From: Lachnospiraceae bacterium
GTDB taxonomy: Bacteria; Bacillota; Negativicutes; Veillonellales; Megasphaeraceae
Reading direction: 5' to 3'
Length of the DNA: 54,431 bases
NCBI GenBank assembly: GCA_963657835.1
Contig: CAVKOP010000001.1
Location: 1-54,431, forward strand
Program-made: the position numbers and the translations under genes
Part shown: piece by piece, positions 1 to 54,431 of the stretch
Numbering within the stretch: position 1 is the first letter of the stretch
How the letters are laid out: every line of letters begins with the position of its first letter
Notes under the pieces: generated by a model
Seen by the model: only the letters and a program-made list of their open reading frames with translations
Databases searched by the model: none
What the model was told of the DNA's origin: nothing

Positions 1-333
1 ATTTTTAGGAGTATGGCTTTGATTGAGTGTGGAACGATAGGCAGAACAAAGATATTGACTAATTTCAAATCCTAAATCTTCTGTATCGCTGGTAATGGGA
101 AAGGTCTTGAAAAACTTTTCTTTTTTCCGTTGTTTGATAATCAGTTCAGCAAAATACTGGCCCATTTCTTCATTGATGCGTTCTACGTAGCGTGATGAAG
201 GCAGCTTCGTGCCGTTGCTCCATTTGTTTACATAGGATACGTCGTAGCCGACAATATCTGCCAATGAAATAAACTTAGCCTGTGTGAAGGTAATCAGCCG
301 TTTCAATGTTGAAGCGTAACCGTCTGAAATCAT
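1..333 (-). CDS. Partial (runs off left edge) putative transcriptional regulator with N-terminal XRE-like HTH
   Basis: Not in ORF track. ATG at 333 with GGAGGA RBS at 341-346 (minus). Reads MISDGYASTLKRLITFTQAKFISLADIVGYDVSYVNKWSNGTKLP..., open to position 1. The LA-x-x-VG-x-D-x-S-x-V-x-KW-x-NG-x-x-x-P pattern is XRE-HTH-like. Divergent from crt-bcd. Confidence 0.7.
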   Translation of the reverse strand, partial: MISDGYASTLKRLITFTQAKFISLADIVGYDVSYVNKWSNGTKLPSSRYVERINEEMGQYFAELIIKQRKKEKFFKTFPITSDTEDLGFEISQYLCSAYRSTLNQSHTPKN

Positions 334-646
334 GGTGCAGTCCTCCTAATATTATCAATTTACTATATAACGAAATACTCAAAATGTGGGAGTATTTTGG
401 AATAGGCTACTAATGAATAAACAAAAAATACCATCATAATTATATCATAGGGCATATATACAGGCAAAAAGGAATTCATGTTTTTAGGACAAAAATTCCA
501 TGGACTAATTCTTGTGCTAAAAAATGCAAAACCGTCCTGTTTTGTTCCATAGCGGGACTTTGTATACTTAAGTCACAAAGTCAACCAGCCCCATACAGGG
601 TTTGACGAAATCATTGATGTATCATTTTTAAGGAGGGTTATGTAAC

Positions 647-1429
647 ATGGCTTACAATAACATTGAATTTACAAAAGAAGACGGCATTGGTATTTTGACG
701 ATTAATCGTCCGAAAGCACTCAACGCATTGAATACGGAAACGGTTGTAGAATTAAACGACTGCGTTGGCAAAATCGAAAACGATGCAGAAGTAAAAGTTC
801 TTATCGTAACAGGCGGCGGTGCTAAATCCTTCGTTGCCGGTGCTGATATTGTCGAAATGTCCACCAAAAATGCAGTAGAAGGCCGTCATTTCGGTAAAAT
901 CGCACAGGATACATTTACTCGTATCGAAAACCTGCCGCAGCCGGTTATCGCTGCTGTAAACGGCTACGCTCTTGGCGGCGGCTGCGAACTCGCCTGCGCC
1001 TGCGATTTCCGTTATGCATCTGACAATGCTAAATTTGGTCAGCCCGAAGTTGGCCTTGGCATTACACCGGGCTTTGGCGGTACACAGCGTCTTCCCCGTG
1101 TCGTTGGCCGCGGCTATGGCAAAGAATTGATTTACACAGCCAGCATGATTGATGCTCAGGAAGCATATCGTATTGGCCTCGTCAATAAAGTCGTTCCGCA
1201 GGATCAGCTCATGGAAGAAGCTAAAAAAACAGCTAAGAAAATCGCTTCCAACGCTAAAATCGCTGTACAGCTCGCAAAATCCGCTATCAACCGCGGCATC
1301 AACTGCGACGTTATTACAGGTATTGCATACGAAGACGAAGTATTCGGCTTGTGCTTTGCTACAGAAGACCAAAAAGAAGGCATGGCTGCATTCGTTGAAA
1401 AACGTAAAGCTAACTTCACGGATAAATAA
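647..1429 (+). CDS. crt: Enoyl-CoA hydratase / 3-hydroxybutyryl-CoA dehydratase (crotonase)
   Basis: NRPKALNAL, FVAGADI, AVNGYALGGGCELA and FGQPEVGLGITPGFGGTQRL crotonase motifs; AAGGAGG RBS; codon bias like the ribosomal-protein genes. Confidence 0.93.
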   Translation: MAYNNIEFTKEDGIGILTINRPKALNALNTETVVELNDCVGKIENDAEVKVLIVTGGGAKSFVAGADIVEMSTKNAVEGRHFGKIAQDTFTRIENLPQPVIAAVNGYALGGGCELACACDFRYASDNAKFGQPEVGLGITPGFGGTQRLPRVVGRGYGKELIYTASMIDAQEAYRIGLVNKVVPQDQLMEEAKKTAKKIASNAKIAVQLAKSAINRGINCDVITGIAYEDEVFGLCFATEDQKEGMAAFVEKRKANFTDK

Positions 1430-1550
1430 AACGAAAGTCCTTTTTGCCGGCTCATTTGCCCGATAAGCTGAGTAAAGGCGTCATTCGTATGGCGCCTTTC
1501 TTAATAAAGAATATTATGTATTAAGAAATATTTTTAGGAGGAATACTCTC

Positions 1551-2696
1551 ATGGATTTTAAATTAACTGAAATGCAGCAAGATATTGCTAATTTGGCAAA
1601 AGATTTTGCAACTAAAAAATTAGCTCCGACTGTTAAAGAACGCGACGAAAAAGAAATTTTTGACCGCTCCATTCTCGATGATATGGGCAGCCTCGGTCTT
1701 CTCGGCATTCCCTGGGAAGAAGAAAACGGCGGCGTTGGCGCTGACTTCCTCAGCTTGGCTGTTGCCTGCGAAGAAGTAGCAAAAGTAGACCCTTCCATCG
1801 CATTGAGCTTTGAAGTACACACGATGCTCTGCTCCTGGCCTATCTGGAAATTCGGCACAGCAGAACAGAAACAGAAATTCTTAAAACCGTTGGCAGAAGG
1901 CACAAAACTCGGCGCATTCGGCCTTACAGAACCGAACGCCGGCACAGACGCTTTGAACGGCTCTACTACAGCTGTTAAAGAAGGCGACTACTATATCCTC
2001 AACGGCTCCAAAGTTTTCAACACCAACGGCGGCGAAGCAGACGTAACAGTCGTTTTTGCAGCTACAGATAAATCCAAAGGCGCAAAAGGCATGAGCGCTT
2101 TCATCCTCGAAAAAGGCATGGAAGGCTTCACATACGGCAAAGAAGAAATCAAAATGGGTATCCGCGCTTCCGTACAGCGTGAACTCGTATTCCAGAACGT
2201 AAAAGTTCCGGCTGCAAACCTTCTCGGCAAAGAAGGCGAAGGCTTCAAAATCGCTATGATGACTTTGGACGGCGGCCGTGTCGGCGTTGGCGCACAGGCT
2301 CTCGGCATTGCAGAAGGCGCTTACAACGAAGCTGTTAAATACGCTAAAGAACGTGTACAGTTCGGCAAACCGATTGCAACGAAACAGGCTATTGCTTTCA
2401 TGCTCGCTGACATGAAACTCAAAATTGAAACAGCTCGTTTGGCTGTATACAAAGCTGCTTGGAAAATGGGCCAGCCTGATGTAAAATCCTACTCCATGGA
2501 TGCATCTATCGCTAAAAAATATGCTTCTGATATTGCTATGGAAGTTACGACAGACGCTGTACAAGTATTCGGCGGCTACGGCTTCACTCGTGAATATCCG
2601 GTAGAACGCTACATGCGCGATGCTAAGATTACACAGATTTACGAAGGTACCAACCAGGTACAGCAGATGATTATCTCCGGCTCCATCCTCAGATAA
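1551..2696 (+). CDS. bcd: Acyl-CoA (butyryl-CoA) dehydrogenase
   Basis: GAFGLTEPNAGTD, LNGSKVF, LDGGRVG, RVQFGKPI, QVFGGYGF and IYEGTNQVQ motifs; follows crt. Confidence 0.9.
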   Translation: MDFKLTEMQQDIANLAKDFATKKLAPTVKERDEKEIFDRSILDDMGSLGLLGIPWEEENGGVGADFLSLAVACEEVAKVDPSIALSFEVHTMLCSWPIWKFGTAEQKQKFLKPLAEGTKLGAFGLTEPNAGTDALNGSTTAVKEGDYYILNGSKVFNTNGGEADVTVVFAATDKSKGAKGMSAFILEKGMEGFTYGKEEIKMGIRASVQRELVFQNVKVPAANLLGKEGEGFKIAMMTLDGGRVGVGAQALGIAEGAYNEAVKYAKERVQFGKPIATKQAIAFMLADMKLKIETARLAVYKAAWKMGQPDVKSYSMDASIAKKYASDIAMEVTTDAVQVFGGYGFTREYPVERYMRDAKITQIYEGTNQVQQMIISGSILR

Positions 2697-2760
2697 TAAC
2701 TTTGTTACCTCCTTTAAAGGTAAAAATATATATTTGTAGTACAAGTTTAACATGTTGCTC

Positions 2761-2810
2761 AAAGAGAACCCCGGCTGCAATTGGACACTGCAGCCGGGGT
2801 TTTCTCTTTT
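2761..2810. terminator. Intrinsic terminator, probably bidirectional
   Basis: aaccccggctgca / tgcagccggggtt stem with T tract, between convergent genes. Confidence 0.85.
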
Positions 2811-2841
2811 TATATTGTTTAATTTTTCCTAGTCAGGGGAT

Positions 2842-3042
2842 TTAATGAAATACTCGCCAAAGTCCGATTATCAAAAAGAGTGTGACGATGCAGAAACTGA
2901 TGATACGGGTTTTGGAAAAGATTTTGGGATCGTTTTGTATATTTTTGGGCGGCGGTGGCGGCGGTACGACTTGTTTGGTGCCGCAGATGGGGCAGACGAG
3001 TACGCCGTCCCGCAGTTCGGTGCCGCAAGTTGGGCAAATCAT
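2842..3042 (-). CDS. Small zinc-ribbon membrane protein (66 aa)
   Basis: CPTC...CPIC zinc ribbon, PPPPPP linker, C-terminal hydrophobic helix; AGGAG RBS and near-consensus promoter upstream. Confidence 0.8.
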   Translation of the reverse strand: MICPTCGTELRDGVLVCPICGTKQVVPPPPPPKNIQNDPKIFSKTRIISFCIVTLFLIIGLWRVFH

Positions 3043-3078
3043 GATATCATCTCCTAATCGCTATCCTAGTATACTTCC

Positions 3079-3107
3079 ATCATAGGGAGATTCGTGCTGT
3101 CTGTCAA
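3079..3107 (-). promoter_or_regulatory. Sigma70/SigA promoter for the zinc-ribbon gene
   Basis: TTGACA-N17-TATGAT on the minus strand. Confidence 0.75.
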
Positions 3108-3356
3108 GGTTGCGGCAGAATGTGTTCGTGAAAAGGCAGCGTACGCTTGACTGCGGCAGATTAACGAAGCGTATGTGGTGGTTGAAACGCCGGGAAAAAC
3201 GGTATCCGTATGTATATCCTTTGTTAATTGGGGCATAATTATATAGTTTTTGCCAAAAAATGATTGTATAAAACGTAAAAATAGCATAAAATAAAAACTT
3301 AGAGTTTGCATATAATGATAAAGAAACGTTTTGTGAAAGGAGATAATAAAAAGTAT

Positions 3357-4622
3357 ATGAAAAAATTAGGATTGAGTACGCAAATACTCATCGGCTTGCT
3401 GTTGGGTGCGCTTGTCGGTTATTTGTTTCCGGATTTTGGGGATAAGCTGAAACCGATTGGCGATGCGTTTTTGCGTATGATTAAAATGATTGTCGTGCCG
3501 TTGATTTTTAGTACCCTCGTCATGGGAATTGCCGGTACGGGTGATTTTAAAAAATTGGGACGACTGGGCGGCAAGGCGATTATTTGGTTTGAATTTGCGA
3601 CGACGATTGCCTTGGCGATTGGGCTGCTGTTTATGAATTTGGCGCAGCCCGGTGTCGGCGTGACGCTGACGGCTTCGTCGGCCGGTGCGGCCGATGTGGC
3701 TAATGCGAGTCAGCATAGTGTCGATTTGGTACAGTATGCCGTCCATATTGTACCGACGAATATTGTAGATGCGGCTGCCCGCCAAGATATGCTGCAGATT
3801 ATTTTCTTTGCCTGCTTTTTTGGCGTAGGCGTAGCTCATATTGGCGAATCGGGCCAAAAGATTGTGGACCTCTGTCACAGTGTAGCTGAAGCTATGTTTA
3901 AGGTAACCGGCTATGTCATGCATGTCGCGCCTATTGGCGTATTTGCTATGATTGCCTATACCGTAGGTAGCTATGGCATTGCCATGCTGATTCCATTGGG
4001 GAAACTGATTGTTTCCGTAGCCGCAGCGACGCTCGTGTTTGTATGCATCATTGCGTTAATTGCCAGCTTGCTGACACGCATCAATTTTTTCCATGTCTTA
4101 AAGGCTATTAAAGATATTTTGTTCTTGGCCTTTTCTACAGCGAGCAGTGAAGCTGCCCTGCCGCTGGCAATGGAACGCCTTTCTCAACTGGGCATTCGAA
4201 AGAATATCGTCACTTTTGTCATGCCGACGGGCTATTCGTTCAACTTGGACGGTTCTACCTTGTACAGTTCCGCAGGTATTTTGTTCATTGCCCAGCTGTA
4301 CGGTATCGATATGTCCATTGAACAGCAAATTCTCGTCATGCTGACGCTGATGCTTTCTACAAAAGGGATTGCCGGTGTGCCCGGTGCAGGCATTATTGTC
4401 GTAGCGGCAACCGCGGCGGCGTTTAACCTGCCGACAGACGGCGTAGCCATCTTGCTGGGGATTGACAGATTGCTGGATATGATTCGCACGGTCTGCAACG
4501 TTTGCGGCAACTGCATGGCAACGGTCGTTGTAGCCCGCTGGGAAGGGGAACTTCCTAAAGATAGGTTTAATGCCGCTTATAAAGATTTGATGAGCGGCAA
4601 GAAGCTGGAAAACGATTTTTAG
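3357..4622 (+). CDS. Dicarboxylate/amino acid:cation symporter (DAACS, GltP/GltT-like)
   Basis: FLRMIKMIVVPLIF, AFSTASSEAALP, PTGYSFNLDGS and GIDRLLDMIRT motifs; start moved to ATG 3357 behind AAGGAG. Confidence 0.9.
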   Translation: MKKLGLSTQILIGLLLGALVGYLFPDFGDKLKPIGDAFLRMIKMIVVPLIFSTLVMGIAGTGDFKKLGRLGGKAIIWFEFATTIALAIGLLFMNLAQPGVGVTLTASSAGAADVANASQHSVDLVQYAVHIVPTNIVDAAARQDMLQIIFFACFFGVGVAHIGESGQKIVDLCHSVAEAMFKVTGYVMHVAPIGVFAMIAYTVGSYGIAMLIPLGKLIVSVAAATLVFVCIIALIASLLTRINFFHVLKAIKDILFLAFSTASSEAALPLAMERLSQLGIRKNIVTFVMPTGYSFNLDGSTLYSSAGILFIAQLYGIDMSIEQQILVMLTLMLSTKGIAGVPGAGIIVVAATAAAFNLPTDGVAILLGIDRLLDMIRTVCNVCGNCMATVVVARWEGELPKDRFNAAYKDLMSGKKLENDF

Positions 4623-4631
4623 CTGATGAAT

Positions 4632-4669
4632 ACAGGAATTCAGTGTATGAACTGGGTTCCTGTTTTTTT
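4632..4669 (+). terminator. Intrinsic terminator after the DAACS gene
   Basis: acaggaattcagt / actgggttcctgt stem plus T run. Confidence 0.75.
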
Positions 4670-4742
4670 ATATATCTGATATAATATATAGTATAAAAAA
4701 GTGATTTGAAAGGATGTTCCTGACAAAAAACTTTATAGATCA

Positions 4743-4843
4743 GCCGTCGTACTTGCTTGCAAAGAAAGTATCTGCGCAAATGAGGCGAAAGCACATACTA
4801 AAATAGTAGGTGAGCTCTGTGCTTTTGCATGGAGCTTTTTATT
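4743..4843 (+). promoter_or_regulatory. Candidate attenuator / riboswitch-like leader of the nif-like-hyp-hydF operon
   Basis: Terminator agctctgtgc(4813-4822)/gcatggagct(4827-4836)+TTTTT is mutually exclusive with gcgaaagcaca(4785-4795)/tgtgcttttgc(4818-4828); further upstream hairpin at 4743-4786. Confidence 0.55.
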
Positions 4844-4871
4844 ATAGACAAAAATGAAGAGGAGACCGTGT

Positions 4872-5120
4872 ATGGAAACAAGATTAGCTGTCATCGGCAT
4901 TGTCATTGGCAAACGGGAAGCAGCGGCCAAACTCAACGAACTGCTTCATGAATATGGACCGTATATTATCGGACGGATGGGCGTCCCGTATCAAAACAAA
5001 GAGGTTAGCGTGATCAGCGTCATCATTGACGCGCCGCAGGATGCTATCAACGCGTTGACAGGAAAGCTGGGCATGCTTCCTGACGTGAGCGCCAAAACGA
5101 TGTATCCGCCGCTGCCGTAA
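4872..5120 (+). CDS. TM1266-family putative iron-only hydrogenase system regulator (ACT-like fold)
   Basis: METRLAVIGIVI...LNELLHEY...IIGRMGVPY...INALTGKLGMLP matches the family as I recall it; GAGGAG RBS. Confidence 0.85.
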   Translation: METRLAVIGIVIGKREAAAKLNELLHEYGPYIIGRMGVPYQNKEVSVISVIIDAPQDAINALTGKLGMLPDVSAKTMYPPLP

Positions 5121-5132
5121 TAGGAGGATGTT

Positions 5133-5894
5133 ATGTTAAAACTTGCAATTTACGGCAAAGGCGGCATTGGCAAATCGACGATGACGAGTAATTTGGCGGC
5201 TGCCTTTGCGTATTTAGGAAAACGGGTCATCCAAATAGGCTGCGACCCGAAAGCGGATTCGACGTTTAATCTGCTGAACGGTAAGCCTGTCGAACCGGTG
5301 ATGAATTACCTGCGTGAACATGATGAAGATCCGCAGCGGATAGAAGATATTTCCCGTATTGGCTACGGCGGCGTTCTTTGCATTGAAACGGGCGGGCCGA
5401 CGCCGGGACTGGGCTGTGCCGGCCGCGGCATTATTGCTACGTTTGCTTTACTGGAAGATTTGGGGCTGTTCGAAACGTATCAGCCCGATGTCGTGTTGTA
5501 CGATGTGTTGGGCGATGTCGTCTGCGGCGGCTTTGCGGCGCCGATTCGGGAAGGATATGCCGAAGAAGTGCTGATTGTCACATCGGGCGAAAAAATGGCC
5601 TTGTATGCGGCTAACAACATTTATACAGCTGTACAGAATTTTGCAGACCGAAGCTATGCGACCGTGCGGGGGATTCTCTTCAACCGCCGCAATATTCCCG
5701 ACGAAGAAGCTAAGGTACGGGCTTTTGCCGAAAAAAATCAGCTTCCCATTATCGGAGACATTCCGCGAAGCGACGCGATTAATCAGTTTGAAGAAGAAGG
5801 AAAGACTGTCATTGAAGGCAACCCGGATTTGCCGATTAGCCAGACGTTTTTGCAGTTGGCGGCTTCCTTGCTGCAGGATAGGAAAAAGATATGA
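5133..5894 (+). CDS. Nitrogenase iron-protein-like ATPase/reductase, copy 1 (NifH/BchL/CfbC family)
   Basis: [11 protein letters not shown]-loop, [22 protein letters not shown] and [11 protein letters not shown]; both [4Fe-4S] Cys present. Confidence 0.92.
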
Positions 5895-7195
5895 CACACG
5901 AAAAGAAACCGTATTCTATTACCATCAGCCAATTGGTGGAGCTGGGCCGTGAACACATTCCGGCAGAGCTCATTTCCTCGACCCATTTGATTTATAACTC
6001 GCCGGCTGCCTTGGCGTTTAATTCACCGGGGGCGCAGGGGTTTGGCGTCAAGCGGGCCGGACTGGCGATTCCCGGTTCGGTGATGCTGCTTGTCGGTCCG
6101 GGATGCTGTGGCCGCAATACGACCATCCTCAGTGAAATGGGCGGCTACAGCGACCGATTTTTCTTTTACATTATGGATGAAACGGATATTGTCACAGGAC
6201 GGCATTTGCGCAATATCCCGCAGGCTGTAGAAGAAATCGTAGATTCCCTGCCTGCTGCGCCGTCTGTCGTCATGATTTGCATGACTTGTGCAGACGCGCT
6301 TTTGGGAACAGACATGGAACGTGTCTGCCGTAAGGCGGAAGCAAAAGTTGGTCTGCCTGTCGTTCCCTGTTATATGTACGCGCTGACGCGGGAAGGACGC
6401 AAACCGCCTATGGTAGATGTCCGGCGTGCCGTGTATTCGCTGCTGAAAAAACAGAAGCGGCAAAAACGGACCGTCAATTTGCTGGGATATTTTGCGCCGC
6501 TTCAGGCAGACTGTGAATTATACGACGTACTGCGCCAACTAGGCATTACTACAATTAACGAAATATCCCGCTGTCAAACGTTTGAAGAATATCAGGGCAT
6601 GGCTAAGGCTAATTTCAACGTGATTCTCAACCCGGAAGCCCGGCTGGCAGCGCAGCACATGGAAAAGAATCTGGGCATACCGAGTATTGAGCTGACGCGG
6701 CTGTATCAAGTCGGACAGATTCATAGGCAGTATCAGGCATTAGGACAAGTATTGCAGACGACGATTGATGATTCCCTTTGGTATGAAAAAGCAAAAACAG
6801 AAGTTGCTCGCATACGAAACCAATACAGCGGCACGACCGTGGCCATTGGGGAAATGCAGAACGGCAATGCCTTTGAAATGGCGTTGGCACTGACGCGGTA
6901 CGGGTTCTGCGTTCGGGAAATATATGCCAACCTGACAGGTGATGATTTTGTCTATCTTCGCCATTTGCAGACACTCAGCCCGGATACCCGCGTGTATTCG
7001 AATTTGTCGCCGTCTATGCTGTATTATGACGGCAGCCAGCATCCTGTGGATGTCACAATTGGCAAGGATGCGGCGTACTATCATGATGATAGCGCCCATG
7101 TTTTTTGGGATGAAGAAATCCAGCCGTTTGGCTATGCCGGCGTGCAGGCGCTGCTGCAAAAAATGGATGCGGCATTGCAAGGGAGGAACAGCTGA
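5891..7195 (+). CDS. Nitrogenase component-1-like subunit, alpha-like copy 1
   Basis: [36 protein letters not shown] and ANFNVILNP...MEKNLGIP fit the oxidoreductase nitrogenase component 1 fold; 4-nt overlap with the nifH-like gene. Confidence 0.85.
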
Positions 7196-8226
7196 TGAAA
7201 GGATTGTGGAAATATATATCGCCGTTTGCCCCGGACCAGTCGGGCGCGGCGGCTGTCCTCTACGGCTTGGGCGGTATCGTGGTCATTTGTGATGCCGGCG
7301 GCTGTGCCGGCAATATCTGCGGTTTTGATGAGCCGCGTTGGTTCAGCGGCAGAAAAAGCGCCGTATTTAGTGCGGGCCTGCGAGATATGGATGCTATTTT
7401 AGGCCGGGATGACAGGCTCATCGCCAAACTTTGTGATGCAGCGCAGACCATCGATGCTTCTTTTGCCGCCATTGTCGGCACGCCGGTGCCTTCCGTGATT
7501 GGCACGGATTATCGGGCACTGCAGCGAATGGCAGAAAAAAAGCTGGACATGCCCATCCTGACAATCGATACGACGGGAATGAAGCTGTATGACAAAGGCA
7601 TTGAAAAAGCCTATCTGGCTTTGCTGCGGCAGTTTACCCGGACGGATGATGCGCCGGAAAAAGACACAGTCGGCGTGCTGGGTGCGGTGCCTTTGGACTT
7701 GATGCATGCTGACGGCACGGAAGCGGTTTGTCAGGAACTGGTAGAAGACGGCTGGCAGCAGATTTTGCTTTATGATGATTTGGATGATTTCATTCATGCC
7801 GGCAAAGCGGATATGAATATTGTCGTGTCGCCGGCAGGATTAAAAGCGGCGCAGTATTTGCAGAAAACCATAGGCACGCCGTATGAACAGCGGTATTTTG
7901 GCTTGTCTCGCGTCGTGCCGGATAATTCTATCTTTGCCGGGAAAAATGTTCTTATCGTCCATCAGCAAACAGCGGCTCATGCTATGCGTGCGTTGGCAGA
8001 AGAAGCAGGCGCAGCGTATGTAACGACAGCGACCTGGTTTATGACGGAACAAACGAATCATGATGAAGGTGATATATCCTTGCGGGAAGAAGATGAGTTT
8101 CGCAGATTGGCTGACAACAATGATTTTGACATTATTTTGGGAGATGCCTATTTCCAAAAAGCACTGCCTCATTTTCAAGGCATGTATGTCGATTTTCCTC
8201 ATTTTGCCGTGTCTGGGAGGGGATAG
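7195..8226 (+). CDS. Nitrogenase component-1-like subunit, beta-like copy 1
   Basis: PDQSGA, DAGGCAGN, DMDAILG, GTPVPSVIGTD and NIVVSPAGLKAAQYL...GTPY; 1-nt stop/start overlap. Confidence 0.82.
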   Translation: MKGLWKYISPFAPDQSGAAAVLYGLGGIVVICDAGGCAGNICGFDEPRWFSGRKSAVFSAGLRDMDAILGRDDRLIAKLCDAAQTIDASFAAIVGTPVPSVIGTDYRALQRMAEKKLDMPILTIDTTGMKLYDKGIEKAYLALLRQFTRTDDAPEKDTVGVLGAVPLDLMHADGTEAVCQELVEDGWQQILLYDDLDDFIHAGKADMNIVVSPAGLKAAQYLQKTIGTPYEQRYFGLSRVVPDNSIFAGKNVLIVHQQTAAHAMRALAEEAGAAYVTTATWFMTEQTNHDEGDISLREEDEFRRLADNNDFDIILGDAYFQKALPHFQGMYVDFPHFAVSGRG

Positions 8227-8229
8227 CCT

Positions 8230-10527
8230 ATGAAAACGGAAGTCATTCGGCTTTTTGGCATCGTCCAGGGCGTCGGTTTTCGCCCCTTTGTCAGCCGAAC
8301 GGCTAAGACCTGCCGCATATATGGCAGCGTATGCAATAAAGGATCTTATGTCGAAGTGATTGCCCAAGGGGATGATGCGGCACGGCGGCAGTTTCATCAT
8401 GACCTGATTGCGAAAGCCCCGGCTCGTTCCAGCATCCTCAACGTATCGACTGCCATAGAAGACAGAAAGCCGTATACTGATTTTACGATTATAGAGAGTG
8501 CCAAGGAAAAAGGAGCCGTGTTTGTTTCGCCGGACATTGCCATTTGCGAGGAATGCAAAAAGGAATTATTTGATAAGACAAACCGGCGGTATCTGCATCC
8601 CTTCATCAACTGTACGGCATGCGGCCCGCGACTGACGATTCTCGATGCCATGCCCTATGACCGGGAACGGACGAGCATGGGGGAATTTCCCATGTGTGAT
8701 GCCTGCCATGAAGAATATACTCATCCGGAAACACGGCGGTACGACGCGCAGCCTGTCTGCTGTAATGACTGCGGCCCGGAGGTATATCTTTTGGGAAGAA
8801 AAGAACGGCGCAGAGAAGCTATCTGCAAGGCCCGAGAGGTGATTTGCCATGGCGGGATTATTGCCGTGAAGGGCATCGGCGGCTTTCACCTTTGCTGCGA
8901 TGCGGCCAATGATGACGCTGTACAACGGCTGCGTCAGCTGAAGCACCGTCCCGTCAAGCCGTTTGCCGTCATGATGAAAGACTTGGCCGCAGCCAAACGG
9001 GAATGTGTCGTTTCCCATGAACAGGCAGCACTGCTGGACGGACATGAAAAGCCGATTATGTTGCTGCGCAAACGAGCGCATACGTCGCTGTCTTCCTATA
9101 TTGCACCGGATAATCCCAACGTAGGGGTCATGCTGCCCTATACGCCGCTTCATTTGCTGCTGTTTACGTACGACGACGATTGGGTTATGCCGGACGCACT
9201 GGTCATGACCAGTGCCAATGCATCCGGTGCGCCGATTTGTCGTACCGATGAGGATGTCAAAACAGAAGTACTGGGGATGTGCGATCTTGTCTTGTCGCAT
9301 ACTCGTAAAATCCGGCTGCGTGCCGATGATTCGGTACTGGATTTTTATAACGGCAAACCGTATATGATACGGCGTTCCCGCGGCTATGCACCGCTGCCTT
9401 TTTTTGTAGGTACAGAAACGGGCAGACAGGTACTGGCCATTGGCGGTGAACTAAAAAACACGTTTTGTATCGGCAAAGACAATCTATATTACTTGTCCCC
9501 GTATATTGGCGATATGGCAGATATACGGACCGTTACGGCACTGCGTGAGTCGGTGACCCGTATGGAAACGTTGTTGGAAGCTTCACCATCTGTCGTAGCC
9601 TGTGACAGTCATCCCAGATACAATACGACAATAACAGCGCATGAATTAGGGCTTCCCGTCATAGAAGTACAGCATCATTATGCCCATGTTTTATCTTGTA
9701 TGGCAGAAAACGACTGCATCGATAGACCCGTTATTGGCGTATCGCTGGATGGAACCGGCTATGGAACTGATGAAACGATTTGGGGCGGCGAAATACTGTT
9801 GTGTGATATACACGGGTTTCGGCGCTGCGGCTCGATTGCGCCGTTTTGGCAGCGCGGCGGCGATGCATCGTCTAAAGAAGGATGGCGCATTGCTGTCAGC
9901 ATGATTGCGCAACTTGTGAAAGAACCGTCTGACATAGCAGCTGTCGTTCAGCAGCTGCAGCTTTGCGACGAGGTTAATTTGCAGGCTCAGCTGTTTATGG
10001 CTGCTAATCAGATTAACAGCGTTCGTTCTACCAGTACCGGACGGCTCTTTGATGCCGTAAGTGCCATTTTGGGGCTGTGCCGGGCGTCTACCTTTGAAGG
10101 GGAAGGTGCCATGAGGCTGCAATTTGCGGCAGAACGCGGCAAGGATACGGCAGAAGTGCTTTCGCTGGATATAGGCGCGGGGCAGATGCAGGACGCGCGC
10201 TATATACTGCCTACGGATAGATTGGTACAGGAACTGCTGCAGCGGCGTTTGCAGGGAGAAGACGTATCCCTGCTGGCGTATCAGTTTCACGATGCCTTGG
10301 CAAAGATGCTGGTGCAGGCCTGTGAACGGGTACGGGAAGAAACGCACTGCCAAACTGTAGCACTCAGCGGCGGCGTATTTCAAAACACGCTGCTGCTGCG
10401 TTTATGTGATGATAGGCTGCAAGGACGGGAATTTACGGTACTGAAGCATAGCTTGGTGCCGCCCAATGACGGCGGCATTGCCTTGGGACAGGCTGTATAT
10501 GCTATGTATAACAAAGGAGGAATTTGA
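8230..10527 (+). CDS. hypF: Carbamoyltransferase HypF
   Basis: Acylphosphatase GIVQGVGFRPFV, two zinc fingers (CEEC..CTACGPR; CDAC..CNDCGP), YrdC KGIGGFHL, Kae1 QHHYAH and PPNDGGIALGQ. Confidence 0.96.
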   Translation: MKTEVIRLFGIVQGVGFRPFVSRTAKTCRIYGSVCNKGSYVEVIAQGDDAARRQFHHDLIAKAPARSSILNVSTAIEDRKPYTDFTIIESAKEKGAVFVSPDIAICEECKKELFDKTNRRYLHPFINCTACGPRLTILDAMPYDRERTSMGEFPMCDACHEEYTHPETRRYDAQPVCCNDCGPEVYLLGRKERRREAICKAREVICHGGIIAVKGIGGFHLCCDAANDDAVQRLRQLKHRPVKPFAVMMKDLAAAKRECVVSHEQAALLDGHEKPIMLLRKRAHTSLSSYIAPDNPNVGVMLPYTPLHLLLFTYDDDWVMPDALVMTSANASGAPICRTDEDVKTEVLGMCDLVLSHTRKIRLRADDSVLDFYNGKPYMIRRSRGYAPLPFFVGTETGRQVLAIGGELKNTFCIGKDNLYYLSPYIGDMADIRTVTALRESVTRMETLLEASPSVVACDSHPRYNTTITAHELGLPVIEVQHHYAHVLSCMAENDCIDRPVIGVSLDGTGYGTDETIWGGEILLCDIHGFRRCGSIAPFWQRGGDASSKEGWRIAVSMIAQLVKEPSDIAAVVQQLQLCDEVNLQAQLFMAANQINSVRSTSTGRLFDAVSAILGLCRASTFEGEGAMRLQFAAERGKDTAEVLSLDIGAGQMQDARYILPTDRLVQELLQRRLQGEDVSLLAYQFHDALAKMLVQACERVREETHCQTVALSGGVFQNTLLLRLCDDRLQGREFTVLKHSLVPPNDGGIALGQAVYAMYNKGGI

Positions 10528-10528
10528 T

Positions 10529-10735
10529 ATGTGCGTAGGATTACCGGCACGGGTAGTAACGATAAAAAACGGTATGGCATTGGTGGATGCATCGGGAGCC
10601 AAGCGGGAAGTATCCGCTGAACTGATGGACCATTTGGATCCCGGTGACTATGTCATGGTACATGCAGGCATGGCGATTGCCAAAATAACCGATGACGATA
10701 CAGAGGAAACGGATGACATCTTGGAGGATTTATGA
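10529..10735 (+). CDS. hypC: Hydrogenase maturation chaperone HypC/HupF
   Basis: True start ATG 10529 (GGAGG RBS) gives the MCVGLP N-terminus; GDYVMVHAGMAI. Confidence 0.95.
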   Translation: MCVGLPARVVTIKNGMALVDASGAKREVSAELMDHLDPGDYVMVHAGMAIAKITDDDTEETDDILEDL

Positions 10736-11793
10736 TGGAAATGAAGAAAAAACGGACGGCACTGGAAATTATTCGACAGTATGACGGGCCGCCGATTCGC
10801 ATCATGGAAGTCTGCGGCACCCATACACATGAAATTTTCCGCCTTGGCATCCGACAGATTCTGCCGCCGCAAGTGGACTTGATTTCCGGGCCGGGGTGTC
10901 CTGTCTGCGTGACGCCGGTTGATTTTATTGATGAAGCTGTCTGGCTGGCACTGCACAAGGGCGTGACAATTTGCACCTTTGGTGATTTGGTTCGTGTTCC
11001 CGGCTCAGAAATGAGTTTGGCTGGCGCACGCAGCCAGGGCGCCCATATAGAAGTCGTTTATGCGCCGCTGGATGCTTTGACCTATGCGAAAGAACACCGT
11101 GATGAAGATGTTGTCTTTTTATCTGTCGGCTTTGAAACGACGACGCCGGCAAGTTGTCTGGCTGTCAAAAAAGCAAGAGAAGAAGGCATTGCGAATTTTT
11201 CTATCCTTACAGCCAATAAAACGATGCCGCAGGCTTATGAAGTCCTGAAAGGCAGTGCCGATGTGTTTTTATATCCCGGTCATGTAGAAGCTGTCGTGGG
11301 AACCAGACATTGCGAGGCGTTGGTACAGGAAGGTATATCCGGCGTAGTAGCTGGCTTTACGGCCAAAGAGCTGCTGACCGCCCTGGCTGTTATTATGGTA
11401 AAATTTCCCCAGGGCAAACCGTTTTTTAAAAATTGCTATCCCCGTGTGGTTACGGCAGCGGGAAGCCTGGCAGGACAACAGCTGATGGCTGAAGTGATGG
11501 AACCGTGCGATTCGCAGTGGCGCGGCCTGGGCATGATACGGCAGTCCGGCATGCGGCTGCAGTCGGCGTATGCGGCGTATGATGCCCGCAAAAAATATGA
11601 GGTTCCTTGTATGCATGGGCATGCCAATCCGGCCTGCCGCTGCGGCGATGTGCTGCAGGGAAAATGCAGACCGTCAGACTGCCCTGTGTTTGGCAAAGGC
11701 TGTACACCGGAGCATCCTGTAGGAGCCTGCATGGTATCTCATGAAGGAGCCTGCTCGGCATATTATCAATATGGAGGAATTTTACATGAATGA
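10732..11793 (+). CDS. hypD: Hydrogenase maturation protein HypD
   Basis: MEVCGTHTH, GPGCPVC, GFETT, PGHV and the C-terminal CRC...CPVFGKGCTP...GACMVSHEGAC. Confidence 0.96.
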   Translation: MMEMKKKRTALEIIRQYDGPPIRIMEVCGTHTHEIFRLGIRQILPPQVDLISGPGCPVCVTPVDFIDEAVWLALHKGVTICTFGDLVRVPGSEMSLAGARSQGAHIEVVYAPLDALTYAKEHRDEDVVFLSVGFETTTPASCLAVKKAREEGIANFSILTANKTMPQAYEVLKGSADVFLYPGHVEAVVGTRHCEALVQEGISGVVAGFTAKELLTALAVIMVKFPQGKPFFKNCYPRVVTAAGSLAGQQLMAEVMEPCDSQWRGLGMIRQSGMRLQSAYAAYDARKKYEVPCMHGHANPACRCGDVLQGKCRPSDCPVFGKGCTPEHPVGACMVSHEGACSAYYQYGGILHE

Positions 11794-12790
11794 TGTAGTA
11801 ACACTGGCGCATGGCGCCGGCGGCAGACAGACTGCCGAATTAATCGATACGGTATTTAAAGCACATTTTGCCAATCCTCAGTTTACTGGTGATGATGCGG
11901 CAGTTCTGCCTTTTGGCGATACCCGTTTGGCATTTACTACGGACGGCTTCATCGTGTCGCCGCCGGAATTTCCCGGAGGCAATATTGGCAAGCTGAGTAT
12001 TTGCGGTACTGTGAACGATTTGGCTTGTATGGGAGCTCAGCCCCTGTATCTGTCCTGTGCGTTTGTCATTGAAGAAGGCTTTCCGCTGGCTAAAGTAGAA
12101 GAATATGCGGCAGCCATGGAAAAAACAGCAGCGGAAGCAGGTGTGCGCATTGTAGCCGGTGATACCAAAGTTGCCGGCAAGGGGCAAGTAGACCATCTGT
12201 TTATTACGACGACGGGCATTGGCCGTATTATGGACGGCGTGCATACATCAGGAGCCCAGGCCAAGCCGGGCGATGCTGTCATTGTGACCGGCGACGTAGG
12301 ACGCCATGGCTGTACGATACTGCTGGCCCGTAATCAGTTTGGCATTGATGCCAATGTCACGAGTGACTGTGCGCCTTTATGGGGAACCGTTCAGTCCATG
12401 TTGGAAACAACGAAGGACATTCACGTCATTCGAGATGCGACCCGCGGCGGCGTCGGCACGGTTTTGTATGAAATCGCCGGACAGAGCCAGGTTGGCATTC
12501 GGCTGGACAGTCAGGCCGTTCCTGTAGATTCATCGGTGCGCGGCGTATGCGGCATGTTGGGACTGGAACCACTGTATTTAGCGTGCGAAGGCCGTTTGGT
12601 CGTCTTTGCGCCGAAAGATAAGGCCCAGGCTATTGTCGATACACTGCATAAAGGACCCTATTCAAAACAGGCGGCCATTATTGGCGAAGTCACGGCGGAA
12701 CAGCCGGGCCGCGTTATTGTACGGACTGAAATTGGCGCAAAAACGTTGCTGCCGCCGCCGGGCGGTGAATTGCTGCCCCGTATTTGTTAG
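11786..12790 (+). CDS. hypE: Carbamoyl dehydratase HypE
   Basis: LAHGAGG, DDAA, GTVNDL, GDTKV, RDATRGG and C-terminal PRIC; start ATG 11786 after GGAGG. Confidence 0.96.
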   Translation: MNDVVTLAHGAGGRQTAELIDTVFKAHFANPQFTGDDAAVLPFGDTRLAFTTDGFIVSPPEFPGGNIGKLSICGTVNDLACMGAQPLYLSCAFVIEEGFPLAKVEEYAAAMEKTAAEAGVRIVAGDTKVAGKGQVDHLFITTTGIGRIMDGVHTSGAQAKPGDAVIVTGDVGRHGCTILLARNQFGIDANVTSDCAPLWGTVQSMLETTKDIHVIRDATRGGVGTVLYEIAGQSQVGIRLDSQAVPVDSSVRGVCGMLGLEPLYLACEGRLVVFAPKDKAQAIVDTLHKGPYSKQAAIIGEVTAEQPGRVIVRTEIGAKTLLPPPGGELLPRIC

Positions 12791-12818
12791 AAACTAGCGG
12801 TTGGAAAGGTGGGATTGG

Positions 12819-13574
12819 ATGATAAAAATAGCTGTTTATGGAAAAGGCGGCATTGGCAAATCGACGACGGTTTCCAATATGGCGGCTGCCCTGGCAGAAA
12901 ACGGGCTGCAGGTCATGCAGATTGGCTGCGACCCGAAAGCCGACTCGACAGTCAGTCTGCGCGGCGGCCAGCCGGTACAAACGGTACTCGATTTGATGCG
13001 GCAGCAAAAGAAGGCATTTTCTCTGGAAGACATTGTGGCTGTCGGCTATCGCAATATTGTCTGTGTAGAGGCCGGCGGCCCGGCACCGGGAATGGGCTGT
13101 GCCGGACGTGGCATTATTGCCGCTTTGGAAACGTTAAAAGAAAAAGGCGCCTATGAAGTATATCGGCCTGATGTGGTGTTTTATGATGTATTGGGAGATG
13201 TGGTCTGCGGCGGTTTTTCTATGCCGATGCGAAAGGGATATGCTGACGCTGTTTTTATCGTCACGTCCGGAGAAAATATGGCACTGCACGCAGCAGCCAA
13301 CATTGCCATGGCGGTAGATCACTTTAAACAGCGGAGCTATGCGCGTCTTGGCGGCCTGATTTTAAATCGTCGCCATGTACCTCGTGAAGAAGAAAAAGTA
13401 CAAGAATTGGCAGCGGATATTCACGCGTCGGTTATCGGTGCATTGAACCGCAGTGATGTCGTTTTAAAAGCGGAAGAACTGGGAAAAACGGTTTTGGAAG
13501 CCTTTCCGGATAGTCCCATGGCGGACGAATATCGAACGCTGGCGCAGGCTGTCTATCAGGAAGCAATGAGGTGA
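12819..13574 (+). CDS. Nitrogenase iron-protein-like ATPase/reductase, copy 2
   Basis: [32 protein letters not shown] and [14 protein letters not shown]. Confidence 0.92.
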
Positions 13575-13578
13575 TGCT

Positions 13579-14910
13579 ATGCTGCAGCAAATGGGAAAGC
13601 AAACAAAAGAAACAAAGGCTGTCATACCGATAAAGGATGCTTCATTTCCGGCATTCTTTTATGATGGACTGCAGTATTCACCGCCTGCCAGAGGAACATG
13701 GAATATTGTGCATACGAATATGCTGGTCCCCGAATCCCACCAGATTTATATTTGCGCGTTAGGCTGTCTGCGCGGCGTTGTTTTGACTGCTGCTGAAATG
13801 GGCGCCATGAATCGGTTTTCGTCTATCGTCGTTGAAGAACATCATTTATATGACGGCACCATGGAAGACATGATCGTGCAGGCTGTAGGAGAGATTTTAA
13901 ACGGCCTGCGTCCTTATGTGCCCAGGGCTTGTTTTGTCTATCCGTCCTGCATTCATCATTTTATGGGATGCGATATGGATGACGTGTATCGGCGGCTGCG
14001 GGAAACTTATACGCAGACGCAATTTGTCGCTTGCTGGATGGACCCCATCCGGCGGGAATCCGATTTGACGGCAGAAATGCGGACACGGCGGCAGTTGTAC
14101 AGCCTGCTGCAAAAAACGGCCCTGCGTCCCGGCGATGTCAATATTGTTGGCAGTAATCTGGCTGTTCAGAAAGAGTGTGAACTCCTGTCTCTGCTGCAGC
14201 ATAACGGTATTGCCGTACATCAGCTGCCAGCCTGTGACACCTATGAAGCGTATGAAGCGATGGCTGCCAGTAGGTTGAATATCGGGCAGGAACCGCTGGC
14301 TAAAGGATGTTTGACGGATATGAAAGAACGGCTGGGACAAGAATCGTTATATATATCCAGTACTTGGGATATGGAAGAGATAGAAAAAAATTTGCAGGCT
14401 GTGGCTTCGTGCCTGCATATAGCATGCCCTTCGTATGCCGCAGAAAAAAAACAGTGTGAAAAGGCGTTGGCGCAGGCACGGCTTTGTTTGGGAGCAATGC
14501 CGATTGCCATTGATTATACGGCTGTAATGCGTCCCTTCAGCTTGGCCTGCTTGCTGCTAAAGCATGGCTTTTTGGTAGAACGAATCTATGCGGATGGGGC
14601 CAACCCGGAAGATGAAGCGGACTTTTACTGGATACAGTCGCACTATCCGCAGCTGCAGCTGTATGCAACGCGGCATGCCGATATGCGCTGTCTGGCCCGT
14701 ACGACGGAAGGGCCTATGCTGGCTATAGGGCAAAAAGCAGCGTATTTTACAGGCACCAGGCATTTTGTCAATATCGTAGAAGGCGGCGGCCTGCGTGATT
14801 ATGCCGGTATTTTACGGCTGACAGCGCTGCTGCAGGAAGCCTATCATACAGAAAAAGAAGCCAAGCCGTATATCAGCCGCAAAGGATGGGGGTGCGCTTC
14901 ATGTTTATGA
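13579..14910 (+). CDS. Nitrogenase component-1-like subunit, alpha-like copy 2
   Basis: ICALGCLRG, YPSCIHHFMGCD and VNIVG; AIGQKAAYF parallels TIGKDAAYY of copy 1. Confidence 0.8.
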   Translation: MLQQMGKQTKETKAVIPIKDASFPAFFYDGLQYSPPARGTWNIVHTNMLVPESHQIYICALGCLRGVVLTAAEMGAMNRFSSIVVEEHHLYDGTMEDMIVQAVGEILNGLRPYVPRACFVYPSCIHHFMGCDMDDVYRRLRETYTQTQFVACWMDPIRRESDLTAEMRTRRQLYSLLQKTALRPGDVNIVGSNLAVQKECELLSLLQHNGIAVHQLPACDTYEAYEAMAASRLNIGQEPLAKGCLTDMKERLGQESLYISSTWDMEEIEKNLQAVASCLHIACPSYAAEKKQCEKALAQARLCLGAMPIAIDYTAVMRPFSLACLLLKHGFLVERIYADGANPEDEADFYWIQSHYPQLQLYATRHADMRCLARTTEGPMLAIGQKAAYFTGTRHFVNIVEGGGLRDYAGILRLTALLQEAYHTEKEAKPYISRKGWGCASCL

Positions 14911-16118
14911 GAGAAGCCGTAAGCCGCATTGCAACGTATTCTGCGGACACATTTGGCGTCTGCTCGGCGTTGTTTGAACTGGGCGGCATGATTGTCATTC
15001 ATGACCCGTCGGGATGCAATTCGACGTATACGACGCATGATGAGCCGCGCTGGTATGAAAGAGACAGTTTAATTTTTATTTCCGGCCTGACTGAAATGGA
15101 TGCCCTCATGGGAAATGATGAAAAATTGGTTCATGATGTTATCGAAGGAGCTCGGCAGTTTTCCCCTCGTTTTATCGTCTTGTTGTGTACGCCTGTGCCC
15201 TTGATGATGGGGACTGATTTTCCGGCCTTGGCACAGGAAATTGAAGATGCCACAGGCATTCCGACGTTTGCAGGTACGACAAACAGCATGGAAACCTACG
15301 AAATAGGGATTTCTTGGGCATTGCAGCTGCTGGCAAACCACATCGTCAAAGAGAATCCTATTTCAGCCTCCGGTCATTTTTGCTGTTCTTGGCAGCCGAC
15401 CTTTGCGTCACAAAGTAAAAAGGCGATTCCAGTTAATGTCATAGGGATGACGCCTCTTGATTTTGCGTATCAGGGCAGTGAAAAAACGATACGGCGGTTT
15501 CTTGCGAAACAGGGATTTTCTGTGCGTAGTATTTGGGCTATGGGCAGCCGCCTGGAAGAAATTGAAATGGCAGGACAGGCTAAAGTCAATCTAGTCGTTT
15601 CCTATGGGGGGCAGGAAGCGGCAAACGTAATGAAAGAGCGGTTTGGCCAGCCGTATGTAGTCGGGGTGCCTATCGGATCGTTTCAAGACACGGTGCGTCA
15701 GGCATTGCTGCAGGCCGTACATACAGGAGAAAATCAGTATCCGTGTTTGCAGCGGACTAGTGCCGAGGACGCGAACCTTGCCATTATTGGTGAAAGTGTG
15801 TATGCGGCATCCTTGGCAGCTGCGTTGGAAATGGCTGTCGGCGTGCCTGTGCAGGTGCTGTGCCCGTTGGAACCGGCTGAAAAGACACTGCAGGAAACAG
15901 ACTGCCGCATTGCGTCCGAACAGGAACTGCAGGCGTGCTTGAGGGAAAAAGACATCATTATAGCTGACCCATTATATCAGCCTGTTTGTCCTGCTCGGAG
16001 CCGTGTAGTACCGTTGGGACACGAAGCATTTTCCGGCCGCATATACCAGCATGAAATTCCTGATTTGATGAAGCCGGAAATATTTGCTGAATTTGTAAAA
16101 CAAGTAAAAGGGGTGTAA
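14901..16118 (+). CDS. Nitrogenase component-1-like subunit, beta-like copy 2
   Basis: ADTFGV, HDPSGCNSTY, DEPRW, EMDALMG and CTPVPLMMGTD; start could be 14886, 14901 or 14907. Confidence 0.82.
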   Translation: MFMREAVSRIATYSADTFGVCSALFELGGMIVIHDPSGCNSTYTTHDEPRWYERDSLIFISGLTEMDALMGNDEKLVHDVIEGARQFSPRFIVLLCTPVPLMMGTDFPALAQEIEDATGIPTFAGTTNSMETYEIGISWALQLLANHIVKENPISASGHFCCSWQPTFASQSKKAIPVNVIGMTPLDFAYQGSEKTIRRFLAKQGFSVRSIWAMGSRLEEIEMAGQAKVNLVVSYGGQEAANVMKERFGQPYVVGVPIGSFQDTVRQALLQAVHTGENQYPCLQRTSAEDANLAIIGESVYAASLAAALEMAVGVPVQVLCPLEPAEKTLQETDCRIASEQELQACLREKDIIIADPLYQPVCPARSRVVPLGHEAFSGRIYQHEIPDLMKPEIFAEFVKQVKGV

Positions 16119-16123
16119 CGCAT

Positions 16124-17323
16124 ATGGGATTCAATGATACGCCGTCAGGGGAACGGATTCATATTGGCTTTTTTGGACGCCGCAATGCTGGCAAGTCCAG
16201 TGTCGTCAACGCAGTTACCGGACAAAGTCTGGCTATTGTATCCGATACGAAAGGAACGACGACCGACCCGGTTTATAAAGCGATGGAACTGCTGCCGTTG
16301 GGGCCGGTAGTGATTATCGATACGCCGGGGTTTGATGATGTCGGCTCGTTAGGGGCCCTGCGCGTGCAAAAGACCAAAGAGGTGCTGCATAAAACAGACA
16401 TTGCCGTACTGGTCATTGATGCAGCAGAGGGCATGACGCAGAGCGATACGGATATACTGCAGCTTATTCGGGAACGGCAAATCCCGTATTTAATTGTCTA
16501 TAATAAAGCGGACTGCCTTGCCAGTCATGCCAAGGCGGCCCAGAATGAAATATATGTCAGCGCATTGTCGAAGCAGGGCATTACAGCACTAAAAGAACGA
16601 TTGGCCCGGCTGAAGCCCCAAGAAACATCTGTGCCGCTTGTCAGTGATTTAATTCATGCCGGTGATTTTGTCGTACTTGTCGTGCCTATCGACTCGGCAG
16701 CTCCCAAGGGCCGGCTTATCTTGCCGCAGCAGCAGACGATTCGAGACGTGTTGGATGCAGACTGCACGGCTGTCGTCGTTAAAGAAAATGAGCTGCGCCG
16801 TACGTTAGCTCAACTGGGAAAACAGCCGGCCTTAGTTATTACGGACAGCCAGGCCTTTGCCAGTGTATCTAACGATACGCCGCAGGATATTTTATTGACG
16901 TCATTCTCTATTTTGATGGCCCGACATAAGGGATTTTTAGAAGAAGCCGTTCATGGCGTAACTGCGCTGGACCGGCTGCAGGACGGCGATACCGTTCTCA
17001 TTTCGGAAGGCTGCACACATCATCGGCAGTGTGAAGATATTGGTACGGTAAAACTGCCTCGTTGGATTCATGAATATACAGGGAAAACGATTCAAATTGA
17101 AACGACAAGCGGTCGGGAATTTCCGGTAGACCTGTCTTCCTATGCCATGGTCATTCACTGCGGCGGCTGCATGCTCAATGGTCGGGAAATGCAGTTTCGC
17201 ATGCAGCATGCTCATGCCCAGGGCATTCCGATTACCAATTACGGCATCACCATTGCTTATATGAAGGGCATTTTAAAACGGAGTTTACGTGTATTTCCTT
17301 CATTGGCTGCGTTGATTCCCTGA
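16124..17323 (+). CDS. hydF: [FeFe]-hydrogenase H-cluster maturation GTPase HydF
   Basis: GRRNAGKSS, GTTTDPV, DTPG and NKAD GTPase motifs; APKGRLILPQ, TDSQAF; cluster motif CTHH...HCGGC. Confidence 0.95.
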   Translation: MGFNDTPSGERIHIGFFGRRNAGKSSVVNAVTGQSLAIVSDTKGTTTDPVYKAMELLPLGPVVIIDTPGFDDVGSLGALRVQKTKEVLHKTDIAVLVIDAAEGMTQSDTDILQLIRERQIPYLIVYNKADCLASHAKAAQNEIYVSALSKQGITALKERLARLKPQETSVPLVSDLIHAGDFVVLVVPIDSAAPKGRLILPQQQTIRDVLDADCTAVVVKENELRRTLAQLGKQPALVITDSQAFASVSNDTPQDILLTSFSILMARHKGFLEEAVHGVTALDRLQDGDTVLISEGCTHHRQCEDIGTVKLPRWIHEYTGKTIQIETTSGREFPVDLSSYAMVIHCGGCMLNGREMQFRMQHAHAQGIPITNYGITIAYMKGILKRSLRVFPSLAALIP

Positions 17324-17472
17324 GTGAGAAGACGGTAACGTACTTGTGGGAAGCGGCATCTATTGTAAAAATAAAATGTATCTAAAATGAGAAAACAATA
17401 CCATGACTAACATTAAAATATTAAGATAATATCACTATAAATGGCCAAAACAAGAGAAGTTGACTTTAAATA

Positions 17473-17548
17473 TTGAAAGTTTGGCTTGCAAGTGTTATGA
17501 TATAAGCATAAACAAGCTGCGACGATAACAGTGTACATGTTGTCGTCG
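17473..17548 (+). promoter_or_regulatory. SigA promoter plus downstream inverted repeat (module copy A)
   Basis: TTGAAA-N17-TATGAT (17473-17501) with TG extension; then cgacgataaca/tgttgtcgtcg. Confidence 0.6.
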
Positions 17549-17595
17549 TTTGTATTTGTTTTATATTTTTCTGAATGATAAAGGAGTCTTATACC

Positions 17596-17784
17596 ATGAC
17601 TAAGAGCATACGTTTTGTTGTTTTAGCTATTTTTGCTGCTTTTTTTGCAATCGGTGCAGTAGGTGCTATGAATGCCAATGTAAACAGTAAATCAGCTCCA
17701 GCCAAGACGCCGGTAAAAATAACAAAAGTGTCTTCTGTAGATATGAATTCGTACTTACGTGTTTCTCCGGAACAAATGAAATAA
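17596..17784 (+). CDS. Small exported or membrane-anchored hypothetical protein (62 aa)
   Basis: AAGGAG RBS; MTKSIR plus a hydrophobic stretch resembling a signal peptide; own promoter. Confidence 0.65.
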   Translation: MTKSIRFVVLAIFAAFFAIGAVGAMNANVNSKSAPAKTPVKITKVSSVDMNSYLRVSPEQMK

Positions 17785-17860
17785 AAAGTAACTGTATATT
17801 GCAACAAAATACGGCAGGTACTATAAAAATATAAAGAAAATAAATTTGGTTTTCTAAACA

Positions 17861-17946
17861 TTGAAAGATGAGAAATCACATGGTATGATATGATTATGAT
17901 AAAAACGACGATGGTGTCTTTGACAGATGCTGTCGTCGTTTTTTAT
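17861..17946 (+). promoter_or_regulatory. SigA promoter plus inverted repeat / terminator-like hairpin (module copy B)
   Basis: TTGAAA-N17-TATGAT (17861-17889) with TG extension; then aaaaacgacgatggtgtct/agatgctgtcgtcgttttt. Confidence 0.6.
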
Positions 17947-18018
17947 CTATAGGAACTGCAAGCCTGCCAATCAGCAGGTTGTCGTATAGGGTGTTTGGGC
18001 AGGAAAGGAGCTATAGAC

Positions 18019-18261
18019 ATGGACGTACATAAAGTTAAACTGGTAGTGGTAAAATCGGGTTGTGCCTTATATAAAGCAGGCGATGAAATTGTATTTGACG
18101 GACCGGTTATTCAAAAAGAAAAGAGCGGCGCGTTGTGCATGACGGCTTTACAAGCACTGTATCCGTACGTGTTTGCGGCACGGCAGGGGGCCGTTTGGAA
18201 GCCGCTTATACAGTGTCCGGACTGCGAAGAAACCGTACTTTTTAACGTCATGGAACAATAA
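18019..18261 (+). CDS. TIGR04076-family small Cys-containing protein
   Basis: GC..YKAGDEI, LCMTALQALYPY and QCPD..TVLF pattern; AAGGAG RBS. Confidence 0.65.
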   Translation: MDVHKVKLVVVKSGCALYKAGDEIVFDGPVIQKEKSGALCMTALQALYPYVFAARQGAVWKPLIQCPDCEETVLFNVMEQ

Positions 18262-18414
18262 ATAGGACGGCATGTGGCTGTGTTGGGACAGCGTTTTCTG
18301 TATAGATGTAAAAATAACATATGACAGTGTAGGCAGAAACTTTGACCGAAGGGCCTTCTTGTGGGACAATATGACTATACATACGATAGTAAGTTAGACA
18401 TACGAGAGGCAGTT

Positions 18415-19704
18415 ATGGTCAAAGTTTCTTTACATTTAGAACAAAGAATAAAATTATCGCAAATGCAGCGGCTTACGATTCAGATGATGACGCTCCATGG
18501 ACAAGACTTGCAGGATTTTTTGCGTGAACAAGTCACGGATAATCCGCTGTTGGACATTCGCTATCGCGATGTCAGACAGCATGCCGGCAAAGACTATTCA
18601 GAAAAGCCGATAGAGGCTGCCTGCAGTCGAGGTGATTCATTGGAAGAAAAACTGATGAAAGAGCTGCGGGTGCAGACGGCGCCGAAAAAAGTTATGCTGG
18701 CAGCCGGGCTGGTCATTCAATCGTTGGATGAAAAAGGATTTTTCCAAGGAGATTTAGCTGCCATAGGTACGGCATACGGCTTGGGCTTGGCAGACATGGA
18801 ACAGGGACTGATACTAGTGCAGTCGTTTGAACCGGCAGGCATTGCCGCGCGTTCTATTCGCGAAGCCCTGCTGATTCAGACGCGGCGGCGGCAGGATGCA
18901 CCGGCAGGAACGGAAGAACTGTTGGAACTGTATTACGATGACTTTCTTCACGGACGCTGGCAGCGGCTGGAAAAAGAGATGAATGCATCTGCTGGTGCGA
19001 TACGCCGTATTCGTGCGTTTTTGAAAAAACTTTCACTGCAGCCGGCACCGCAGGCAGAAACTGAAACGGAATATGTGCGGGCAGATGTAGAAATTTTTTG
19101 TGATGCTCAGGGCCATCTGCAGGTTCGTTCACTGGAAGAACTGCCGGAAGTGTTTTTTAGAGATGACTTATACGCAGTGTATAAAAAAGATGGAGATAAA
19201 GCGACTCAGACGTTTATCCGCCGGGCAAAGCGGCAGTTTTTAGATTTACAGACGGCCTTAGCGTATCGCTGGCAGTCTATTTTTACAGTCATGCAGTATA
19301 TTTTGGATCGGCAGCAAAATTATTTTTTGCATGATGAAAACCTGCGGCCGTTGACACAAGCTGCCATTGCCAAAGGAACGGGTCTTAGTACAGCTACTGT
19401 AAGCCGCGTATGCCGAAATCGGTATGCATTGTTCAAACAACGTATATATCCGGTACAAAGTTTTTTGGCCCATTCCTACCGGGACGATTCCCGCGCGGAC
19501 GGTCTCACGTCCGATCAAGCGATTATGCAGGAGATGCTCCGCCTGATTGCCGAAGAAGATAGTCAGCATCCGTGGTCAGACCAGGAAATTGCAGTATATT
19601 TCAGTCAAAAAAATATTCATATTGCGAGAAGAACGGTGACAAAATTTCGTTTAAAGATGAATATTCCTAATAGTAATATGCGTAAACGTCTAAAAAACTC
19701 ATAG
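18415..19704 (+). CDS. rpoN: RNA polymerase sigma-54 factor
   Basis: Q/L-rich region I, DNPLL, SLDEKGF, QSFEPAGIAARS, LRPLT...TVSR, SDQEI and RpoN box ARRTVTKFR. Confidence 0.9.
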   Translation: MVKVSLHLEQRIKLSQMQRLTIQMMTLHGQDLQDFLREQVTDNPLLDIRYRDVRQHAGKDYSEKPIEAACSRGDSLEEKLMKELRVQTAPKKVMLAAGLVIQSLDEKGFFQGDLAAIGTAYGLGLADMEQGLILVQSFEPAGIAARSIREALLIQTRRRQDAPAGTEELLELYYDDFLHGRWQRLEKEMNASAGAIRRIRAFLKKLSLQPAPQAETETEYVRADVEIFCDAQGHLQVRSLEELPEVFFRDDLYAVYKKDGDKATQTFIRRAKRQFLDLQTALAYRWQSIFTVMQYILDRQQNYFLHDENLRPLTQAAIAKGTGLSTATVSRVCRNRYALFKQRIYPVQSFLAHSYRDDSRADGLTSDQAIMQEMLRLIAEEDSQHPWSDQEIAVYFSQKNIHIARRTVTKFRLKMNIPNSNMRKRLKNS

Positions 19705-19811
19705 CCTTTGTTATAAATTTCACTATCACTTTCTAACATAATGCGTTATACTATATATGTAAATCTATTTCATGAAATGTGGGCTTTATGATTTGGAGGA
19801 GGTTTTTTAGA

Positions 19812-21158
19812 ATGTACAAAATTTCTGAAATTGCTGATGTGTACAAACAAAAATTGATTACAGCTGAACAAGCTGCTGCATTGGTTCAAGATGGCGATCG
19901 CATCTCGTATGGTCTTGGCTGTTCTGCACCGTATGATATTGATATTGCTTTGGGCAATCGTATCAAAGACCTCAAAGGGATCGAAGTAGTTGCTACGACT
20001 GTCGTCAAAGATGAACCGTATGCTGTGTACCGCAACAGCGATTCCAATGACCAAGTTCGTTTTGCTACGGCACATATGAATGGCTTTGAACGTAAAATGA
20101 ATAAAGACGGCCGCTGCTGGTTTATTCCGATGCTCTTTAATGAACTGCCGAAATATTGGGAAAATATTGATAAATTGATTATTCAGGTTCATCCTATGGA
20201 TAAATGGGGCAATTTCAACTTAGGGCCTCAGGTATCTGACCTGCGCGGTTTGATTAAAGCAGCTAAACAAATTATTGTCGAAGTAAATACGAACATGCCA
20301 AAGGCATTGGGTTATCAGACAGAACTGAACCTCTGTGACGTCGATTATGTCGTCGAAGGCTCGAATCATCAGATGCCGCAAATTCCGAATCGCCCGGGCA
20401 ACGAACTGGATTCGAAGATTGCAGACTACATCATCCCAATGATTGAAGACGGCAGCACCTTGCAGCTCGGAATCGGCGGTATTCCGTCAGCTGTCGGCGA
20501 AAAATTGGCTCAATCCGATGTTAAAGACTTGAGCGGTCATACAGAAATGCTTGTAGATTCTTATGTAGACTTGTATGAAGCCGGCAAAATCACGGGCAAC
20601 AAGAACCGCGACAAAGGCAAGATTATCTATGCGTTTGCCGGCGGCACACAGCGCCTGTATGATTTTATTGACAACAACCAGGTAGTATTCAATGCTCCTG
20701 TAAGCTATGTCAACAATGTGGGTGTTGTTGCCAGCATCGATAAATTTATTTCCATCAATGGCTGTATCAACCTTGACTTGTATGGCCAGGTAAATGCTGA
20801 AACAGCTGGTTTCCAGCATATCAGCGGTACAGGCGGACAGCTCGACTTTGCCCAGGGTGCTTTCGCTTCCAACGGCGGCAAGAGCTTCATCTGCGTACAT
20901 TCGACGCGTAAATTCAAAGACGGCCATGTCGAATCCTTGATTAGACCGACCTTGCCTGCAGGTTCTGTCATTACGACACCGCGTTCTGCTGTTCAGTATA
21001 TTGTTACAGAATATGGCGCCGCACTCCTCAAAGGCAAATCTACATGGCAGCGTGCAGAAGCATTGATTAACATTGCACATCCTGATTTCCGTGAAGACCT
21101 CATTAAACAAGCCGAAAAGATGGGGATTTGGACAAAGACCAGTAAAGTTACGATGTAA
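19812..21158 (+). CDS. but: Butyryl-CoA:acetate (4-hydroxybutyrate-type) CoA-transferase
   Basis: PMDKWGNFNLG, TLQLGIGGIP, HTEM, ISGTGGQLDF, YIVTEYG and IAHPDFREDL; highly expressed codon bias. Exact substrate is inferred. Confidence 0.8.
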   Translation: MYKISEIADVYKQKLITAEQAAALVQDGDRISYGLGCSAPYDIDIALGNRIKDLKGIEVVATTVVKDEPYAVYRNSDSNDQVRFATAHMNGFERKMNKDGRCWFIPMLFNELPKYWENIDKLIIQVHPMDKWGNFNLGPQVSDLRGLIKAAKQIIVEVNTNMPKALGYQTELNLCDVDYVVEGSNHQMPQIPNRPGNELDSKIADYIIPMIEDGSTLQLGIGGIPSAVGEKLAQSDVKDLSGHTEMLVDSYVDLYEAGKITGNKNRDKGKIIYAFAGGTQRLYDFIDNNQVVFNAPVSYVNNVGVVASIDKFISINGCINLDLYGQVNAETAGFQHISGTGGQLDFAQGAFASNGGKSFICVHSTRKFKDGHVESLIRPTLPAGSVITTPRSAVQYIVTEYGAALLKGKSTWQRAEALINIAHPDFREDLIKQAEKMGIWTKTSKVTM

Positions 21159-21175
21159 TTGAATCATTTTAATAT

Positions 21176-21213
21176 ACAACAAACCAGCAGTCGTATGGCT
21201 GCTGGTTTGTTGT
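21176..21213. terminator. Intrinsic terminator between convergent genes
   Basis: acaacaaaccagcag / ctgctggtttgttgt inverted repeat. Confidence 0.8.
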
Positions 21214-21245
21214 CTTTATGGAAAAGTGAATCGGTGAAAGCAGTA

Positions 21246-21632
21246 TTAGAGAACTTTTTTGTTATCCGGGCCAGGTGTCGTAACGATGACTTTTTCCGGA
21301 GTAATTACAAGGGCACCCTTAGCTGTGCAGGCTCCTTTGAACATGTCTTCTACTATTTTTTTGAAATTATCTACAATCGGACCGCTTGTAATATAGACAG
21401 CAGTTCCTTTGATTTGATACCCTTCAAAAGTCTGGGCGTTGCAGGCAGAAACGGCAATTTTTCCGTTGGCCTGAATGTTCTTTAATGTAGTATCCAGGAA
21501 GACATCGCCGACGATGAGCTTGCCGTCCGGCGTAACATCTTTAAAAGCGACGGGGACCGCATTGGGTTCGTCTGCATAGGTTCCCAAATACCAAATTTGT
21601 TCTTTTAAAATTTGCATCACTTGTTCATTCAT
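21246..21632 (-). CDS. Pyridoxamine 5'-phosphate oxidase-like FMN-binding protein
   Basis: PNAVPV, DVFLDTTLKNI..NGKIAV, GYQIKG and PGPD; GAGGAGG RBS. Confidence 0.8.
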   Translation of the reverse strand: MNEQVMQILKEQIWYLGTYADEPNAVPVAFKDVTPDGKLIVGDVFLDTTLKNIQANGKIAVSACNAQTFEGYQIKGTAVYITSGPIVDNFKKIVEDMFKGACTAKGALVITPEKVIVTTPGPDNKKVL

Positions 21633-21815
21633 GTGTAGTTCCTCCTCAATATGTAAATATCTTCATAGCTCTGTTTGACTATAGCTACAGTATACGGAAG
21701 AAACGGCGGCAATGTAAGATATTGATAAATTTATAAGTAACTCATTAATTTCATAGTAACTTGCGCACTGCAAACCATACGGTACAATTAAGAAAAGACA
21801 AAGGAGGAGAAGATA

Positions 21816-22190
21816 ATGTATCAAAAGAAGCTGGAAGCCGATATTCGCTGTCCGTTGGAATACGGCTTGGAATTATTTGGCGGCAAATGGAAATCGCGGA
21901 TTATTTGCGTGCTGGCAGCGAAAACGACGCTGCGGTATAGCGAAATTCGTCATGAAATGCAGAATATTACTGATGCTGTTTTGGCGTCTACATTAAAGCA
22001 GTTGCTGGCAGATCATATGATTGCACGACGTTCGTATGATGAAATACCGCCGCGGGTAGAATATACGCTGACGGAAAAGGGCTTGTCGGTCGTGCCTATT
22101 TTGCAGCGTATTTGCCAATGGGCTGGTATTTTTTATAAAGAAAATGAAGAAACGGTCATGACGCAGTGCCAAAAGTGTGATTATCGCTAG
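21816..22190 (+). CDS. HxlR-family winged-helix transcriptional regulator
   Basis: CPLEYGLELFGGKWK, LRYSEI and YDEIPPRVEYTLT; divergent from the FMN-binding gene. Confidence 0.9.
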   Translation: MYQKKLEADIRCPLEYGLELFGGKWKSRIICVLAAKTTLRYSEIRHEMQNITDAVLASTLKQLLADHMIARRSYDEIPPRVEYTLTEKGLSVVPILQRICQWAGIFYKENEETVMTQCQKCDYR

Positions 22191-22340
22191 CAGGGCTGCC
22201 GTGGCTGCTTGGGCCGTATACGGGAATACCCAATGAGTATCTGAATTGGGACGGGAAAAAGAGACGCACATCTTGTAAATTTTAATTTCTGCGTTACAAT
22301 AAAAAACGCAGAAATTAAGAAAAAGGAAAGATGATTGTAT

Positions 22341-23669
22341 ATGTTTAACACTTCGTTTTTACTGCGTATCGGTTTATATGCTGCCATCAGTATGGCTGGT
22401 ATAAACATGGTTGCTGCGCAGCCTCTTGCTGTAGATAATTTGACTCAAATTATTTCTAAAGACAGTGCTACGAGCAAAACCGTATCCTGGCAAAGCAGCG
22501 TGCCGCACTATAATTATTGTGTAGAATATCGGCAGCAAGGCTCAAATGATATTCACAAAGCCTATGTAACAGAACCTAAACGACCGCCTATTTACGACTA
22601 TGATAATATTCCGCCGTATACATACGGCGCGTATATGCAGCACCTGCAGCCTGATACGGCATATGAATACCGCATCTGCAACGATGAAGGCGGAGAAACA
22701 GGCTGGTTTTCCTTTACAACGACGAAAGAAGAATTAAATCAGTATAAAGTATTAATTTTTGGTGATTCCCAGTCTGTAGATTACAGCGTGTGGGGACAGA
22801 CGGCGCAACTTGCTTGGAATCGAAACAAAGATGCTGCGTTTTTTGTAAACATGGGAGATTTGACAGATAATGGGCAAGCTTGGTTCCAATGGCGTGATTG
22901 GCAGTACAATGCAGATATATTGACGAGTCATTTGCCCTTTGCTCCTGTCTTGGGGAATCATGAAGCTTACAGCATGGAATGGAAATTTGCCTATCCCTAT
23001 ACGTATAAAGCCTTATTTGCCGTGCCGTACGGCAGTCCGCAGGGGCAGAGCCGTCTGGCCTATTCCTTTGATTACGGCGATGTTCACTATGTATCATTGA
23101 ACACGGACTATGAAGAACTGCATGCGCAGGATCCCGATATGCTTACGAATGAAGCTGCTTGGCTGGATACGGATTTGGCAGCAGCCAAAAAGGCAGGCAA
23201 ACGGCTGATTGTCATGATGCACCGCCCGCCATGGGACAGCCCGTATCACGGCGTATTGGACAGCAACGGAAAATGCTTCATGCCTATTTTTGACAAATAT
23301 GAAGTGCCCCTTGTATTTACGGCACACGACCACTGCTACGAACGCACTGTTCCTGTCAAAAACGATACACAGGCAAAAACGGGAACGATATACATTGCGA
23401 CGGGACGGTCCGGTACGGAAGGCTGGGATGCAGCACGGCGCAAACCGACGGACATAGTATACTATAATCCGATGGATATGCCGATGTATTTGACGCTGCA
23501 GGTGGAACCGAAGGATTTTCGTGTGACAGCTTTTAAGAACGACGGTACGATTATCGATACGACGACGATTGCCACAGACGCTGTATCGTCAGATCAACAG
23601 CAGGCAGAAAAACAACAGCCCCAGGCGCCGAAAAAAGTAAAAAAAGCAGGTCCGTCTGCTAAAAAGTGA
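22341..23669 (+). CDS. Secreted purple-acid-phosphatase-like metallophosphoesterase with Fn3-like N-domain
   Basis: Signal-peptide-like N-terminus; LQPDTAYEYR; GDSQ, GDLTD, GNHE, MMHRP and AHDHCYER; start 22335 or 22341. Confidence 0.85.
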   Translation: MFNTSFLLRIGLYAAISMAGINMVAAQPLAVDNLTQIISKDSATSKTVSWQSSVPHYNYCVEYRQQGSNDIHKAYVTEPKRPPIYDYDNIPPYTYGAYMQHLQPDTAYEYRICNDEGGETGWFSFTTTKEELNQYKVLIFGDSQSVDYSVWGQTAQLAWNRNKDAAFFVNMGDLTDNGQAWFQWRDWQYNADILTSHLPFAPVLGNHEAYSMEWKFAYPYTYKALFAVPYGSPQGQSRLAYSFDYGDVHYVSLNTDYEELHAQDPDMLTNEAAWLDTDLAAAKKAGKRLIVMMHRPPWDSPYHGVLDSNGKCFMPIFDKYEVPLVFTAHDHCYERTVPVKNDTQAKTGTIYIATGRSGTEGWDAARRKPTDIVYYNPMDMPMYLTLQVEPKDFRVTAFKNDGTIIDTTTIATDAVSSDQQQAEKQQPQAPKKVKKAGPSAKK

Positions 23670-23679
23670 GGGATGCTTG

Positions 23680-24438
23680 ATGAAAATTGCTGTAGCAGCA
23701 GGCGCATCGAGCGGTTTAGGCAGAGAGTTCGTCTTCTTGTTGGATACAGCCGGCATGGATGAAATTTGGGTTACGGCCAGGCGCAAAGAACGGCTGCTGG
23801 CCCTGCAAAGACAGGTACAGACCAAAGTGCGTGTTTTTGCCGGAGATATTTGTCAGGAAAGTACGATACAGTCCATCAAAGACGCGCTGCTGCAGGAACA
23901 GCCTGAGATTGCCTATGTAATCTATGCTGCCGGATTAGGCCGTATTGGCGCGACGGCAGATATACCGGCAGCAGATATACGGCAAATGATACGCGTGAAC
24001 TGCGAAGGCGCGGCGGTTATGACGAGTTTGTGTCTTCCTTACATGAAAAAAGGCAGCCACATCGCTGAAATTTGTTCTGTGGCGGCCTTTCAGCCGATTC
24101 CCTATTTAAATGTATATGCTGCAACCAAGGCTTTTTTGTATCGGTACAGCTTGGCATTAGCAGCGGAATTAAAACCCAGGGGAATTGCTGTGACGGCTGT
24201 TTGTCCTTACTGGGTAAAAGATACGGAATTTATTTCCATTGCTTCGCAGACCAATCGGGGTCCTCATTTTTGCCGCTATCCCTTTGCAGATACAGCACAA
24301 AAAACGGCGAAGCGCGCCTGGCGGGACATTCAAAAAGGCCGCATGGTTTCCACACCGGGATGGATGGCTGCATGGGAACGCCTGGCTGCAGCCTGTATTC
24401 CTGCGAACATTATCATGTGGTTTTGCCGGCATATGTAG
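23680..24438 (+). CDS. Short-chain dehydrogenase/reductase
   Basis: AGASSGLG, AAG, catalytic S...YAATK, CPYWV. Confidence 0.88.
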   Translation: MKIAVAAGASSGLGREFVFLLDTAGMDEIWVTARRKERLLALQRQVQTKVRVFAGDICQESTIQSIKDALLQEQPEIAYVIYAAGLGRIGATADIPAADIRQMIRVNCEGAAVMTSLCLPYMKKGSHIAEICSVAAFQPIPYLNVYAATKAFLYRYSLALAAELKPRGIAVTAVCPYWVKDTEFISIASQTNRGPHFCRYPFADTAQKTAKRAWRDIQKGRMVSTPGWMAAWERLAAACIPANIIMWFCRHM

Positions 24439-25729
24439 TCCTGCGGCGGTAGTTTTGAATATAATCCCAGAGGGGGATGCCGTATAAATAGCAAGCGACG
24501 CCAATAGAAGAAACAGGGGCGTTGATGACTGCCAACACGACGGAACAGGCAATGGCCCAGGGAATCAGCGGCGTCGTGACGACAGCCGTGTTTTCCAAAT
24601 GAATTGCCATGCGCTGCGAATCCGGTTCAATGGGCCGGCACAGCTGATGGGTAAGCATAATCGCGAGCGTTTGATTGCAGGAAATCATGCCTGTCAGTAT
24701 GGAAGTCAGCAAGATGGCACCAAAGGGCGATATTTTTTTGCTTACCCGTTGGATATGTGACTGAATATTCCGCAAAAAGCCGGTACCTGAAAAAATACCG
24801 GCATAGCTGGAAGAAATAAAAATGATGGCCAGCACGTGCACCATGGATAAGATGCCGCCGCCTTCCAGTAATTGAGCCAGTTGGGGGCTGTCCGGATGAA
24901 AGCCGAAGAAAAAAGCGTATCCAATGGCAGATATACTCATATGCTGCCACGTATAAGCAATTATGGCGGCAGCCAAAATGCTGCTGAGCATAATGTATTT
25001 TACATGCATGCGGCAAAATGATAAGAGAACGACTAAGACGGCTGGGATGGCAGTTACCCAATGAAGGTAAAAATACTGCTGGAAAATGGCTGCCGTATGA
25101 GTTGTCGTTTCTGCTGTTGGCAGTGACATGCCCAATGCCGTATAGATAATGATAGATGCCAGCAAGGGGACGGCTGCTGTTTTCATCATGAGGATGACAT
25201 TTTTGAAAATATCTGTTTGCGTGATTGTCGCGACCAGCAGTGCGCTGGTGGACATGGGCGAACAGCGGTCACCGATATACACGCCGGCAAGGATGGCGCC
25301 GCCGGCATACACGGCAGGAATGTGCATGCTGTTTGTCATGGTCATGCAAATGACACCCATCGTAGCCGCTGTCCCGAAGGATGTCCCCATCAGCATGGAA
25401 ATCAAGCCGCACAGCAAAAATGAAGCAGTTAAAATAACTGTCGGATGACACCATTGAGCGGCATAATATACAATGTAGGGAATCGTGCCGCATATGCGCC
25501 ATGATGCTGTCAGTATACCGACAAGGGCCAGTGTGATTAATACATTTTTGGTTGTGTGAATCCCTTCCAAGGAAAGATGAAGCATTTCATGAAACGGATG
25601 ACGGCGATATAATCCGTAGGAAAAAAATAAAACAAATCCGGCGAGCAGTGCCCAAATTAAGGAAACGCCGCATACCAGACTGAGTATGAGAAAACATGAA
25701 AATATACCGAGAATGCCTGCTTCTATCAT
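24413..25729 (-). CDS. Na+/H+ antiporter NhaC-family membrane protein
   Basis: ASW..CGTIP, GTSFGTAATMG, GVYIGDRCSPMS and PLIPW; many TM segments. Confidence 0.82.
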   Translation of the reverse strand: MIEAGILGIFSCFLILSLVCGVSLIWALLAGFVLFFSYGLYRRHPFHEMLHLSLEGIHTTKNVLITLALVGILTASWRICGTIPYIVYYAAQWCHPTVILTASFLLCGLISMLMGTSFGTAATMGVICMTMTNSMHIPAVYAGGAILAGVYIGDRCSPMSTSALLVATITQTDIFKNVILMMKTAAVPLLASIIIYTALGMSLPTAETTTHTAAIFQQYFYLHWVTAIPAVLVVLLSFCRMHVKYIMLSSILAAAIIAYTWQHMSISAIGYAFFFGFHPDSPQLAQLLEGGGILSMVHVLAIIFISSSYAGIFSGTGFLRNIQSHIQRVSKKISPFGAILLTSILTGMISCNQTLAIMLTHQLCRPIEPDSQRMAIHLENTAVVTTPLIPWAIACSVVLAVINAPVSSIGVACYLYGIPLWDYIQNYRRRTTYAGKTT

Positions 25730-25854
25730 AGAAAACCTCCTGTGCTGCGGTACCGCAGCTGCTGTGTTATGTATAGTGTAAGAAAAGAGAGCACAATTTG
25801 CAAACTGTTTATATCCACGGTATACTACAGGTAAAATACTGTGAGGTGAAAAAC

Positions 25855-26775
25855 GTGAATTTACTTCCCATGTTCTATTATGCTGTTGTTGTCCAGCATC
25901 AGAGTATTACGCAGGCAGCAGCAGCCCTTCATATTACGCAGCAGACGCTGAGCGCGCACATGGCAGCCTTAGAAAAAGAACTGGGATGTACGCTGTTTCA
26001 GCGCAGACCGCATTTTGCCCTGACCGATGCCGGCCGGATATTTTACCGGTATGTCTTTCAATTTCAGCATATGTATGAAGCTATGCAGGCGGAGTTTGCC
26101 GATATAGCCGGCGGCGGCGGCAGTACACTGACTATTGGCATTGGTCATACGCGGGGAAAAATATGGCTTCCGGCGATTATTCCGCTGTATCGGAAAACCT
26201 ATCCGCATATCCGGATTCATGTCATGGAAGGGCAAAATGAACAACACATTGAGCATTTGCTGCATGGCGATGTGGATGTTATTATAGCCAACCTTCCTGA
26301 TGAACTGCCGGAATGCAAAAGCATGCCTTTTTATACGGAACGCATTATTTTGGCGGTACCACGCAGTTTTCTGACTCCGGCAGCCGAAGAACAGCTCAAA
26401 CAAACGCGGGATATCAGTATGCTGAAAGATTTTCCGTTTTTATTGGCCTACGAAAATGACTTTATCGGCCGCGTAGGACGGATTTTACTGCAGCATGCCG
26501 GCATCATGCCGCCTATTCACACTATTTCTGACAATATGGAAACTTTATTGGAATTATGCTATCGTGGCGACGGCATTTGTTTTTGCCCGGATATTCAGTA
26601 CCGTGCCTGGTCCAATTCCGTACATAAGCAATTCCTATTAGCCGTGCCGCTGGAAGAACAATATTCGATACGCCTGGCTTGGCAGAATACGTCTTATGTA
26701 CGCAAAGCGGTTACTGATTTTGTCGATACGGCTTTGCAATGCGTCCGTGAAAACAGAGATAACCTAGGCAAATAG
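25855..26775 (+). CDS. LysR-family transcriptional regulator
   Basis: SITQAAAALHITQQTLSAHMAALEKELGCTLFQR HTH; GTG start after GAGGTG; divergent from the nhaC-like gene. Confidence 0.92.
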   Translation: MNLLPMFYYAVVVQHQSITQAAAALHITQQTLSAHMAALEKELGCTLFQRRPHFALTDAGRIFYRYVFQFQHMYEAMQAEFADIAGGGGSTLTIGIGHTRGKIWLPAIIPLYRKTYPHIRIHVMEGQNEQHIEHLLHGDVDVIIANLPDELPECKSMPFYTERIILAVPRSFLTPAAEEQLKQTRDISMLKDFPFLLAYENDFIGRVGRILLQHAGIMPPIHTISDNMETLLELCYRGDGICFCPDIQYRAWSNSVHKQFLLAVPLEEQYSIRLAWQNTSYVRKAVTDFVDTALQCVRENRDNLGK

Positions 26776-26829
26776 GCAGAAGTTTGCTATACTGCAAATA
26801 ACATAAGATGGTGATACCCAAAAGGAGAA

Positions 26830-27423
26830 ATGGCAGTGAAATATATTTTTGCAGGAATCGAAAAGCTCATTGTGTACCAAGAAACTATCCGTAAACTTTT
26901 TACATGGATTGCCCGCTTTGGCTATATGGCATTTTTGATTTACGGCATGATAGAATGGCTTCGCCCCGGTATGATGCAGAAGCGGCTTTATCGGCGCCGC
27001 ACACTGCTCTATTGTTTATTTGCCGTCGGTTTAGGTTCGGGGATATCCTGTATCATTGGGCATATTTGGCATCGCAAACGTCCGTTTATCAAACATAAAC
27101 AGTATTCTCCTCTCATTCCGCATAAAGACAATGCGTCGTTTCCCAGCAATCATTCTATGAATGCCATGGCAGCTTCGCTCATGCTCTTGAGCCGCAAAAA
27201 CGGTTGGGGTATCCCTTTTTTGATTTGGAGCGTCATTCTAGGCTCATCTCGTATTATTTGCCGCTTGCATTACTTCAGTGATGTTATAGGCGGGTTTCTT
27301 TTAGGCGCACTCAGCGCCGGCATCATTTACCAAAGCCGTACGGCAAAGCAGCTTGCTACGAATATGCTTTGGATAGGTGACGGCATGGCCGCATGGTTTC
27401 GCCAGTGGCGCAGTCGCTGGTAG
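26830..27423 (+). CDS. PAP2-family membrane phosphatase (BcrC-like)
   Basis: RKRPF, SFPSNH and SRI...HYFSDV PAP2 motifs. Confidence 0.85.
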   Translation: MAVKYIFAGIEKLIVYQETIRKLFTWIARFGYMAFLIYGMIEWLRPGMMQKRLYRRRTLLYCLFAVGLGSGISCIIGHIWHRKRPFIKHKQYSPLIPHKDNASFPSNHSMNAMAASLMLLSRKNGWGIPFLIWSVILGSSRIICRLHYFSDVIGGFLLGALSAGIIYQSRTAKQLATNMLWIGDGMAAWFRQWRSRW

Positions 27424-27560
27424 TAAAGAATGGGTTGTAACATACCGTTTTTGCTGTCATGCACCATGTTTTTACTTTAAAAGTTTTTAGTTTTTTGTTT
27501 GAAGTTTGAAGAAAATGAATCGCAATGCTGCAAACTATGCACATAAAACGGCATAATAAA

Positions 27561-27607
27561 AGGGCTGTAACAAAATGGATTAAAAAATCTCATTTTGTTA
27601 CAGCCCT
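27561..27607. terminator. 17-bp perfect inverted repeat, probable bidirectional terminator
   Basis: agggctgtaacaaaatg / cattttgttacagccct between convergent genes. Confidence 0.75.
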
Positions 27608-27620
27608 AGTTTTTACTTGC

Positions 27621-28976
27621 TTATTTTTTATAATACTTAGGATTGCTGAAATATTCTTTGGTTTTCGCCCGTACTTTAGGGAACAGGATAAGCAGCGCAA
27701 TCATGTTCGGGATAACGACCAGGCCCATAGCCATGTCTTGGATGCCCCAAACTAAATTGATTTTACCCATAGAACCTAAAATGCAAAGAAGCGGGAAAAT
27801 ATATTTTACGACGTTGGTTACTTTTTCTCCAAAAGCATACGTGAAGCTCTTGGAAGCATTCCACCATTGACCCATCAGTGTCGTAAAGCAGAAGATAAGC
27901 AGAGCAAAGGTTCCGGCATGCTTTAAAGGAGCCCATACGGTGCCGAAGGATTCCAATGCCATGACCGTTGCCGAATGATTTGTCGTGTAAATACCGGTAA
28001 CGCCGACGACCAAAGCCGTAATCGTGCAGATAACGATCGTATCGACAAAAACTTCGGCGACGCCGGTAATGCCTTCATCGACAGGATGCGGTACGATGGA
28101 GCAGCCATGTGCAAAGGGTGCCGTGCCTTCGCCGGCTTCATTGGAGTACATGCCGCGGGCAATCCCGTACTGCATAGCCTGAGCGATAACATAGCCGCCC
28201 GTACCGCCGGCAACTGAATCAAAGGACCATGCCTGTGTGAAGATTTCTGCAATGATATGCGGTACAGCTTGAATGTTCAAAAGAATAACCAAGATGCCGA
28301 TGACGATATAAAAGATGGACATGGACGGCACTAGATTCATGGCCAGGTTTGCCAAGCGTTTTAAGCCGCCTAAAGTAATGCACATGAGCAGAATAATCAG
28401 TATAATGCCTGTCATATAGGTTGGGATACCGTAATTAGCATTTAAAATACCGGAAATCGTATTGGACTGTACGAGATTGGCCCCCATCATCTTGATGCAC
28501 ATGAGGATGGCGATAACGATGCCCAGCCAGGGGCATTTGAGCCCGTCGCGGATATAATACATAGGGCCGCTGAGAAGGTTGCCTTCCTTATCTCTGCCGC
28601 GGTACATCTGTGACAGCACGATTTCGCCGTATTTGAGTGCCATGCCGAAGAAGGCGGCAACCCACATCCAGAAAACGGCTCCCATGCCGCCGGATACAAT
28701 GGCAGTAGCGACCCCGACGACGTTGCCGCCGCCGACATTGCCGGCCAGTGTAACCATCATCGCTTTGAACGTAGAAATGGAACCGCTGCCTTTATCTTCA
28801 TGCCGCGTCTTAAAGGAATCAATAAGGGTACGGCGGATAATAAAGCCGAAATGCCGAATTTGAATGAATCCATTGGCAATCGTATATAAAATACCTAAAC
28901 AAAGTAATACATAAACAAGCCATTTCCCCCACAAGTAGGAGTTAATCAACTTTACAAGCGCTTCTAAACCGTCCAT
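27621..28976 (-). CDS. Alanine/glycine:cation symporter (AGCS)
   Basis: LAGNVGGGNVVGVATAI..GGMGAVFWMW, GPMYYI, RGMYSNEAGEG and FVDTIVICT. Confidence 0.9.
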   Translation of the reverse strand: MDGLEALVKLINSYLWGKWLVYVLLCLGILYTIANGFIQIRHFGFIIRRTLIDSFKTRHEDKGSGSISTFKAMMVTLAGNVGGGNVVGVATAIVSGGMGAVFWMWVAAFFGMALKYGEIVLSQMYRGRDKEGNLLSGPMYYIRDGLKCPWLGIVIAILMCIKMMGANLVQSNTISGILNANYGIPTYMTGIILIILLMCITLGGLKRLANLAMNLVPSMSIFYIVIGILVILLNIQAVPHIIAEIFTQAWSFDSVAGGTGGYVIAQAMQYGIARGMYSNEAGEGTAPFAHGCSIVPHPVDEGITGVAEVFVDTIVICTITALVVGVTGIYTTNHSATVMALESFGTVWAPLKHAGTFALLIFCFTTLMGQWWNASKSFTYAFGEKVTNVVKYIFPLLCILGSMGKINLVWGIQDMAMGLVVIPNMIALLILFPKVRAKTKEYFSNPKYYKK

Positions 28977-29701
28977 TATGCTTCTCCTTTAAGTACGCGT
29001 TTGACCATATCCGGGAAATTGCCAATTACGATATCAACACCTTTATCACGCAGGCGTTTTACACTGGCTTCGTCGTTGACGGTAAACGTATTGATTTCTA
29101 TGCCTTCTTTTTGAATTTCGGCAATTACTTCATCAGTCAAACTGCCATAATACGGGTGGTAGCAGGCAACGCCGACACGTTTGGTGTATGTGCCGGGATT
29201 GATAAGCCATGTTTCTGTTAACAGACCGTATTTTAGGTTAGGCGCCAAGGCTTTCATGCGCAGAATACTTTCATGATTAAAGCTGGAAATGATGACCTTA
29301 TCTTCCAACTGATACTGCTGTAAAACAGCCCAAACTTTTTCTTCAATGCCGGGGTATGGATAGACACCTGTTTTTAGTTCAATATTGGTAACAAGCGGCG
29401 TGTCTTTGACCCAGCTGCAGTATTCTTCAAACGTAGGAATGCCGTTAAAACCCATTTTGCCGGTATAGATATATGAGGCGTCCAGTTTGCGCAGTTCTTC
29501 CAGCGTAAAATCGCGTACATTTCCTGTGCCGTTTGTGGTGCGGTCTACGCGTTCGTCATGGATGACGACGAGCTGCTGGTCTTTGGTAAGTTGTACGTCC
29601 ATTTCAATGCCGTCGGCACCGATTTCCAAGGCTTTTTGAAATGCGAGCATCGTATTTTCTGGATACTTGCCGCTGAAGCCGCGATGAGCAAAGTTTTTCA
29701 T
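28976..29701 (-). CDS. Glycerophosphodiester phosphodiesterase (GlpQ/UgpQ family, cytoplasmic)
   Basis: AHRG...PENT, GIEMDVQLTKD, HDERVDRTT, NIELK, SSF and FTVND. Confidence 0.92.
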   Translation of the reverse strand: MKNFAHRGFSGKYPENTMLAFQKALEIGADGIEMDVQLTKDQQLVVIHDERVDRTTNGTGNVRDFTLEELRKLDASYIYTGKMGFNGIPTFEEYCSWVKDTPLVTNIELKTGVYPYPGIEEKVWAVLQQYQLEDKVIISSFNHESILRMKALAPNLKYGLLTETWLINPGTYTKRVGVACYHPYYGSLTDEVIAEIQKEGIEINTFTVNDEASVKRLRDKGVDIVIGNFPDMVKRVLKGEA

Positions 29702-30028
29702 GTGAGTAAAATCCCTCCTGTAACTATAGACATGAATAAAATACTAAGATACTATGAATAGCGTTACCTACTGCATGCTATACACCTTCTGTAACATTTC
29801 TATCAGCATTTTGTATAAAATGTGTAAAAAAAGAGAAACGGCAGACCGAATGCATAGAAAAGTAAAGACTATAGATAGTCTTATCGAATAAAAAAGCATA
29901 CATAAAATGTATTATAACATTCTCCAAAGTATATAGAAAGATGATTTTTGAGATAAAAAGATAAATTTTTTCCATCAAAAAAAGAGCTGCCTGATAGAAA
30001 TGTATCAGACAGCCTTGCAGATAATACG

Positions 30029-32119
30029 CTATTTCTTAGTGTTTTGCCATGTGAATTTAGTAGATATAATATGACGAACTAAAAGGGCGATAGAAGCAAT
30101 AAAAACCACTAATCCAAGTATGTCCGCCGTTGCTTTGAAATCCTTGCCAACGAGAGCCAACGGATTTTCACTGCCGCCGGACGTAACGGAAACGACGATG
30201 AGCATGGCAATTACAACGCCCATCAAGCTTTCGCCGACGATTAAGCCGGAAGCAAAGAGTACACCGCGGTGACTGCAGGCTTCCACATCTTCCGCTTCGT
30301 GGCCTGGACTGCGTGAAGCGGCACGGCGGCAAAGGTACTTATGAATCAAATACCCGGTAACCGAACCAATAACGAGGGGGATTTCCAGTGTCGGCGGCAG
30401 ATAAATGCCCATGCCGACGGCGAGCGGTGGTAGAGACAGAGATTTTGTCGTTTTAGTCAGGATAAGATTGATAATAATCGCGGCGATACCGACGCCGATG
30501 CCGAATAAAATATAATTCCAATCTAGGCTGGAACTAAAAATGCCCTGCGCAATCGTTGTCATCAACGTAGCCTGCGGAGCTGACAAGGCTTGTGAAGCAT
30601 CCATGCCGGCACGGGGCATGGCTCCTGTAAAGCCATAGGCTTGATACAGTAGATTTAAAACAGGTGCAATGGCAACGGCACCGATAATAGAACCGAGAAT
30701 CAAAGCAACCTGTTGTTTCCAAGGCGTAGCACCGACGATATAACCTGTCTTGAGGTCCTGCAAGTTATCGTTGGAAATAGAGGCAATGCTGACAATGACA
30801 CTGGTAATAAAAATAGCCAATGCGGTGGCAAACTTTGTTCCTCCCGGTGTTTCAAAAACACCAAAATAGGAACTAATAGCTAGCACTACTAGCGAAGAAA
30901 TTAAAATACCCAGAATGCCGATGCCCGAAATCGGACTGGCAGACGTACCGATAAGGCCGGCCATATAACCGCAGGCGGCGGCGACGAAGAATCCCATCAA
31001 AACAGCAATGAGGATGCCGACGACGATATACGTCAAGGAAACGGATAAAGGCAGCCCGGCACCGCTGACGAAGGAATAAAACGTAATAAATAAACCAACC
31101 AAAATAGCTAAAAAGACTAAGCCGACGGATTTGGGTGACATATCAATATCCGTGTGATGCAGTAGTTTCTTTTCTGCCGTATCATTATCACGAATGGCAC
31201 GGATGGACATTTTGATACCATCAATAACGGGCTGTGCCAAGCGGATTAATGTCCAAACGGCAGCAATACCGATGCATCCGGCACCAATAAAGCGAACTTT
31301 TTGTGCCCAGACTGCACTGGCGAATGCTGCTGCTGTTTGTCCTTCGGCAGGTGTTAAAATGCTTGTTAAATATGGTACAAAAACGACCCAGGCAAGCAGT
31401 GTACCGACCAAAATGGCCATGCCGCTGGCGATGCCGATAAGATAGCCGGCGCCGAGAAGCGCCATGGAAAAGCCCATTGGCAATTGCGTTACCGATGTTT
31501 TTCCAAGCGTAATCCAATGATGGATTTCAGCAGAAAAAATATGAAATCCATTGGCACATAAACCGACTATCCCTGCCAATGCAGTACCTCCGAGGATATC
31601 TTTCATGCCTGTGTCTTGTTTTTCAGCATCTGCAGGTGCTTCTTTGGATTGACGCAGGTCACTGCCGACTTTTAAAATTTCAGCAGCAGCTCGGCCTTCC
31701 GGATACGGCAAATCGCTGTTGACGACCATGGCGCGCCGCAGGGGAATCGTAAAGAGTACGCCTAGTGAACCGCCGCAGGCACAAAGCATCAGTGTTTCTC
31801 CGAAAGGAAATCCCTGCCAATAGCCTAGCATGAGCAGCCCGGGGAGAATAAAGATAATAGCTGACAGCGTTCCAGCAGCAGACGCTTGTGTCTGCACCAT
31901 GTTGTTTTCCAAAATATTAGAATGTTTGAACATGCGCAGGATTGCCATCGAAATAACAGCGGCTGGAATAGAGGATGAGAATGTGAGTCCCACTTTGAGT
32001 CCCAGATAAACGTTGGAGGCTGTAAAGATAACCGTAATTAATGCACCGAGAACCATGCCGCGAATGGTTAGCTCCGGCAGCGTAGGATACGTTACAGCCT
32101 GGGGAGACTGTGATTTCAT
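30029..32119 (-). CDS. OPT-family oligopeptide transporter
   Basis: ELTIRG, NVYLGLKVG, ENNMVQT, LPYPEG, DNLQDLKTG, APQATLM and SGLIVGES. Confidence 0.92.
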   Translation of the reverse strand: MKSQSPQAVTYPTLPELTIRGMVLGALITVIFTASNVYLGLKVGLTFSSSIPAAVISMAILRMFKHSNILENNMVQTQASAAGTLSAIIFILPGLLMLGYWQGFPFGETLMLCACGGSLGVLFTIPLRRAMVVNSDLPYPEGRAAAEILKVGSDLRQSKEAPADAEKQDTGMKDILGGTALAGIVGLCANGFHIFSAEIHHWITLGKTSVTQLPMGFSMALLGAGYLIGIASGMAILVGTLLAWVVFVPYLTSILTPAEGQTAAAFASAVWAQKVRFIGAGCIGIAAVWTLIRLAQPVIDGIKMSIRAIRDNDTAEKKLLHHTDIDMSPKSVGLVFLAILVGLFITFYSFVSGAGLPLSVSLTYIVVGILIAVLMGFFVAAACGYMAGLIGTSASPISGIGILGILISSLVVLAISSYFGVFETPGGTKFATALAIFITSVIVSIASISNDNLQDLKTGYIVGATPWKQQVALILGSIIGAVAIAPVLNLLYQAYGFTGAMPRAGMDASQALSAPQATLMTTIAQGIFSSSLDWNYILFGIGVGIAAIIINLILTKTTKSLSLPPLAVGMGIYLPPTLEIPLVIGSVTGYLIHKYLCRRAASRSPGHEAEDVEACSHRGVLFASGLIVGESLMGVVIAMLIVVSVTSGGSENPLALVGKDFKATADILGLVVFIASIALLVRHIISTKFTWQNTKK

Positions 32120-32336
32120 AATAAAACCTCCTTTAAGAATACCCCCTTGAACACGTCCCTATATAAATTATACTATATAAATAATGTCCAGTCCTTTGCG
32201 AAAACAGAATAAATAAACTCCAGAATATGTAATTTTGATATAAATCGGTAAGGAATAATTTATGGGCGATAGCCAGTTCAAATATGATATAATGAGGGCG
32301 GACGATATACACTGCCTATTAAGGAGGAATAATACT

Positions 32337-33788
32337 ATGAAAGATACAGAAATTATTGACGGCGTACTGCAGGAATTTGCAGGACTGGCCAAATGCCCGC
32401 GGCCGTCACACCATGAAAAAATGGTGAGCGATTATATTGTCAGCCGGCTTCATGAATTGGGGATTCAGCAGGTTGTGCAGGACGAAGTATACAATGTCAT
32501 TGCAGACGTACCGGCAACAGCAGGCTGCGAAGCCTATCCGCTGACGATTATTCAAGGGCACATGGATATGGTTTGTGTTGCCAAACCCGGCGTAGACTAT
32601 GACCCGCTGACCAGTGAAATCAAACTCGTGCGTGAAGGCAATATTCTTCATGCTGACGGTACGAGCCTTGGTGCTGATGACGGCATTGCTATTGCCATTG
32701 CGCTGTATCTTATTCAGCAGGATACTGCACATGGCCCGCTGCGCCTTATTTTTACGGTTGATGAAGAAACGGGCATGACCGGTGCTACGCATTTGGATCC
32801 CAAATATGTTCAAGATGCCAAGTATATCATCAACTGCGATTCGGAATCCATTGATGTGCTTTGCGTTGCGTCTGCCGGCAGCGTTCATACACACTTCAGC
32901 AAAACAATTTCCTGGCAGCAACCGACAGGCAGTACTGCACTTACGGTCACGACGAAACATTTTGTAGGCGGACATTCCGGCGAAACCATTAATCAGGGAA
33001 AGAGCAATGCCATTCAGGCATTGGCTTATTTCCTGCTGCGTCTCCGTCATGCCGGCATTGCATATACGCTGGCTTCTGTAAAAGGCGGCAATGCAGCCAA
33101 TGCGATTCCGTCGGAAGCCACGGCTGTCATTACGCTGGACGATGCTGATATGGATACGGTACAGCAGGTTTTGGCCAAAACCAAAGATGAATTTGCTTTG
33201 GTATATGGTGAAGTAGAAAAGACGGCTGATTTTGTCATAGAAAAAACGGCCATGCCGACACGCGTATTTTCACCGGCAGATACCAAAGCCTTGGTACAGC
33301 TTTTGTCTATTCTTCACTGCGGCGTCTTTGCGATGAATCAGACACTGCCCAAGCTGCCGGATTTGTCTGCGAATATCGGCACGATTGAAACGACAGATAC
33401 TCAGGTTGTGTTCCAGTATTTCCCGCGCTCTTCTTCTGATGCGCGCCTGCGTGAATTGATGGAAACACTGCCTGTATATGCAGAACTGACAGGTTTTACG
33501 GTGGATATTGCTTCACCGGAACCGGCTTGGACCGAAAATCCTCACAGTACGCTGGTACCGCTTGTTGCAGAGGTATATAACGCAGAAGCCGGAAAACCGG
33601 CGCGTATTGAAGCCATGCACGGCGGTTTGGAAACAGGTTATTTCTATTCTATGAATCCAAACCTCGACATTGTATCTATTGGACCGAACAACAACGATAT
33701 TCACAGTGCAGATGAAGCTGTAGAACTCGATACAGTAGCACTCATTGTTCGTATTATTGCAGGAACCCTGCCAAAATTAACGAAATAA
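32337..33788 (+). CDS. pepD: Aminoacyl-histidine dipeptidase (M20C)
   Basis: PRPSHHE, QGHMDMV, GTSLGADDG, TVDEETGM, GGHSG, HGGLE and IHSADE; start ATG 32337 after AAGGAGG. Confidence 0.88.
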   Translation: MKDTEIIDGVLQEFAGLAKCPRPSHHEKMVSDYIVSRLHELGIQQVVQDEVYNVIADVPATAGCEAYPLTIIQGHMDMVCVAKPGVDYDPLTSEIKLVREGNILHADGTSLGADDGIAIAIALYLIQQDTAHGPLRLIFTVDEETGMTGATHLDPKYVQDAKYIINCDSESIDVLCVASAGSVHTHFSKTISWQQPTGSTALTVTTKHFVGGHSGETINQGKSNAIQALAYFLLRLRHAGIAYTLASVKGGNAANAIPSEATAVITLDDADMDTVQQVLAKTKDEFALVYGEVEKTADFVIEKTAMPTRVFSPADTKALVQLLSILHCGVFAMNQTLPKLPDLSANIGTIETTDTQVVFQYFPRSSSDARLRELMETLPVYAELTGFTVDIASPEPAWTENPHSTLVPLVAEVYNAEAGKPARIEAMHGGLETGYFYSMNPNLDIVSIGPNNNDIHSADEAVELDTVALIVRIIAGTLPKLTK

Positions 33789-33805
33789 ACCTATTTGCAA
33801 ACACA

Positions 33806-33854
33806 AAACCCCTGTCTGCAGCATACGAAAAACGTATCCTGCAAACAGGGGTTT
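33806..33854. terminator. Hairpin between convergent genes
   Basis: aaacccctgt-ctgcag...ctgca-aacaggggttt. Confidence 0.7.
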
Positions 33855-33906
33855 ACTCATATCGGGATGATAGACCGTAATTTTTCAACGGCTGTTGTGT
33901 ATATCT

Positions 33907-34560
33907 TTATTCATGGCAATGACCAGAGAGGGCGCAGCCGGCACAACTGCCGCCGCAGCTGCTTTCTGTTGTATGCAGTCCAAAGAAGGCCGTAAGCGAC
34001 TTGCGGGGATTGAGCATGCCGCCGGCTGTAATCGATAAACCGATTTGACTGCCGCCGGCCGCTTTGGCTGCATCTGTTTGCTGGCTGACCGGCCAGTCTC
34101 CGTTGCCGGGGCTGAAACGCCAGATAATTTTATATCCTTTAGGCTCACAGACTTCCCGAATATACTGTGTCAATACATCCAACAACTGCCCTGCTGCCAC
34201 TGTTGCCGCAGAGTCCAGAGCAATGCCTTTGGCAAAATCTTTGGCAAGGAAACAATCGTCAATTTCTTTTTCTATAGCGGGGCCTAAGGTAACAGCACTG
34301 CTTAAAATGATATGGGCTTGTTCTAAATACGGCAGAAGCTGCTGGCTTTTAAAATGAAATGGCGCATTGCATAGTATATGCTGTGAAGCACCGTCATAGA
34401 ATACCTGCTGAAAAACAGCCTGCGGGCTGGCAAGGTGCAGTACCGTGCTGCAGGCAGCCGTAATGACAGCGGAATCCACCTCATCCTGACTGCGCTGTTC
34501 GACATATTGCTGTACGATTTGACTGTTGATATGCGTTAATTTAGGTGTATAAAGCGGCAT
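33907..34560 (-). CDS. Stand-alone B12-dependent methionine synthase activation-domain-like protein with C-terminal Cys cluster
   Basis: AVTLG, RFSPGNGDWP (family RFSPGYGD), MLNPRKS and terminal CGGSCAGCALSGHC. Confidence 0.72.
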   Translation of the reverse strand: MPLYTPKLTHINSQIVQQYVEQRSQDEVDSAVITAACSTVLHLASPQAVFQQVFYDGASQHILCNAPFHFKSQQLLPYLEQAHIILSSAVTLGPAIEKEIDDCFLAKDFAKGIALDSAATVAAGQLLDVLTQYIREVCEPKGYKIIWRFSPGNGDWPVSQQTDAAKAAGGSQIGLSITAGGMLNPRKSLTAFFGLHTTESSCGGSCAGCALSGHCHE

Positions 34561-34751
34561 GAAAAAAACATCCTTTCCTGTAAAGTAGGTCGTACGTTAT
34601 GATAGTATATAGAGCATGTTTATTATACCATAAAAAAAGTGAAAAACTTATGCTATCTTATGGGTCTGAGTACTGGCTACGCGGTACTGTCTATGCTATA
34701 CTATAATATAGACTTTAAATATCTGATGAATCATGGAATGAGGTGGGTGTG

Positions 34752-35528
34752 TTGACGCATATCATTGCCGTAACGAACCAAAAAGGCGGCGTTGGGAAGA
34801 CGACGACAGCGATTAGTTTAAGTGCATGTCTGGCCGATTGCGGCAAGAGAACGCTGCTTGTCGATTTGGACCCGCAGGGCAATGCTACCAGCGGCTTGGG
34901 CATTGATAAAACCAGCCTGACAAAGAATTTATATGACTGCCTCATAGAGCAGACGCCTATGACGGAAGTCGTTCAAAAGACGATGATAAAAAAACTGGCT
35001 GTTGTTCCGGCCACCATGGATGTAGCCGGAGCTGCTGTAGAATTAGTAACCATAGATAAACGGGAACATGTTTTGAAAAACGTATTGTACGAATATTTGC
35101 ATACGGTGAAGAAGCCGTATGATTATGTTGTGATTGATTGCCCCCCGTCGTTGGGACTTTTGACGATCAACGCATTAGTGGCAGCAGATTCTGTGTTGAT
35201 TCCCGTACAGTGTGAATTTTATGCGCTGGAAGGGTTGGCACAGTTGATGCAGACAGTAGAAATGGTGCGCAGCAGCCTGAATGACAAGCTGCATCTATTG
35301 GGACTGTTGATGACGATGTATGACGGCCGTACCAATTTATCTATTCAAGTAACAGAAGAAGTGAAAAAATATTTCAGCGGGCAAGTATTTAAGACCATTA
35401 TTCCGCGAAATGTCCGGCTTGGCGAAGCACCAAGCCATGGTGAACCGATTACCATTTATGATCCCCATTCCAAAGGGGCAGAAGTATATAAAAAATTAGC
35501 AAAAGAGGTGATTCGCCGTGTCGGCTAA
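34752..35528 (+). CDS. parA: Chromosome partitioning ATPase Soj/ParA
   Basis: NQKGGVGKTTT, DLDPQGNATSG, IDCPPSLG, PVQCEFYALEG and PRNVRLGEAPSHG; start could be 34743, 34749 or 34752. Confidence 0.95.
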   Translation: MTHIIAVTNQKGGVGKTTTAISLSACLADCGKRTLLVDLDPQGNATSGLGIDKTSLTKNLYDCLIEQTPMTEVVQKTMIKKLAVVPATMDVAGAAVELVTIDKREHVLKNVLYEYLHTVKKPYDYVVIDCPPSLGLLTINALVAADSVLIPVQCEFYALEGLAQLMQTVEMVRSSLNDKLHLLGLLMTMYDGRTNLSIQVTEEVKKYFSGQVFKTIIPRNVRLGEAPSHGEPITIYDPHSKGAEVYKKLAKEVIRRVG

Positions 35529-36450
35529 AAAGAAAGGCCTTGGCATGAACAATGCATTGGGAAGCAGATTAAAGGTCTTGGGGTTGAATGAAAGCCGTGT
35601 GGAACATACGGAAACGCAGCAGGGAGCGCCTGTGGAAATTGCTGTAGACGCTGTTCATCCCAATCCTAAACAGCCGCGGCGGGTTTTCCACAAAGAAGCG
35701 TTGGAAGCGCTGGCATCATCTATTCGGCAGTATGGCGTGATTCAGCCGATTGTCGTGCAGAAAAAAGAAGCTGGCAGATATGAATTGATTGCCGGTGAAC
35801 GAAGACTGCGTGCTGCAAAATTATGCGGCCTGATGACTATACCGGCTGTTATTCGAAGCTTTACGCCTGATACAGCGGCTGAAATCGCGCTGATTGAAAA
35901 TTTGCAGCGGGAAGATTTGGACGCCATTGAAGAAGGCGCAGCGTATCAAATGTTGATTGAAGAATTTCATTTGACACAGGAACAGGCCGCTGAAAAAGTG
36001 GGCAAGAGCAGGGCGCATGTAGCAAATATGATGCGTCTTTTGCAGCTTCCGGATGAAATCAAGCAGTGCATTACAGAAGGTCGCCTTTCTATGGGACAGG
36101 CACGGCCATTGCTGCGGCTTACAGATGCTGTGCAGCAGCATGATGCCGCTATTTATATTATGGATCATGAATTGTCGGCCCGTCAGGTAGAAGCATATGT
36201 CAAAAAGCTGCTGACGGCAAACGAACAGCCCAAAGAACCGGCAGAACCGGATGCCTATTTGGAAGCCGTGCAGGACCGAATGAAAATGCATTTGGGTACC
36301 AGCGTAGCGATTCGGCTGGGCCGCAATAAGAAAAAAGGGAAAATTGAAATTGCTTTTACATCAGAAGAAGAACTGGAACGCTTACTTCACCTGCTTGCGG
36401 ACGAAGAACCGGAGCAGACAGCTTCCCCTGTATCTTCATTTCATGTATGA
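35518..36450 (+). CDS. parB: Chromosome partitioning protein ParB/Spo0J
   Basis: PNPKQPRR, AGERRLRAA, IENLQREDL and HTH GKSRAHVANMMRLL. Confidence 0.95.
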   Translation: MSAKKKGLGMNNALGSRLKVLGLNESRVEHTETQQGAPVEIAVDAVHPNPKQPRRVFHKEALEALASSIRQYGVIQPIVVQKKEAGRYELIAGERRLRAAKLCGLMTIPAVIRSFTPDTAAEIALIENLQREDLDAIEEGAAYQMLIEEFHLTQEQAAEKVGKSRAHVANMMRLLQLPDEIKQCITEGRLSMGQARPLLRLTDAVQQHDAAIYIMDHELSARQVEAYVKKLLTANEQPKEPAEPDAYLEAVQDRMKMHLGTSVAIRLGRNKKKGKIEIAFTSEEELERLLHLLADEEPEQTASPVSSFHV

Positions 36451-36517
36451 TAGAGCAGAGTATACTAAAAACCGCTTGGATTGAATAAAAAAGTCGCATG
36501 ACGGCAGGAGGAAAGAC

Positions 36518-37045
36518 ATGTTTTACGGACTAGATATGCATATAATGTTTGCAGTGGCAGCCGGTATAGCAGGGATTATTGTGCTGCTTCTCCTTATTTA
36601 TATTTTCATATTGAACCGCAAGGTACAACAATTAGAAGAAAAATATACATATTTCATGCAGGATGAAGCTGGTAAGAGCATGGAAGCCAAATTGAGGGAA
36701 GATGTAGATAAGCTGCATAATCTCCAAGGAACATTGGATATGATTCATACTACGCAAAAAGATATTTTGGCAGTGCAGAACCAATGTTTTCGCAAAATTG
36801 GGTTTGTAAAATACAACGCGTTTGACAACATAGGCAACAATTTGAGTTTTGCGTTTACGGTACTGGATGGAAAAAATGATGGTTTTTGCTTATCCAGTGT
36901 TTATGGCCGCAATGAATCGCGTATTTTTGCCAAACCGATTGTAGACGGCAAGTGTCTGTACGGCATGAGTGCAGAAGAACAAGAAAGCTTGGACAGTGCG
37001 ATTCACTATACGGGGGATATACAGACTGCCCAAAAAGAAGAATAA
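36518..37045 (+). CDS. DUF4446-family membrane protein
   Basis: N-terminal TM; KIGFVKYNAF...GNNLSF...GRNESRIFAKP; typical position after parB. Confidence 0.75.
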   Translation: MFYGLDMHIMFAVAAGIAGIIVLLLLIYIFILNRKVQQLEEKYTYFMQDEAGKSMEAKLREDVDKLHNLQGTLDMIHTTQKDILAVQNQCFRKIGFVKYNAFDNIGNNLSFAFTVLDGKNDGFCLSSVYGRNESRIFAKPIVDGKCLYGMSAEEQESLDSAIHYTGDIQTAQKEE

Positions 37046-37085
37046 TGTATCATGCAGGTGAATTTTAAATAAAGAAGGGATATGC

Positions 37086-38096
37086 TTGTCTTTTCAGGAA
37101 CGATGTAAGGTATGGCAGGGCCAGCTGAAGAAACGGCTTTTTCAGTGTCGGACCGGCATCCAATCTTTTTTCAAAGAAAAAGGCATTTTAAAAAATACGA
37201 CAGAACCCATTACCCTTTCAGCACAGCAATATAAACGAATCGTACGGATTATTGCTGCCGGAGTCGTCGTTTTTGTTGCTGTAGTAGGCGTTGGCATTTA
37301 TCAATTTATGGCCTTGCAGCAAGCTCGTGAAAAAGAATCGCTTCATGAACAACAGCTGGAATTGATGCGTGAAAAAACGACGTCACTGCAGGAAAAAATG
37401 GATAAAATGGATTCGTTGGACCAGGAATTGCGGCAGATGGTCAAAGGCTCAGGAGCTGGTGACAGCCCAAAAGGTGAAGGTGGCGTAGCAGGTTCGCAAA
37501 AGAAATCTCCGGATGTTTCTCATGCAAGTTATAATGACTTGTTACTGGCCACCTCTCGATTGGAAACACGCACGAATGCCCGCATTATCAGCTTTATTAC
37601 GCTGAAAACCGTGTTGAGCGATACGGCAGGGCAGCAAGTCCGGCAAATGCAGCAAGTTTCCTCTAAAGCCTATGCTTCTGCTTCCGGCGGCGTCAATGCT
37701 GTGTCTTCGACAACGCCGTCCATTTGGCCGGTTACTGGGACGATTACTTCTAATTTTGGCTATCGCGGCAATCCTATCGGCGGCGGCACAGGGTTCCACG
37801 AAGGACTGGATATTGCTGTAGATTATGGTACGCCTGTACGGGCAACGGCATCCGGCAAGGTATCTATGGCCGGCTGGGTAGATGGCTATGGCAATTTGGT
37901 AGAAATAGATCACGGCAATGGCTTTGTTACCCGCTATGGACATAATTCTATGCTTCTTGTCGTTCAGGGTCAGGAAGTCAAGGCAGGAGATATTATTTCG
38001 CTGGCCGGCAGTACAGGCCGCAGCACAGGGCCGCACGTTCATTATGAAGTGCGCGTGAACGGCACGCCGACAGATCCGCTGCTGTTTTTACCCTAA
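37086..38096 (+). CDS. M23-family peptidase (TM + coiled coil + M23)
   Basis: WPVTG.ITS.FG.R, HEGLD, YGH and STGPHVHYE motifs. Confidence 0.92.
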   Translation: MSFQERCKVWQGQLKKRLFQCRTGIQSFFKEKGILKNTTEPITLSAQQYKRIVRIIAAGVVVFVAVVGVGIYQFMALQQAREKESLHEQQLELMREKTTSLQEKMDKMDSLDQELRQMVKGSGAGDSPKGEGGVAGSQKKSPDVSHASYNDLLLATSRLETRTNARIISFITLKTVLSDTAGQQVRQMQQVSSKAYASASGGVNAVSSTTPSIWPVTGTITSNFGYRGNPIGGGTGFHEGLDIAVDYGTPVRATASGKVSMAGWVDGYGNLVEIDHGNGFVTRYGHNSMLLVVQGQEVKAGDIISLAGSTGRSTGPHVHYEVRVNGTPTDPLLFLP

Positions 38097-38195
38097 TACT
38101 ACTACAAACTATAAACTGCGAGCAAAGGGGGCTTGTCGCTTCGTGCGGCGGCCCCTTCTCTTTTACCTTGCATGCAAAGAAAGGCAGAGTTGGCA

Positions 38196-39353
38196 ATGAA
38201 GATAAAAAAGTACGGTCTGGCAGGCCTCTGTATCATGATGGCAGTGATAGTGGCCTTTTGTTATAGTAAACAGCAGGAAACAGTTATAGTCGGCATTAAT
38301 TTGGCATTGAGCGGAGAAAATCAGGCACAGGGAGAAGCAACAGAACGGGGCATTGTGTTAGCTAAAAATCAACTGAACAAACGAGGCGGCCTGCTGGGAC
38401 GGCCGGTCAAACTCGTATCGGTAGATAATCATGGAAAGCCGGCTGATGCAGCCACGGCAGTGCAACAGCTGAACATGCGGCATGTCGCAGCTATTATCGG
38501 TCCCAATATGCATGATTGCGCCACCGCGGCCGTTTCCAATATATTGGATAAAAAAATCCCCATGATTAGTCCGGCTGGCGCCCAGCATGATATTACGGCA
38601 GATATACAACAAGACACCGTATATCCGTATGTATTTCGTACGGCGTTTTTAAACGCGCAGCAGGGAGAAACGATGGCAGCCTATGCGATGACAGCCTGCA
38701 GTGCTCAAAAAACGGCAGTATTGTATGAGGATACGGCCTATTCTCGTGAATTGGCATCTCATTTTAAAGAAGCGATAGAACGTCATGGCGGCGAAGTCCT
38801 TTTATATCAAGACGTGTCCGGCAATATGGATGCGCCTGCTGTTATAGCCGCTTTAAAAGCACACCCCTGTCAGGCTGTGTATCTGCCTGTCAGTCAGGAG
38901 CAAGCGGCTGTATGGATACCATCGCTTCGCGATGCAGGAATTGACTGCCCCGTATTGGGACCGGACAGCTGGCAGGGAGAGGCGCTGGCTGCGAAACTTC
39001 ATGCAGATTACTTGCAGCGCGTATTTTATGCGGCGCAGTATGCGACAGATGCCAAAGACCCCGTTTCGGAAGATTTTGCTGAAGCGTATTATGAAATGTA
39101 TGGGGAATTGCCTGACAGCTATGCTGCGTTGGGATGCGATGCGTTTATGCTGCTGGCAAAGGCTGTAGAAAACGGGCAGTCTATAAAACGGGAAGATATT
39201 GCGGCGCAGCTGCAGCAGCTGAAGGAATATCAAGGCGTTACAGGCAATATGATATTTGACAGCAGACATAATCCTGTCAAACCAGTTTGCATACTGACTT
39301 TTTGGGAAAATGAGCCGGCCTTTCTGGAAAAACAGCAGGCAGCAGACCGGTAA
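38196..39353 (+). CDS. Orphan branched-chain amino acid-type ABC substrate-binding protein (LivJ/LivK-like)
   Basis: GGLLGRPVKLV..D, IIGP, YVFRT and YQGVTG.MIFD..HNPVK; no permease adjacent. Confidence 0.8.
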   Translation: MKIKKYGLAGLCIMMAVIVAFCYSKQQETVIVGINLALSGENQAQGEATERGIVLAKNQLNKRGGLLGRPVKLVSVDNHGKPADAATAVQQLNMRHVAAIIGPNMHDCATAAVSNILDKKIPMISPAGAQHDITADIQQDTVYPYVFRTAFLNAQQGETMAAYAMTACSAQKTAVLYEDTAYSRELASHFKEAIERHGGEVLLYQDVSGNMDAPAVIAALKAHPCQAVYLPVSQEQAAVWIPSLRDAGIDCPVLGPDSWQGEALAAKLHADYLQRVFYAAQYATDAKDPVSEDFAEAYYEMYGELPDSYAALGCDAFMLLAKAVENGQSIKREDIAAQLQQLKEYQGVTGNMIFDSRHNPVKPVCILTFWENEPAFLEKQQAADR

Positions 39354-39430
39354 CATTGCGGCTTATCAATGAGACCTATGCAATATTTATATTTCCTATC
39401 TCTTTACAAATGAGAATATAAATGATAACA

Positions 39431-39522
39431 TGTAGGGGATGAACAGGCTGTACCATACAGCCGGGCGTAAGCAGCAGGCATACCTGTGGGACTATCACAC
39501 GTAGTTCCACAGGTATTTTTTT
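39431..39522 (+). ncRNA. NiCo (czcD) metal-sensing riboswitch with overlapping terminator
   Basis: TGAACAGGC-[stem]-GCCGGGC-gtaa-GCAGCAG-[stem]-CTGTGGGAC follows the czcD/NiCo four-way-junction consensus; terminator atacctgtgggacta/tagttccacaggtat+T7; directly upstream of a CDF exporter. Confidence 0.85.
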
Positions 39523-39601
39523 GTATGAAAATACTGTTAAAAGTCCTGTGGACTTGTATCGTGGAAAGTTCAGTTTGGAAAGTATATAAGGAGCGATCAA
39601 C

Positions 39602-40474
39602 ATGTCACAGAATGAAAATCAACTGAAACATCGTACAGCACGGCTGTCTGTCATTAGCAACAGTCTTCTGGTCATAGGCAAATTGGCCGTAGGCCTTTCA
39701 ACAGGAACTGTCAGTATTATTTCCGAAGGCATCCATTCCGGCGTAGATTTGCTGGCTGCCGCTATTGCCTGCTTTGCTGTCAAACAAGCTGCCTTGCCGC
39801 CGGACAAAGATCATGATTATGGACATGGCAAAGTCGAAACGGTATCGGCTGCTTTTGAAGCGCTGCTGATTATTGCCGCGGCCTTGGCTATTTTTTATGA
39901 AGCCGTTGAAAAGCTCCTGCATCCGCAGCCGCTGCAGGAAGATGGTTTGTATTTAGCTATCGGCGTGATGGCTGTTTCCAGTCTGATGAATGCCATCGTA
40001 TCGCAGCGTCTGTTCAGCGTCGGCAAAAAAACGGGCTCGGCAGCCTTGCAGGCAGACGGCATGCATTTGCGTGCTGATGTATGGACGTCAGCAGCCGTTC
40101 TTACAGGCGTAGGCTTGATGAAGATTACCGGCTGGGCTTGGATTGACCCTGTCATTGCTTGTTTAGTAGCAGCTGGCATTTTGCATGTTGGGTATGGCAT
40201 GTGCCGACAGAGTTATAAGGATTTGACAGATTCTTCTCTCGATGAAATGGAAGAACGTCGTATTGGACGCATTATTTTGGATAATCCAGGCGTACTGGGC
40301 TATCATAATTTACGCACCCGTGTCAGCGGCAACGTAACCGTATTGGATTTCCATTTGGAAGTAGACAAACGAATTCCTGTGTATCAGGCCCACGCGATTT
40401 CAGATGCTGTCGAATTTTCACTGCATACTAAATATGGACCGTGCGACCCAACCATTCACATTGAACCTCGTTAA
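39602..40474 (+). CDS. Cation diffusion facilitator (CzcD/FieF-like) metal exporter
   Basis: HSGVD, PPDKDHDYGHGKVE, HLRAD, AHAISDAVE and IHIEP. Confidence 0.92.
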   Translation: MSQNENQLKHRTARLSVISNSLLVIGKLAVGLSTGTVSIISEGIHSGVDLLAAAIACFAVKQAALPPDKDHDYGHGKVETVSAAFEALLIIAAALAIFYEAVEKLLHPQPLQEDGLYLAIGVMAVSSLMNAIVSQRLFSVGKKTGSAALQADGMHLRADVWTSAAVLTGVGLMKITGWAWIDPVIACLVAAGILHVGYGMCRQSYKDLTDSSLDEMEERRIGRIILDNPGVLGYHNLRTRVSGNVTVLDFHLEVDKRIPVYQAHAISDAVEFSLHTKYGPCDPTIHIEPR

Positions 40475-40506
40475 TAACGCAGCCTAAAAAACACATATTA
40501 TATAAG

Positions 40507-40545
40507 AAAAAGACTTTCGACGTCAAAGCGCCGGAAGTCTTTTTT
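40507..40545 (+). terminator. Intrinsic terminator after the CDF gene
   Basis: aaaagactttcg...cggaagtctttt plus T run. Confidence 0.65.
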
Positions 40546-40638
40546 ATAGTTGCAGCGGGCAGGCACAGAAACTCTTTGCGTAAAATTTTTTCTTGCATGT
40601 GCCGACACAATTCGGTATGATACAAGAGGTGATGAATA

Positions 40639-41010
40639 ATGAATACATTGGATATATTTTTGCAGCAGATGCAAATACTGGCAGCTGCAAAACAGGAAGA
40701 TTTACAAAATCTGTTTATCCAGCATGGCATAGTGCATATGTTTCAAGAACAATTTCACTTAGGAATAGCCTTGCTTCAAGACGCATTGCGGGAAGACGGC
40801 AAGGGCATGGAAGCGATGGGGGCGCCGAAAGAAATCATTATGGCGGCCTATGAAGAATATATTTTCATTGAAGAAGATGTATGGCTGCATATGCTGCAAG
40901 ATTGCTGCCAAACGCCAAAAGGAACAGAATTAAAGCCTCTAGTCATGCGGATTCTTATGCAGTATATTCCTGTACTGCAGCAAGTTGCCAAAGACCTGCA
41001 GCAGCGATGA
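40639..41010 (+). CDS. Hypothetical helical protein
   Basis: GAGGTG RBS; 123-aa ORF filling the gap; no recognised motif. Confidence 0.6.
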   Translation: MNTLDIFLQQMQILAAAKQEDLQNLFIQHGIVHMFQEQFHLGIALLQDALREDGKGMEAMGAPKEIIMAAYEEYIFIEEDVWLHMLQDCCQTPKGTELKPLVMRILMQYIPVLQQVAKDLQQR

Positions 41011-41025
41011 GCAGATACGGCTTTC

Positions 41026-41138
41026 TTGTGTTTTTATCGGTATCTTGCTATACTAAATACGGTTTCATGCAGATTACGGACCGATTTTGGATAACGACTG
41101 CGGCATACCCTGCGTATGCCCGGCGTTATCCTTTTTTT
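41026..41138 (+). promoter_or_regulatory. folP promoter and leader with terminator-like hairpin
   Basis: TTGTGT-N17-TATACT (41026-41054, TG extended); ggataacg..ggcatac/gtatgcc..cgttatcc plus T7 before the folP RBS. Confidence 0.5.
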
Positions 41139-41155
41139 ATTAAGGAGAATACAAA

Positions 41156-41989
41156 ATGGGAAAAGAAATTCGTACGTATCATTGGAAAGACGGAAAATCA
41201 TTGACAATAGGAGAAAAAACGGTAATCATGGGCGTATTGAATTATACGCCGGATTCATTTTCTGACGGCGGTAAATGGAACAACATAGATGCTGCACTGC
41301 ATCATATGGAACAGATGGTAGCAGACGGCGCAGATATTATTGACATCGGTGCAGAATCGTCGCGCCCCGGGTTTACGCCTATTTCTGCGGCAGAAGAGAT
41401 TGACCGCCTGGATGGTATACTGCCTAAATTGGTGAAAGCCTGCCCAGTACCTATTTCGGTAGATACGTATAAAGCAGAAACAGCGGCCTATGCGATGCAA
41501 ACAGGGGCTCATATCATGAACGATATCTGGGGCCTGCAATATGCGCCGGAACCGGGAAAAATGGCAGCCGTTGCCGCCCAGTACGGTGTGCCTGTTGTTG
41601 TCATGCATAATCAAAACGGGACAGAGTATACCAATATCATAGAAGATATGAAGAAGTTTTTTATTACGTCAGCTGTCATTGCTGCCAAAGCCGGCGTAAA
41701 GCAGGAACAAATCATTACAGATCCCGGCATTGGTTTTGGCAAGACGTGGGAGCAGAATCTCTATGTGATGAAACATTTGGCTGACCTTACAGCGCTGCCG
41801 TATCCGATGCTGCTTGGCACGAGCCGTAAAGGATTTATCGGCCGGATTTTGGATTTGCCCGTAACAGAACGGATGGAAGGAACCGGCGCGACGTGCGTAG
41901 CCGGCGTGCTGGCCGGCTGTGCCATCGTCCGCGTTCATGATGTTAAGCCGATTGCCCGTATGTGCAAGATGGCAGATGCTCTGCGCTAA
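41156..41989 (+). CDS. folP: Dihydropteroate synthase
   Basis: MGVLNYTPDSFSDGG, IDIGAESSRPG, SVDT, DPGIGFGK, GTSRK and RVHDV. Confidence 0.96.
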   Translation: MGKEIRTYHWKDGKSLTIGEKTVIMGVLNYTPDSFSDGGKWNNIDAALHHMEQMVADGADIIDIGAESSRPGFTPISAAEEIDRLDGILPKLVKACPVPISVDTYKAETAAYAMQTGAHIMNDIWGLQYAPEPGKMAAVAAQYGVPVVVMHNQNGTEYTNIIEDMKKFFITSAVIAAKAGVKQEQIITDPGIGFGKTWEQNLYVMKHLADLTALPYPMLLGTSRKGFIGRILDLPVTERMEGTGATCVAGVLAGCAIVRVHDVKPIARMCKMADALR

Positions 41990-42104
41990 AAGGGAAATGC
42001 CGCCGATTTTTATAAAAATATGCATGAATTCCGTAAAGCAGTCCGTATATATGGTACAATAGAACGTATAAAGAGAAGAAATGACACTGAGCGGAGGTGC
42101 TCTG

Positions 42105-43373
42105 ATGGAACATAAAGCAACGGATTGGATGAATATTGCACAGTATTTTTATTGGGATGAAGCGGAGCTGCGAAATTTTTCACAGCGCTTTACAGCAGAG
42201 ATAGAAACGGCCTTGTGCGGTCGGAAATCTTCGTTGGCGATGGTGAAATCCTATTTGGGATTGCCGACTGGCGATGAAACAGGAACGTATCTGGCATTGG
42301 ATTTTGGCGGGACCAATATTCGTGTTTCACGCATTCGGCTGTTGGGCAAACATTGCTTCATCGTAGAAAAAAAAATATCCCGTCCTTTAAAAGCAGACGG
42401 GAAATATAATTACATGTCGCACAAAACGACCGTACATGAGCTGTTTGATTTCATCGCATCGCTGGTAGGTGAAGCGGCAGGGGGTAACAAAGCGTATCGT
42501 TTGGGGCATACGTTTTCGTTTGGTGTCATACAGGAACACGTCCATGATGCGGCGCTTATTCAATGGTCTAAAGAAATCAACGTCCAGGGCGGCGAAGGAA
42601 TGCTGGTTAATGCCTTATTAAAACAAGCCTTAGTGCGGCAGGGGCTGGATAAGATTGAACCGGTAGCGCTTTTAAATGATACTACGGCGCTGCTGCTGGC
42701 TGCCGGATATCAGCATGGCTGCAGTCAAATCGGTATTATTTGCGGTACTGGGTTTAATATTTGTTACTATGAGCCGACAATGCAGATGATTCTTTCCTTG
42801 GAAGCCGGCGGCTATGACGGCGCAGTGCGTAATCGCTGGGATATTGCCGTCGATGATGCGTCACAGCGTCCAGGATATCATTCGTTGGAAAAGATGATTG
42901 GCGGCGCCTATCTTTGTGAATTGTACCGGCAGGCTGTCATGACCTATTTAGAAACGCCTTTTTTGCCGGATTTTACGACCAAAGACATGAATCGTATTGT
43001 TACGAATGAAAGCAGCCGTGAAGGACGCTTATTGATGGGACAGATTTGGCAGCGTATCGTATCGCCTCGTGATATTAAACCGCTGCGCAGCATCGGCGCG
43101 GCCATTTTTGTACGGGCTGCACAGCTGACAGGCGCTGCCTGCTACGGCGTTTTGCGGCATTTGTATCCCAATGGAGAGATTCCCCGCCAGACGATTGCCG
43201 TCGAAGGCAGCGTTATGGAACATGTGCGGGGCAGCCTGTTTATGATGGAAGACACGCTGCGAATCTGTCAGGCCGGTAATTATATACAGCCTATGCTGGC
43301 AGAACCTATGCTTGTCAAAGACGGACCATCTGTAGGAGCAGCTATCGCTGCGGCCATGGTTTCAGCCCATTAA
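42105..43373 (+). CDS. Hexokinase-family (eukaryote-type) sugar kinase
   Basis: LALDFGGTNIRV, LGHTFSF, QWSK, LNDTT, CGTGFN, LEKMIGGAYL and DGPSVGAA; start ATG 42105 after GGAGG. Confidence 0.85.
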   Translation: MEHKATDWMNIAQYFYWDEAELRNFSQRFTAEIETALCGRKSSLAMVKSYLGLPTGDETGTYLALDFGGTNIRVSRIRLLGKHCFIVEKKISRPLKADGKYNYMSHKTTVHELFDFIASLVGEAAGGNKAYRLGHTFSFGVIQEHVHDAALIQWSKEINVQGGEGMLVNALLKQALVRQGLDKIEPVALLNDTTALLLAAGYQHGCSQIGIICGTGFNICYYEPTMQMILSLEAGGYDGAVRNRWDIAVDDASQRPGYHSLEKMIGGAYLCELYRQAVMTYLETPFLPDFTTKDMNRIVTNESSREGRLLMGQIWQRIVSPRDIKPLRSIGAAIFVRAAQLTGAACYGVLRHLYPNGEIPRQTIAVEGSVMEHVRGSLFMMEDTLRICQAGNYIQPMLAEPMLVKDGPSVGAAIAAAMVSAH

Positions 43374-44362
43374 ACGCGGGGCTGTGTCGGCCTGCGTCCC
43401 AAATCATGCAGCATCTGCCTATCGACGGATACGGCATTGCCGTCTGTCGTCAAATAGCCGCCAATCATTAAGCCGTTCAGCCCGCCGGTCAGGGCATATG
43501 CCTGCATGGAGCGGAGATTGACTTCGCGGCCGCCGGCTGTACGTATAAGTGCTTTCGGCAAAATGAAGCGGAATACAGCAAACGTGCGCAGGATTTCCCA
43601 GGGGGACAGGGGCTGGTTGTTGGCAAAGGGTGTACCGGCAATGGGATTGAGAATATTCAGCGGTATAGAGTCAATGCCGAAATCTTTTAGCGTAAAGGCC
43701 ATTTCTACGCGCTGACGGGGCGTTTCTCCCAGCCCGAATATACCGCCGGAACAAACTCGTAAGCCTGCTTTTTGGGCCGTGCGGATGACAGATGCTTTAT
43801 CGGCAAAGGTATGGGTGGAACAAATAGAAGGAAAATAAGACGGCGCTGTCTCGATATTGGCGTGATATCGGGACACGCCGATATTTTTTAGGGCCATAGC
43901 CTGATGCAGCGTAATAAGGCCGAGAGAGCAGCAAGTTTCTATCTGCACTTCTTGACGGATGCGTGTCAACGTACGAAGAATAGCGTCAAATTCCGGCCCT
44001 TCCGCTACAGAACGGCCGCTGGTGACGATGGCAAAACGAGCGGCCCCGGCTGCTTTGGCTTTTTTAGCGGCAGCAATAATCGTTTCGCAATCCAGCAGCG
44101 GATATATGGATGCTCCCGTGTGGTAATGGGCTGATTGCGCACAAAAACGGCAGTTTTCCGGGCAGCGGCCGGAACGTCCGTTAATAATGGCACAGCAGTC
44201 TACGTCATCGCTGCTGTAGTGCTGTCGGATTTTATCAGCCATGGCGAGAAGCAGCGGCGTATCCTGATTAGGCAGGGAAATGAGTTCCAGCGCTTCTGAA
44301 AAGGTAATATCATGGCCTTGCAGTACTTTTTCGGTATATGTTTGCAGTGTAGTTAAATTCAT
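43370..44362 (-). CDS. bioB: Biotin synthase (radical SAM)
   Basis: CPENCRFCAQSAH, CCSLG, YHANIET, CSGGIFGLGE, DSIPLN...GTP and RTAGGRE. Confidence 0.92.
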   Translation of the reverse strand: MNLTTLQTYTEKVLQGHDITFSEALELISLPNQDTPLLLAMADKIRQHYSSDDVDCCAIINGRSGRCPENCRFCAQSAHYHTGASIYPLLDCETIIAAAKKAKAAGAARFAIVTSGRSVAEGPEFDAILRTLTRIRQEVQIETCCSLGLITLHQAMALKNIGVSRYHANIETAPSYFPSICSTHTFADKASVIRTAQKAGLRVCSGGIFGLGETPRQRVEMAFTLKDFGIDSIPLNILNPIAGTPFANNQPLSPWEILRTFAVFRFILPKALIRTAGGREVNLRSMQAYALTGGLNGLMIGGYLTTDGNAVSVDRQMLHDLGRRPTQPRV

Positions 44363-44567
44363 GAGAATGCTCCTCTCTGATATATGACTTTACGTTAGTA
44401 TACAAAAATGAAATCATAAAGTCAACTAATTAAACACTGAATATGGTTTACAATATAAAGAGATTATTTCTGATATTGTACAGATATTTTATAAAATACC
44501 TCTTTTCACCAGGCCAGTTTTTCGCTACAATATATATAATAACGATACAAAATAATGAAATGAGTCG

Positions 44568-45971
44568 ATGTATATGCTGCAAATCAATAAGGGCATAAAA
44601 ACCCCTTATTACGTACAAATATATGAATATTACCGCCATGAAATCGAAGCCCGCCGGATGGTTGCCGGCATGCGGCTTCCTTCTGTACGGGAGTTGGCAC
44701 AGTCTGTCAACGTTAGCAAAATGACCGTAGAAAAAGCATATTATCAACTTGCCAGTGAAGGATATATTATTCGCCGTAATAAAGCCCGCTATGAAGCGGC
44801 TTTTTTAGGTCCTATTGAAGAAAAAAGTCATACAGCTGCTGTAGGGCTTGCTCCCCGTTCGGCACCTAAGCCGGCTTACCTATATGATTTTGGCAGCGGT
44901 GATATGGATATGGAACATTTTCCCCTGGATATTTGGCGCAAGCATATGAATCGGGTTTTGTCAGAACCATCCTACTTGACGGCCAGTAATGATGAACAGG
45001 GCGTGCCGGATTTACGGGAAGCTCTTAGCCACTATGTATATGAAACACGAGGCGTGCATGCCAAAGCAGAAAACATTATTATTGGAGCAGGGACAGCAGC
45101 CCTGCTCGGCGTATTAACGACGCTTCTGAGAGATACATGGCCGCGCATTGCTGTAGAAAATCCAGGATTTAGACTGGGCAGAGAAATTTTTCGCAATATG
45201 GGATTTGCTATTGAACCCATTTCTATTCAAAACGGCATGCTGGATATGGACAGGCTCCACGAAAGTCAGGTGCAGCTTGTCTATGTAAGCCCGTCGCATC
45301 AATTTCCTACGGGTACGGTCATGCCGATTGGCATGCGGTATCAGCTGCTGCAGTGGGCTGAAAAATGCAACGGATTAATCATAGAAGATGACTATGACAG
45401 CGAGCTGCGCTATTATGGACGGCCTATTCCGGCGCTGCAGGGATTAGATACAGCCGGACAGGTCGTTTACATGGGAGCTTTATCCAAAGTGCTGCCTTTT
45501 TTCGTGCGTCTTAGCTATATGGTATTGCCGCCGCGGCTGATGGCCTTGTATAATCAAAAGCGAAACTTGTTCCGTCAGGGAGCATCCATACCGGAGCAGT
45601 GTGTCTTGGCAGCGTATATCCAAAGCGGTGATTTGGCAAGGCATGTACGGCGGCTGCGCAAAGATTATCAGGAAAAAGGACTGCTGATGGAGCGGCTTTT
45701 GCAGGAAGCGTTTGGCAGTCAGATAAAAGTCAGCCGGATTACATCCGGTGTTTATTGTCACATTGCCCTGCGCAGCTCCTATTCTGCACAGGAATTGTGC
45801 AGCAAAGCAGAAAAAGAAGGCTGCCGTGTACTGACTATGCAGTCATTTTATGAACAACCAGGACAAGAGGAACAAAAAGAATTTCTTTTGTCTTTTTCAA
45901 AGATACCCAGTTATAAGCTCAAGCAGGCTGTCACGGCGCTGCAGCGGGCCTGGCTGGAGAAAGAAGGATAG
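44568..45971 (+). CDS. MocR/GabR-family GntR regulator with PLP aminotransferase domain
   Basis: RLPSVRELA..VSKMTVEKAY..L..EGYI, SPSHQFPTG, IEDDYDSE and LSK. Confidence 0.92.
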   Translation: MYMLQINKGIKTPYYVQIYEYYRHEIEARRMVAGMRLPSVRELAQSVNVSKMTVEKAYYQLASEGYIIRRNKARYEAAFLGPIEEKSHTAAVGLAPRSAPKPAYLYDFGSGDMDMEHFPLDIWRKHMNRVLSEPSYLTASNDEQGVPDLREALSHYVYETRGVHAKAENIIIGAGTAALLGVLTTLLRDTWPRIAVENPGFRLGREIFRNMGFAIEPISIQNGMLDMDRLHESQVQLVYVSPSHQFPTGTVMPIGMRYQLLQWAEKCNGLIIEDDYDSELRYYGRPIPALQGLDTAGQVVYMGALSKVLPFFVRLSYMVLPPRLMALYNQKRNLFRQGASIPEQCVLAAYIQSGDLARHVRRLRKDYQEKGLLMERLLQEAFGSQIKVSRITSGVYCHIALRSSYSAQELCSKAEKEGCRVLTMQSFYEQPGQEEQKEFLLSFSKIPSYKLKQAVTALQRAWLEKEG

Positions 45972-45973
45972 GG

Positions 45974-47236
45974 ATGGCAAAAAGTTTACGTTTTATTCAT
46001 TGCGGCGATTTGCATTTAGGCAGCCCTTTCCGTGATATTGCTTCTATTGATGAACGATGGCAGCGTATTGTCGGAAACGCGACTATGCGGGCATTTCAAA
46101 AAGTAGTGCAGATTGCCATTGATAAACAAGTACACGCTGTACTTATCAGCGGTGATGTGTATACTAGTGCCGATCATAATTTGACGGCGCAGTTGGATTA
46201 TGTGCGTCTTCTTCATAAATTGGCACAAAATGATATACAGGTTTTTGCCGTTCTTGGCAACCATGACCCGCTGGATGCCTGGCAGGCCAAAATACCTTTT
46301 CCGCCGAACGTGCATGTTTTCAGCACGGAAAAAGTAGAACGAATGCCGTTGATTGTTGACGGTGAAGAAGTAGCTGCTGTCTATGGACAGAGCTATGCCC
46401 ACCAGGAACAGCGGGATAATTTGGCGTGGAATTTCAGCCGTACCTCAGCAGACCATTATGCTATTGGACTGCTTCATACGCAGGTAGGAGGCCCGTCGAC
46501 CTATGCCCCGTGCAGTTTGACTGATTTAAAAGAAAGCGGTATGGATTACTGGGCGCTGGGACACGTGCATGCGCACCAAATCTTGTGCGACAAGCCGTAT
46601 GTTGTATACGCCGGCAATCCGCAAGGGCTGGACTGCACAGAAACGGGACCTAGAGGATGCTATTATGTAGAAGTCGGCCCATACGGCACAACGGATATTG
46701 AATTTGTAGATACTAGTATTGTCCGCTGGGAAAGCGTGGATATCCCGATTGATTCCATTGAATCGGTTTCTGAACTGCGGGAAGCTGTCCGTTTTACTAA
46801 AGAAAAAATACGGCATGAAGTCGGTAAGCCGACATTTCTTACGGTTAACTTTGTCGGTGCGGGAAGCATGTATCATGTCATCAATAATCCGGAAGCCACA
46901 CAGTACTGGATAGACAGCTGGCGTGAAGAAGAACAGGGCAAATATGCGTTTGTTATGGTAGAACGCCTGCGCAACATGGCACGTCCTAAAATCAATTTGA
47001 CAGAACGCAGCAAACTTCCTGATACAGTAGGCGATTATTTAAACATGAGTGATAAAATAGATGCCCTGCCGCAGGAAGAAAAACTAAAGGCACTGCGAGC
47101 CATTCTCCAGGAACGGCCGGAATTTGAACGCCTTGGCGCCTATGGCCGCGGCATATCGGATGCCCGGCTTTTGGAAGCGTTTGAAAAGGCCAAATGGCTG
47201 GGTATGCAGAAGCTGCTTACAGATAAAAGAGGATAG
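45974..47236 (+). CDS. yhaO: SbcD/Mre11-like metallophosphoesterase nuclease (YhaO family)
   Basis: HCGDLHLG, SGD, GNHD, LLHT, YWALGHVH and YAGNPQG. Confidence 0.85.
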   Translation: MAKSLRFIHCGDLHLGSPFRDIASIDERWQRIVGNATMRAFQKVVQIAIDKQVHAVLISGDVYTSADHNLTAQLDYVRLLHKLAQNDIQVFAVLGNHDPLDAWQAKIPFPPNVHVFSTEKVERMPLIVDGEEVAAVYGQSYAHQEQRDNLAWNFSRTSADHYAIGLLHTQVGGPSTYAPCSLTDLKESGMDYWALGHVHAHQILCDKPYVVYAGNPQGLDCTETGPRGCYYVEVGPYGTTDIEFVDTSIVRWESVDIPIDSIESVSELREAVRFTKEKIRHEVGKPTFLTVNFVGAGSMYHVINNPEATQYWIDSWREEEQGKYAFVMVERLRNMARPKINLTERSKLPDTVGDYLNMSDKIDALPQEEKLKALRAILQERPEFERLGAYGRGISDARLLEAFEKAKWLGMQKLLTDKRG

Positions 47237-47242
47237 GTACTT

Positions 47243-50227
47243 ATGAAAATTATACAAATGAATTTAGATGATTTTGGCATCTATCATAATGTAGAATGGA
47301 ATCCGCCGGAAAAAGGGCTCATCGTCATGCATGGCCAAAATGAAAGCGGCAAAACAACTCTCATGAAATATGTCCGCTCCATGTTTTTTGGCTATCAGCG
47401 GGGCGATTGGCGGGGCTACAAAGGCCATATGGATATACGCCGTGATGACGGCCACGAGTATCGTATCTACCGCAATGAAAAAGAATCGTACATGACAGAT
47501 GGAGACCTTACCATTCATGAAGAACCTGCAGAATTATGGTGGCATAGTTTAGATCGCCGGACGTATGACCAGGTCTTTGCCATGGGCTTGGAAGATCTGC
47601 AGGGGTTCAAGATTTTGGCAAGTGAAGAAGTGCGCAGCCATTTTTTCAGTGTAGAAGGCGGCGTACGCATGGGAACGACGCGGCGGGATTTGACGCGGCT
47701 CATGGGAGAACTTTTGGTAGCGTCTCCGCAGGGAAAAAAGCCGATTAATGCGCTCCTCAATGAACAGCGTGATTTTGACCGCCGCATTCACAGCCTGGCA
47801 TATGATGAAAATGAATTTGCAGAGCTGCAGGCACAGGAACGCACGACCCATGAAATAGAAAACCGAATTCGCTTGGATATTGAAGAAACCAAACTGCAGA
47901 TTGAAAAGGTTTCTATGCCAATAGCTGCCTGGGATGTATATAAACGCGGTCAGGATGCGATGAAGCGGATGCAGGACCTGGCTGATGTGGCCCAGTTTCC
48001 GGAAGACGGCGTACAAAAATGGACAGATTTGGAAAACAAAATTAAGGAAATAGAAGAACAAATCAAAAAATTGGCATCCATATCCAGAGAAGGCCCGGCG
48101 TTTCAGCCAGGATGGAACAAATGGCTTATCTGCGGCACGCAGCTGGATGAAATTTTTCAGCATACGACCGAATGGAAACAAGGGATAATCGAAATTGCCG
48201 ACCATGCCGATACAGAAATGGATTGGCAGTTTGAACAAAATCAGTATGCAGAAAAACTGAAGCAATGGAGCAGTCAAACCGTTCCGGAACACATCGATTG
48301 GCCTAAAGGGTTGTCGCTGGCAGCTAGTTTGAACCGGTTTGAACAAGAACAGGAAAAATGGCAGGCAGCCAAACCGAAAAATGTAACCTCTCTTCCTGAA
48401 GAAAACGAAGAAGAACCAGGTCATACCAAAGAAGAATGGACTGCGATTGGCAAAGCCGTGTCAGCGATTCAGGCGTCCCTGTTGGAACGGCAGAAAATAG
48501 AAGAACAGCTGCAGTGGCTGCAAAGCGAATCAGGCAATAATTCACATGGCTTTGCGATTCTTTCAGGGTTATTTTTTATAGGAGCTGTCGCACTGCTGGC
48601 GTTCGTTTTCCTGTATGATTTGGACCAAACCCTTGGATTTGGCGGGACATTGGGCTGTGCTGTGATTGCTGCGGCTTCCTATGTAAAGCAGCGGATTAAT
48701 GCGGGGCGGATTCCTAGAAAAATGGAAGAATTGGAAGTACGAAAAAAAGGTATGGAAGATACCTTGATGACATTGGCAGAGCAAGCCCATTTGGAAATTC
48801 AGGCTTCCGATGCTACCGAAGTTTGGACTCAAAAGCTGGATGAAGTCCGTAAAAAATATATGGATTGGAAAACGCACGAAAGCAAAACGGCGTGGGAAAA
48901 AGAACAGAAGGTCATGTATGACGCTATTTACGATAAATGGGATAAAGAAGGACATGATTGGAAAGAAAAAGTCGATACCTGCCGCAAAGCATGGGAAAAC
49001 TGGCTGACAGCAACGGGCCTGACAAAACTTTCCATAGACAAAATCCAGGAAGCCAAGGATATTTGGGAAAAATGGCAGAATGTATCTCAATCCATGCATA
49101 CATGGCAAAAACGCAAGGAAGACCTGCAAAGCCACATTGCCCAATGGCATGACGGCGCTGAACAGCTTTTTAGAGAAATCGGCATTGCGGCGGCTGTCAC
49201 ACCGGAACAAGTAGAAACGGTATACAAACAGTGGCAGCAGATTCGCGTACAGGCTGAAGTGGCCAAAGAACAAGACAAACAGCAGAAAGAACGGGATGCC
49301 CAGATTGAAGAGCTGAAGAAAGATAAAGAAATTCGGCAGCGGCAGCAGCAGGACTTGCTCGTTTTGACAGGTGCGCAGACTGTCGGTGAATTTCGCAGTA
49401 AAGTTCTTAAATTTCGGCAGTTTAAACAATATAAAGAAATTTATGAACAATCGGAAGCCCATATCCGTTTGATTGCTAAAAATCCGAAAAATCTGGCAGC
49501 ACTGCGGCATGAATTAAAAATCCATACGTTGAAAAACTGGACAGATGAACGGACATATTACGAAAAGAAAATTGCTGAATCCGAAAAGAAACTGGCAGAA
49601 GTAGCTGAAAAAAGAGGAACATTTATTGAACGTCTCAGCCAAATGGCTAAAAGCGATACGTACAATAAACTGCTGCAGGAAAAACAAAACCGCAAAGCTG
49701 AGTTAGATACCAAAGTCAATGACTGGCTTACTTATGCGTTTGCACAATATATGCTGGGAGAAGCACAGGCCTATTATGAACGGGTCCGCCAGCCTATTGT
49801 CATCCGTCAGGCCAGTGATTATCTCCATCTTATGACGCAGGGACGGTACACGCTGCAGGCTACGTTTGACGGCAAGCAGTTATATGCTGTCGATGGGACG
49901 CAGCGCCGCATTCCGGAAAAACAATGGAGCAGCGGCCTTGGCGACCAAATTTACTTGGCTATCCGCATTAGTCTGGCCATGGCATTTTCCAAACAAATCG
50001 AACCGATGCCGCTTATTTTGGATGATATTTTTGTCCGGTTTGATGAACAGCGGCAAAAAGAAGCATTGCATTTCTTGGCGGACCTTGGCAAAAAGGAACA
50101 AATTTTCCTCTTTACCTGCTCGCGCACGACGCGGGATATTGCCAAAGAAGTACAGCAGGCCTTGGCCGGCGAAACCGATACGGTACATCTTTTTGAAATT
50201 GAACAAGGCACTATTAAGGAAGCATAA
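47243..50227 (+). CDS. yhaN: SbcC/Rad50-like coiled-coil ATPase (YhaN family)
   Basis: Walker A GQNESGKTT, long coiled coil, signature WSSG...QIYLAIR, Walker B PLILDDIFVRFD. Confidence 0.85.
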   Translation: MKIIQMNLDDFGIYHNVEWNPPEKGLIVMHGQNESGKTTLMKYVRSMFFGYQRGDWRGYKGHMDIRRDDGHEYRIYRNEKESYMTDGDLTIHEEPAELWWHSLDRRTYDQVFAMGLEDLQGFKILASEEVRSHFFSVEGGVRMGTTRRDLTRLMGELLVASPQGKKPINALLNEQRDFDRRIHSLAYDENEFAELQAQERTTHEIENRIRLDIEETKLQIEKVSMPIAAWDVYKRGQDAMKRMQDLADVAQFPEDGVQKWTDLENKIKEIEEQIKKLASISREGPAFQPGWNKWLICGTQLDEIFQHTTEWKQGIIEIADHADTEMDWQFEQNQYAEKLKQWSSQTVPEHIDWPKGLSLAASLNRFEQEQEKWQAAKPKNVTSLPEENEEEPGHTKEEWTAIGKAVSAIQASLLERQKIEEQLQWLQSESGNNSHGFAILSGLFFIGAVALLAFVFLYDLDQTLGFGGTLGCAVIAAASYVKQRINAGRIPRKMEELEVRKKGMEDTLMTLAEQAHLEIQASDATEVWTQKLDEVRKKYMDWKTHESKTAWEKEQKVMYDAIYDKWDKEGHDWKEKVDTCRKAWENWLTATGLTKLSIDKIQEAKDIWEKWQNVSQSMHTWQKRKEDLQSHIAQWHDGAEQLFREIGIAAAVTPEQVETVYKQWQQIRVQAEVAKEQDKQQKERDAQIEELKKDKEIRQRQQQDLLVLTGAQTVGEFRSKVLKFRQFKQYKEIYEQSEAHIRLIAKNPKNLAALRHELKIHTLKNWTDERTYYEKKIAESEKKLAEVAEKRGTFIERLSQMAKSDTYNKLLQEKQNRKAELDTKVNDWLTYAFAQYMLGEAQAYYERVRQPIVIRQASDYLHLMTQGRYTLQATFDGKQLYAVDGTQRRIPEKQWSSGLGDQIYLAIRISLAMAFSKQIEPMPLILDDIFVRFDEQRQKEALHFLADLGKKEQIFLFTCSRTTRDIAKEVQQALAGETDTVHLFEIEQGTIKEA

Positions 50228-50232
50228 ATTCA

Positions 50233-50273
50233 TAAAAAAAGGGGGCTGCCGCACAAAGCGGCATCCCCTTTTT
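50233..50273 (+). terminator. Intrinsic terminator after yhaN
   Basis: aaggggg-ctgccgc / gcggca-tccccttttt. Confidence 0.75.
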
Positions 50274-50329
50274 GCTTGCAGTTTTTATGTGACCATGCAG
50301 CGGGACAACACGGAAAATCAGTCAGTGTA

Positions 50330-50444
50330 TTGACAATTTTTGCAGCTCATGGTATAGTGTACAAAGTTAGGCAGGGAATTTAAGCCTAGCTTTTTTAAGT
50401 TACAGAAAAATTTTCTTGACTTAGCCTTATAGGTGTGATACATT
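50330..50444 (+). promoter_or_regulatory. Tandem SigA promoters for rpmG-secE-nusG
   Basis: TTGACA-N17-TATAGT (50330-50358) and TTGACT-N17-TACATT (50416-50444), both with TG extension. Confidence 0.7.
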
Positions 50445-50518
50445 ATAAAGGCAGTCTTACGCAGGCAATCGGCCTGCGACTATTTATAATAGACTATCGA
50501 TTAAGAGAGGTGTAAGGA

Positions 50519-50668
50519 ATGCGTACAGCGATTACATTGGCATGCACAGAATGCAAACAGCGTAACTACCGGACGAACAAAAATAAGAAAAACAATCCGG
50601 ATCGTTTGGAATTGAAAAAATACTGCCCGTTCTGCAAAAAAGAAACATTACATAAAGAAACAAAATAA
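50519..50668 (+). CDS. rpmG: 50S ribosomal protein L33 (zinc-binding form)
   Basis: Not in ORF track: [49 protein letters not shown]. Confidence 0.96.
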
Positions 50669-50717
50669 TTTGTGAAATAAGATGTTGCTTGAATCTTATT
50701 TGGATGTGAGAGGTTAT

Positions 50718-50948
50718 ATGGCACAATCAGCTAAAAAAGCAGCACAAAAGAATAAGAAGAATCCGGGTAAGTCATTTTTACAAGGCGTTAAGGTAGAAAT
50801 GAAGAAGGTCATCTGGCCGACAAAAAGAGAACTGATTAACTATACTGTCATGGTTATCGTTGCAACGATTGTTGTTATGGCAATTATCGGCGCATCAGAT
50901 GGCGTATTTTCTCAGTTGTTTAATTTACTTCGTAATATTGTCGGATAG
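50718..50948 (+). CDS. secE: Preprotein translocase subunit SecE
   Basis: EMKKVIWPTKRE plus TM helix; position between rpmG and nusG. Confidence 0.95.
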   Translation: MAQSAKKAAQKNKKNPGKSFLQGVKVEMKKVIWPTKRELINYTVMVIVATIVVMAIIGASDGVFSQLFNLLRNIVG

Positions 50949-50964
50949 GGAGGCCTGCGCTTAG

Positions 50965-51504
50965 ATGGAATCAGATAAAAAATGGTATGTCATCCATACG
51001 TATTCCGGTTATGAAAATAAAGTAATGGCTACACTGGAACGCAAGGTCAAATCCATGGGCTTGGAAGACACGATTAGTAAAATCCTCGTGCCGATGGAAG
51101 AAGTCGTAGAGGTAAAAGACGGCAAAAAACGCACGGTAAAACGTAAAATGTATCCGGGCTATGTCGTTCTCGAAATGGAAGTGAATGACCGTTCCTGGTA
51201 CGTCGTACGCAACACCCCTGGCGTAACAGGATTTGTTGGCTCAGCAACGAAGCCCGTTCCATTGGAACCGGATGAAGTCAAAAAGATTTTGAAAACTCAG
51301 GGTATGGACAATGAACCTAAGACACAGATTTCAGTAGAAATTGGTGAACAGGTTCGCATCACATCCGGTTCATTTGAAAACTGCATTGCTACCGTTACGG
51401 AAATTAATGAAGAAAAAGGTACCGTAAAAGGCCTCATTGATATGTTTGGCCGTGAAACAGTGGTAGAAGTCGACTATTCTCAAATCGAGAAGAGTCTGGA
51501 ATAA
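50965..51504 (+). CDS. nusG: Transcription factor NusG
   Basis: WYVIHTYSGYENKV, PGYV, VRNTPGVTGFVG and KOW with MFGRET. Confidence 0.97.
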   Translation: MESDKKWYVIHTYSGYENKVMATLERKVKSMGLEDTISKILVPMEEVVEVKDGKKRTVKRKMYPGYVVLEMEVNDRSWYVVRNTPGVTGFVGSATKPVPLEPDEVKKILKTQGMDNEPKTQISVEIGEQVRITSGSFENCIATVTEINEEKGTVKGLIDMFGRETVVEVDYSQIEKSLE

Positions 51505-51534
51505 TATACTTCTAAAATGTGGCGTAAGCCGCGA

Positions 51535-51563
51535 GTGGGAGAATCGAAAGATTCGCTTACCAC
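51535..51563 (+). promoter_or_regulatory. L1-binding (autoregulatory) site upstream of rplK
   Basis: GTGGGAG-hairpin-TTACCAC, a mimic of the L1 site. Confidence 0.65.
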
Positions 51564-51593
51564 ATCTTGTAATGTAAGGAGGTGTAACTCACC

Positions 51594-52019
51594 ATGGCAA
51601 AAAAAGTAACAAAAATGGTTAAGCTTCAGTGTGAAGCTGGCAAAGCAACTCCGGCGCCTCCTATTGGCCCTGCATTAGGCCAGGCTGGTGTCAACATTAT
51701 GGCTTTCGTAAAGGAATTTAACGAACGTACAGCTAAACAGGCTGGTTTCATTATCCCTGTCGAAATTACTGTATATGAAGACCGTTCCTTTACATTCATT
51801 ACAAAAACACCGCCTGCTGCTGTTCTCTTGAAAAAAGCAGCTGGTATCGACAAAGCTTCGGGCGAACCGAACAAGAAAAAAGTTGCAAAAGTTGGTCGTG
51901 ACAAAGTTCGCGAAATTGCAACGACAAAAATGCCGGACCTCAACGCTAACGACGTTGAAGCCGCTATGAAAATGATTGAAGGCACTGCCCGCAGCATGGG
52001 TATCGAAATCGTCGACTAA
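51594..52019 (+). CDS. rplK: 50S ribosomal protein L11
   Basis: [21 protein letters not shown] and GTARSMG. Confidence 0.98.
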
Positions 52020-52040
52020 TCTCGAACGGTTTCTCTGCCC

Positions 52041-52071
52041 GTGGAAGGGGTCTATCGCCCCGCTAAACCAC
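52041..52071 (+). promoter_or_regulatory. Second L1-binding site upstream of rplA
   Basis: GTGGAAG-gggg/cccc hairpin-TAAACCAC next to the rplA RBS. Confidence 0.6.
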
Positions 52072-52087
52072 ATAAGGAGGAAAACAC

Positions 52088-52804
52088 ATGGCAAAAGTAG
52101 GCAAGAAATATGCTGAAGCAGCTAAATTGGTCGACAAAACAAAATTGTATGACCCGGCTGAAGCAGTAGATATCTTGAAAAAAATGGATACAGCTAAATT
52201 TGATGAAACCGTTGAATTGGCTGTAAACTTAAACGTAGATCCGAAATATGCTGACCAGCAGGTTCGTGGCGCCTTGGTTCTGCCGCACGGCATTGGTAAA
52301 TCCAAGACGGTTCTCGTATTTGCTGAAGGCGAACAGGAAAAACAAGCTCAAGAAGCTGGCGCAGATTACGTCGGCGCAGACGACTTGGTTGAAAAAATCA
52401 AGGGCGGCTGGCTTGATTTCGACGTAGCAATCGCTACACCGAAAATGATGGGCAAAGTTGGTCGTTTAGGTAAAATCCTCGGTCCTAAAGGCTTGATGCC
52501 TAACCCGAAGGTTGGTACTGTAACGATGGACGTTGCAAAAGCTGTTTCCGAAAGTAAAGCAGGGAAAGTTGAATACCGTACTGATAAAGCCGGCAATATT
52601 CATTCCCCTATTGGCAAAAAATCTTTCGATGCAAATAAATTGGTTGAAAACCTTACAACTCTCGTCGATACACTTATCAAAGTAAAACCGTCGGGTGCTA
52701 AAGGCCAGTATATCAAAACGATTACCATCAGCTCTACAATGGGCCCTGGTATTCACATCAACCCGTTCAGCGTTAAAGGTGTTGTAAAAGCTGACGAACA
52801 ATAA
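52088..52804 (+). CDS. rplA: 50S ribosomal protein L1
   Basis: [32 protein letters not shown] and SSTMGPG. Confidence 0.98.
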
Positions 52805-52813
52805 TATCTCTCT

Positions 52814-52924
52814 TAGCTGTAGACTGAAGGTATGTATAATGGACGATTGTCCGCCATCTGAGGCTAAAACTAGTAGATTATGACTATGACTAGTTCGGCC
52901 TCATGCAAATGAGGCCGTTTTTTA
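52814..52924 (+). ncRNA. L10 leader (rplJ-rplL autoregulatory RNA) with terminator
   Basis: CTGTAGAC.GAAGG...TAA...CTGAGG core, then cggcctcat/atgaggccg plus T run. Confidence 0.8.
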
Positions 52925-52969
52925 TTGCTAAGACGATATAAATCCCACATCAAGGAGGTGTATCGAAAC

Positions 52970-53527
52970 ATGTCTATGTATGCAAAACATCAGGTATCCC
53001 CGGCAAAAGCTGCAGTCGTTGAAGAAATGAAAGAAAAACTGCAGTCCGCTCAGGGTGCTGTTTTGGTCGGTTTTACCGGCTTAACTGTAGCTGAAGTTAC
53101 AAAACTTCGTCGTAAATTCCGCGAAGGCGGCGTTGAATACAAAGTTATCAAAAACACATTAACTCGTATTGCTGCTGATGAACTCGGCTACAATGGATTG
53201 GATGAATTCCTCGAAGGCCCGACAGCTATCGCATATTCTACAGAAGATGTTGTAGCACCGGCAAAAATCCTCAAAGAATTCATCAAAGAAACAAAGACAG
53301 AAGCTATTACCGTTAAAGTTGGTATTGCTGATGGTCAAGTTATTGACAAAGCATCTGTTGACGCATTGGCAAACTTGCCAAGCCGCGAAGAACTCATCGC
53401 GAAAATCGTTGGCAGCATGCAGGCTCCTATCTCTGGCCTCGTCAACGTACTTCAGGGCAACATCCGCAACATGGTTTATGTGCTTGACGCAGTACGTGCT
53501 AAAAAAGCAGAACAAGAAAGTGCTTAA
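52970..53527 (+). CDS. rplJ: 50S ribosomal protein L10
   Basis: GLTVAEVTKLR, VIKNTL, GPTA and LPSREEL; start ATG 52970 after AAGGAGG. Confidence 0.97.
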   Translation: MSMYAKHQVSPAKAAVVEEMKEKLQSAQGAVLVGFTGLTVAEVTKLRRKFREGGVEYKVIKNTLTRIAADELGYNGLDEFLEGPTAIAYSTEDVVAPAKILKEFIKETKTEAITVKVGIADGQVIDKASVDALANLPSREELIAKIVGSMQAPISGLVNVLQGNIRNMVYVLDAVRAKKAEQESA

Positions 53528-53610
53528 TGCGGCGTAATAGAGATTCACTGATAATGCGAAACTAAAATAACTGTAATATTTACAAATTGATACTATGGAG
53601 GTATTTTAAA

Positions 53611-53979
53611 ATGACTAAAGAAGAAATCATGCAAGCCATTGAAAACATGACTGTTTTGGAACTTTCCGAACTCGTAAAAGATATGGAAGAAAAATTCGGC
53701 GTATCTGCTGCAGCTCCTGTAGCTGTTGCTGCAGCTCCTGCTGCTGGCGGCGCTGCTGCTGAAGAAAAATCCGAATTCGATGTTGTCCTCACATCTGCTG
53801 GCGACAAAAAAATCGCTGTAATCAAAGTTGTTCGTGAAGTAACTGGCCTTGGCTTGAAAGAAGCTAAAGCTCTCGTTGACGGCGCTCCTAAAGCTGTTAA
53901 AGAAGGCGTTGCTAAAGCTGACGCTGAAGCTCTCAAAGCTAAACTCGAAGAAGCAGGCGCTTCTGTTGAATTGAAATAA
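53611..53979 (+). CDS. rplL: 50S ribosomal protein L7/L12
   Basis: [19 protein letters not shown] and [19 protein letters not shown]. Confidence 0.98.
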
Positions 53980-53999
53980 TTTCTGCTGAAATTATTGTC

Positions 54000-54037
54000 A
54001 GACACCGTGTACAATTGTGTACGCGGTGTCTTTTTTT
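54000..54037 (+). terminator. Intrinsic terminator after rplL
   Basis: agacaccgtgtaca / tgtacgcggtgtct plus T run. Confidence 0.85.
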
Positions 54038-54166
54038 GATTACGAAAACCTCATATCGAAAAAATGAGATAATAGATACTTGTATACAACGATAAAAAAA
54101 CAATCCGTCAGAAAAATTACTCAAATCCTTGCATGCATGAAGATGGGGAGGTATATCTAAGGAAAA

Positions 54167-54431
54167 TTAGAAATCGAATTGTAATATCCGTGATGGACGA
54201 CCGGCTTTACGATGGTATTTTTTCCCTATTTCATAACAGTGACGAGTATCAATTAATTTTAGAATTATTCGATTTACCGCTCGCGTAGATATATGTAAGT
54301 AATCAGCCAATTCGTTTACTGTACATTCATGACTTCCTTTTTCTGTTAAAAGTTTGTGAATCTGACTTAATGTGAAAGAGCTAATTCCTGTTTCTCTTGA
54401 TAGGGAAGAAAATCGGTCATTAATAATAGGT
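54167..54431 (-). CDS. C-terminal part of a probable winged-HTH regulator (enters from the right edge)
   Basis: Not in ORF track: ...ECTVNELADYLHISTRAVNRIILKLID...KAGRPSRILQFDF*; HTH plus GRP wing motif; AT-rich. Confidence 0.65.
   Translation of the reverse strand, partial: PIINDRFSSLSRETGISSFTLSQIHKLLTEKGSHECTVNELADYLHISTRAVNRIILKLIDTRHCYEIGKKYHRKAGRPSRILQFDF

What the first reader, a model, noticed from the sequence alone, without database searches (positions are those of the whole stretch)
4872..17323. Hybrid 12-gene operon joining nitrogenase-like reductases, HypFCDE and HydF: candidate undescribed metallocofactor system
Seen: TM1266-type regulator, nifH/D/K-like set 1, hypF-C-D-E, nifH/D/K-like set 2 and hydF lie on one strand. 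They overlap or are separated by at most 28 nt, with no internal terminator seen. Established: HypF/E make CN- from carbamoyl phosphate, HypC/D assemble Fe(CN)2CO for [NiFe] hydrogenases, HydF is the [FeFe] H-cluster scaffold, and NifH/DK-fold systems do ATP-driven low-potential reductions. These three systems are normally separate, and no hydrogenase or nitrogenase structural gene is in the window. Inference: the operon is one functional unit building or using an Fe-CN/CO centre. I do not know of a characterised system with this architecture.
Basis: partly seen in the sequence, partly recalled or inferred. Interest (0 to 1): 0.93.

Follow-up and report, generated by a model that had tools for sequence, protein, structure and literature searches.

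The report
HydG-less hydrogenase maturation operon
A conserved Megasphaera operon joins two nitrogenase-like protein sets to HypFCDE and HydF, and it turns up almost only in bacteria that lack HydG, so it probably provides a second, undescribed way to build the [FeFe]-hydrogenase active site.

Summary
Twelve co-directional, near-abutting genes (TM1266-like, NifH/D/K-like triad 1, HypF-C-D-E, NifH/D/K-like triad 2, HydF) lie between flanking terminators.

The organism is a Megasphaera. The full set is present in 19 of 23 Megasphaera-type loci; the other 4 are cut by contig ends.

New here:
- Genomes with the triad-2 type lack HydG, the only known source of the H-cluster's CO/CN ligands, yet keep HydE, HydF and [FeFe]-hydrogenases.
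- In 201 evenly sampled Bacillota genomes, 7 have HydF without HydG, and 6 of those 7 carry the triad. None of the 97 with both HydF and HydG has an orthologue.
- The same pattern holds in 16 of 17 Negativicutes and 4 of 4 Lentisphaeria.
- Of 45 metagenome loci of at least 10 kb, 41 place the triad beside TM1266/HydE/HydF, 35 beside Hyp genes and none beside HydG.
- Megasphaera has no [NiFe] large subunit and no HypB.

Best reading: a HydG-independent route to the H-cluster. The chemistry is inferred, not shown.

One 2012 sentence noted the gene association. I found no characterisation in print.

The parts
4735..4850 (+). Conserved 5' leader with a terminator hairpin (4812-4837 plus T-run). 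It is a candidate transcription attenuator or riboswitch-like element for the operon.
   Evidence: Terminator-like hairpin of 11 pairs. The motif GGCGAARGCAC occurs once upstream of TM1266 in 20 of 23 Megasphaera-type loci. RNAalifold on 10 leaders gives 22 pairs, 9 with compensatory changes. No Rfam family matches.
4872..5120 (+). TM1266-family small protein, annotated as a putative [FeFe]-hydrogenase-system regulator. The longest ORF starts at 4854.
   Evidence: TIGR03959 115 bits against a cut-off of 60.8, and PF21699. GAGGAG ribosome-binding site before the ATG at 4872.
5133..5894 (+). H1: NifH-like ATPase/reductase of triad 1.
   Evidence: PF00142 291 bits. Below the nifH (301.5 against 394) and CfbC (294.6 against 402) cut-offs. 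P-loop GKGGIGKS and the cluster Cys pair C95/C131 are present and conserved in 28 of 28 sequences.
5891..7195 (+). D1: NifD/NifE-like subunit of triad 1.
   Evidence: PF00148 122 bits; best NCBIfam hit is nifE at 68 bits against a cut-off of 505. The best solved relative by profile is NifE at 57 bits. C72, C73, C130, C133 and C228 are conserved in 28 of 28 sequences.
7195..8226 (+). K1: NifK/NifN-like subunit of triad 1.
   Evidence: PF00148 74 bits. C37 and C42, in the motif DAGGCAGNICGFDEPRW, are conserved in 29 of 29 sequences. It is fused to D1 in G081 as an 850-aa protein with two PF00148 stretches.
8230..10527 (+). HypF carbamoyltransferase with all its domains.
   Evidence: TIGR00143 759 bits against a cut-off of 466. 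Acylphosphatase, two Zn-finger pairs, YrdC and Kae1-like domains are present, with four CxxC motifs.
10529..10735 (+). HypC chaperone.
   Evidence: TIGR00074 72 bits against a cut-off of 48. It starts MCVGLP, with Cys2 invariant in 7 of 7 sequences.
10732..11793 (+). HypD [4Fe-4S] scaffold.
   Evidence: TIGR00075 382 bits against a cut-off of 193. Motifs GPGCPVC, GFETT and CMHGH are present.
11741..12790 (+). HypE. The true start is probably a little downstream of 11741.
   Evidence: TIGR02124 411 bits against a cut-off of 252, with the match beginning at residue 20. The C-terminus is PRIC.
12801..13574 (+). H2: NifH-like ATPase/reductase of triad 2.
   Evidence: PF00142 298 bits. Below the nifH (331 against 394) and CfbC (320 against 402) cut-offs. 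P-loop and Cys pair C100/C136 are present and conserved in 45 of 45 sequences.
13579..14910 (+). D2: NifD/NifE-like subunit of triad 2. This is the component whose presence tracks the absence of HydG.
   Evidence: PF00148 68 bits; nifE 24 bits against a cut-off of 505. C59, C63 and C124 are invariant in 36 of 36 sequences. The AF2 model (pLDDT 87.8) matches NifEN, NifDK, DPOR and MAR about equally, with TM about 0.6-0.68 and 12-16% identity.
14886..16118 (+). K2: NifK/NifN-like subunit of triad 2. The true start is probably near 14901-14907.
   Evidence: PF00148 103 bits. There is a single invariant Cys, C44, in the motif DxSGCNSTYxTHDExR, in 32 of 32 sequences. Start position judged from relatives.
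16124..17323 (+). HydF, the H-cluster scaffold GTPase. Single copy in the own genome and in the two Megasphaera genomes checked, G001 and G002.
   Evidence: TIGR03918 576 bits against a cut-off of 326. The CxHx46HCxxC motif and the P-loop are present. One match per genome in the own genome and in G001, G002, G316, G300 and G005.
17519..17549 (+). Terminator-like hairpin that closes the operon.
   Evidence: 12 pairs followed by a T-rich tail.

Best explanation
The operon encodes a HydG-independent branch of [FeFe]-hydrogenase H-cluster biosynthesis. It has two modules.

Module 1 is HypF-C-D-E with the ATP-driven NifH/NifEN-like set H1-D1-K1. Its proposed role is to make an iron unit carrying CN (from carbamoyl phosphate via HypF/HypE) and CO. 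The H1-driven reductase would supply the low-potential electrons.

Module 2 is H2-D2-K2, a NifEN-like scaffold with a 3-Cys plus 1-Cys interface cluster. Its proposed role is to take HydG's place and hand an Fe(CO)x(CN) building block to HydE and then HydF, which loads the hydrogenases. In some lineages module 1 is replaced by an Fe-chelate-type ABC importer.

Shown:
- the gene content and its conservation;
- the intact catalytic motifs;
- the linkage to hydE, hydF and TM1266;
- the absence of HydG, of a [NiFe] large subunit and of HypB.

Inferred:
- that the system replaces HydG;
- every chemical step.
For: 1. Complementarity with HydG in Bacillota. In an even sample of 201 genomes, HydF is present in 104 and HydG in 98.
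- My hand cross-tabulation gives 7 genomes with HydF but no HydG: G000, G161, G035, G081, G179, G195 and G175.
- Six of these 7 carry a D2-type orthologue at 38-47% identity.
- None of the 97 genomes with both HydF and HydG does. G185 has only a lone triad at 24% identity.

2. Contrasts between close relatives.
- In genus g3, G035 has the triads and no HydG, while G122 has HydG (922 bits) and no triad.
- In family f8, G179 has the triad and no HydG, while G010, G061 and G143 have HydG and no triad.

3. The same pattern in other samples.
- Negativicutes sample of 151: 17 genomes have the triad, and 16 of those lack HydG. Of the 134 without the triad, 114 have HydG.
- Lentisphaeria sample of 81: 4 have the triad, all 4 lack HydG and all 4 have HydF. 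Of the other 77, 43 have HydG.

4. Megasphaera genomes. Four of them, including one complete genome, have as their best HydG-model hit a protein of 188-207 bits against a cut-off of 312. Scanned in the own genome and in G001, that protein scores as ThiH (490-507 bits against a cut-off of 380).

5. Neighbourhood. Of 80 metagenome loci with D2 (42 clusters at 70% identity), 63 have TM1266, HydE or HydF next to it. Of the 45 loci of at least 10 kb, 41 have one of these, 35 have Hyp genes and 0 have HydG. At least six gene orders occur.

6. G179, a 100%-complete genome. Its cluster is TM1266, ABC permease, ABC ATPase, HydE, H2-D2-K2, binding protein, HydF. The genome has four [FeFe]-hydrogenase hits and no HydG, HypD, HypF or [NiFe] large subunit.

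7. The Hyp genes here cannot serve a [NiFe] enzyme.
- PF00374 is not found in the own genome or in 4 Megasphaera genomes.
- HypB is over its cut-off in 0 of 6 Megasphaera genomes.

8. The operon's hydF is the only hydF found in the own genome and in Megasphaera G001 and G002. HydE is present elsewhere in the own genome at 326 bits. An own-genome hydrogenase keeps the TSCCP, PCTAKK and EVMACPGGCIGGGGQP motifs.

9. All maturase motifs are intact.
Against: 1. One Megasphaera genome, G316, has both HydG (894 bits) and the system. There the operon is split: TM1266-D1-K1-HypFCDE-HydF in one place and D2-K2-H about 40 kb away. The two are therefore not strictly exclusive.

2. G179-type genomes have no Hyp genes. 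Hyp cannot be the universal CN source, and the origin of CN and CO there is unexplained.

3. No biochemical, expression or structural datum shows that any D or K protein touches an Fe-CO/CN species.

4. Related genomes are not independent. The pattern rests on roughly five to seven independent lineages: Megasphaera, three genera of family f3, f8, f95 and Lentisphaeria.

5. Absence calls use HMM cut-offs on draft genomes; the own genome is 86% complete. HydF status was not checked for the 20 class-sample genomes that lack both the triad and HydG.

6. G175 has HydF, no HydG and no triad, but it is only 80% complete.

7. The cross-tabulation was made by hand.
Confidence: 0.6

Rival explanations
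1. The D/K proteins are themselves the end users. In this reading they are a new nitrogenase-like enzyme, or pair of enzymes, whose active site is an Fe-CN/CO cofactor built by HypFCDE, HydE and HydF. An example would be a new kind of hydrogenase or small-molecule reductase. The loss of HydG would be a separate matter.
For: Two triads resemble the NifDK (catalytic) plus NifEN (scaffold) logic. D1K1 has more conserved Cys than a simple interface cluster needs: C72, C73, C130, C133 and C228, plus K1 C37 and C42. The Hyp genes have no [NiFe] target in Megasphaera. The D2 model has no close solved neighbour.
Against: It does not explain how the 4-5 [FeFe]-hydrogenases of these genomes are matured without HydG. 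It does not explain the near-exclusive distribution against HydG. The cofactor-binding Cys of NifD/NifE is not conserved at the aligned position. G179 has triad 2 with no Hyp genes.
Confidence: 0.15
2. The triads serve H-cluster assembly but not the CO/CN step. They might supply iron or sulfide, couple Fe units reductively, or build the dithiomethylamine bridge. In this reading CN comes from Hyp and CO from somewhere unknown, and HydG loss is tolerated for other reasons.
For: The linkage to hydE, hydF and TM1266 is the same. In G179 an Fe-chelate-type ABC importer (FecCD, Peripla_BP_2) is interleaved with the genes. From my own knowledge, NifH is known to couple Fe-S clusters reductively during P-cluster maturation.
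Against: The one component that is specifically missing is HydG, which makes the diatomic ligands. HydE and HydF are kept. G179 has no Hyp genes to supply CN.
Confidence: 0.12
3. The juxtaposition is regulatory or accidental. In this reading the nitrogenase-like sets do an unrelated reduction (sulfur compound, tetrapyrrole) and merely share an operon with the maturases.
For: Characterised group-IV nitrogenase-like enzymes cleave C-S bonds or reduce tetrapyrroles (review PMC13474568, passages seen). A distant lone triad in G185 sits beside a sugar ABC transporter in a genome that has HydG.
Against: The linkage survives at least six different gene orders and two phyla. In G179 hydE and hydF are interleaved with the triad. 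The pattern against HydG is left unexplained.
Confidence: 0.06
4. HypFCDE here matures an undetected, divergent [NiFe]-type enzyme, and the rest is unrelated.
For: G081 and G175 do have [NiFe] large subunits with their own HypD. G035, G195 and G005 give weak N-terminal PF00374 hits of 47-54 bits.
Against: There is no PF00374 match in the own genome or in four Megasphaera genomes, one of them complete. HypB is not over its cut-off in any of 6. hypF is always adjacent to H1-D1-K1.
Confidence: 0.03

Closest known systems
HydE/HydF/HydG maturation of the [FeFe]-hydrogenase H-cluster
   Same: HydF (576 bits) is in the operon and HydE (326 bits) is elsewhere in the genome. The TM1266-family gene is typical of hyd maturase clusters. 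The hydrogenases keep their H-cluster motifs.
   Different: HydG, the radical-SAM tyrosine lyase that makes CO and CN, is not found. In other taxa the nitrogenase-like triad sits in the cluster with hydE and hydF.
HypABCDEF maturation of [NiFe]-hydrogenase
   Same: HypF, HypC, HypD and HypE all score over their equivalog cut-offs, with Cys2 (HypC), PRIC (HypE) and the GPGCPVC/GFETT motifs (HypD).
   Different: Megasphaera has no large subunit to mature and no HypB. hypF is fixed next to a NifH/D/K-like set.
NifH with the NifEN scaffold of FeMo-cofactor assembly
   Same: NifE is the closest solved relative by profile (57 and 27 bits). D2 supplies 3 invariant Cys and K2 supplies 1. From memory, NifEN's interface [4Fe-4S] cluster has the same pattern. 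A dedicated NifH-like ATPase is present. D1-K1 fusions occur, as NifE-N fusions do.
   Different: Scores are far below every Nif cut-off (24-68 against 505). The cofactor-ligand Cys position is not conserved. No nifB, nifD or nifK context. Identity to solved structures is 12-16%.
Group IV nitrogenase-like reductases (CfbCD, MarHDK, isethionate reductase) and DPOR/COR
   Same: The same superfamily (PF00142, PF00148) and the same three-part ATP-driven reductase logic. H1 and H2 score nearly as well on CfbC as on NifH. MAR and DPOR appear among the fold hits.
   Different: Below all curated cut-offs. The gene context is hydrogenase maturases, not sulfur or tetrapyrrole genes. The 2026 review of these systems does not list any group linked to hydrogenase maturation.
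[quoted passage not shown] 2012, PMC3464626)
   Same: Very probably the same system. The authors suggested a role in assembling the active-site metallocluster (Discussion passage seen).
   Different: It is one sentence, with no characterisation. It does not mention two modules, HydF/HydE/TM1266 linkage or HydG absence. I did not examine the Coprococcus locus, and its Additional file 4 was not opened.

Membership tests
Nitrogenase-like superfamily (component 2, PF00142; component 1, PF00148) | Pfam gathering scores met. The NifH-type subunit has a P-loop and two cluster Cys. | tested here: met
   PF00142 at 291 and 298 bits; PF00148 at 122, 74, 68 and 103 bits. GKGGIGKS and the Cys pairs are present and conserved in 28 of 28 and 45 of 45 sequences. 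The D2 fold matches the superfamily.
True nitrogenase NifHDK / VnfHDK / AnfHDK | Equivalog cut-offs for NifH, NifD and NifK, and a cofactor Cys ligand at the NifD Cys275-equivalent position. | tested here: not met
   nifH 301.5 and 331.2 against 394.35. nifD 37 and 35 against 653.55 (those two hits are D1 and K2; D2 has no nifD hit). No NifK hit. In the profile alignment to NifE, the column of the cofactor Cys is not Cys in D1 or D2. The residue numbering is recalled, not from a call.
NifEN cofactor scaffold | nifE/nifN equivalog score, and context with nifB and nifDK. | tested here: not met
   nifE 68, 40, 24 and 55 bits against 505. No nif genes in the window. The resemblance is confined to the Cys pattern and the best PDB hit.
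CfbCD (F430 biosynthesis) | CfbC and CfbD model cut-offs. | tested here: not met
   CfbC 294.6 and 320.1 against 402. CfbD (TIGR03282) 21-22 bits against 268.
DPOR / COR | BchL/N/B and BchX/Y/Z equivalog cut-offs. | tested here: not met
   BchL 212 and 196 against 345. BchN 28 against 420. BchB 39 and 52 against 490.
Methylthio-alkane reductase / isethionate reductase (groups IV-C and IV-F) | Phylogenetic placement with MarD/K or IsrD/K. | not tested
   The libraries returned no Mar or Isr model and I had no reference sequences. MAR chains are ordinary fold hits (TM 0.57-0.65, 13-14% identity).
HypCDEF as the [NiFe]-hydrogenase Fe(CN)2CO machinery | The four proteins score over their equivalog cut-offs and keep their catalytic motifs. 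| tested here: met
   759, 72, 382 and 411 bits, all over the cut-offs. Motifs.
HypCDEF as the [NiFe]-hydrogenase Fe(CN)2CO machinery | The genome holds a [NiFe] large subunit and the Ni-insertion partner HypB. | tested here: not met
   PF00374 is not found in G000 (86% complete) or in G001-G004. HypB is over its cut-off in 0 of 6 Megasphaera genomes. HypA was not searched.
HydEFG H-cluster maturation system | HydE, HydF and HydG are all present together with an [FeFe]-hydrogenase. | tested here: not met
   HydF is present, HydE is present and there are five [FeFe] hits. HydG is absent over its cut-off in G000-G005. The best hit is ThiH.
TM1266 family | TIGR03959 / PF21699 cut-offs, and context with hyd maturases. 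| tested here: met
   115 bits against 60.8. It lies beside hydE or hydF in many loci. It also occurs as the C-terminal domain of an ABC ATPase in G179.

The most novel reading that the evidence does not exclude
Nitrogenase-like enzymes form the core of a radical-SAM-independent pathway to organometallic iron. In this reading D2K2/H2, alone or fed by HypFCDE with D1K1/H1, uses ATP-driven low-potential electrons to put CO (perhaps from CO2) and CN on iron, giving the [Fe(CO)2CN]-type synthon that HydG otherwise makes from tyrosine. In lineages where an Fe-chelate ABC importer replaces the Hyp/D1K1 module, a precursor of that unit would be salvaged from outside the cell. This would be a new catalytic role for the nitrogenase superfamily and a second biological origin of the H-cluster ligands.
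Probability: 0.3. Interest if true: 0.95.

Novelty: new variant of a known kind. Interest (0 to 1): 0.88.

Why it matters
HydE, HydF and HydG are treated as the universal and sufficient maturases of [FeFe]-hydrogenases, and HydG as the only source of the H-cluster's CO and CN. Here is a genus whose hydrogenase is a standard object of study: MeHydA is named among artificially matured enzymes in PMC6695573 (passage seen). That genus, and several other gut and rumen lineages in two phyla, keep HydE, HydF and the hydrogenases but lack HydG. In its place they carry a conserved nitrogenase-like/Hyp gene set.

If the replacement is real, it would:
- give a second biosynthetic route to CO/CN-ligated iron;
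- assign a function to an orphan branch of the nitrogenase superfamily;
- explain Hyp genes in organisms that have no [NiFe]-hydrogenase;
- offer a new toolkit for making hydrogenases in heterologous hosts.

It can be tested directly by reconstitution in a hydG-free host and by isotope labelling.

Tried and rejected
- RNA evidence for co-transcription: no RNA holder was listed.
- HypC docking on D1K1 with complex prediction: no verdict, score 0.00. This is not evidence either way.
- Sigma-54 promoter upstream, prompted by rpoN lying downstream: no site in 4623-4853. The window has 36 matches against 41.3 expected.
- Rfam: 0 families over gathering score in the window.
- Leader motif outside Megasphaera: the one hit, in L049, lies inside a coding region and is taken as chance.
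- Selenocysteine at the K2 cluster Cys, suspected from in-frame TGA codons in L119 and L120: rejected. The stop lies upstream of the true start.
- ThiH as a stand-in tyrosine lyase: considered. G179 reaches only 7.3e-22 on the HydG model and G195 has no hit at 1e-20, so ThiH is not general.
- The window's own radical-SAM/BATS gene (43370-44362): it is BioB, 404 bits.
- hydE neighbourhood in the own genome: only housekeeping genes.
- In-situ replacement of hydG in the sister genome G122: hydG stands alone there, so no synteny argument is possible.
- Phylogeny against named Nif/Bch/Cfb/Mar references: not done, because no reference sequences were available to me. Curated cut-offs, a PDB profile search and a fold search were used instead.
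- The 'careful' tree did not finish in 300 s. The quick IQ-TREE result was used.
- Supplements of PMC3464626 (Additional file 4) were not opened. They may show the Coprococcus cluster.

Full report
**1. Observation**

The window holds twelve + strand ORFs from 4854/4872 to 17323.
- a TM1266-family protein;
- a NifH-like protein followed by two PF00148 proteins (H1, D1, K1);
- HypF, HypC, HypD and HypE, all over their equivalog cut-offs;
- a second NifH-like protein followed by two PF00148 proteins (H2, D2, K2);
- HydF, at 576 bits against a cut-off of 326.

With the longest ORFs the junctions run from -53 to +12 nt. The three strongest terminator-like hairpins flank the block, at 4632-4663, 4812-4837 and 17519-17549. 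Internal hits are weak and no more numerous than in shuffled sequence: 25 against 17.8 +/- 4.7.

All catalytic signatures are intact:
- P-loop and cluster Cys pair in H1 and H2;
- MCVGLP at the HypC start;
- PRIC at the HypE C-terminus;
- GPGCPVC, GFETT and CxHxH in HypD;
- four CxxC motifs in HypF;
- CxHx46HCxxC in HydF.

The rest of the window is ordinary chromosome: dctA-like transporter, rpoN, CoA-transferase, parAB, bioB, nusG, and ribosomal proteins L1 and L10. It holds no hydrogenase or nitrogenase structural gene.

**2. Organism and conservation**

A scan of species-representative genomes with D1 gave 24 loci. Of these, 22 are titled Megasphaera, one is an unnamed 'bacterium' at 93% identity, and one is a Lentisphaerae MAG at 56%.

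A tblastn map shows the complete set, TM1266 through HydF, in 19 of the 23 Megasphaera-type loci. The other four end at a contig edge and are collinear as far as they go.

The second triad comes in two forms:
- H2-D2-K2, as in the window: 12 loci.
- D-K-H, with D and K only 32-39% identical to the window's: 7 loci, including M. elsdenii and M. massiliensis.

In a quick tree of 54 D2-type sequences with four D1 as outgroup, the two forms fall in different starred subclades. Triad 2 has therefore been exchanged for a distant relative inside the same operon slot.

**3. What the genome has and lacks**

The own assembly (2.2 Mb, 272 contigs, 86% complete) shows:
- five [FeFe]-hydrogenase matches, one with the full TSCCP, PCTAKK and EVMACPGGCIGGGGQP motif set;
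- HydE at 326 bits, on another contig among housekeeping genes;
- no [NiFe] large subunit;
- no HydG. The best HydG-model hit is 199.8 bits against a cut-off of 312, and that protein is ThiH (507 bits against 380).

The same holds in four named Megasphaera genomes, one of them complete. None has HydG over the cut-off and none has a PF00374 match. HypB is over its cut-off in 0 of 6 Megasphaera genomes. The operon's hydF is the only hydF found in the own genome and in Megasphaera G001 and G002.

So HypFCDE has no [NiFe] enzyme to serve, while the [FeFe] enzymes have no known source of CO and CN.

**4. Phyletic test**

*Bacillota, even sample of 201 genomes (98 families).* HydG is over its cut-off in 98 and HydF is present in 104. 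I cross-tabulated the two by hand.
- 97 genomes have both.
- One has HydG only (G019, 82% complete).
- Seven have HydF only: G000, G161, G035, G081, G179, G195 and G175.

A D2 search finds orthologues at 38-47% identity in exactly the first six of those seven. Among the 97, only G185 gives a hit, at 24% identity. That is a lone triad beside a sugar ABC transporter. G175 is 80% complete.

Close contrasts exist. In genus g3, G035 has the triads and no HydG, while G122 has HydG at 922 bits and no triad. In family f8, G179 has the triad and no HydG, while G010, G061 and G143 have HydG and no triad.

*Negativicutes, sample of 151 genomes.* Seventeen carry the D2 type: all 11 Megasphaera, and 6 of 21 in family f3. 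HydG is present in 115. Sixteen of the 17 lack HydG, while 114 of the other 134 have it.

*Lentisphaeria, sample of 81 genomes.* Four carry the D2 type. None of the four has HydG, against 43 of the other 77. All four have HydF, and in G397 and G400 it lies within about 2 kb of D2.

*The exception.* G316 is a Megasphaera with HydG at 894 bits and a split system: TM1266-D1-K1-HypFCDE-HydF in one place, and D2-K2-H about 40 kb away.

Related genomes are not independent. The pattern rests on perhaps five to seven separate lineages.

**5. Neighbourhoods**

These fall into 42 clusters at 70% identity.

| Neighbour of D2 | All 80 loci | The 45 loci of at least 10 kb |
|---|---|---|
| TM1266, HydE or HydF | 63 | 41 |
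| Any Hyp gene | 46 | 35 |
| FecCD / binding-protein ABC parts | not counted | 8 |
| HydG | 0 | 0 |

In the 80-locus set, TM1266 occurs in 57, HydF in 28 and HydE in 14. Of the 13 loci with none of these genes or Hyp, 11 are 5 kb or shorter.

At least six gene orders occur:
- TM1266, H1D1K1, HypFCDE, H2D2K2, HydF;
- H1D1K1, HypFCDE, TM1266, H2D2K2, HydF;
- TM1266, HydE, H2D2K2, H1D1K1, HypFCDE;
- H1D1K1, HypFCDE, TM1266, D2K2, HydF, HydE;
- TM1266, H2D2K2, H1D1K1, HypFCDE;
- TM1266, FecCD permease, ATPase, HydE, H2D2K2, binding protein, HydF.

Two regularities stand out. H1-D1-K1 is always next to hypF. The eight ABC-type loci never hold Hyp or D1.

G179 (100% complete) is of the ABC type. It has four [FeFe]-hydrogenase hits and no HydG, HypD, HypF or [NiFe] large subunit. 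Its ABC ATPase ends in a TM1266-like domain of 62 bits.

In the D2 tree the Hyp and ABC contexts are interspersed; the ABC label needs at least 4 changes.

**6. The nitrogenase-like proteins**

- H1 and H2 fall below the NifH, CfbC, BchL and BchX cut-offs. The D and K proteins reach 24-68 bits on nifE against a cut-off of 505.
- By profile, the best solved relative of both D1 and D2 is NifE, at 57 and 27 bits. D1 C133 and D2 C124 align with the NifE 'TCV' cysteine. The column of the NifE/NifD cofactor cysteine is not Cys in either.
- D2 keeps three invariant Cys (C59, C63, C124) in 36 of 36 sequences, and K2 keeps one (C44) in 32 of 32. From memory, that is the 3+1 pattern of the NifEN interface cluster.
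- D1 keeps C72, C73, C130, C133 and C228 in 28 of 28 sequences, and K1 keeps C37 and C42 in 29 of 29. That is more than a single interface cluster needs.
- D1 and K1 are fused in G081.
- An AF2 model of D2 (pLDDT 87.8) matches NifEN, NifDK, DPOR and MAR about equally, with TM 0.57-0.68 and 12-16% identity. It is a member of the superfamily with no close solved neighbour.

**7. Interpretation**

The simplest account of sections 3 to 5 is non-orthologous replacement of HydG. H2-D2-K2 is the common denominator of all HydG-less genomes that have HydF, and it sits with hydE, hydF and TM1266.

HypFCDE with H1-D1-K1 is a second module, present in most lineages. It is the only known enzymology that makes iron-bound CN from carbamoyl phosphate, which is established knowledge of HypE and HypF. 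In some lineages an Fe-chelate-type importer stands where this module would be, which suggests that it supplies something the Hyp module otherwise makes.

I therefore propose that module 1 makes a CN/CO-bearing iron unit, with H1 providing electrons. Module 2 then presents an Fe(CO)x(CN) synthon to HydE and HydF.

Every chemical step is inference. The CO source is open, and so is the CN source in the ABC-type lineages. G316 shows that the system can coexist with HydG.

**8. Literature**

Ten full-text searches found no characterisation. What I saw in each paper:
- Dos Santos et al. [quoted passage not shown] It says several group IV clades remain of unknown function.
- A survey of acetogenic clostridia (PMC9431212; section 17 read, passages) reports HypCDEF without HypAB and difficulty finding HydG in some species. 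It does not mention nitrogenase-like genes.
- No paper in the library holds both 'HydG' and 'nitrogenase-like'.

The library lacks most subscription journals, so this is not proof of absence.

**9. Verdict**

I rate it a new variant of a known kind of system, [FeFe]-hydrogenase maturation. A bolder reading, that nitrogenase-like enzymes make organometallic iron, is not excluded. Interest is high because it contradicts the assumed universality of HydG and can be tested directly.

Noticed in passing
window 4735-4850 (terminator hairpin 4812-4837): A conserved 5' leader lies upstream of the operon in Megasphaera. It has the blocks CTGACrGAAAACTTyAT, TGCAAAG..CTGCGC and AGGCGAAAGCAC, then a hairpin with compensatory changes and a T-run. 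The conserved GCACA could pair with TGTGC in the 5' arm of the terminator and act as an antiterminator. No Rfam family matches. It is a candidate new attenuator or riboswitch.
   Followed up: partly
L017, L022, L023, L024, L026, L027, L029 (e.g. L023:10631-13898): In M. elsdenii-type species the second triad has the order D-K-H and is only 32-39% identical to the window's D2 and K2. It falls in a different subclade of the tree. This is a xenologous swap inside the same operon slot.
   Followed up: partly
L135:6459-9720, L136:3564-11929, L137:7413-8822 (genome G316): One Megasphaera species has HydG as well as the system. The operon is split, and the Hyp part has no NifH-like gene: TM1266-D1-K1-HypFCDE-HydF. 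D2-K2-H lies beside rpoN. This may be a transitional state.
   Followed up: partly
L045:13222-14292 (-), genome G179: The ABC-transporter ATPase carries a C-terminal TM1266-like domain (PF21699, 62 bits, residues 279-350). This hints that the TM1266 fold is a ligand-sensing regulatory domain rather than a DNA-binding regulator.
   Followed up: no
L043:12320-14872 (-), genome G081; also G264, G270, G282, G300: D1 and K1 are fused into one protein of about 790-920 aa in these Negativicutes (open frames; 850 aa with two PF00148 stretches).
   Followed up: no
L045:5246-6508 (-): A DUF1015 protein of 420 aa lies directly downstream of hydF in the G179 cluster. Whether it belongs to the system is unknown.
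   Followed up: no
window 6001-16000 against the flanks: The operon is richer in G+C (0.51-0.52) than the flanking 2-kb windows (0.43-0.48). This may reflect composition of the encoded proteins or a foreign origin.
   Followed up: no
window 18361-19704: rpoN (sigma-54) lies just downstream and stays near the system in several Megasphaera loci and in G316. No -24/-12 site was found upstream of the operon.
   Followed up: partly
L044:8718-11978 (-), genome G185: A distant lone NifH/D/K-like triad (35% to D1, 24% to D2) sits beside a sugar-type ABC transporter and near a double-cubane-cluster reductase, in a genome that has HydG. It is probably a different nitrogenase-like function.
   Followed up: no
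window 34743-36450: parA and parB, followed by DUF4446, suggest that the window lies near the chromosomal origin.
   Followed up: no

What the first reader, a model, noticed from the sequence alone, without database searches (positions are those of the whole stretch)
4872..17323. Hypothesis: Hyp plus nitrogenase-like genes replace HydG (HydG-independent H-cluster maturation)
Established: TM1266-family genes usually sit with hydE/hydF/hydG, and HydG supplies the Fe(CO)2(CN) synthon. Seen: the TM1266 gene and an intact hydF (CTHH...HCGGC) bracket the operon, but the interior holds hypFCDE and two NifHDK-like sets instead of hydG/hydE. Inference: HypEF could supply CN-, HypCD could supply the Fe-CN/CO unit, and the ATP-driven reductases could generate CO or reductively couple or remodel the Fe units before loading HydF.
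Basis: inference. Interest (0 to 1): 0.85.

Follow-up and report, generated by a model that had tools for sequence, protein, structure and literature searches.

The report
Hydrogenase cofactor assembly without HydG
Many gut and gas-fermenting bacteria have lost the enzyme thought essential for making the carbon-monoxide and cyanide iron unit of their hydrogen-producing enzymes, and appear to replace it with a gene set borrowed from nickel-hydrogenase assembly plus two nitrogenase-like enzymes.

Summary
The operon is real: TM1266, two nitrogenase-like H/D/K trios, hypFCDE and hydF, all intact. The own genome (86% complete) has hydE and [FeFe]-hydrogenase genes; hydG, hypA, hypB and a [NiFe] large subunit were not found. 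In 50 carrier genomes: HydA 50, HydE 49, HydG 4, [NiFe] large subunit 11. In a 261-genome phylum sample, 0 of 127 HydG-positive genomes carry the D1 clade, while 7 of 8 hydF-positive, HydG-negative genomes carry the module or part of it. Related operons embed hydE and hydF. Best reading: the module supplies the Fe(CO)2(CN) unit normally made by HydG, feeding HydE and then HydF. Against: 21 of 42 HydG-less Negativicutes lack it, and no biochemistry exists. A 2012 paper noted the gene association and a 2022 paper the missing hydG; my searches found no paper linking them. Extras: a variant swaps Hyp plus trio 1 for a metal-complex importer, and an unlisted structured leader RNA precedes the operon in Megasphaera.

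The parts
4694..4845 (+). Structured leader RNA: two hairpins with matching internal loops, then a terminator hairpin (4812-4837) just before the first gene; candidate attenuator
   Evidence: 12 of 19 pairs with changes on both sides in 17 leaders; no Rfam match at gathering score; one copy per genome in 3 of 5 genomes searched, all own genus
4872..5120 (+). TM1266-family putative [FeFe]-hydrogenase system regulator, 82 aa
   Evidence: TIGR03959 115 bits, cut-off 60.8; PF21699
5133..5894 (+). NifH-like ATP-dependent reductase H1, 253 aa; P-loop and both cluster-Cys motifs intact
   Evidence: PF00142; below NifH, CfbC and BchL cut-offs; motifs
5891..7195 (+). Nitrogenase-like alpha subunit D1, 434 aa; conserved C72, C73, C130, C133
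   Evidence: PF00148; conservation 72-73 of 73; model pLDDT 89.9; fold Z 23-25 to BchB, NifK, NifEN, MarD
7195..8226 (+). Nitrogenase-like beta subunit K1, 343 aa; conserved D14, C37, C42; fused to D1 in 9 related loci
   Evidence: PF00148
8230..10527 (+). HypF carbamoyltransferase, 765 aa, all domains present
   Evidence: TIGR00143 758.7 bits
10529..10735 (+). HypC chaperone, 68 aa; Cys2 and His45 invariant
   Evidence: TIGR00074; alignment of 28
10732..11793 (+). HypD scaffold, 353 aa; CGTH, GPGCPVC, GFETT, PGHV and C-terminal Cys motifs intact; groups apart from [NiFe]-type HypD
   Evidence: TIGR00075; motifs; tree 34 vs 5 rows, SH-aLRT 95
11786..12790 (+). HypE carbamoyl dehydratase, 334 aa, ends in PRIC
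   Evidence: TIGR02124 411 bits
12819..13574 (+). NifH-like reductase H2, about 251 aa, 53% identical to H1
13579..14910 (+). Nitrogenase-like alpha subunit D2, 443 aa, 26% identical to D1; conserved H45, C59, C63, C124 and a C-terminal CxxC
14907..16118 (+). Nitrogenase-like beta subunit K2, 403 aa (open frame from 14886), 26% identical to K1; conserved D14, H32, C37, H44
   Evidence: model pLDDT 87.5; fold Z 34.1 to BchB, rmsd 3.1, 362 aligned
16124..17323 (+). HydF H-cluster maturation GTPase, 399 aa, the only copy found in the genome
   Evidence: TIGR03918 576 bits

Best explanation
The operon replaces HydG in [FeFe]-hydrogenase maturation. Shown here: gene content, conservation, and a distribution largely complementary to hydG while tied to hydA, hydE and hydF. 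From known Hyp chemistry: HypF and HypE make cyanide from carbamoyl phosphate, and HypC-HypD hold an Fe(CN)(CO) unit. Inferred: the H-cluster needs two CO and one CN per iron and HydE takes Fe(CO)2(CN)(cysteinate), whereas Hyp makes Fe(CN)2(CO). The two ATP-driven low-potential reductases would close that gap. Trio 1 (H1/D1/K1) travels with Hyp and most likely supplies CO or the electrons to build the Fe-CO-CN unit. Trio 2 (H2/D2/K2) also occurs without Hyp, beside an importer, and most likely acts downstream, resetting the ligands to the form HydE accepts. HydE and HydF then work as usual. The replacement claim is about 0.72; this division of labour only about 0.3.
For: Own genome: HydE over cut-off, 5 [FeFe] matches, best HydG match 200 bits against cut-off 312, sitting in a thiF-thiG-thiH run; no [NiFe] large subunit, HypA or HypB. 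Carriers (50 of 80 loci): HydG 4, HydE 49, HydA 50, [NiFe] large subunit 11, HypA 12. Phylum sample of 261: all 127 HydG-positive genomes have HydF and none has the D1 clade; of 8 HydF-positive HydG-negative genomes 6 have D1 and D2 and 1 has trio 2. Class sample of 221: D1 in 1 of 160 HydF+HydG+ and 21 of 42 HydF+HydG- genomes; genus g3 splits 8 HydG-only and 2 D1-only. 52 of 80 D1 loci hold hydF, hydE or TM1266 and none holds hydG. 55 of 80 D2 loci hold hydE, 50 hydF, 1 hydG. A synthetic Complex B analogue fully replaces HydG with HydE and HydF in vitro (PMC11256358, passages). In C. autoethanogenum HypD/E/F and both NifH-like proteins are quantified at levels near HydE while the [FeFe] enzyme HytA-E is the main H2 oxidiser (PMC9040625, passages and supplement rows).
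Against: 21 of 42 HydF-positive, HydG-negative Negativicutes have no module; those checked keep HydE (5 of 5) and HydA (4 of 4), two being single-contig genomes. So loss of hydG does not require this module. 4 of 50 carriers keep a full HydG, and one locus has hydG inside the operon (L161). The own genome is 86% complete; completeness of the 50 carriers is not given. Kin are not independent, and many D2 loci are near-copies of one lineage. Transposon data do not discriminate: 8 of the 10 operon genes are called non-essential in both conditions, as are hydE and hydF, while one Fe-only hydrogenase gene is essential on CO (PMC9004356 supplement 2 rows). PMC9431212 proposes motif-based HydG candidates in acetogens, which I did not test one by one. 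No biochemical data exist.
Confidence: 0.72

Rival explanations
1. Hyp builds an Fe(CN)(CO) cofactor for the nitrogenase-like proteins themselves (one pair as scaffold, the other as enzyme, as NifEN serves NifDK) or for another unknown enzyme; the tie to hyd genes is co-regulation.
For: Two diverged D/K pairs in one operon; best sequence matches in the PDB are NifE; conserved spare His, Asp and Cys could bind a further metal; some carriers keep HydG; an earlier AI note read a like operon this way.
Against: It does not explain why carriers lack hydG specifically while keeping hydE, hydF and hydA, nor why hydE and hydF sit inside the operon. No recurring substrate or catabolic gene was seen in the locus maps (unlabelled neighbours were not clustered).
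Confidence: 0.12
2. The module bypasses both HydG and HydE: the reductases couple two Fe units and sulfur into the di-iron precursor that is loaded straight onto HydF.
For: hydF, not hydE, is in this window's operon; a synthetic Fe2(SH)2(CO)4(CN)2 needs only HydF (PMC11256358 passages); low-potential reductases suit Fe(II) to Fe(I).
Against: HydE is kept in 49 of 50 carriers, lies in 55 of 80 D2 loci, and the own HydE aligns full length with T. maritima HydE (243 bits).
Confidence: 0.07
3. HydG's job is done by an unrecognised radical SAM enzyme (a divergent HydG or ThiH) or by scavenged CO and cyanide; the module is an accessory that merely tends to occur in such genomes.
For: 21 HydG-less genomes lack the module yet keep HydF; HydE plus HydF give about 1% activation without HydG and atypical radical SAM candidates were proposed (PMC9431212 section 17).
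Against: 16 of 50 carriers have no HydG-profile match even at E 1e-25; the own 200-bit match lies in a thiamine operon; the near-absence of the module from HydG-positive genomes is unexplained.
Confidence: 0.06
4. The hyp genes mature a [NiFe]-hydrogenase and the neighbours are incidental.
For: 11 of 50 carriers have a [NiFe] large subunit; all Hyp motifs are canonical; C. ljungdahlii ERI-2 has a large subunit with no hyp genes beside it (L125).
Against: 36 of 50 have neither large subunit nor HypA; 5 of 6 inspected [NiFe] loci have their own hypCDE at 31-47% identity; operon HypD groups apart.
Confidence: 0.03

Closest known systems
[quoted passage not shown]
   Same: TM1266, HydF, HydE and HydA are present and intact; some related operons read TM1266-hydF-hydE.
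   Different: HydG is not found in most carriers; ten genes from two other cofactor systems stand in its place. The ligands would come from carbamoyl phosphate and an unknown CO source, not tyrosine (inferred).
HypABCDEF maturation of [NiFe]-hydrogenase
   Same: HypF, HypC, HypD and HypE keep their catalytic motifs.
   Different: No HypA, HypB or large subunit in the own genome; a separate HypD group; the known product Fe(CN)2CO has the wrong ligand ratio for an H-cluster.
Nitrogenase-like reductases: DPOR (BchLNB), NifH-NifEN, CfbCD, methylthio-alkane reductase MarHDK
   Same: Same fold (Z 23-34), NifH-type partner, some cluster Cys kept.
   Different: 14-19% identity to solved members; reduced Cys set; below all family cut-offs; no tetrapyrrole, nifB or sulfur genes seen in the operon.
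NifHEN-like pairs of Coprococcus catus and other Firmicutes (Dos Santos et al. 2012, PMC3464626)
   Same: Very likely this family: two linked NifHEN-like copies, two Cys in the alpha and one in the beta subunit, next to hydrogenase maturation genes; the authors suggested a possible role in active-site metallocluster assembly (passages).
   Different: In the passages seen the paper does not mention hydG, does not say which hydrogenase, and offers no test; its neighbourhood figure (a .doc supplement) was not seen.

Membership tests
Canonical HydEFG maturation | HydG radical SAM tyrosine lyase | tested here: not met
   Own best 199.8 bits vs cut-off 312, in a thi operon (genome 86% complete); 46 of 50 carriers under cut-off
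Canonical HydEFG maturation | HydE | tested here: met
   326 bits vs 254.6; 48 of 50 carriers over cut-off, 49 matched
Canonical HydEFG maturation | HydF with GTPase and CxH/HCGGC motifs | tested here: met
Canonical HydEFG maturation | A HydA target with H-cluster motifs | tested here: met
   5 PF02906 matches; L006 has TSCCPAW and EVMACPGGCIGG, my pattern for the middle motif did not match; 50 of 50 carriers
Canonical HydEFG maturation | Activation of apo-HydA by the gene set | not testable with these tools
   Needs reconstitution or genetics
[NiFe] Hyp maturation system | HypC, HypD, HypE, HypF with catalytic motifs | tested here: met
[NiFe] Hyp maturation system | HypA and HypB nickel insertases | tested here: not met
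   Own: none over cut-off; HypA in 12 of 50 carriers; HypB not searched in carriers
[NiFe] Hyp maturation system | [NiFe] large subunit as acceptor | tested here: not met
   Own none; 11 of 50 carriers
Nitrogenase (NifHDK with NifEN) | Six P-cluster Cys and FeMo-cofactor ligands; family-level scores | tested here: not met
   D1 scores 68 bits vs NifE cut-off 505 and 37 vs NifD 654; three ligand positions kept per pair (nitrogenase numbering recalled)
Nitrogenase (NifHDK with NifEN) | NifB in the genome | not tested
   No NifB search was run
Methylthio-alkane reductase (group IV-C) | Six conserved Cys plus a Cys/His pair (PMC13753814 passages) | tested here: not met
   Cys and His conservation of D1/K1 and D2/K2; no tree with Mar references was built
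DPOR / COR / CfbCD tetrapyrrole reductases | Family-level score | tested here: not met
   BchN, BchB, BchY, CfbD, CfbC, BchL and BchX models all far under cut-off
Nitrogenase-like superfamily (PF00142 + PF00148) | Fold and NifH-type partner | tested here: met

The most novel reading that the evidence does not exclude
Anaerobes have a second, two-module route to the H-cluster. Hyp plus nitrogenase-like trio 1 makes a small, transferable iron-carbonyl-cyanide complex, and trio 2 tailors it for HydE. Some species dropped module 1 and import the complex through a dedicated metal-complex ABC transporter, so gut bacteria would cross-feed an organometallic hydrogenase precursor. Nitrogenase-like enzymes would here make or exchange CO and CN ligands on iron.
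Probability: 0.3. Interest if true: 0.96.

Novelty: new variant of a known kind. Interest (0 to 1): 0.88.

Why it matters
HydG is treated as the in vivo source of CO and cyanide for every H-cluster. If the reading holds, industrial gas fermenters (C. ljungdahlii, C. ragsdalei, C. carboxidivorans) and common gut fermenters (Megasphaera, Anaerobutyricum hallii, many Lachnospiraceae) use another chemistry. It would resolve two puzzles a 2022 survey left open separately: acetogens with no clear hydG, and hypCDEF with no hypAB. It gives a function to an orphan nitrogenase-like clade, joins the [NiFe] and [FeFe] ligand pathways, offers a handle on the unsettled source of CO in anaerobic Hyp chemistry, and explains many 'nifH' annotations in gut genomes. 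It is directly testable in genetically tractable, harmless hosts. The pathway is a variant of a known kind; the nitrogenase-like chemistry would be new in kind.

Tried and rejected
Complex prediction of HypC with D1 and K1: no verdict. Sequencing runs: no RNA holder listed. Supplements of the C. ljungdahlii Tn-seq paper PMC13188128 gave no hits for six gene-name terms, and its .doc file could not be read; locus tags were not searched. C. autoethanogenum transposon calls do not separate the hypotheses. The first homologue search returned mostly near relatives. A third replacement system near hydF (15 loci) or hydE (14 loci) in HydG-less, module-less genomes was looked for and not seen; neighbours were aspA or housekeeping genes. 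Weak D1 matches (21-29%) in 10 of 15 class genomes were inspected and belong to other, mostly transporter-linked nitrogenase-like sets. Apparent operon-specific HypD/C/E residues rest on only 5 comparators and are not claimed. Fisher tests overstate because kin are not independent and are not used as support. The careful HypD tree did not finish; the quick tree was used, with groups set by identity to the window, so it is only partly independent. Look-ups of earlier findings by place and by words were empty.
Full report
Observation. The window holds twelve tightly packed genes on the + strand: TM1266, H1, D1, K1, hypF, hypC, hypD, hypE, H2, D2, K2, hydF. TM1266, the four Hyp proteins and HydF pass their curated cut-offs; the six nitrogenase-like proteins match PF00142 or PF00148 but fall under every named family cut-off. 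The two trios are old paralogues: H1/H2 53%, D1/D2 26%, K1/K2 26%. The closest named loci are Megasphaera at 87-95% in D1.

Own genome (86% complete, 272 contigs). HydE passes its cut-off on another contig. Five [FeFe]-hydrogenase matches are present. The best HydG match scores 200 bits against a cut-off of 312, is 409 aa and follows thiF- and thiG-like genes, so I read it as ThiH (those two names are my reading of the sequences). No [NiFe] large subunit, HypA or HypB was found, and no second hyp or nitrogenase-like set.

Phylum sample (261 genomes including the own; the others at least 90% complete). HydG 127, HydF 135, all HydG-positive genomes HydF-positive. D1 matched 9 genomes. Six at 50% identity or more, the own included, are all HydG-negative and also carry D2. 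G163 (24%) is HydG-negative and carries trio 2 beside hydE and hydF. G168 (35%) and G125 (24%) are HydG-positive and carry single H-D-K sets next to transporters, with no hyp gene in the 20 kb fetched (none in the G168 genome). The eighth HydF-positive, HydG-negative genome, G201 (90% complete), has no PF00148 gene.

Class sample (221 genomes). HydF 202, HydG 162, D1 clade 22. Among HydF-positive genomes D1 is in 1 of 160 with HydG and 21 of 42 without. The one overlap, G404, has the same HydG coordinates as G269 below and is probably the same genome. The other 21 HydG-negative genomes have no HydG even at E 1e-10 beyond ThiH- and HydE-level scores. Five checked keep HydE and four checked keep HydA. 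This group is unexplained and is the main result against a strict one-for-one rule.

Carriers. A D1 alignment found at least 594 related stretches in GTDB genomes; the best 80 include C. ljungdahlii, C. ragsdalei, C. carboxidivorans, C. drakei, A. hallii, many Lachnospiraceae and Megasphaera. In these loci, many cut by contig ends: K1 79, hypF 76, hypD 68, D2 53, TM1266 48, hydF 25, hydE 2, hydG 0. I passed 50 of the 80 to whole-genome searches, dropping mostly near-duplicate Megasphaera and the last rows: HydG 4, HydE 49, HydA 50, [NiFe] large subunit 11, HypA 12, neither of the last two 36. HydF was not searched genome-wide in this set. Five of six [NiFe] loci inspected (two from the phylum sample, four from carriers) have their own hypCDE at 31-47% identity to the window's, against 60-99% for operon copies; operon HypD forms one side of a branch.

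Operon variants. A D2 query in metagenomes gave 80 loci; the commonest full layout (19, mostly near-copies of one gut lineage) is TM1266-hydF-hydE-H2-D2-K2-H1-D1-K1-hypFCDE: every known maturase but HydG in one run. L161 is 87% identical to such a locus over 13.3 kb but has hydG in front of hydF, so the two states alternate in close kin. In 7 of the 80 loci and in G163, trio 2 sits beside parts of an ABC importer of the iron-siderophore, haem and cobalamin class, with TM1266, hydE or hydF where the contig reaches, and without Hyp or trio 1. Five of the seven are close kin, so this is about four lineages. Only G163 (100% complete) is a whole genome: it has four HydA matches and no HydG, HypD or D1.

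Anatomy. D1 keeps C72, C73, C130, C133; K1 keeps D14, C37, C42; D2 keeps H45, C59, C63, C124 and a terminal CxxC; K2 keeps D14, H32, C37, H44. D1 C133 aligns with a NifE cluster Cys and K2 C37 with the NifN one. The first alpha Cys and the first and third beta Cys of nitrogenase appear replaced (numbering recalled). I infer one interface [4Fe-4S] cluster per pair with spare ligands nearby, not a P-cluster plus FeMo-cofactor. Models of D1 and K2 are confident and match the DPOR and nitrogenase fold.

Mechanism. HydG's product is Fe(CO)2(CN)(cysteinate); a synthetic analogue replaces HydG entirely when HydE and HydF are present (PMC11256358, passages). HypCDEF make Fe(CN)2CO (PMC9431212, passages). 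A Hyp-based substitute therefore needs a CO supply and a change of ligand ratio, both reductive tasks fit for ATP-driven reductases. Co-segregation puts trio 1 with Hyp and trio 2 downstream with HydE and HydF. Which trio makes CO, and from what, is inference. Nitrogenase Fe proteins reducing CO2 to CO is recalled, not checked.

Literature. PMC3464626 (passages) noted NifHEN-like pairs beside hydrogenase maturation genes in Coprococcus catus and suggested a role in cluster assembly. PMC9431212 (abstract, passages, section 17) found no hydG in 5 of 8 acetogens and hypCDEF without hypAB in 5 of 8, discussed them separately, and named a motif-based HydG candidate in C. autoethanogenum, which I did not test. 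PMC9040625 (passages, supplement rows) and PMC5861303 (passages) show HytA-E as an active, abundant [FeFe] enzyme there, and the operon proteins expressed. PMC9004356 (passages, section 8, supplement 2 rows) shows the operon as ten adjacent genes, mostly non-essential like hydE and hydF. PMC13753814 (passages) reviews group IV clades with no mention of hydrogenase. PMC13188128 and PMC11826987 (term searches) gave nothing usable. Searches returned no paper whose listing proposes HydG replacement; most listed papers were seen as listings only, subscription journals are largely missing, and unseen supplements (the 2012 neighbourhood figure, bioRxiv files) may bear on novelty. An earlier AI note (e1-4298224) describes a like operon and reads it as an unknown cofactor system; it agrees on layout, but its remark about a missing hydrogenase holds here only for [NiFe].

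Leader RNA. Upstream of TM1266 lie two hairpins with matching internal loops and a terminator whose 5' arm could pair with the sequence just upstream. In 17 leaders 12 of 19 pairs show changes on both sides, above all 500 shuffles and all slid controls, though the structure was derived from the same alignment. Rfam has no match. The model finds it only in the own genus, plus one weak hit before H1 in L054. Control by TM1266 binding is a guess.

Verdict. Observation confirmed; interpretation supported by distribution and operon structure, untested at the bench. Replacement of HydG 0.72; interest 0.88.

Noticed in passing
window 4694-4845: Conserved twin-hairpin leader plus terminator before TM1266 in Megasphaera; covarying, not in Rfam; candidate attenuator, perhaps bound by TM1266.
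   Followed up: partly
L012 (G163) 6582-15847; L159, L210, L217, L220, L221, L222, L232: Variant operon in which an iron-siderophore/cobalamin-type ABC importer stands where Hyp and trio 1 would be; in L012 and L210 the ATPase is fused to a TM1266 domain.
   Followed up: partly
L161 1-2839: hydG sits before hydF in an otherwise 87% identical operon; the first part of hydF is more diverged, as if hydG came in or left by recombination within hydF.
   Followed up: partly
G326, G336, G346, G354, G361, G372, G378, G384, G406, G429, G462, G466, G470, G473, G477, G483, G492, G495, G507, G513, G518: 21 genomes with hydF but neither hydG nor the module; four read TM1266-aspA-hydF; G483 has two hydE; hydF of G361 is split by a stop. 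A third route or scavenging is possible.
   Followed up: partly
L015, L016, L081, L083, L085, L101, L138, L218, L231: Natural D1-K1 fusions of 791-941 aa.
   Followed up: partly
L087 and L095: hydE and hydF lie between D1 and K1.
   Followed up: no
L018 7718-10978 (G168): A single H-D-K set 35% identical to D1/K1, between sugar-transporter genes, in a HydG-positive genome without HypD; possible sister clade with another function.
   Followed up: partly
L019, L128-L137: Other nitrogenase-like H-D-K sets tied to ABC importers and, in some, TonB-dependent receptors.
   Followed up: partly
L096: H1-D1 in a record titled Flexilinea sp., outside Bacillota; transfer or binning error.
   Followed up: no
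window 17575-21158: Small unannotated 69 aa ORF, a TIGR04076 protein, a sigma-54 factor and a CoA-transferase follow the operon; crotonase, acyl-CoA dehydrogenase and a dicarboxylate symporter precede it (647-4622).
   Followed up: no
L161-L206, between K1 and hypF: An unidentified 133 aa ORF inside the operon of one gut lineage; a 122 aa ORF between hypE and H2 in several Clostridium loci (L065, L066, L074).
   Followed up: no
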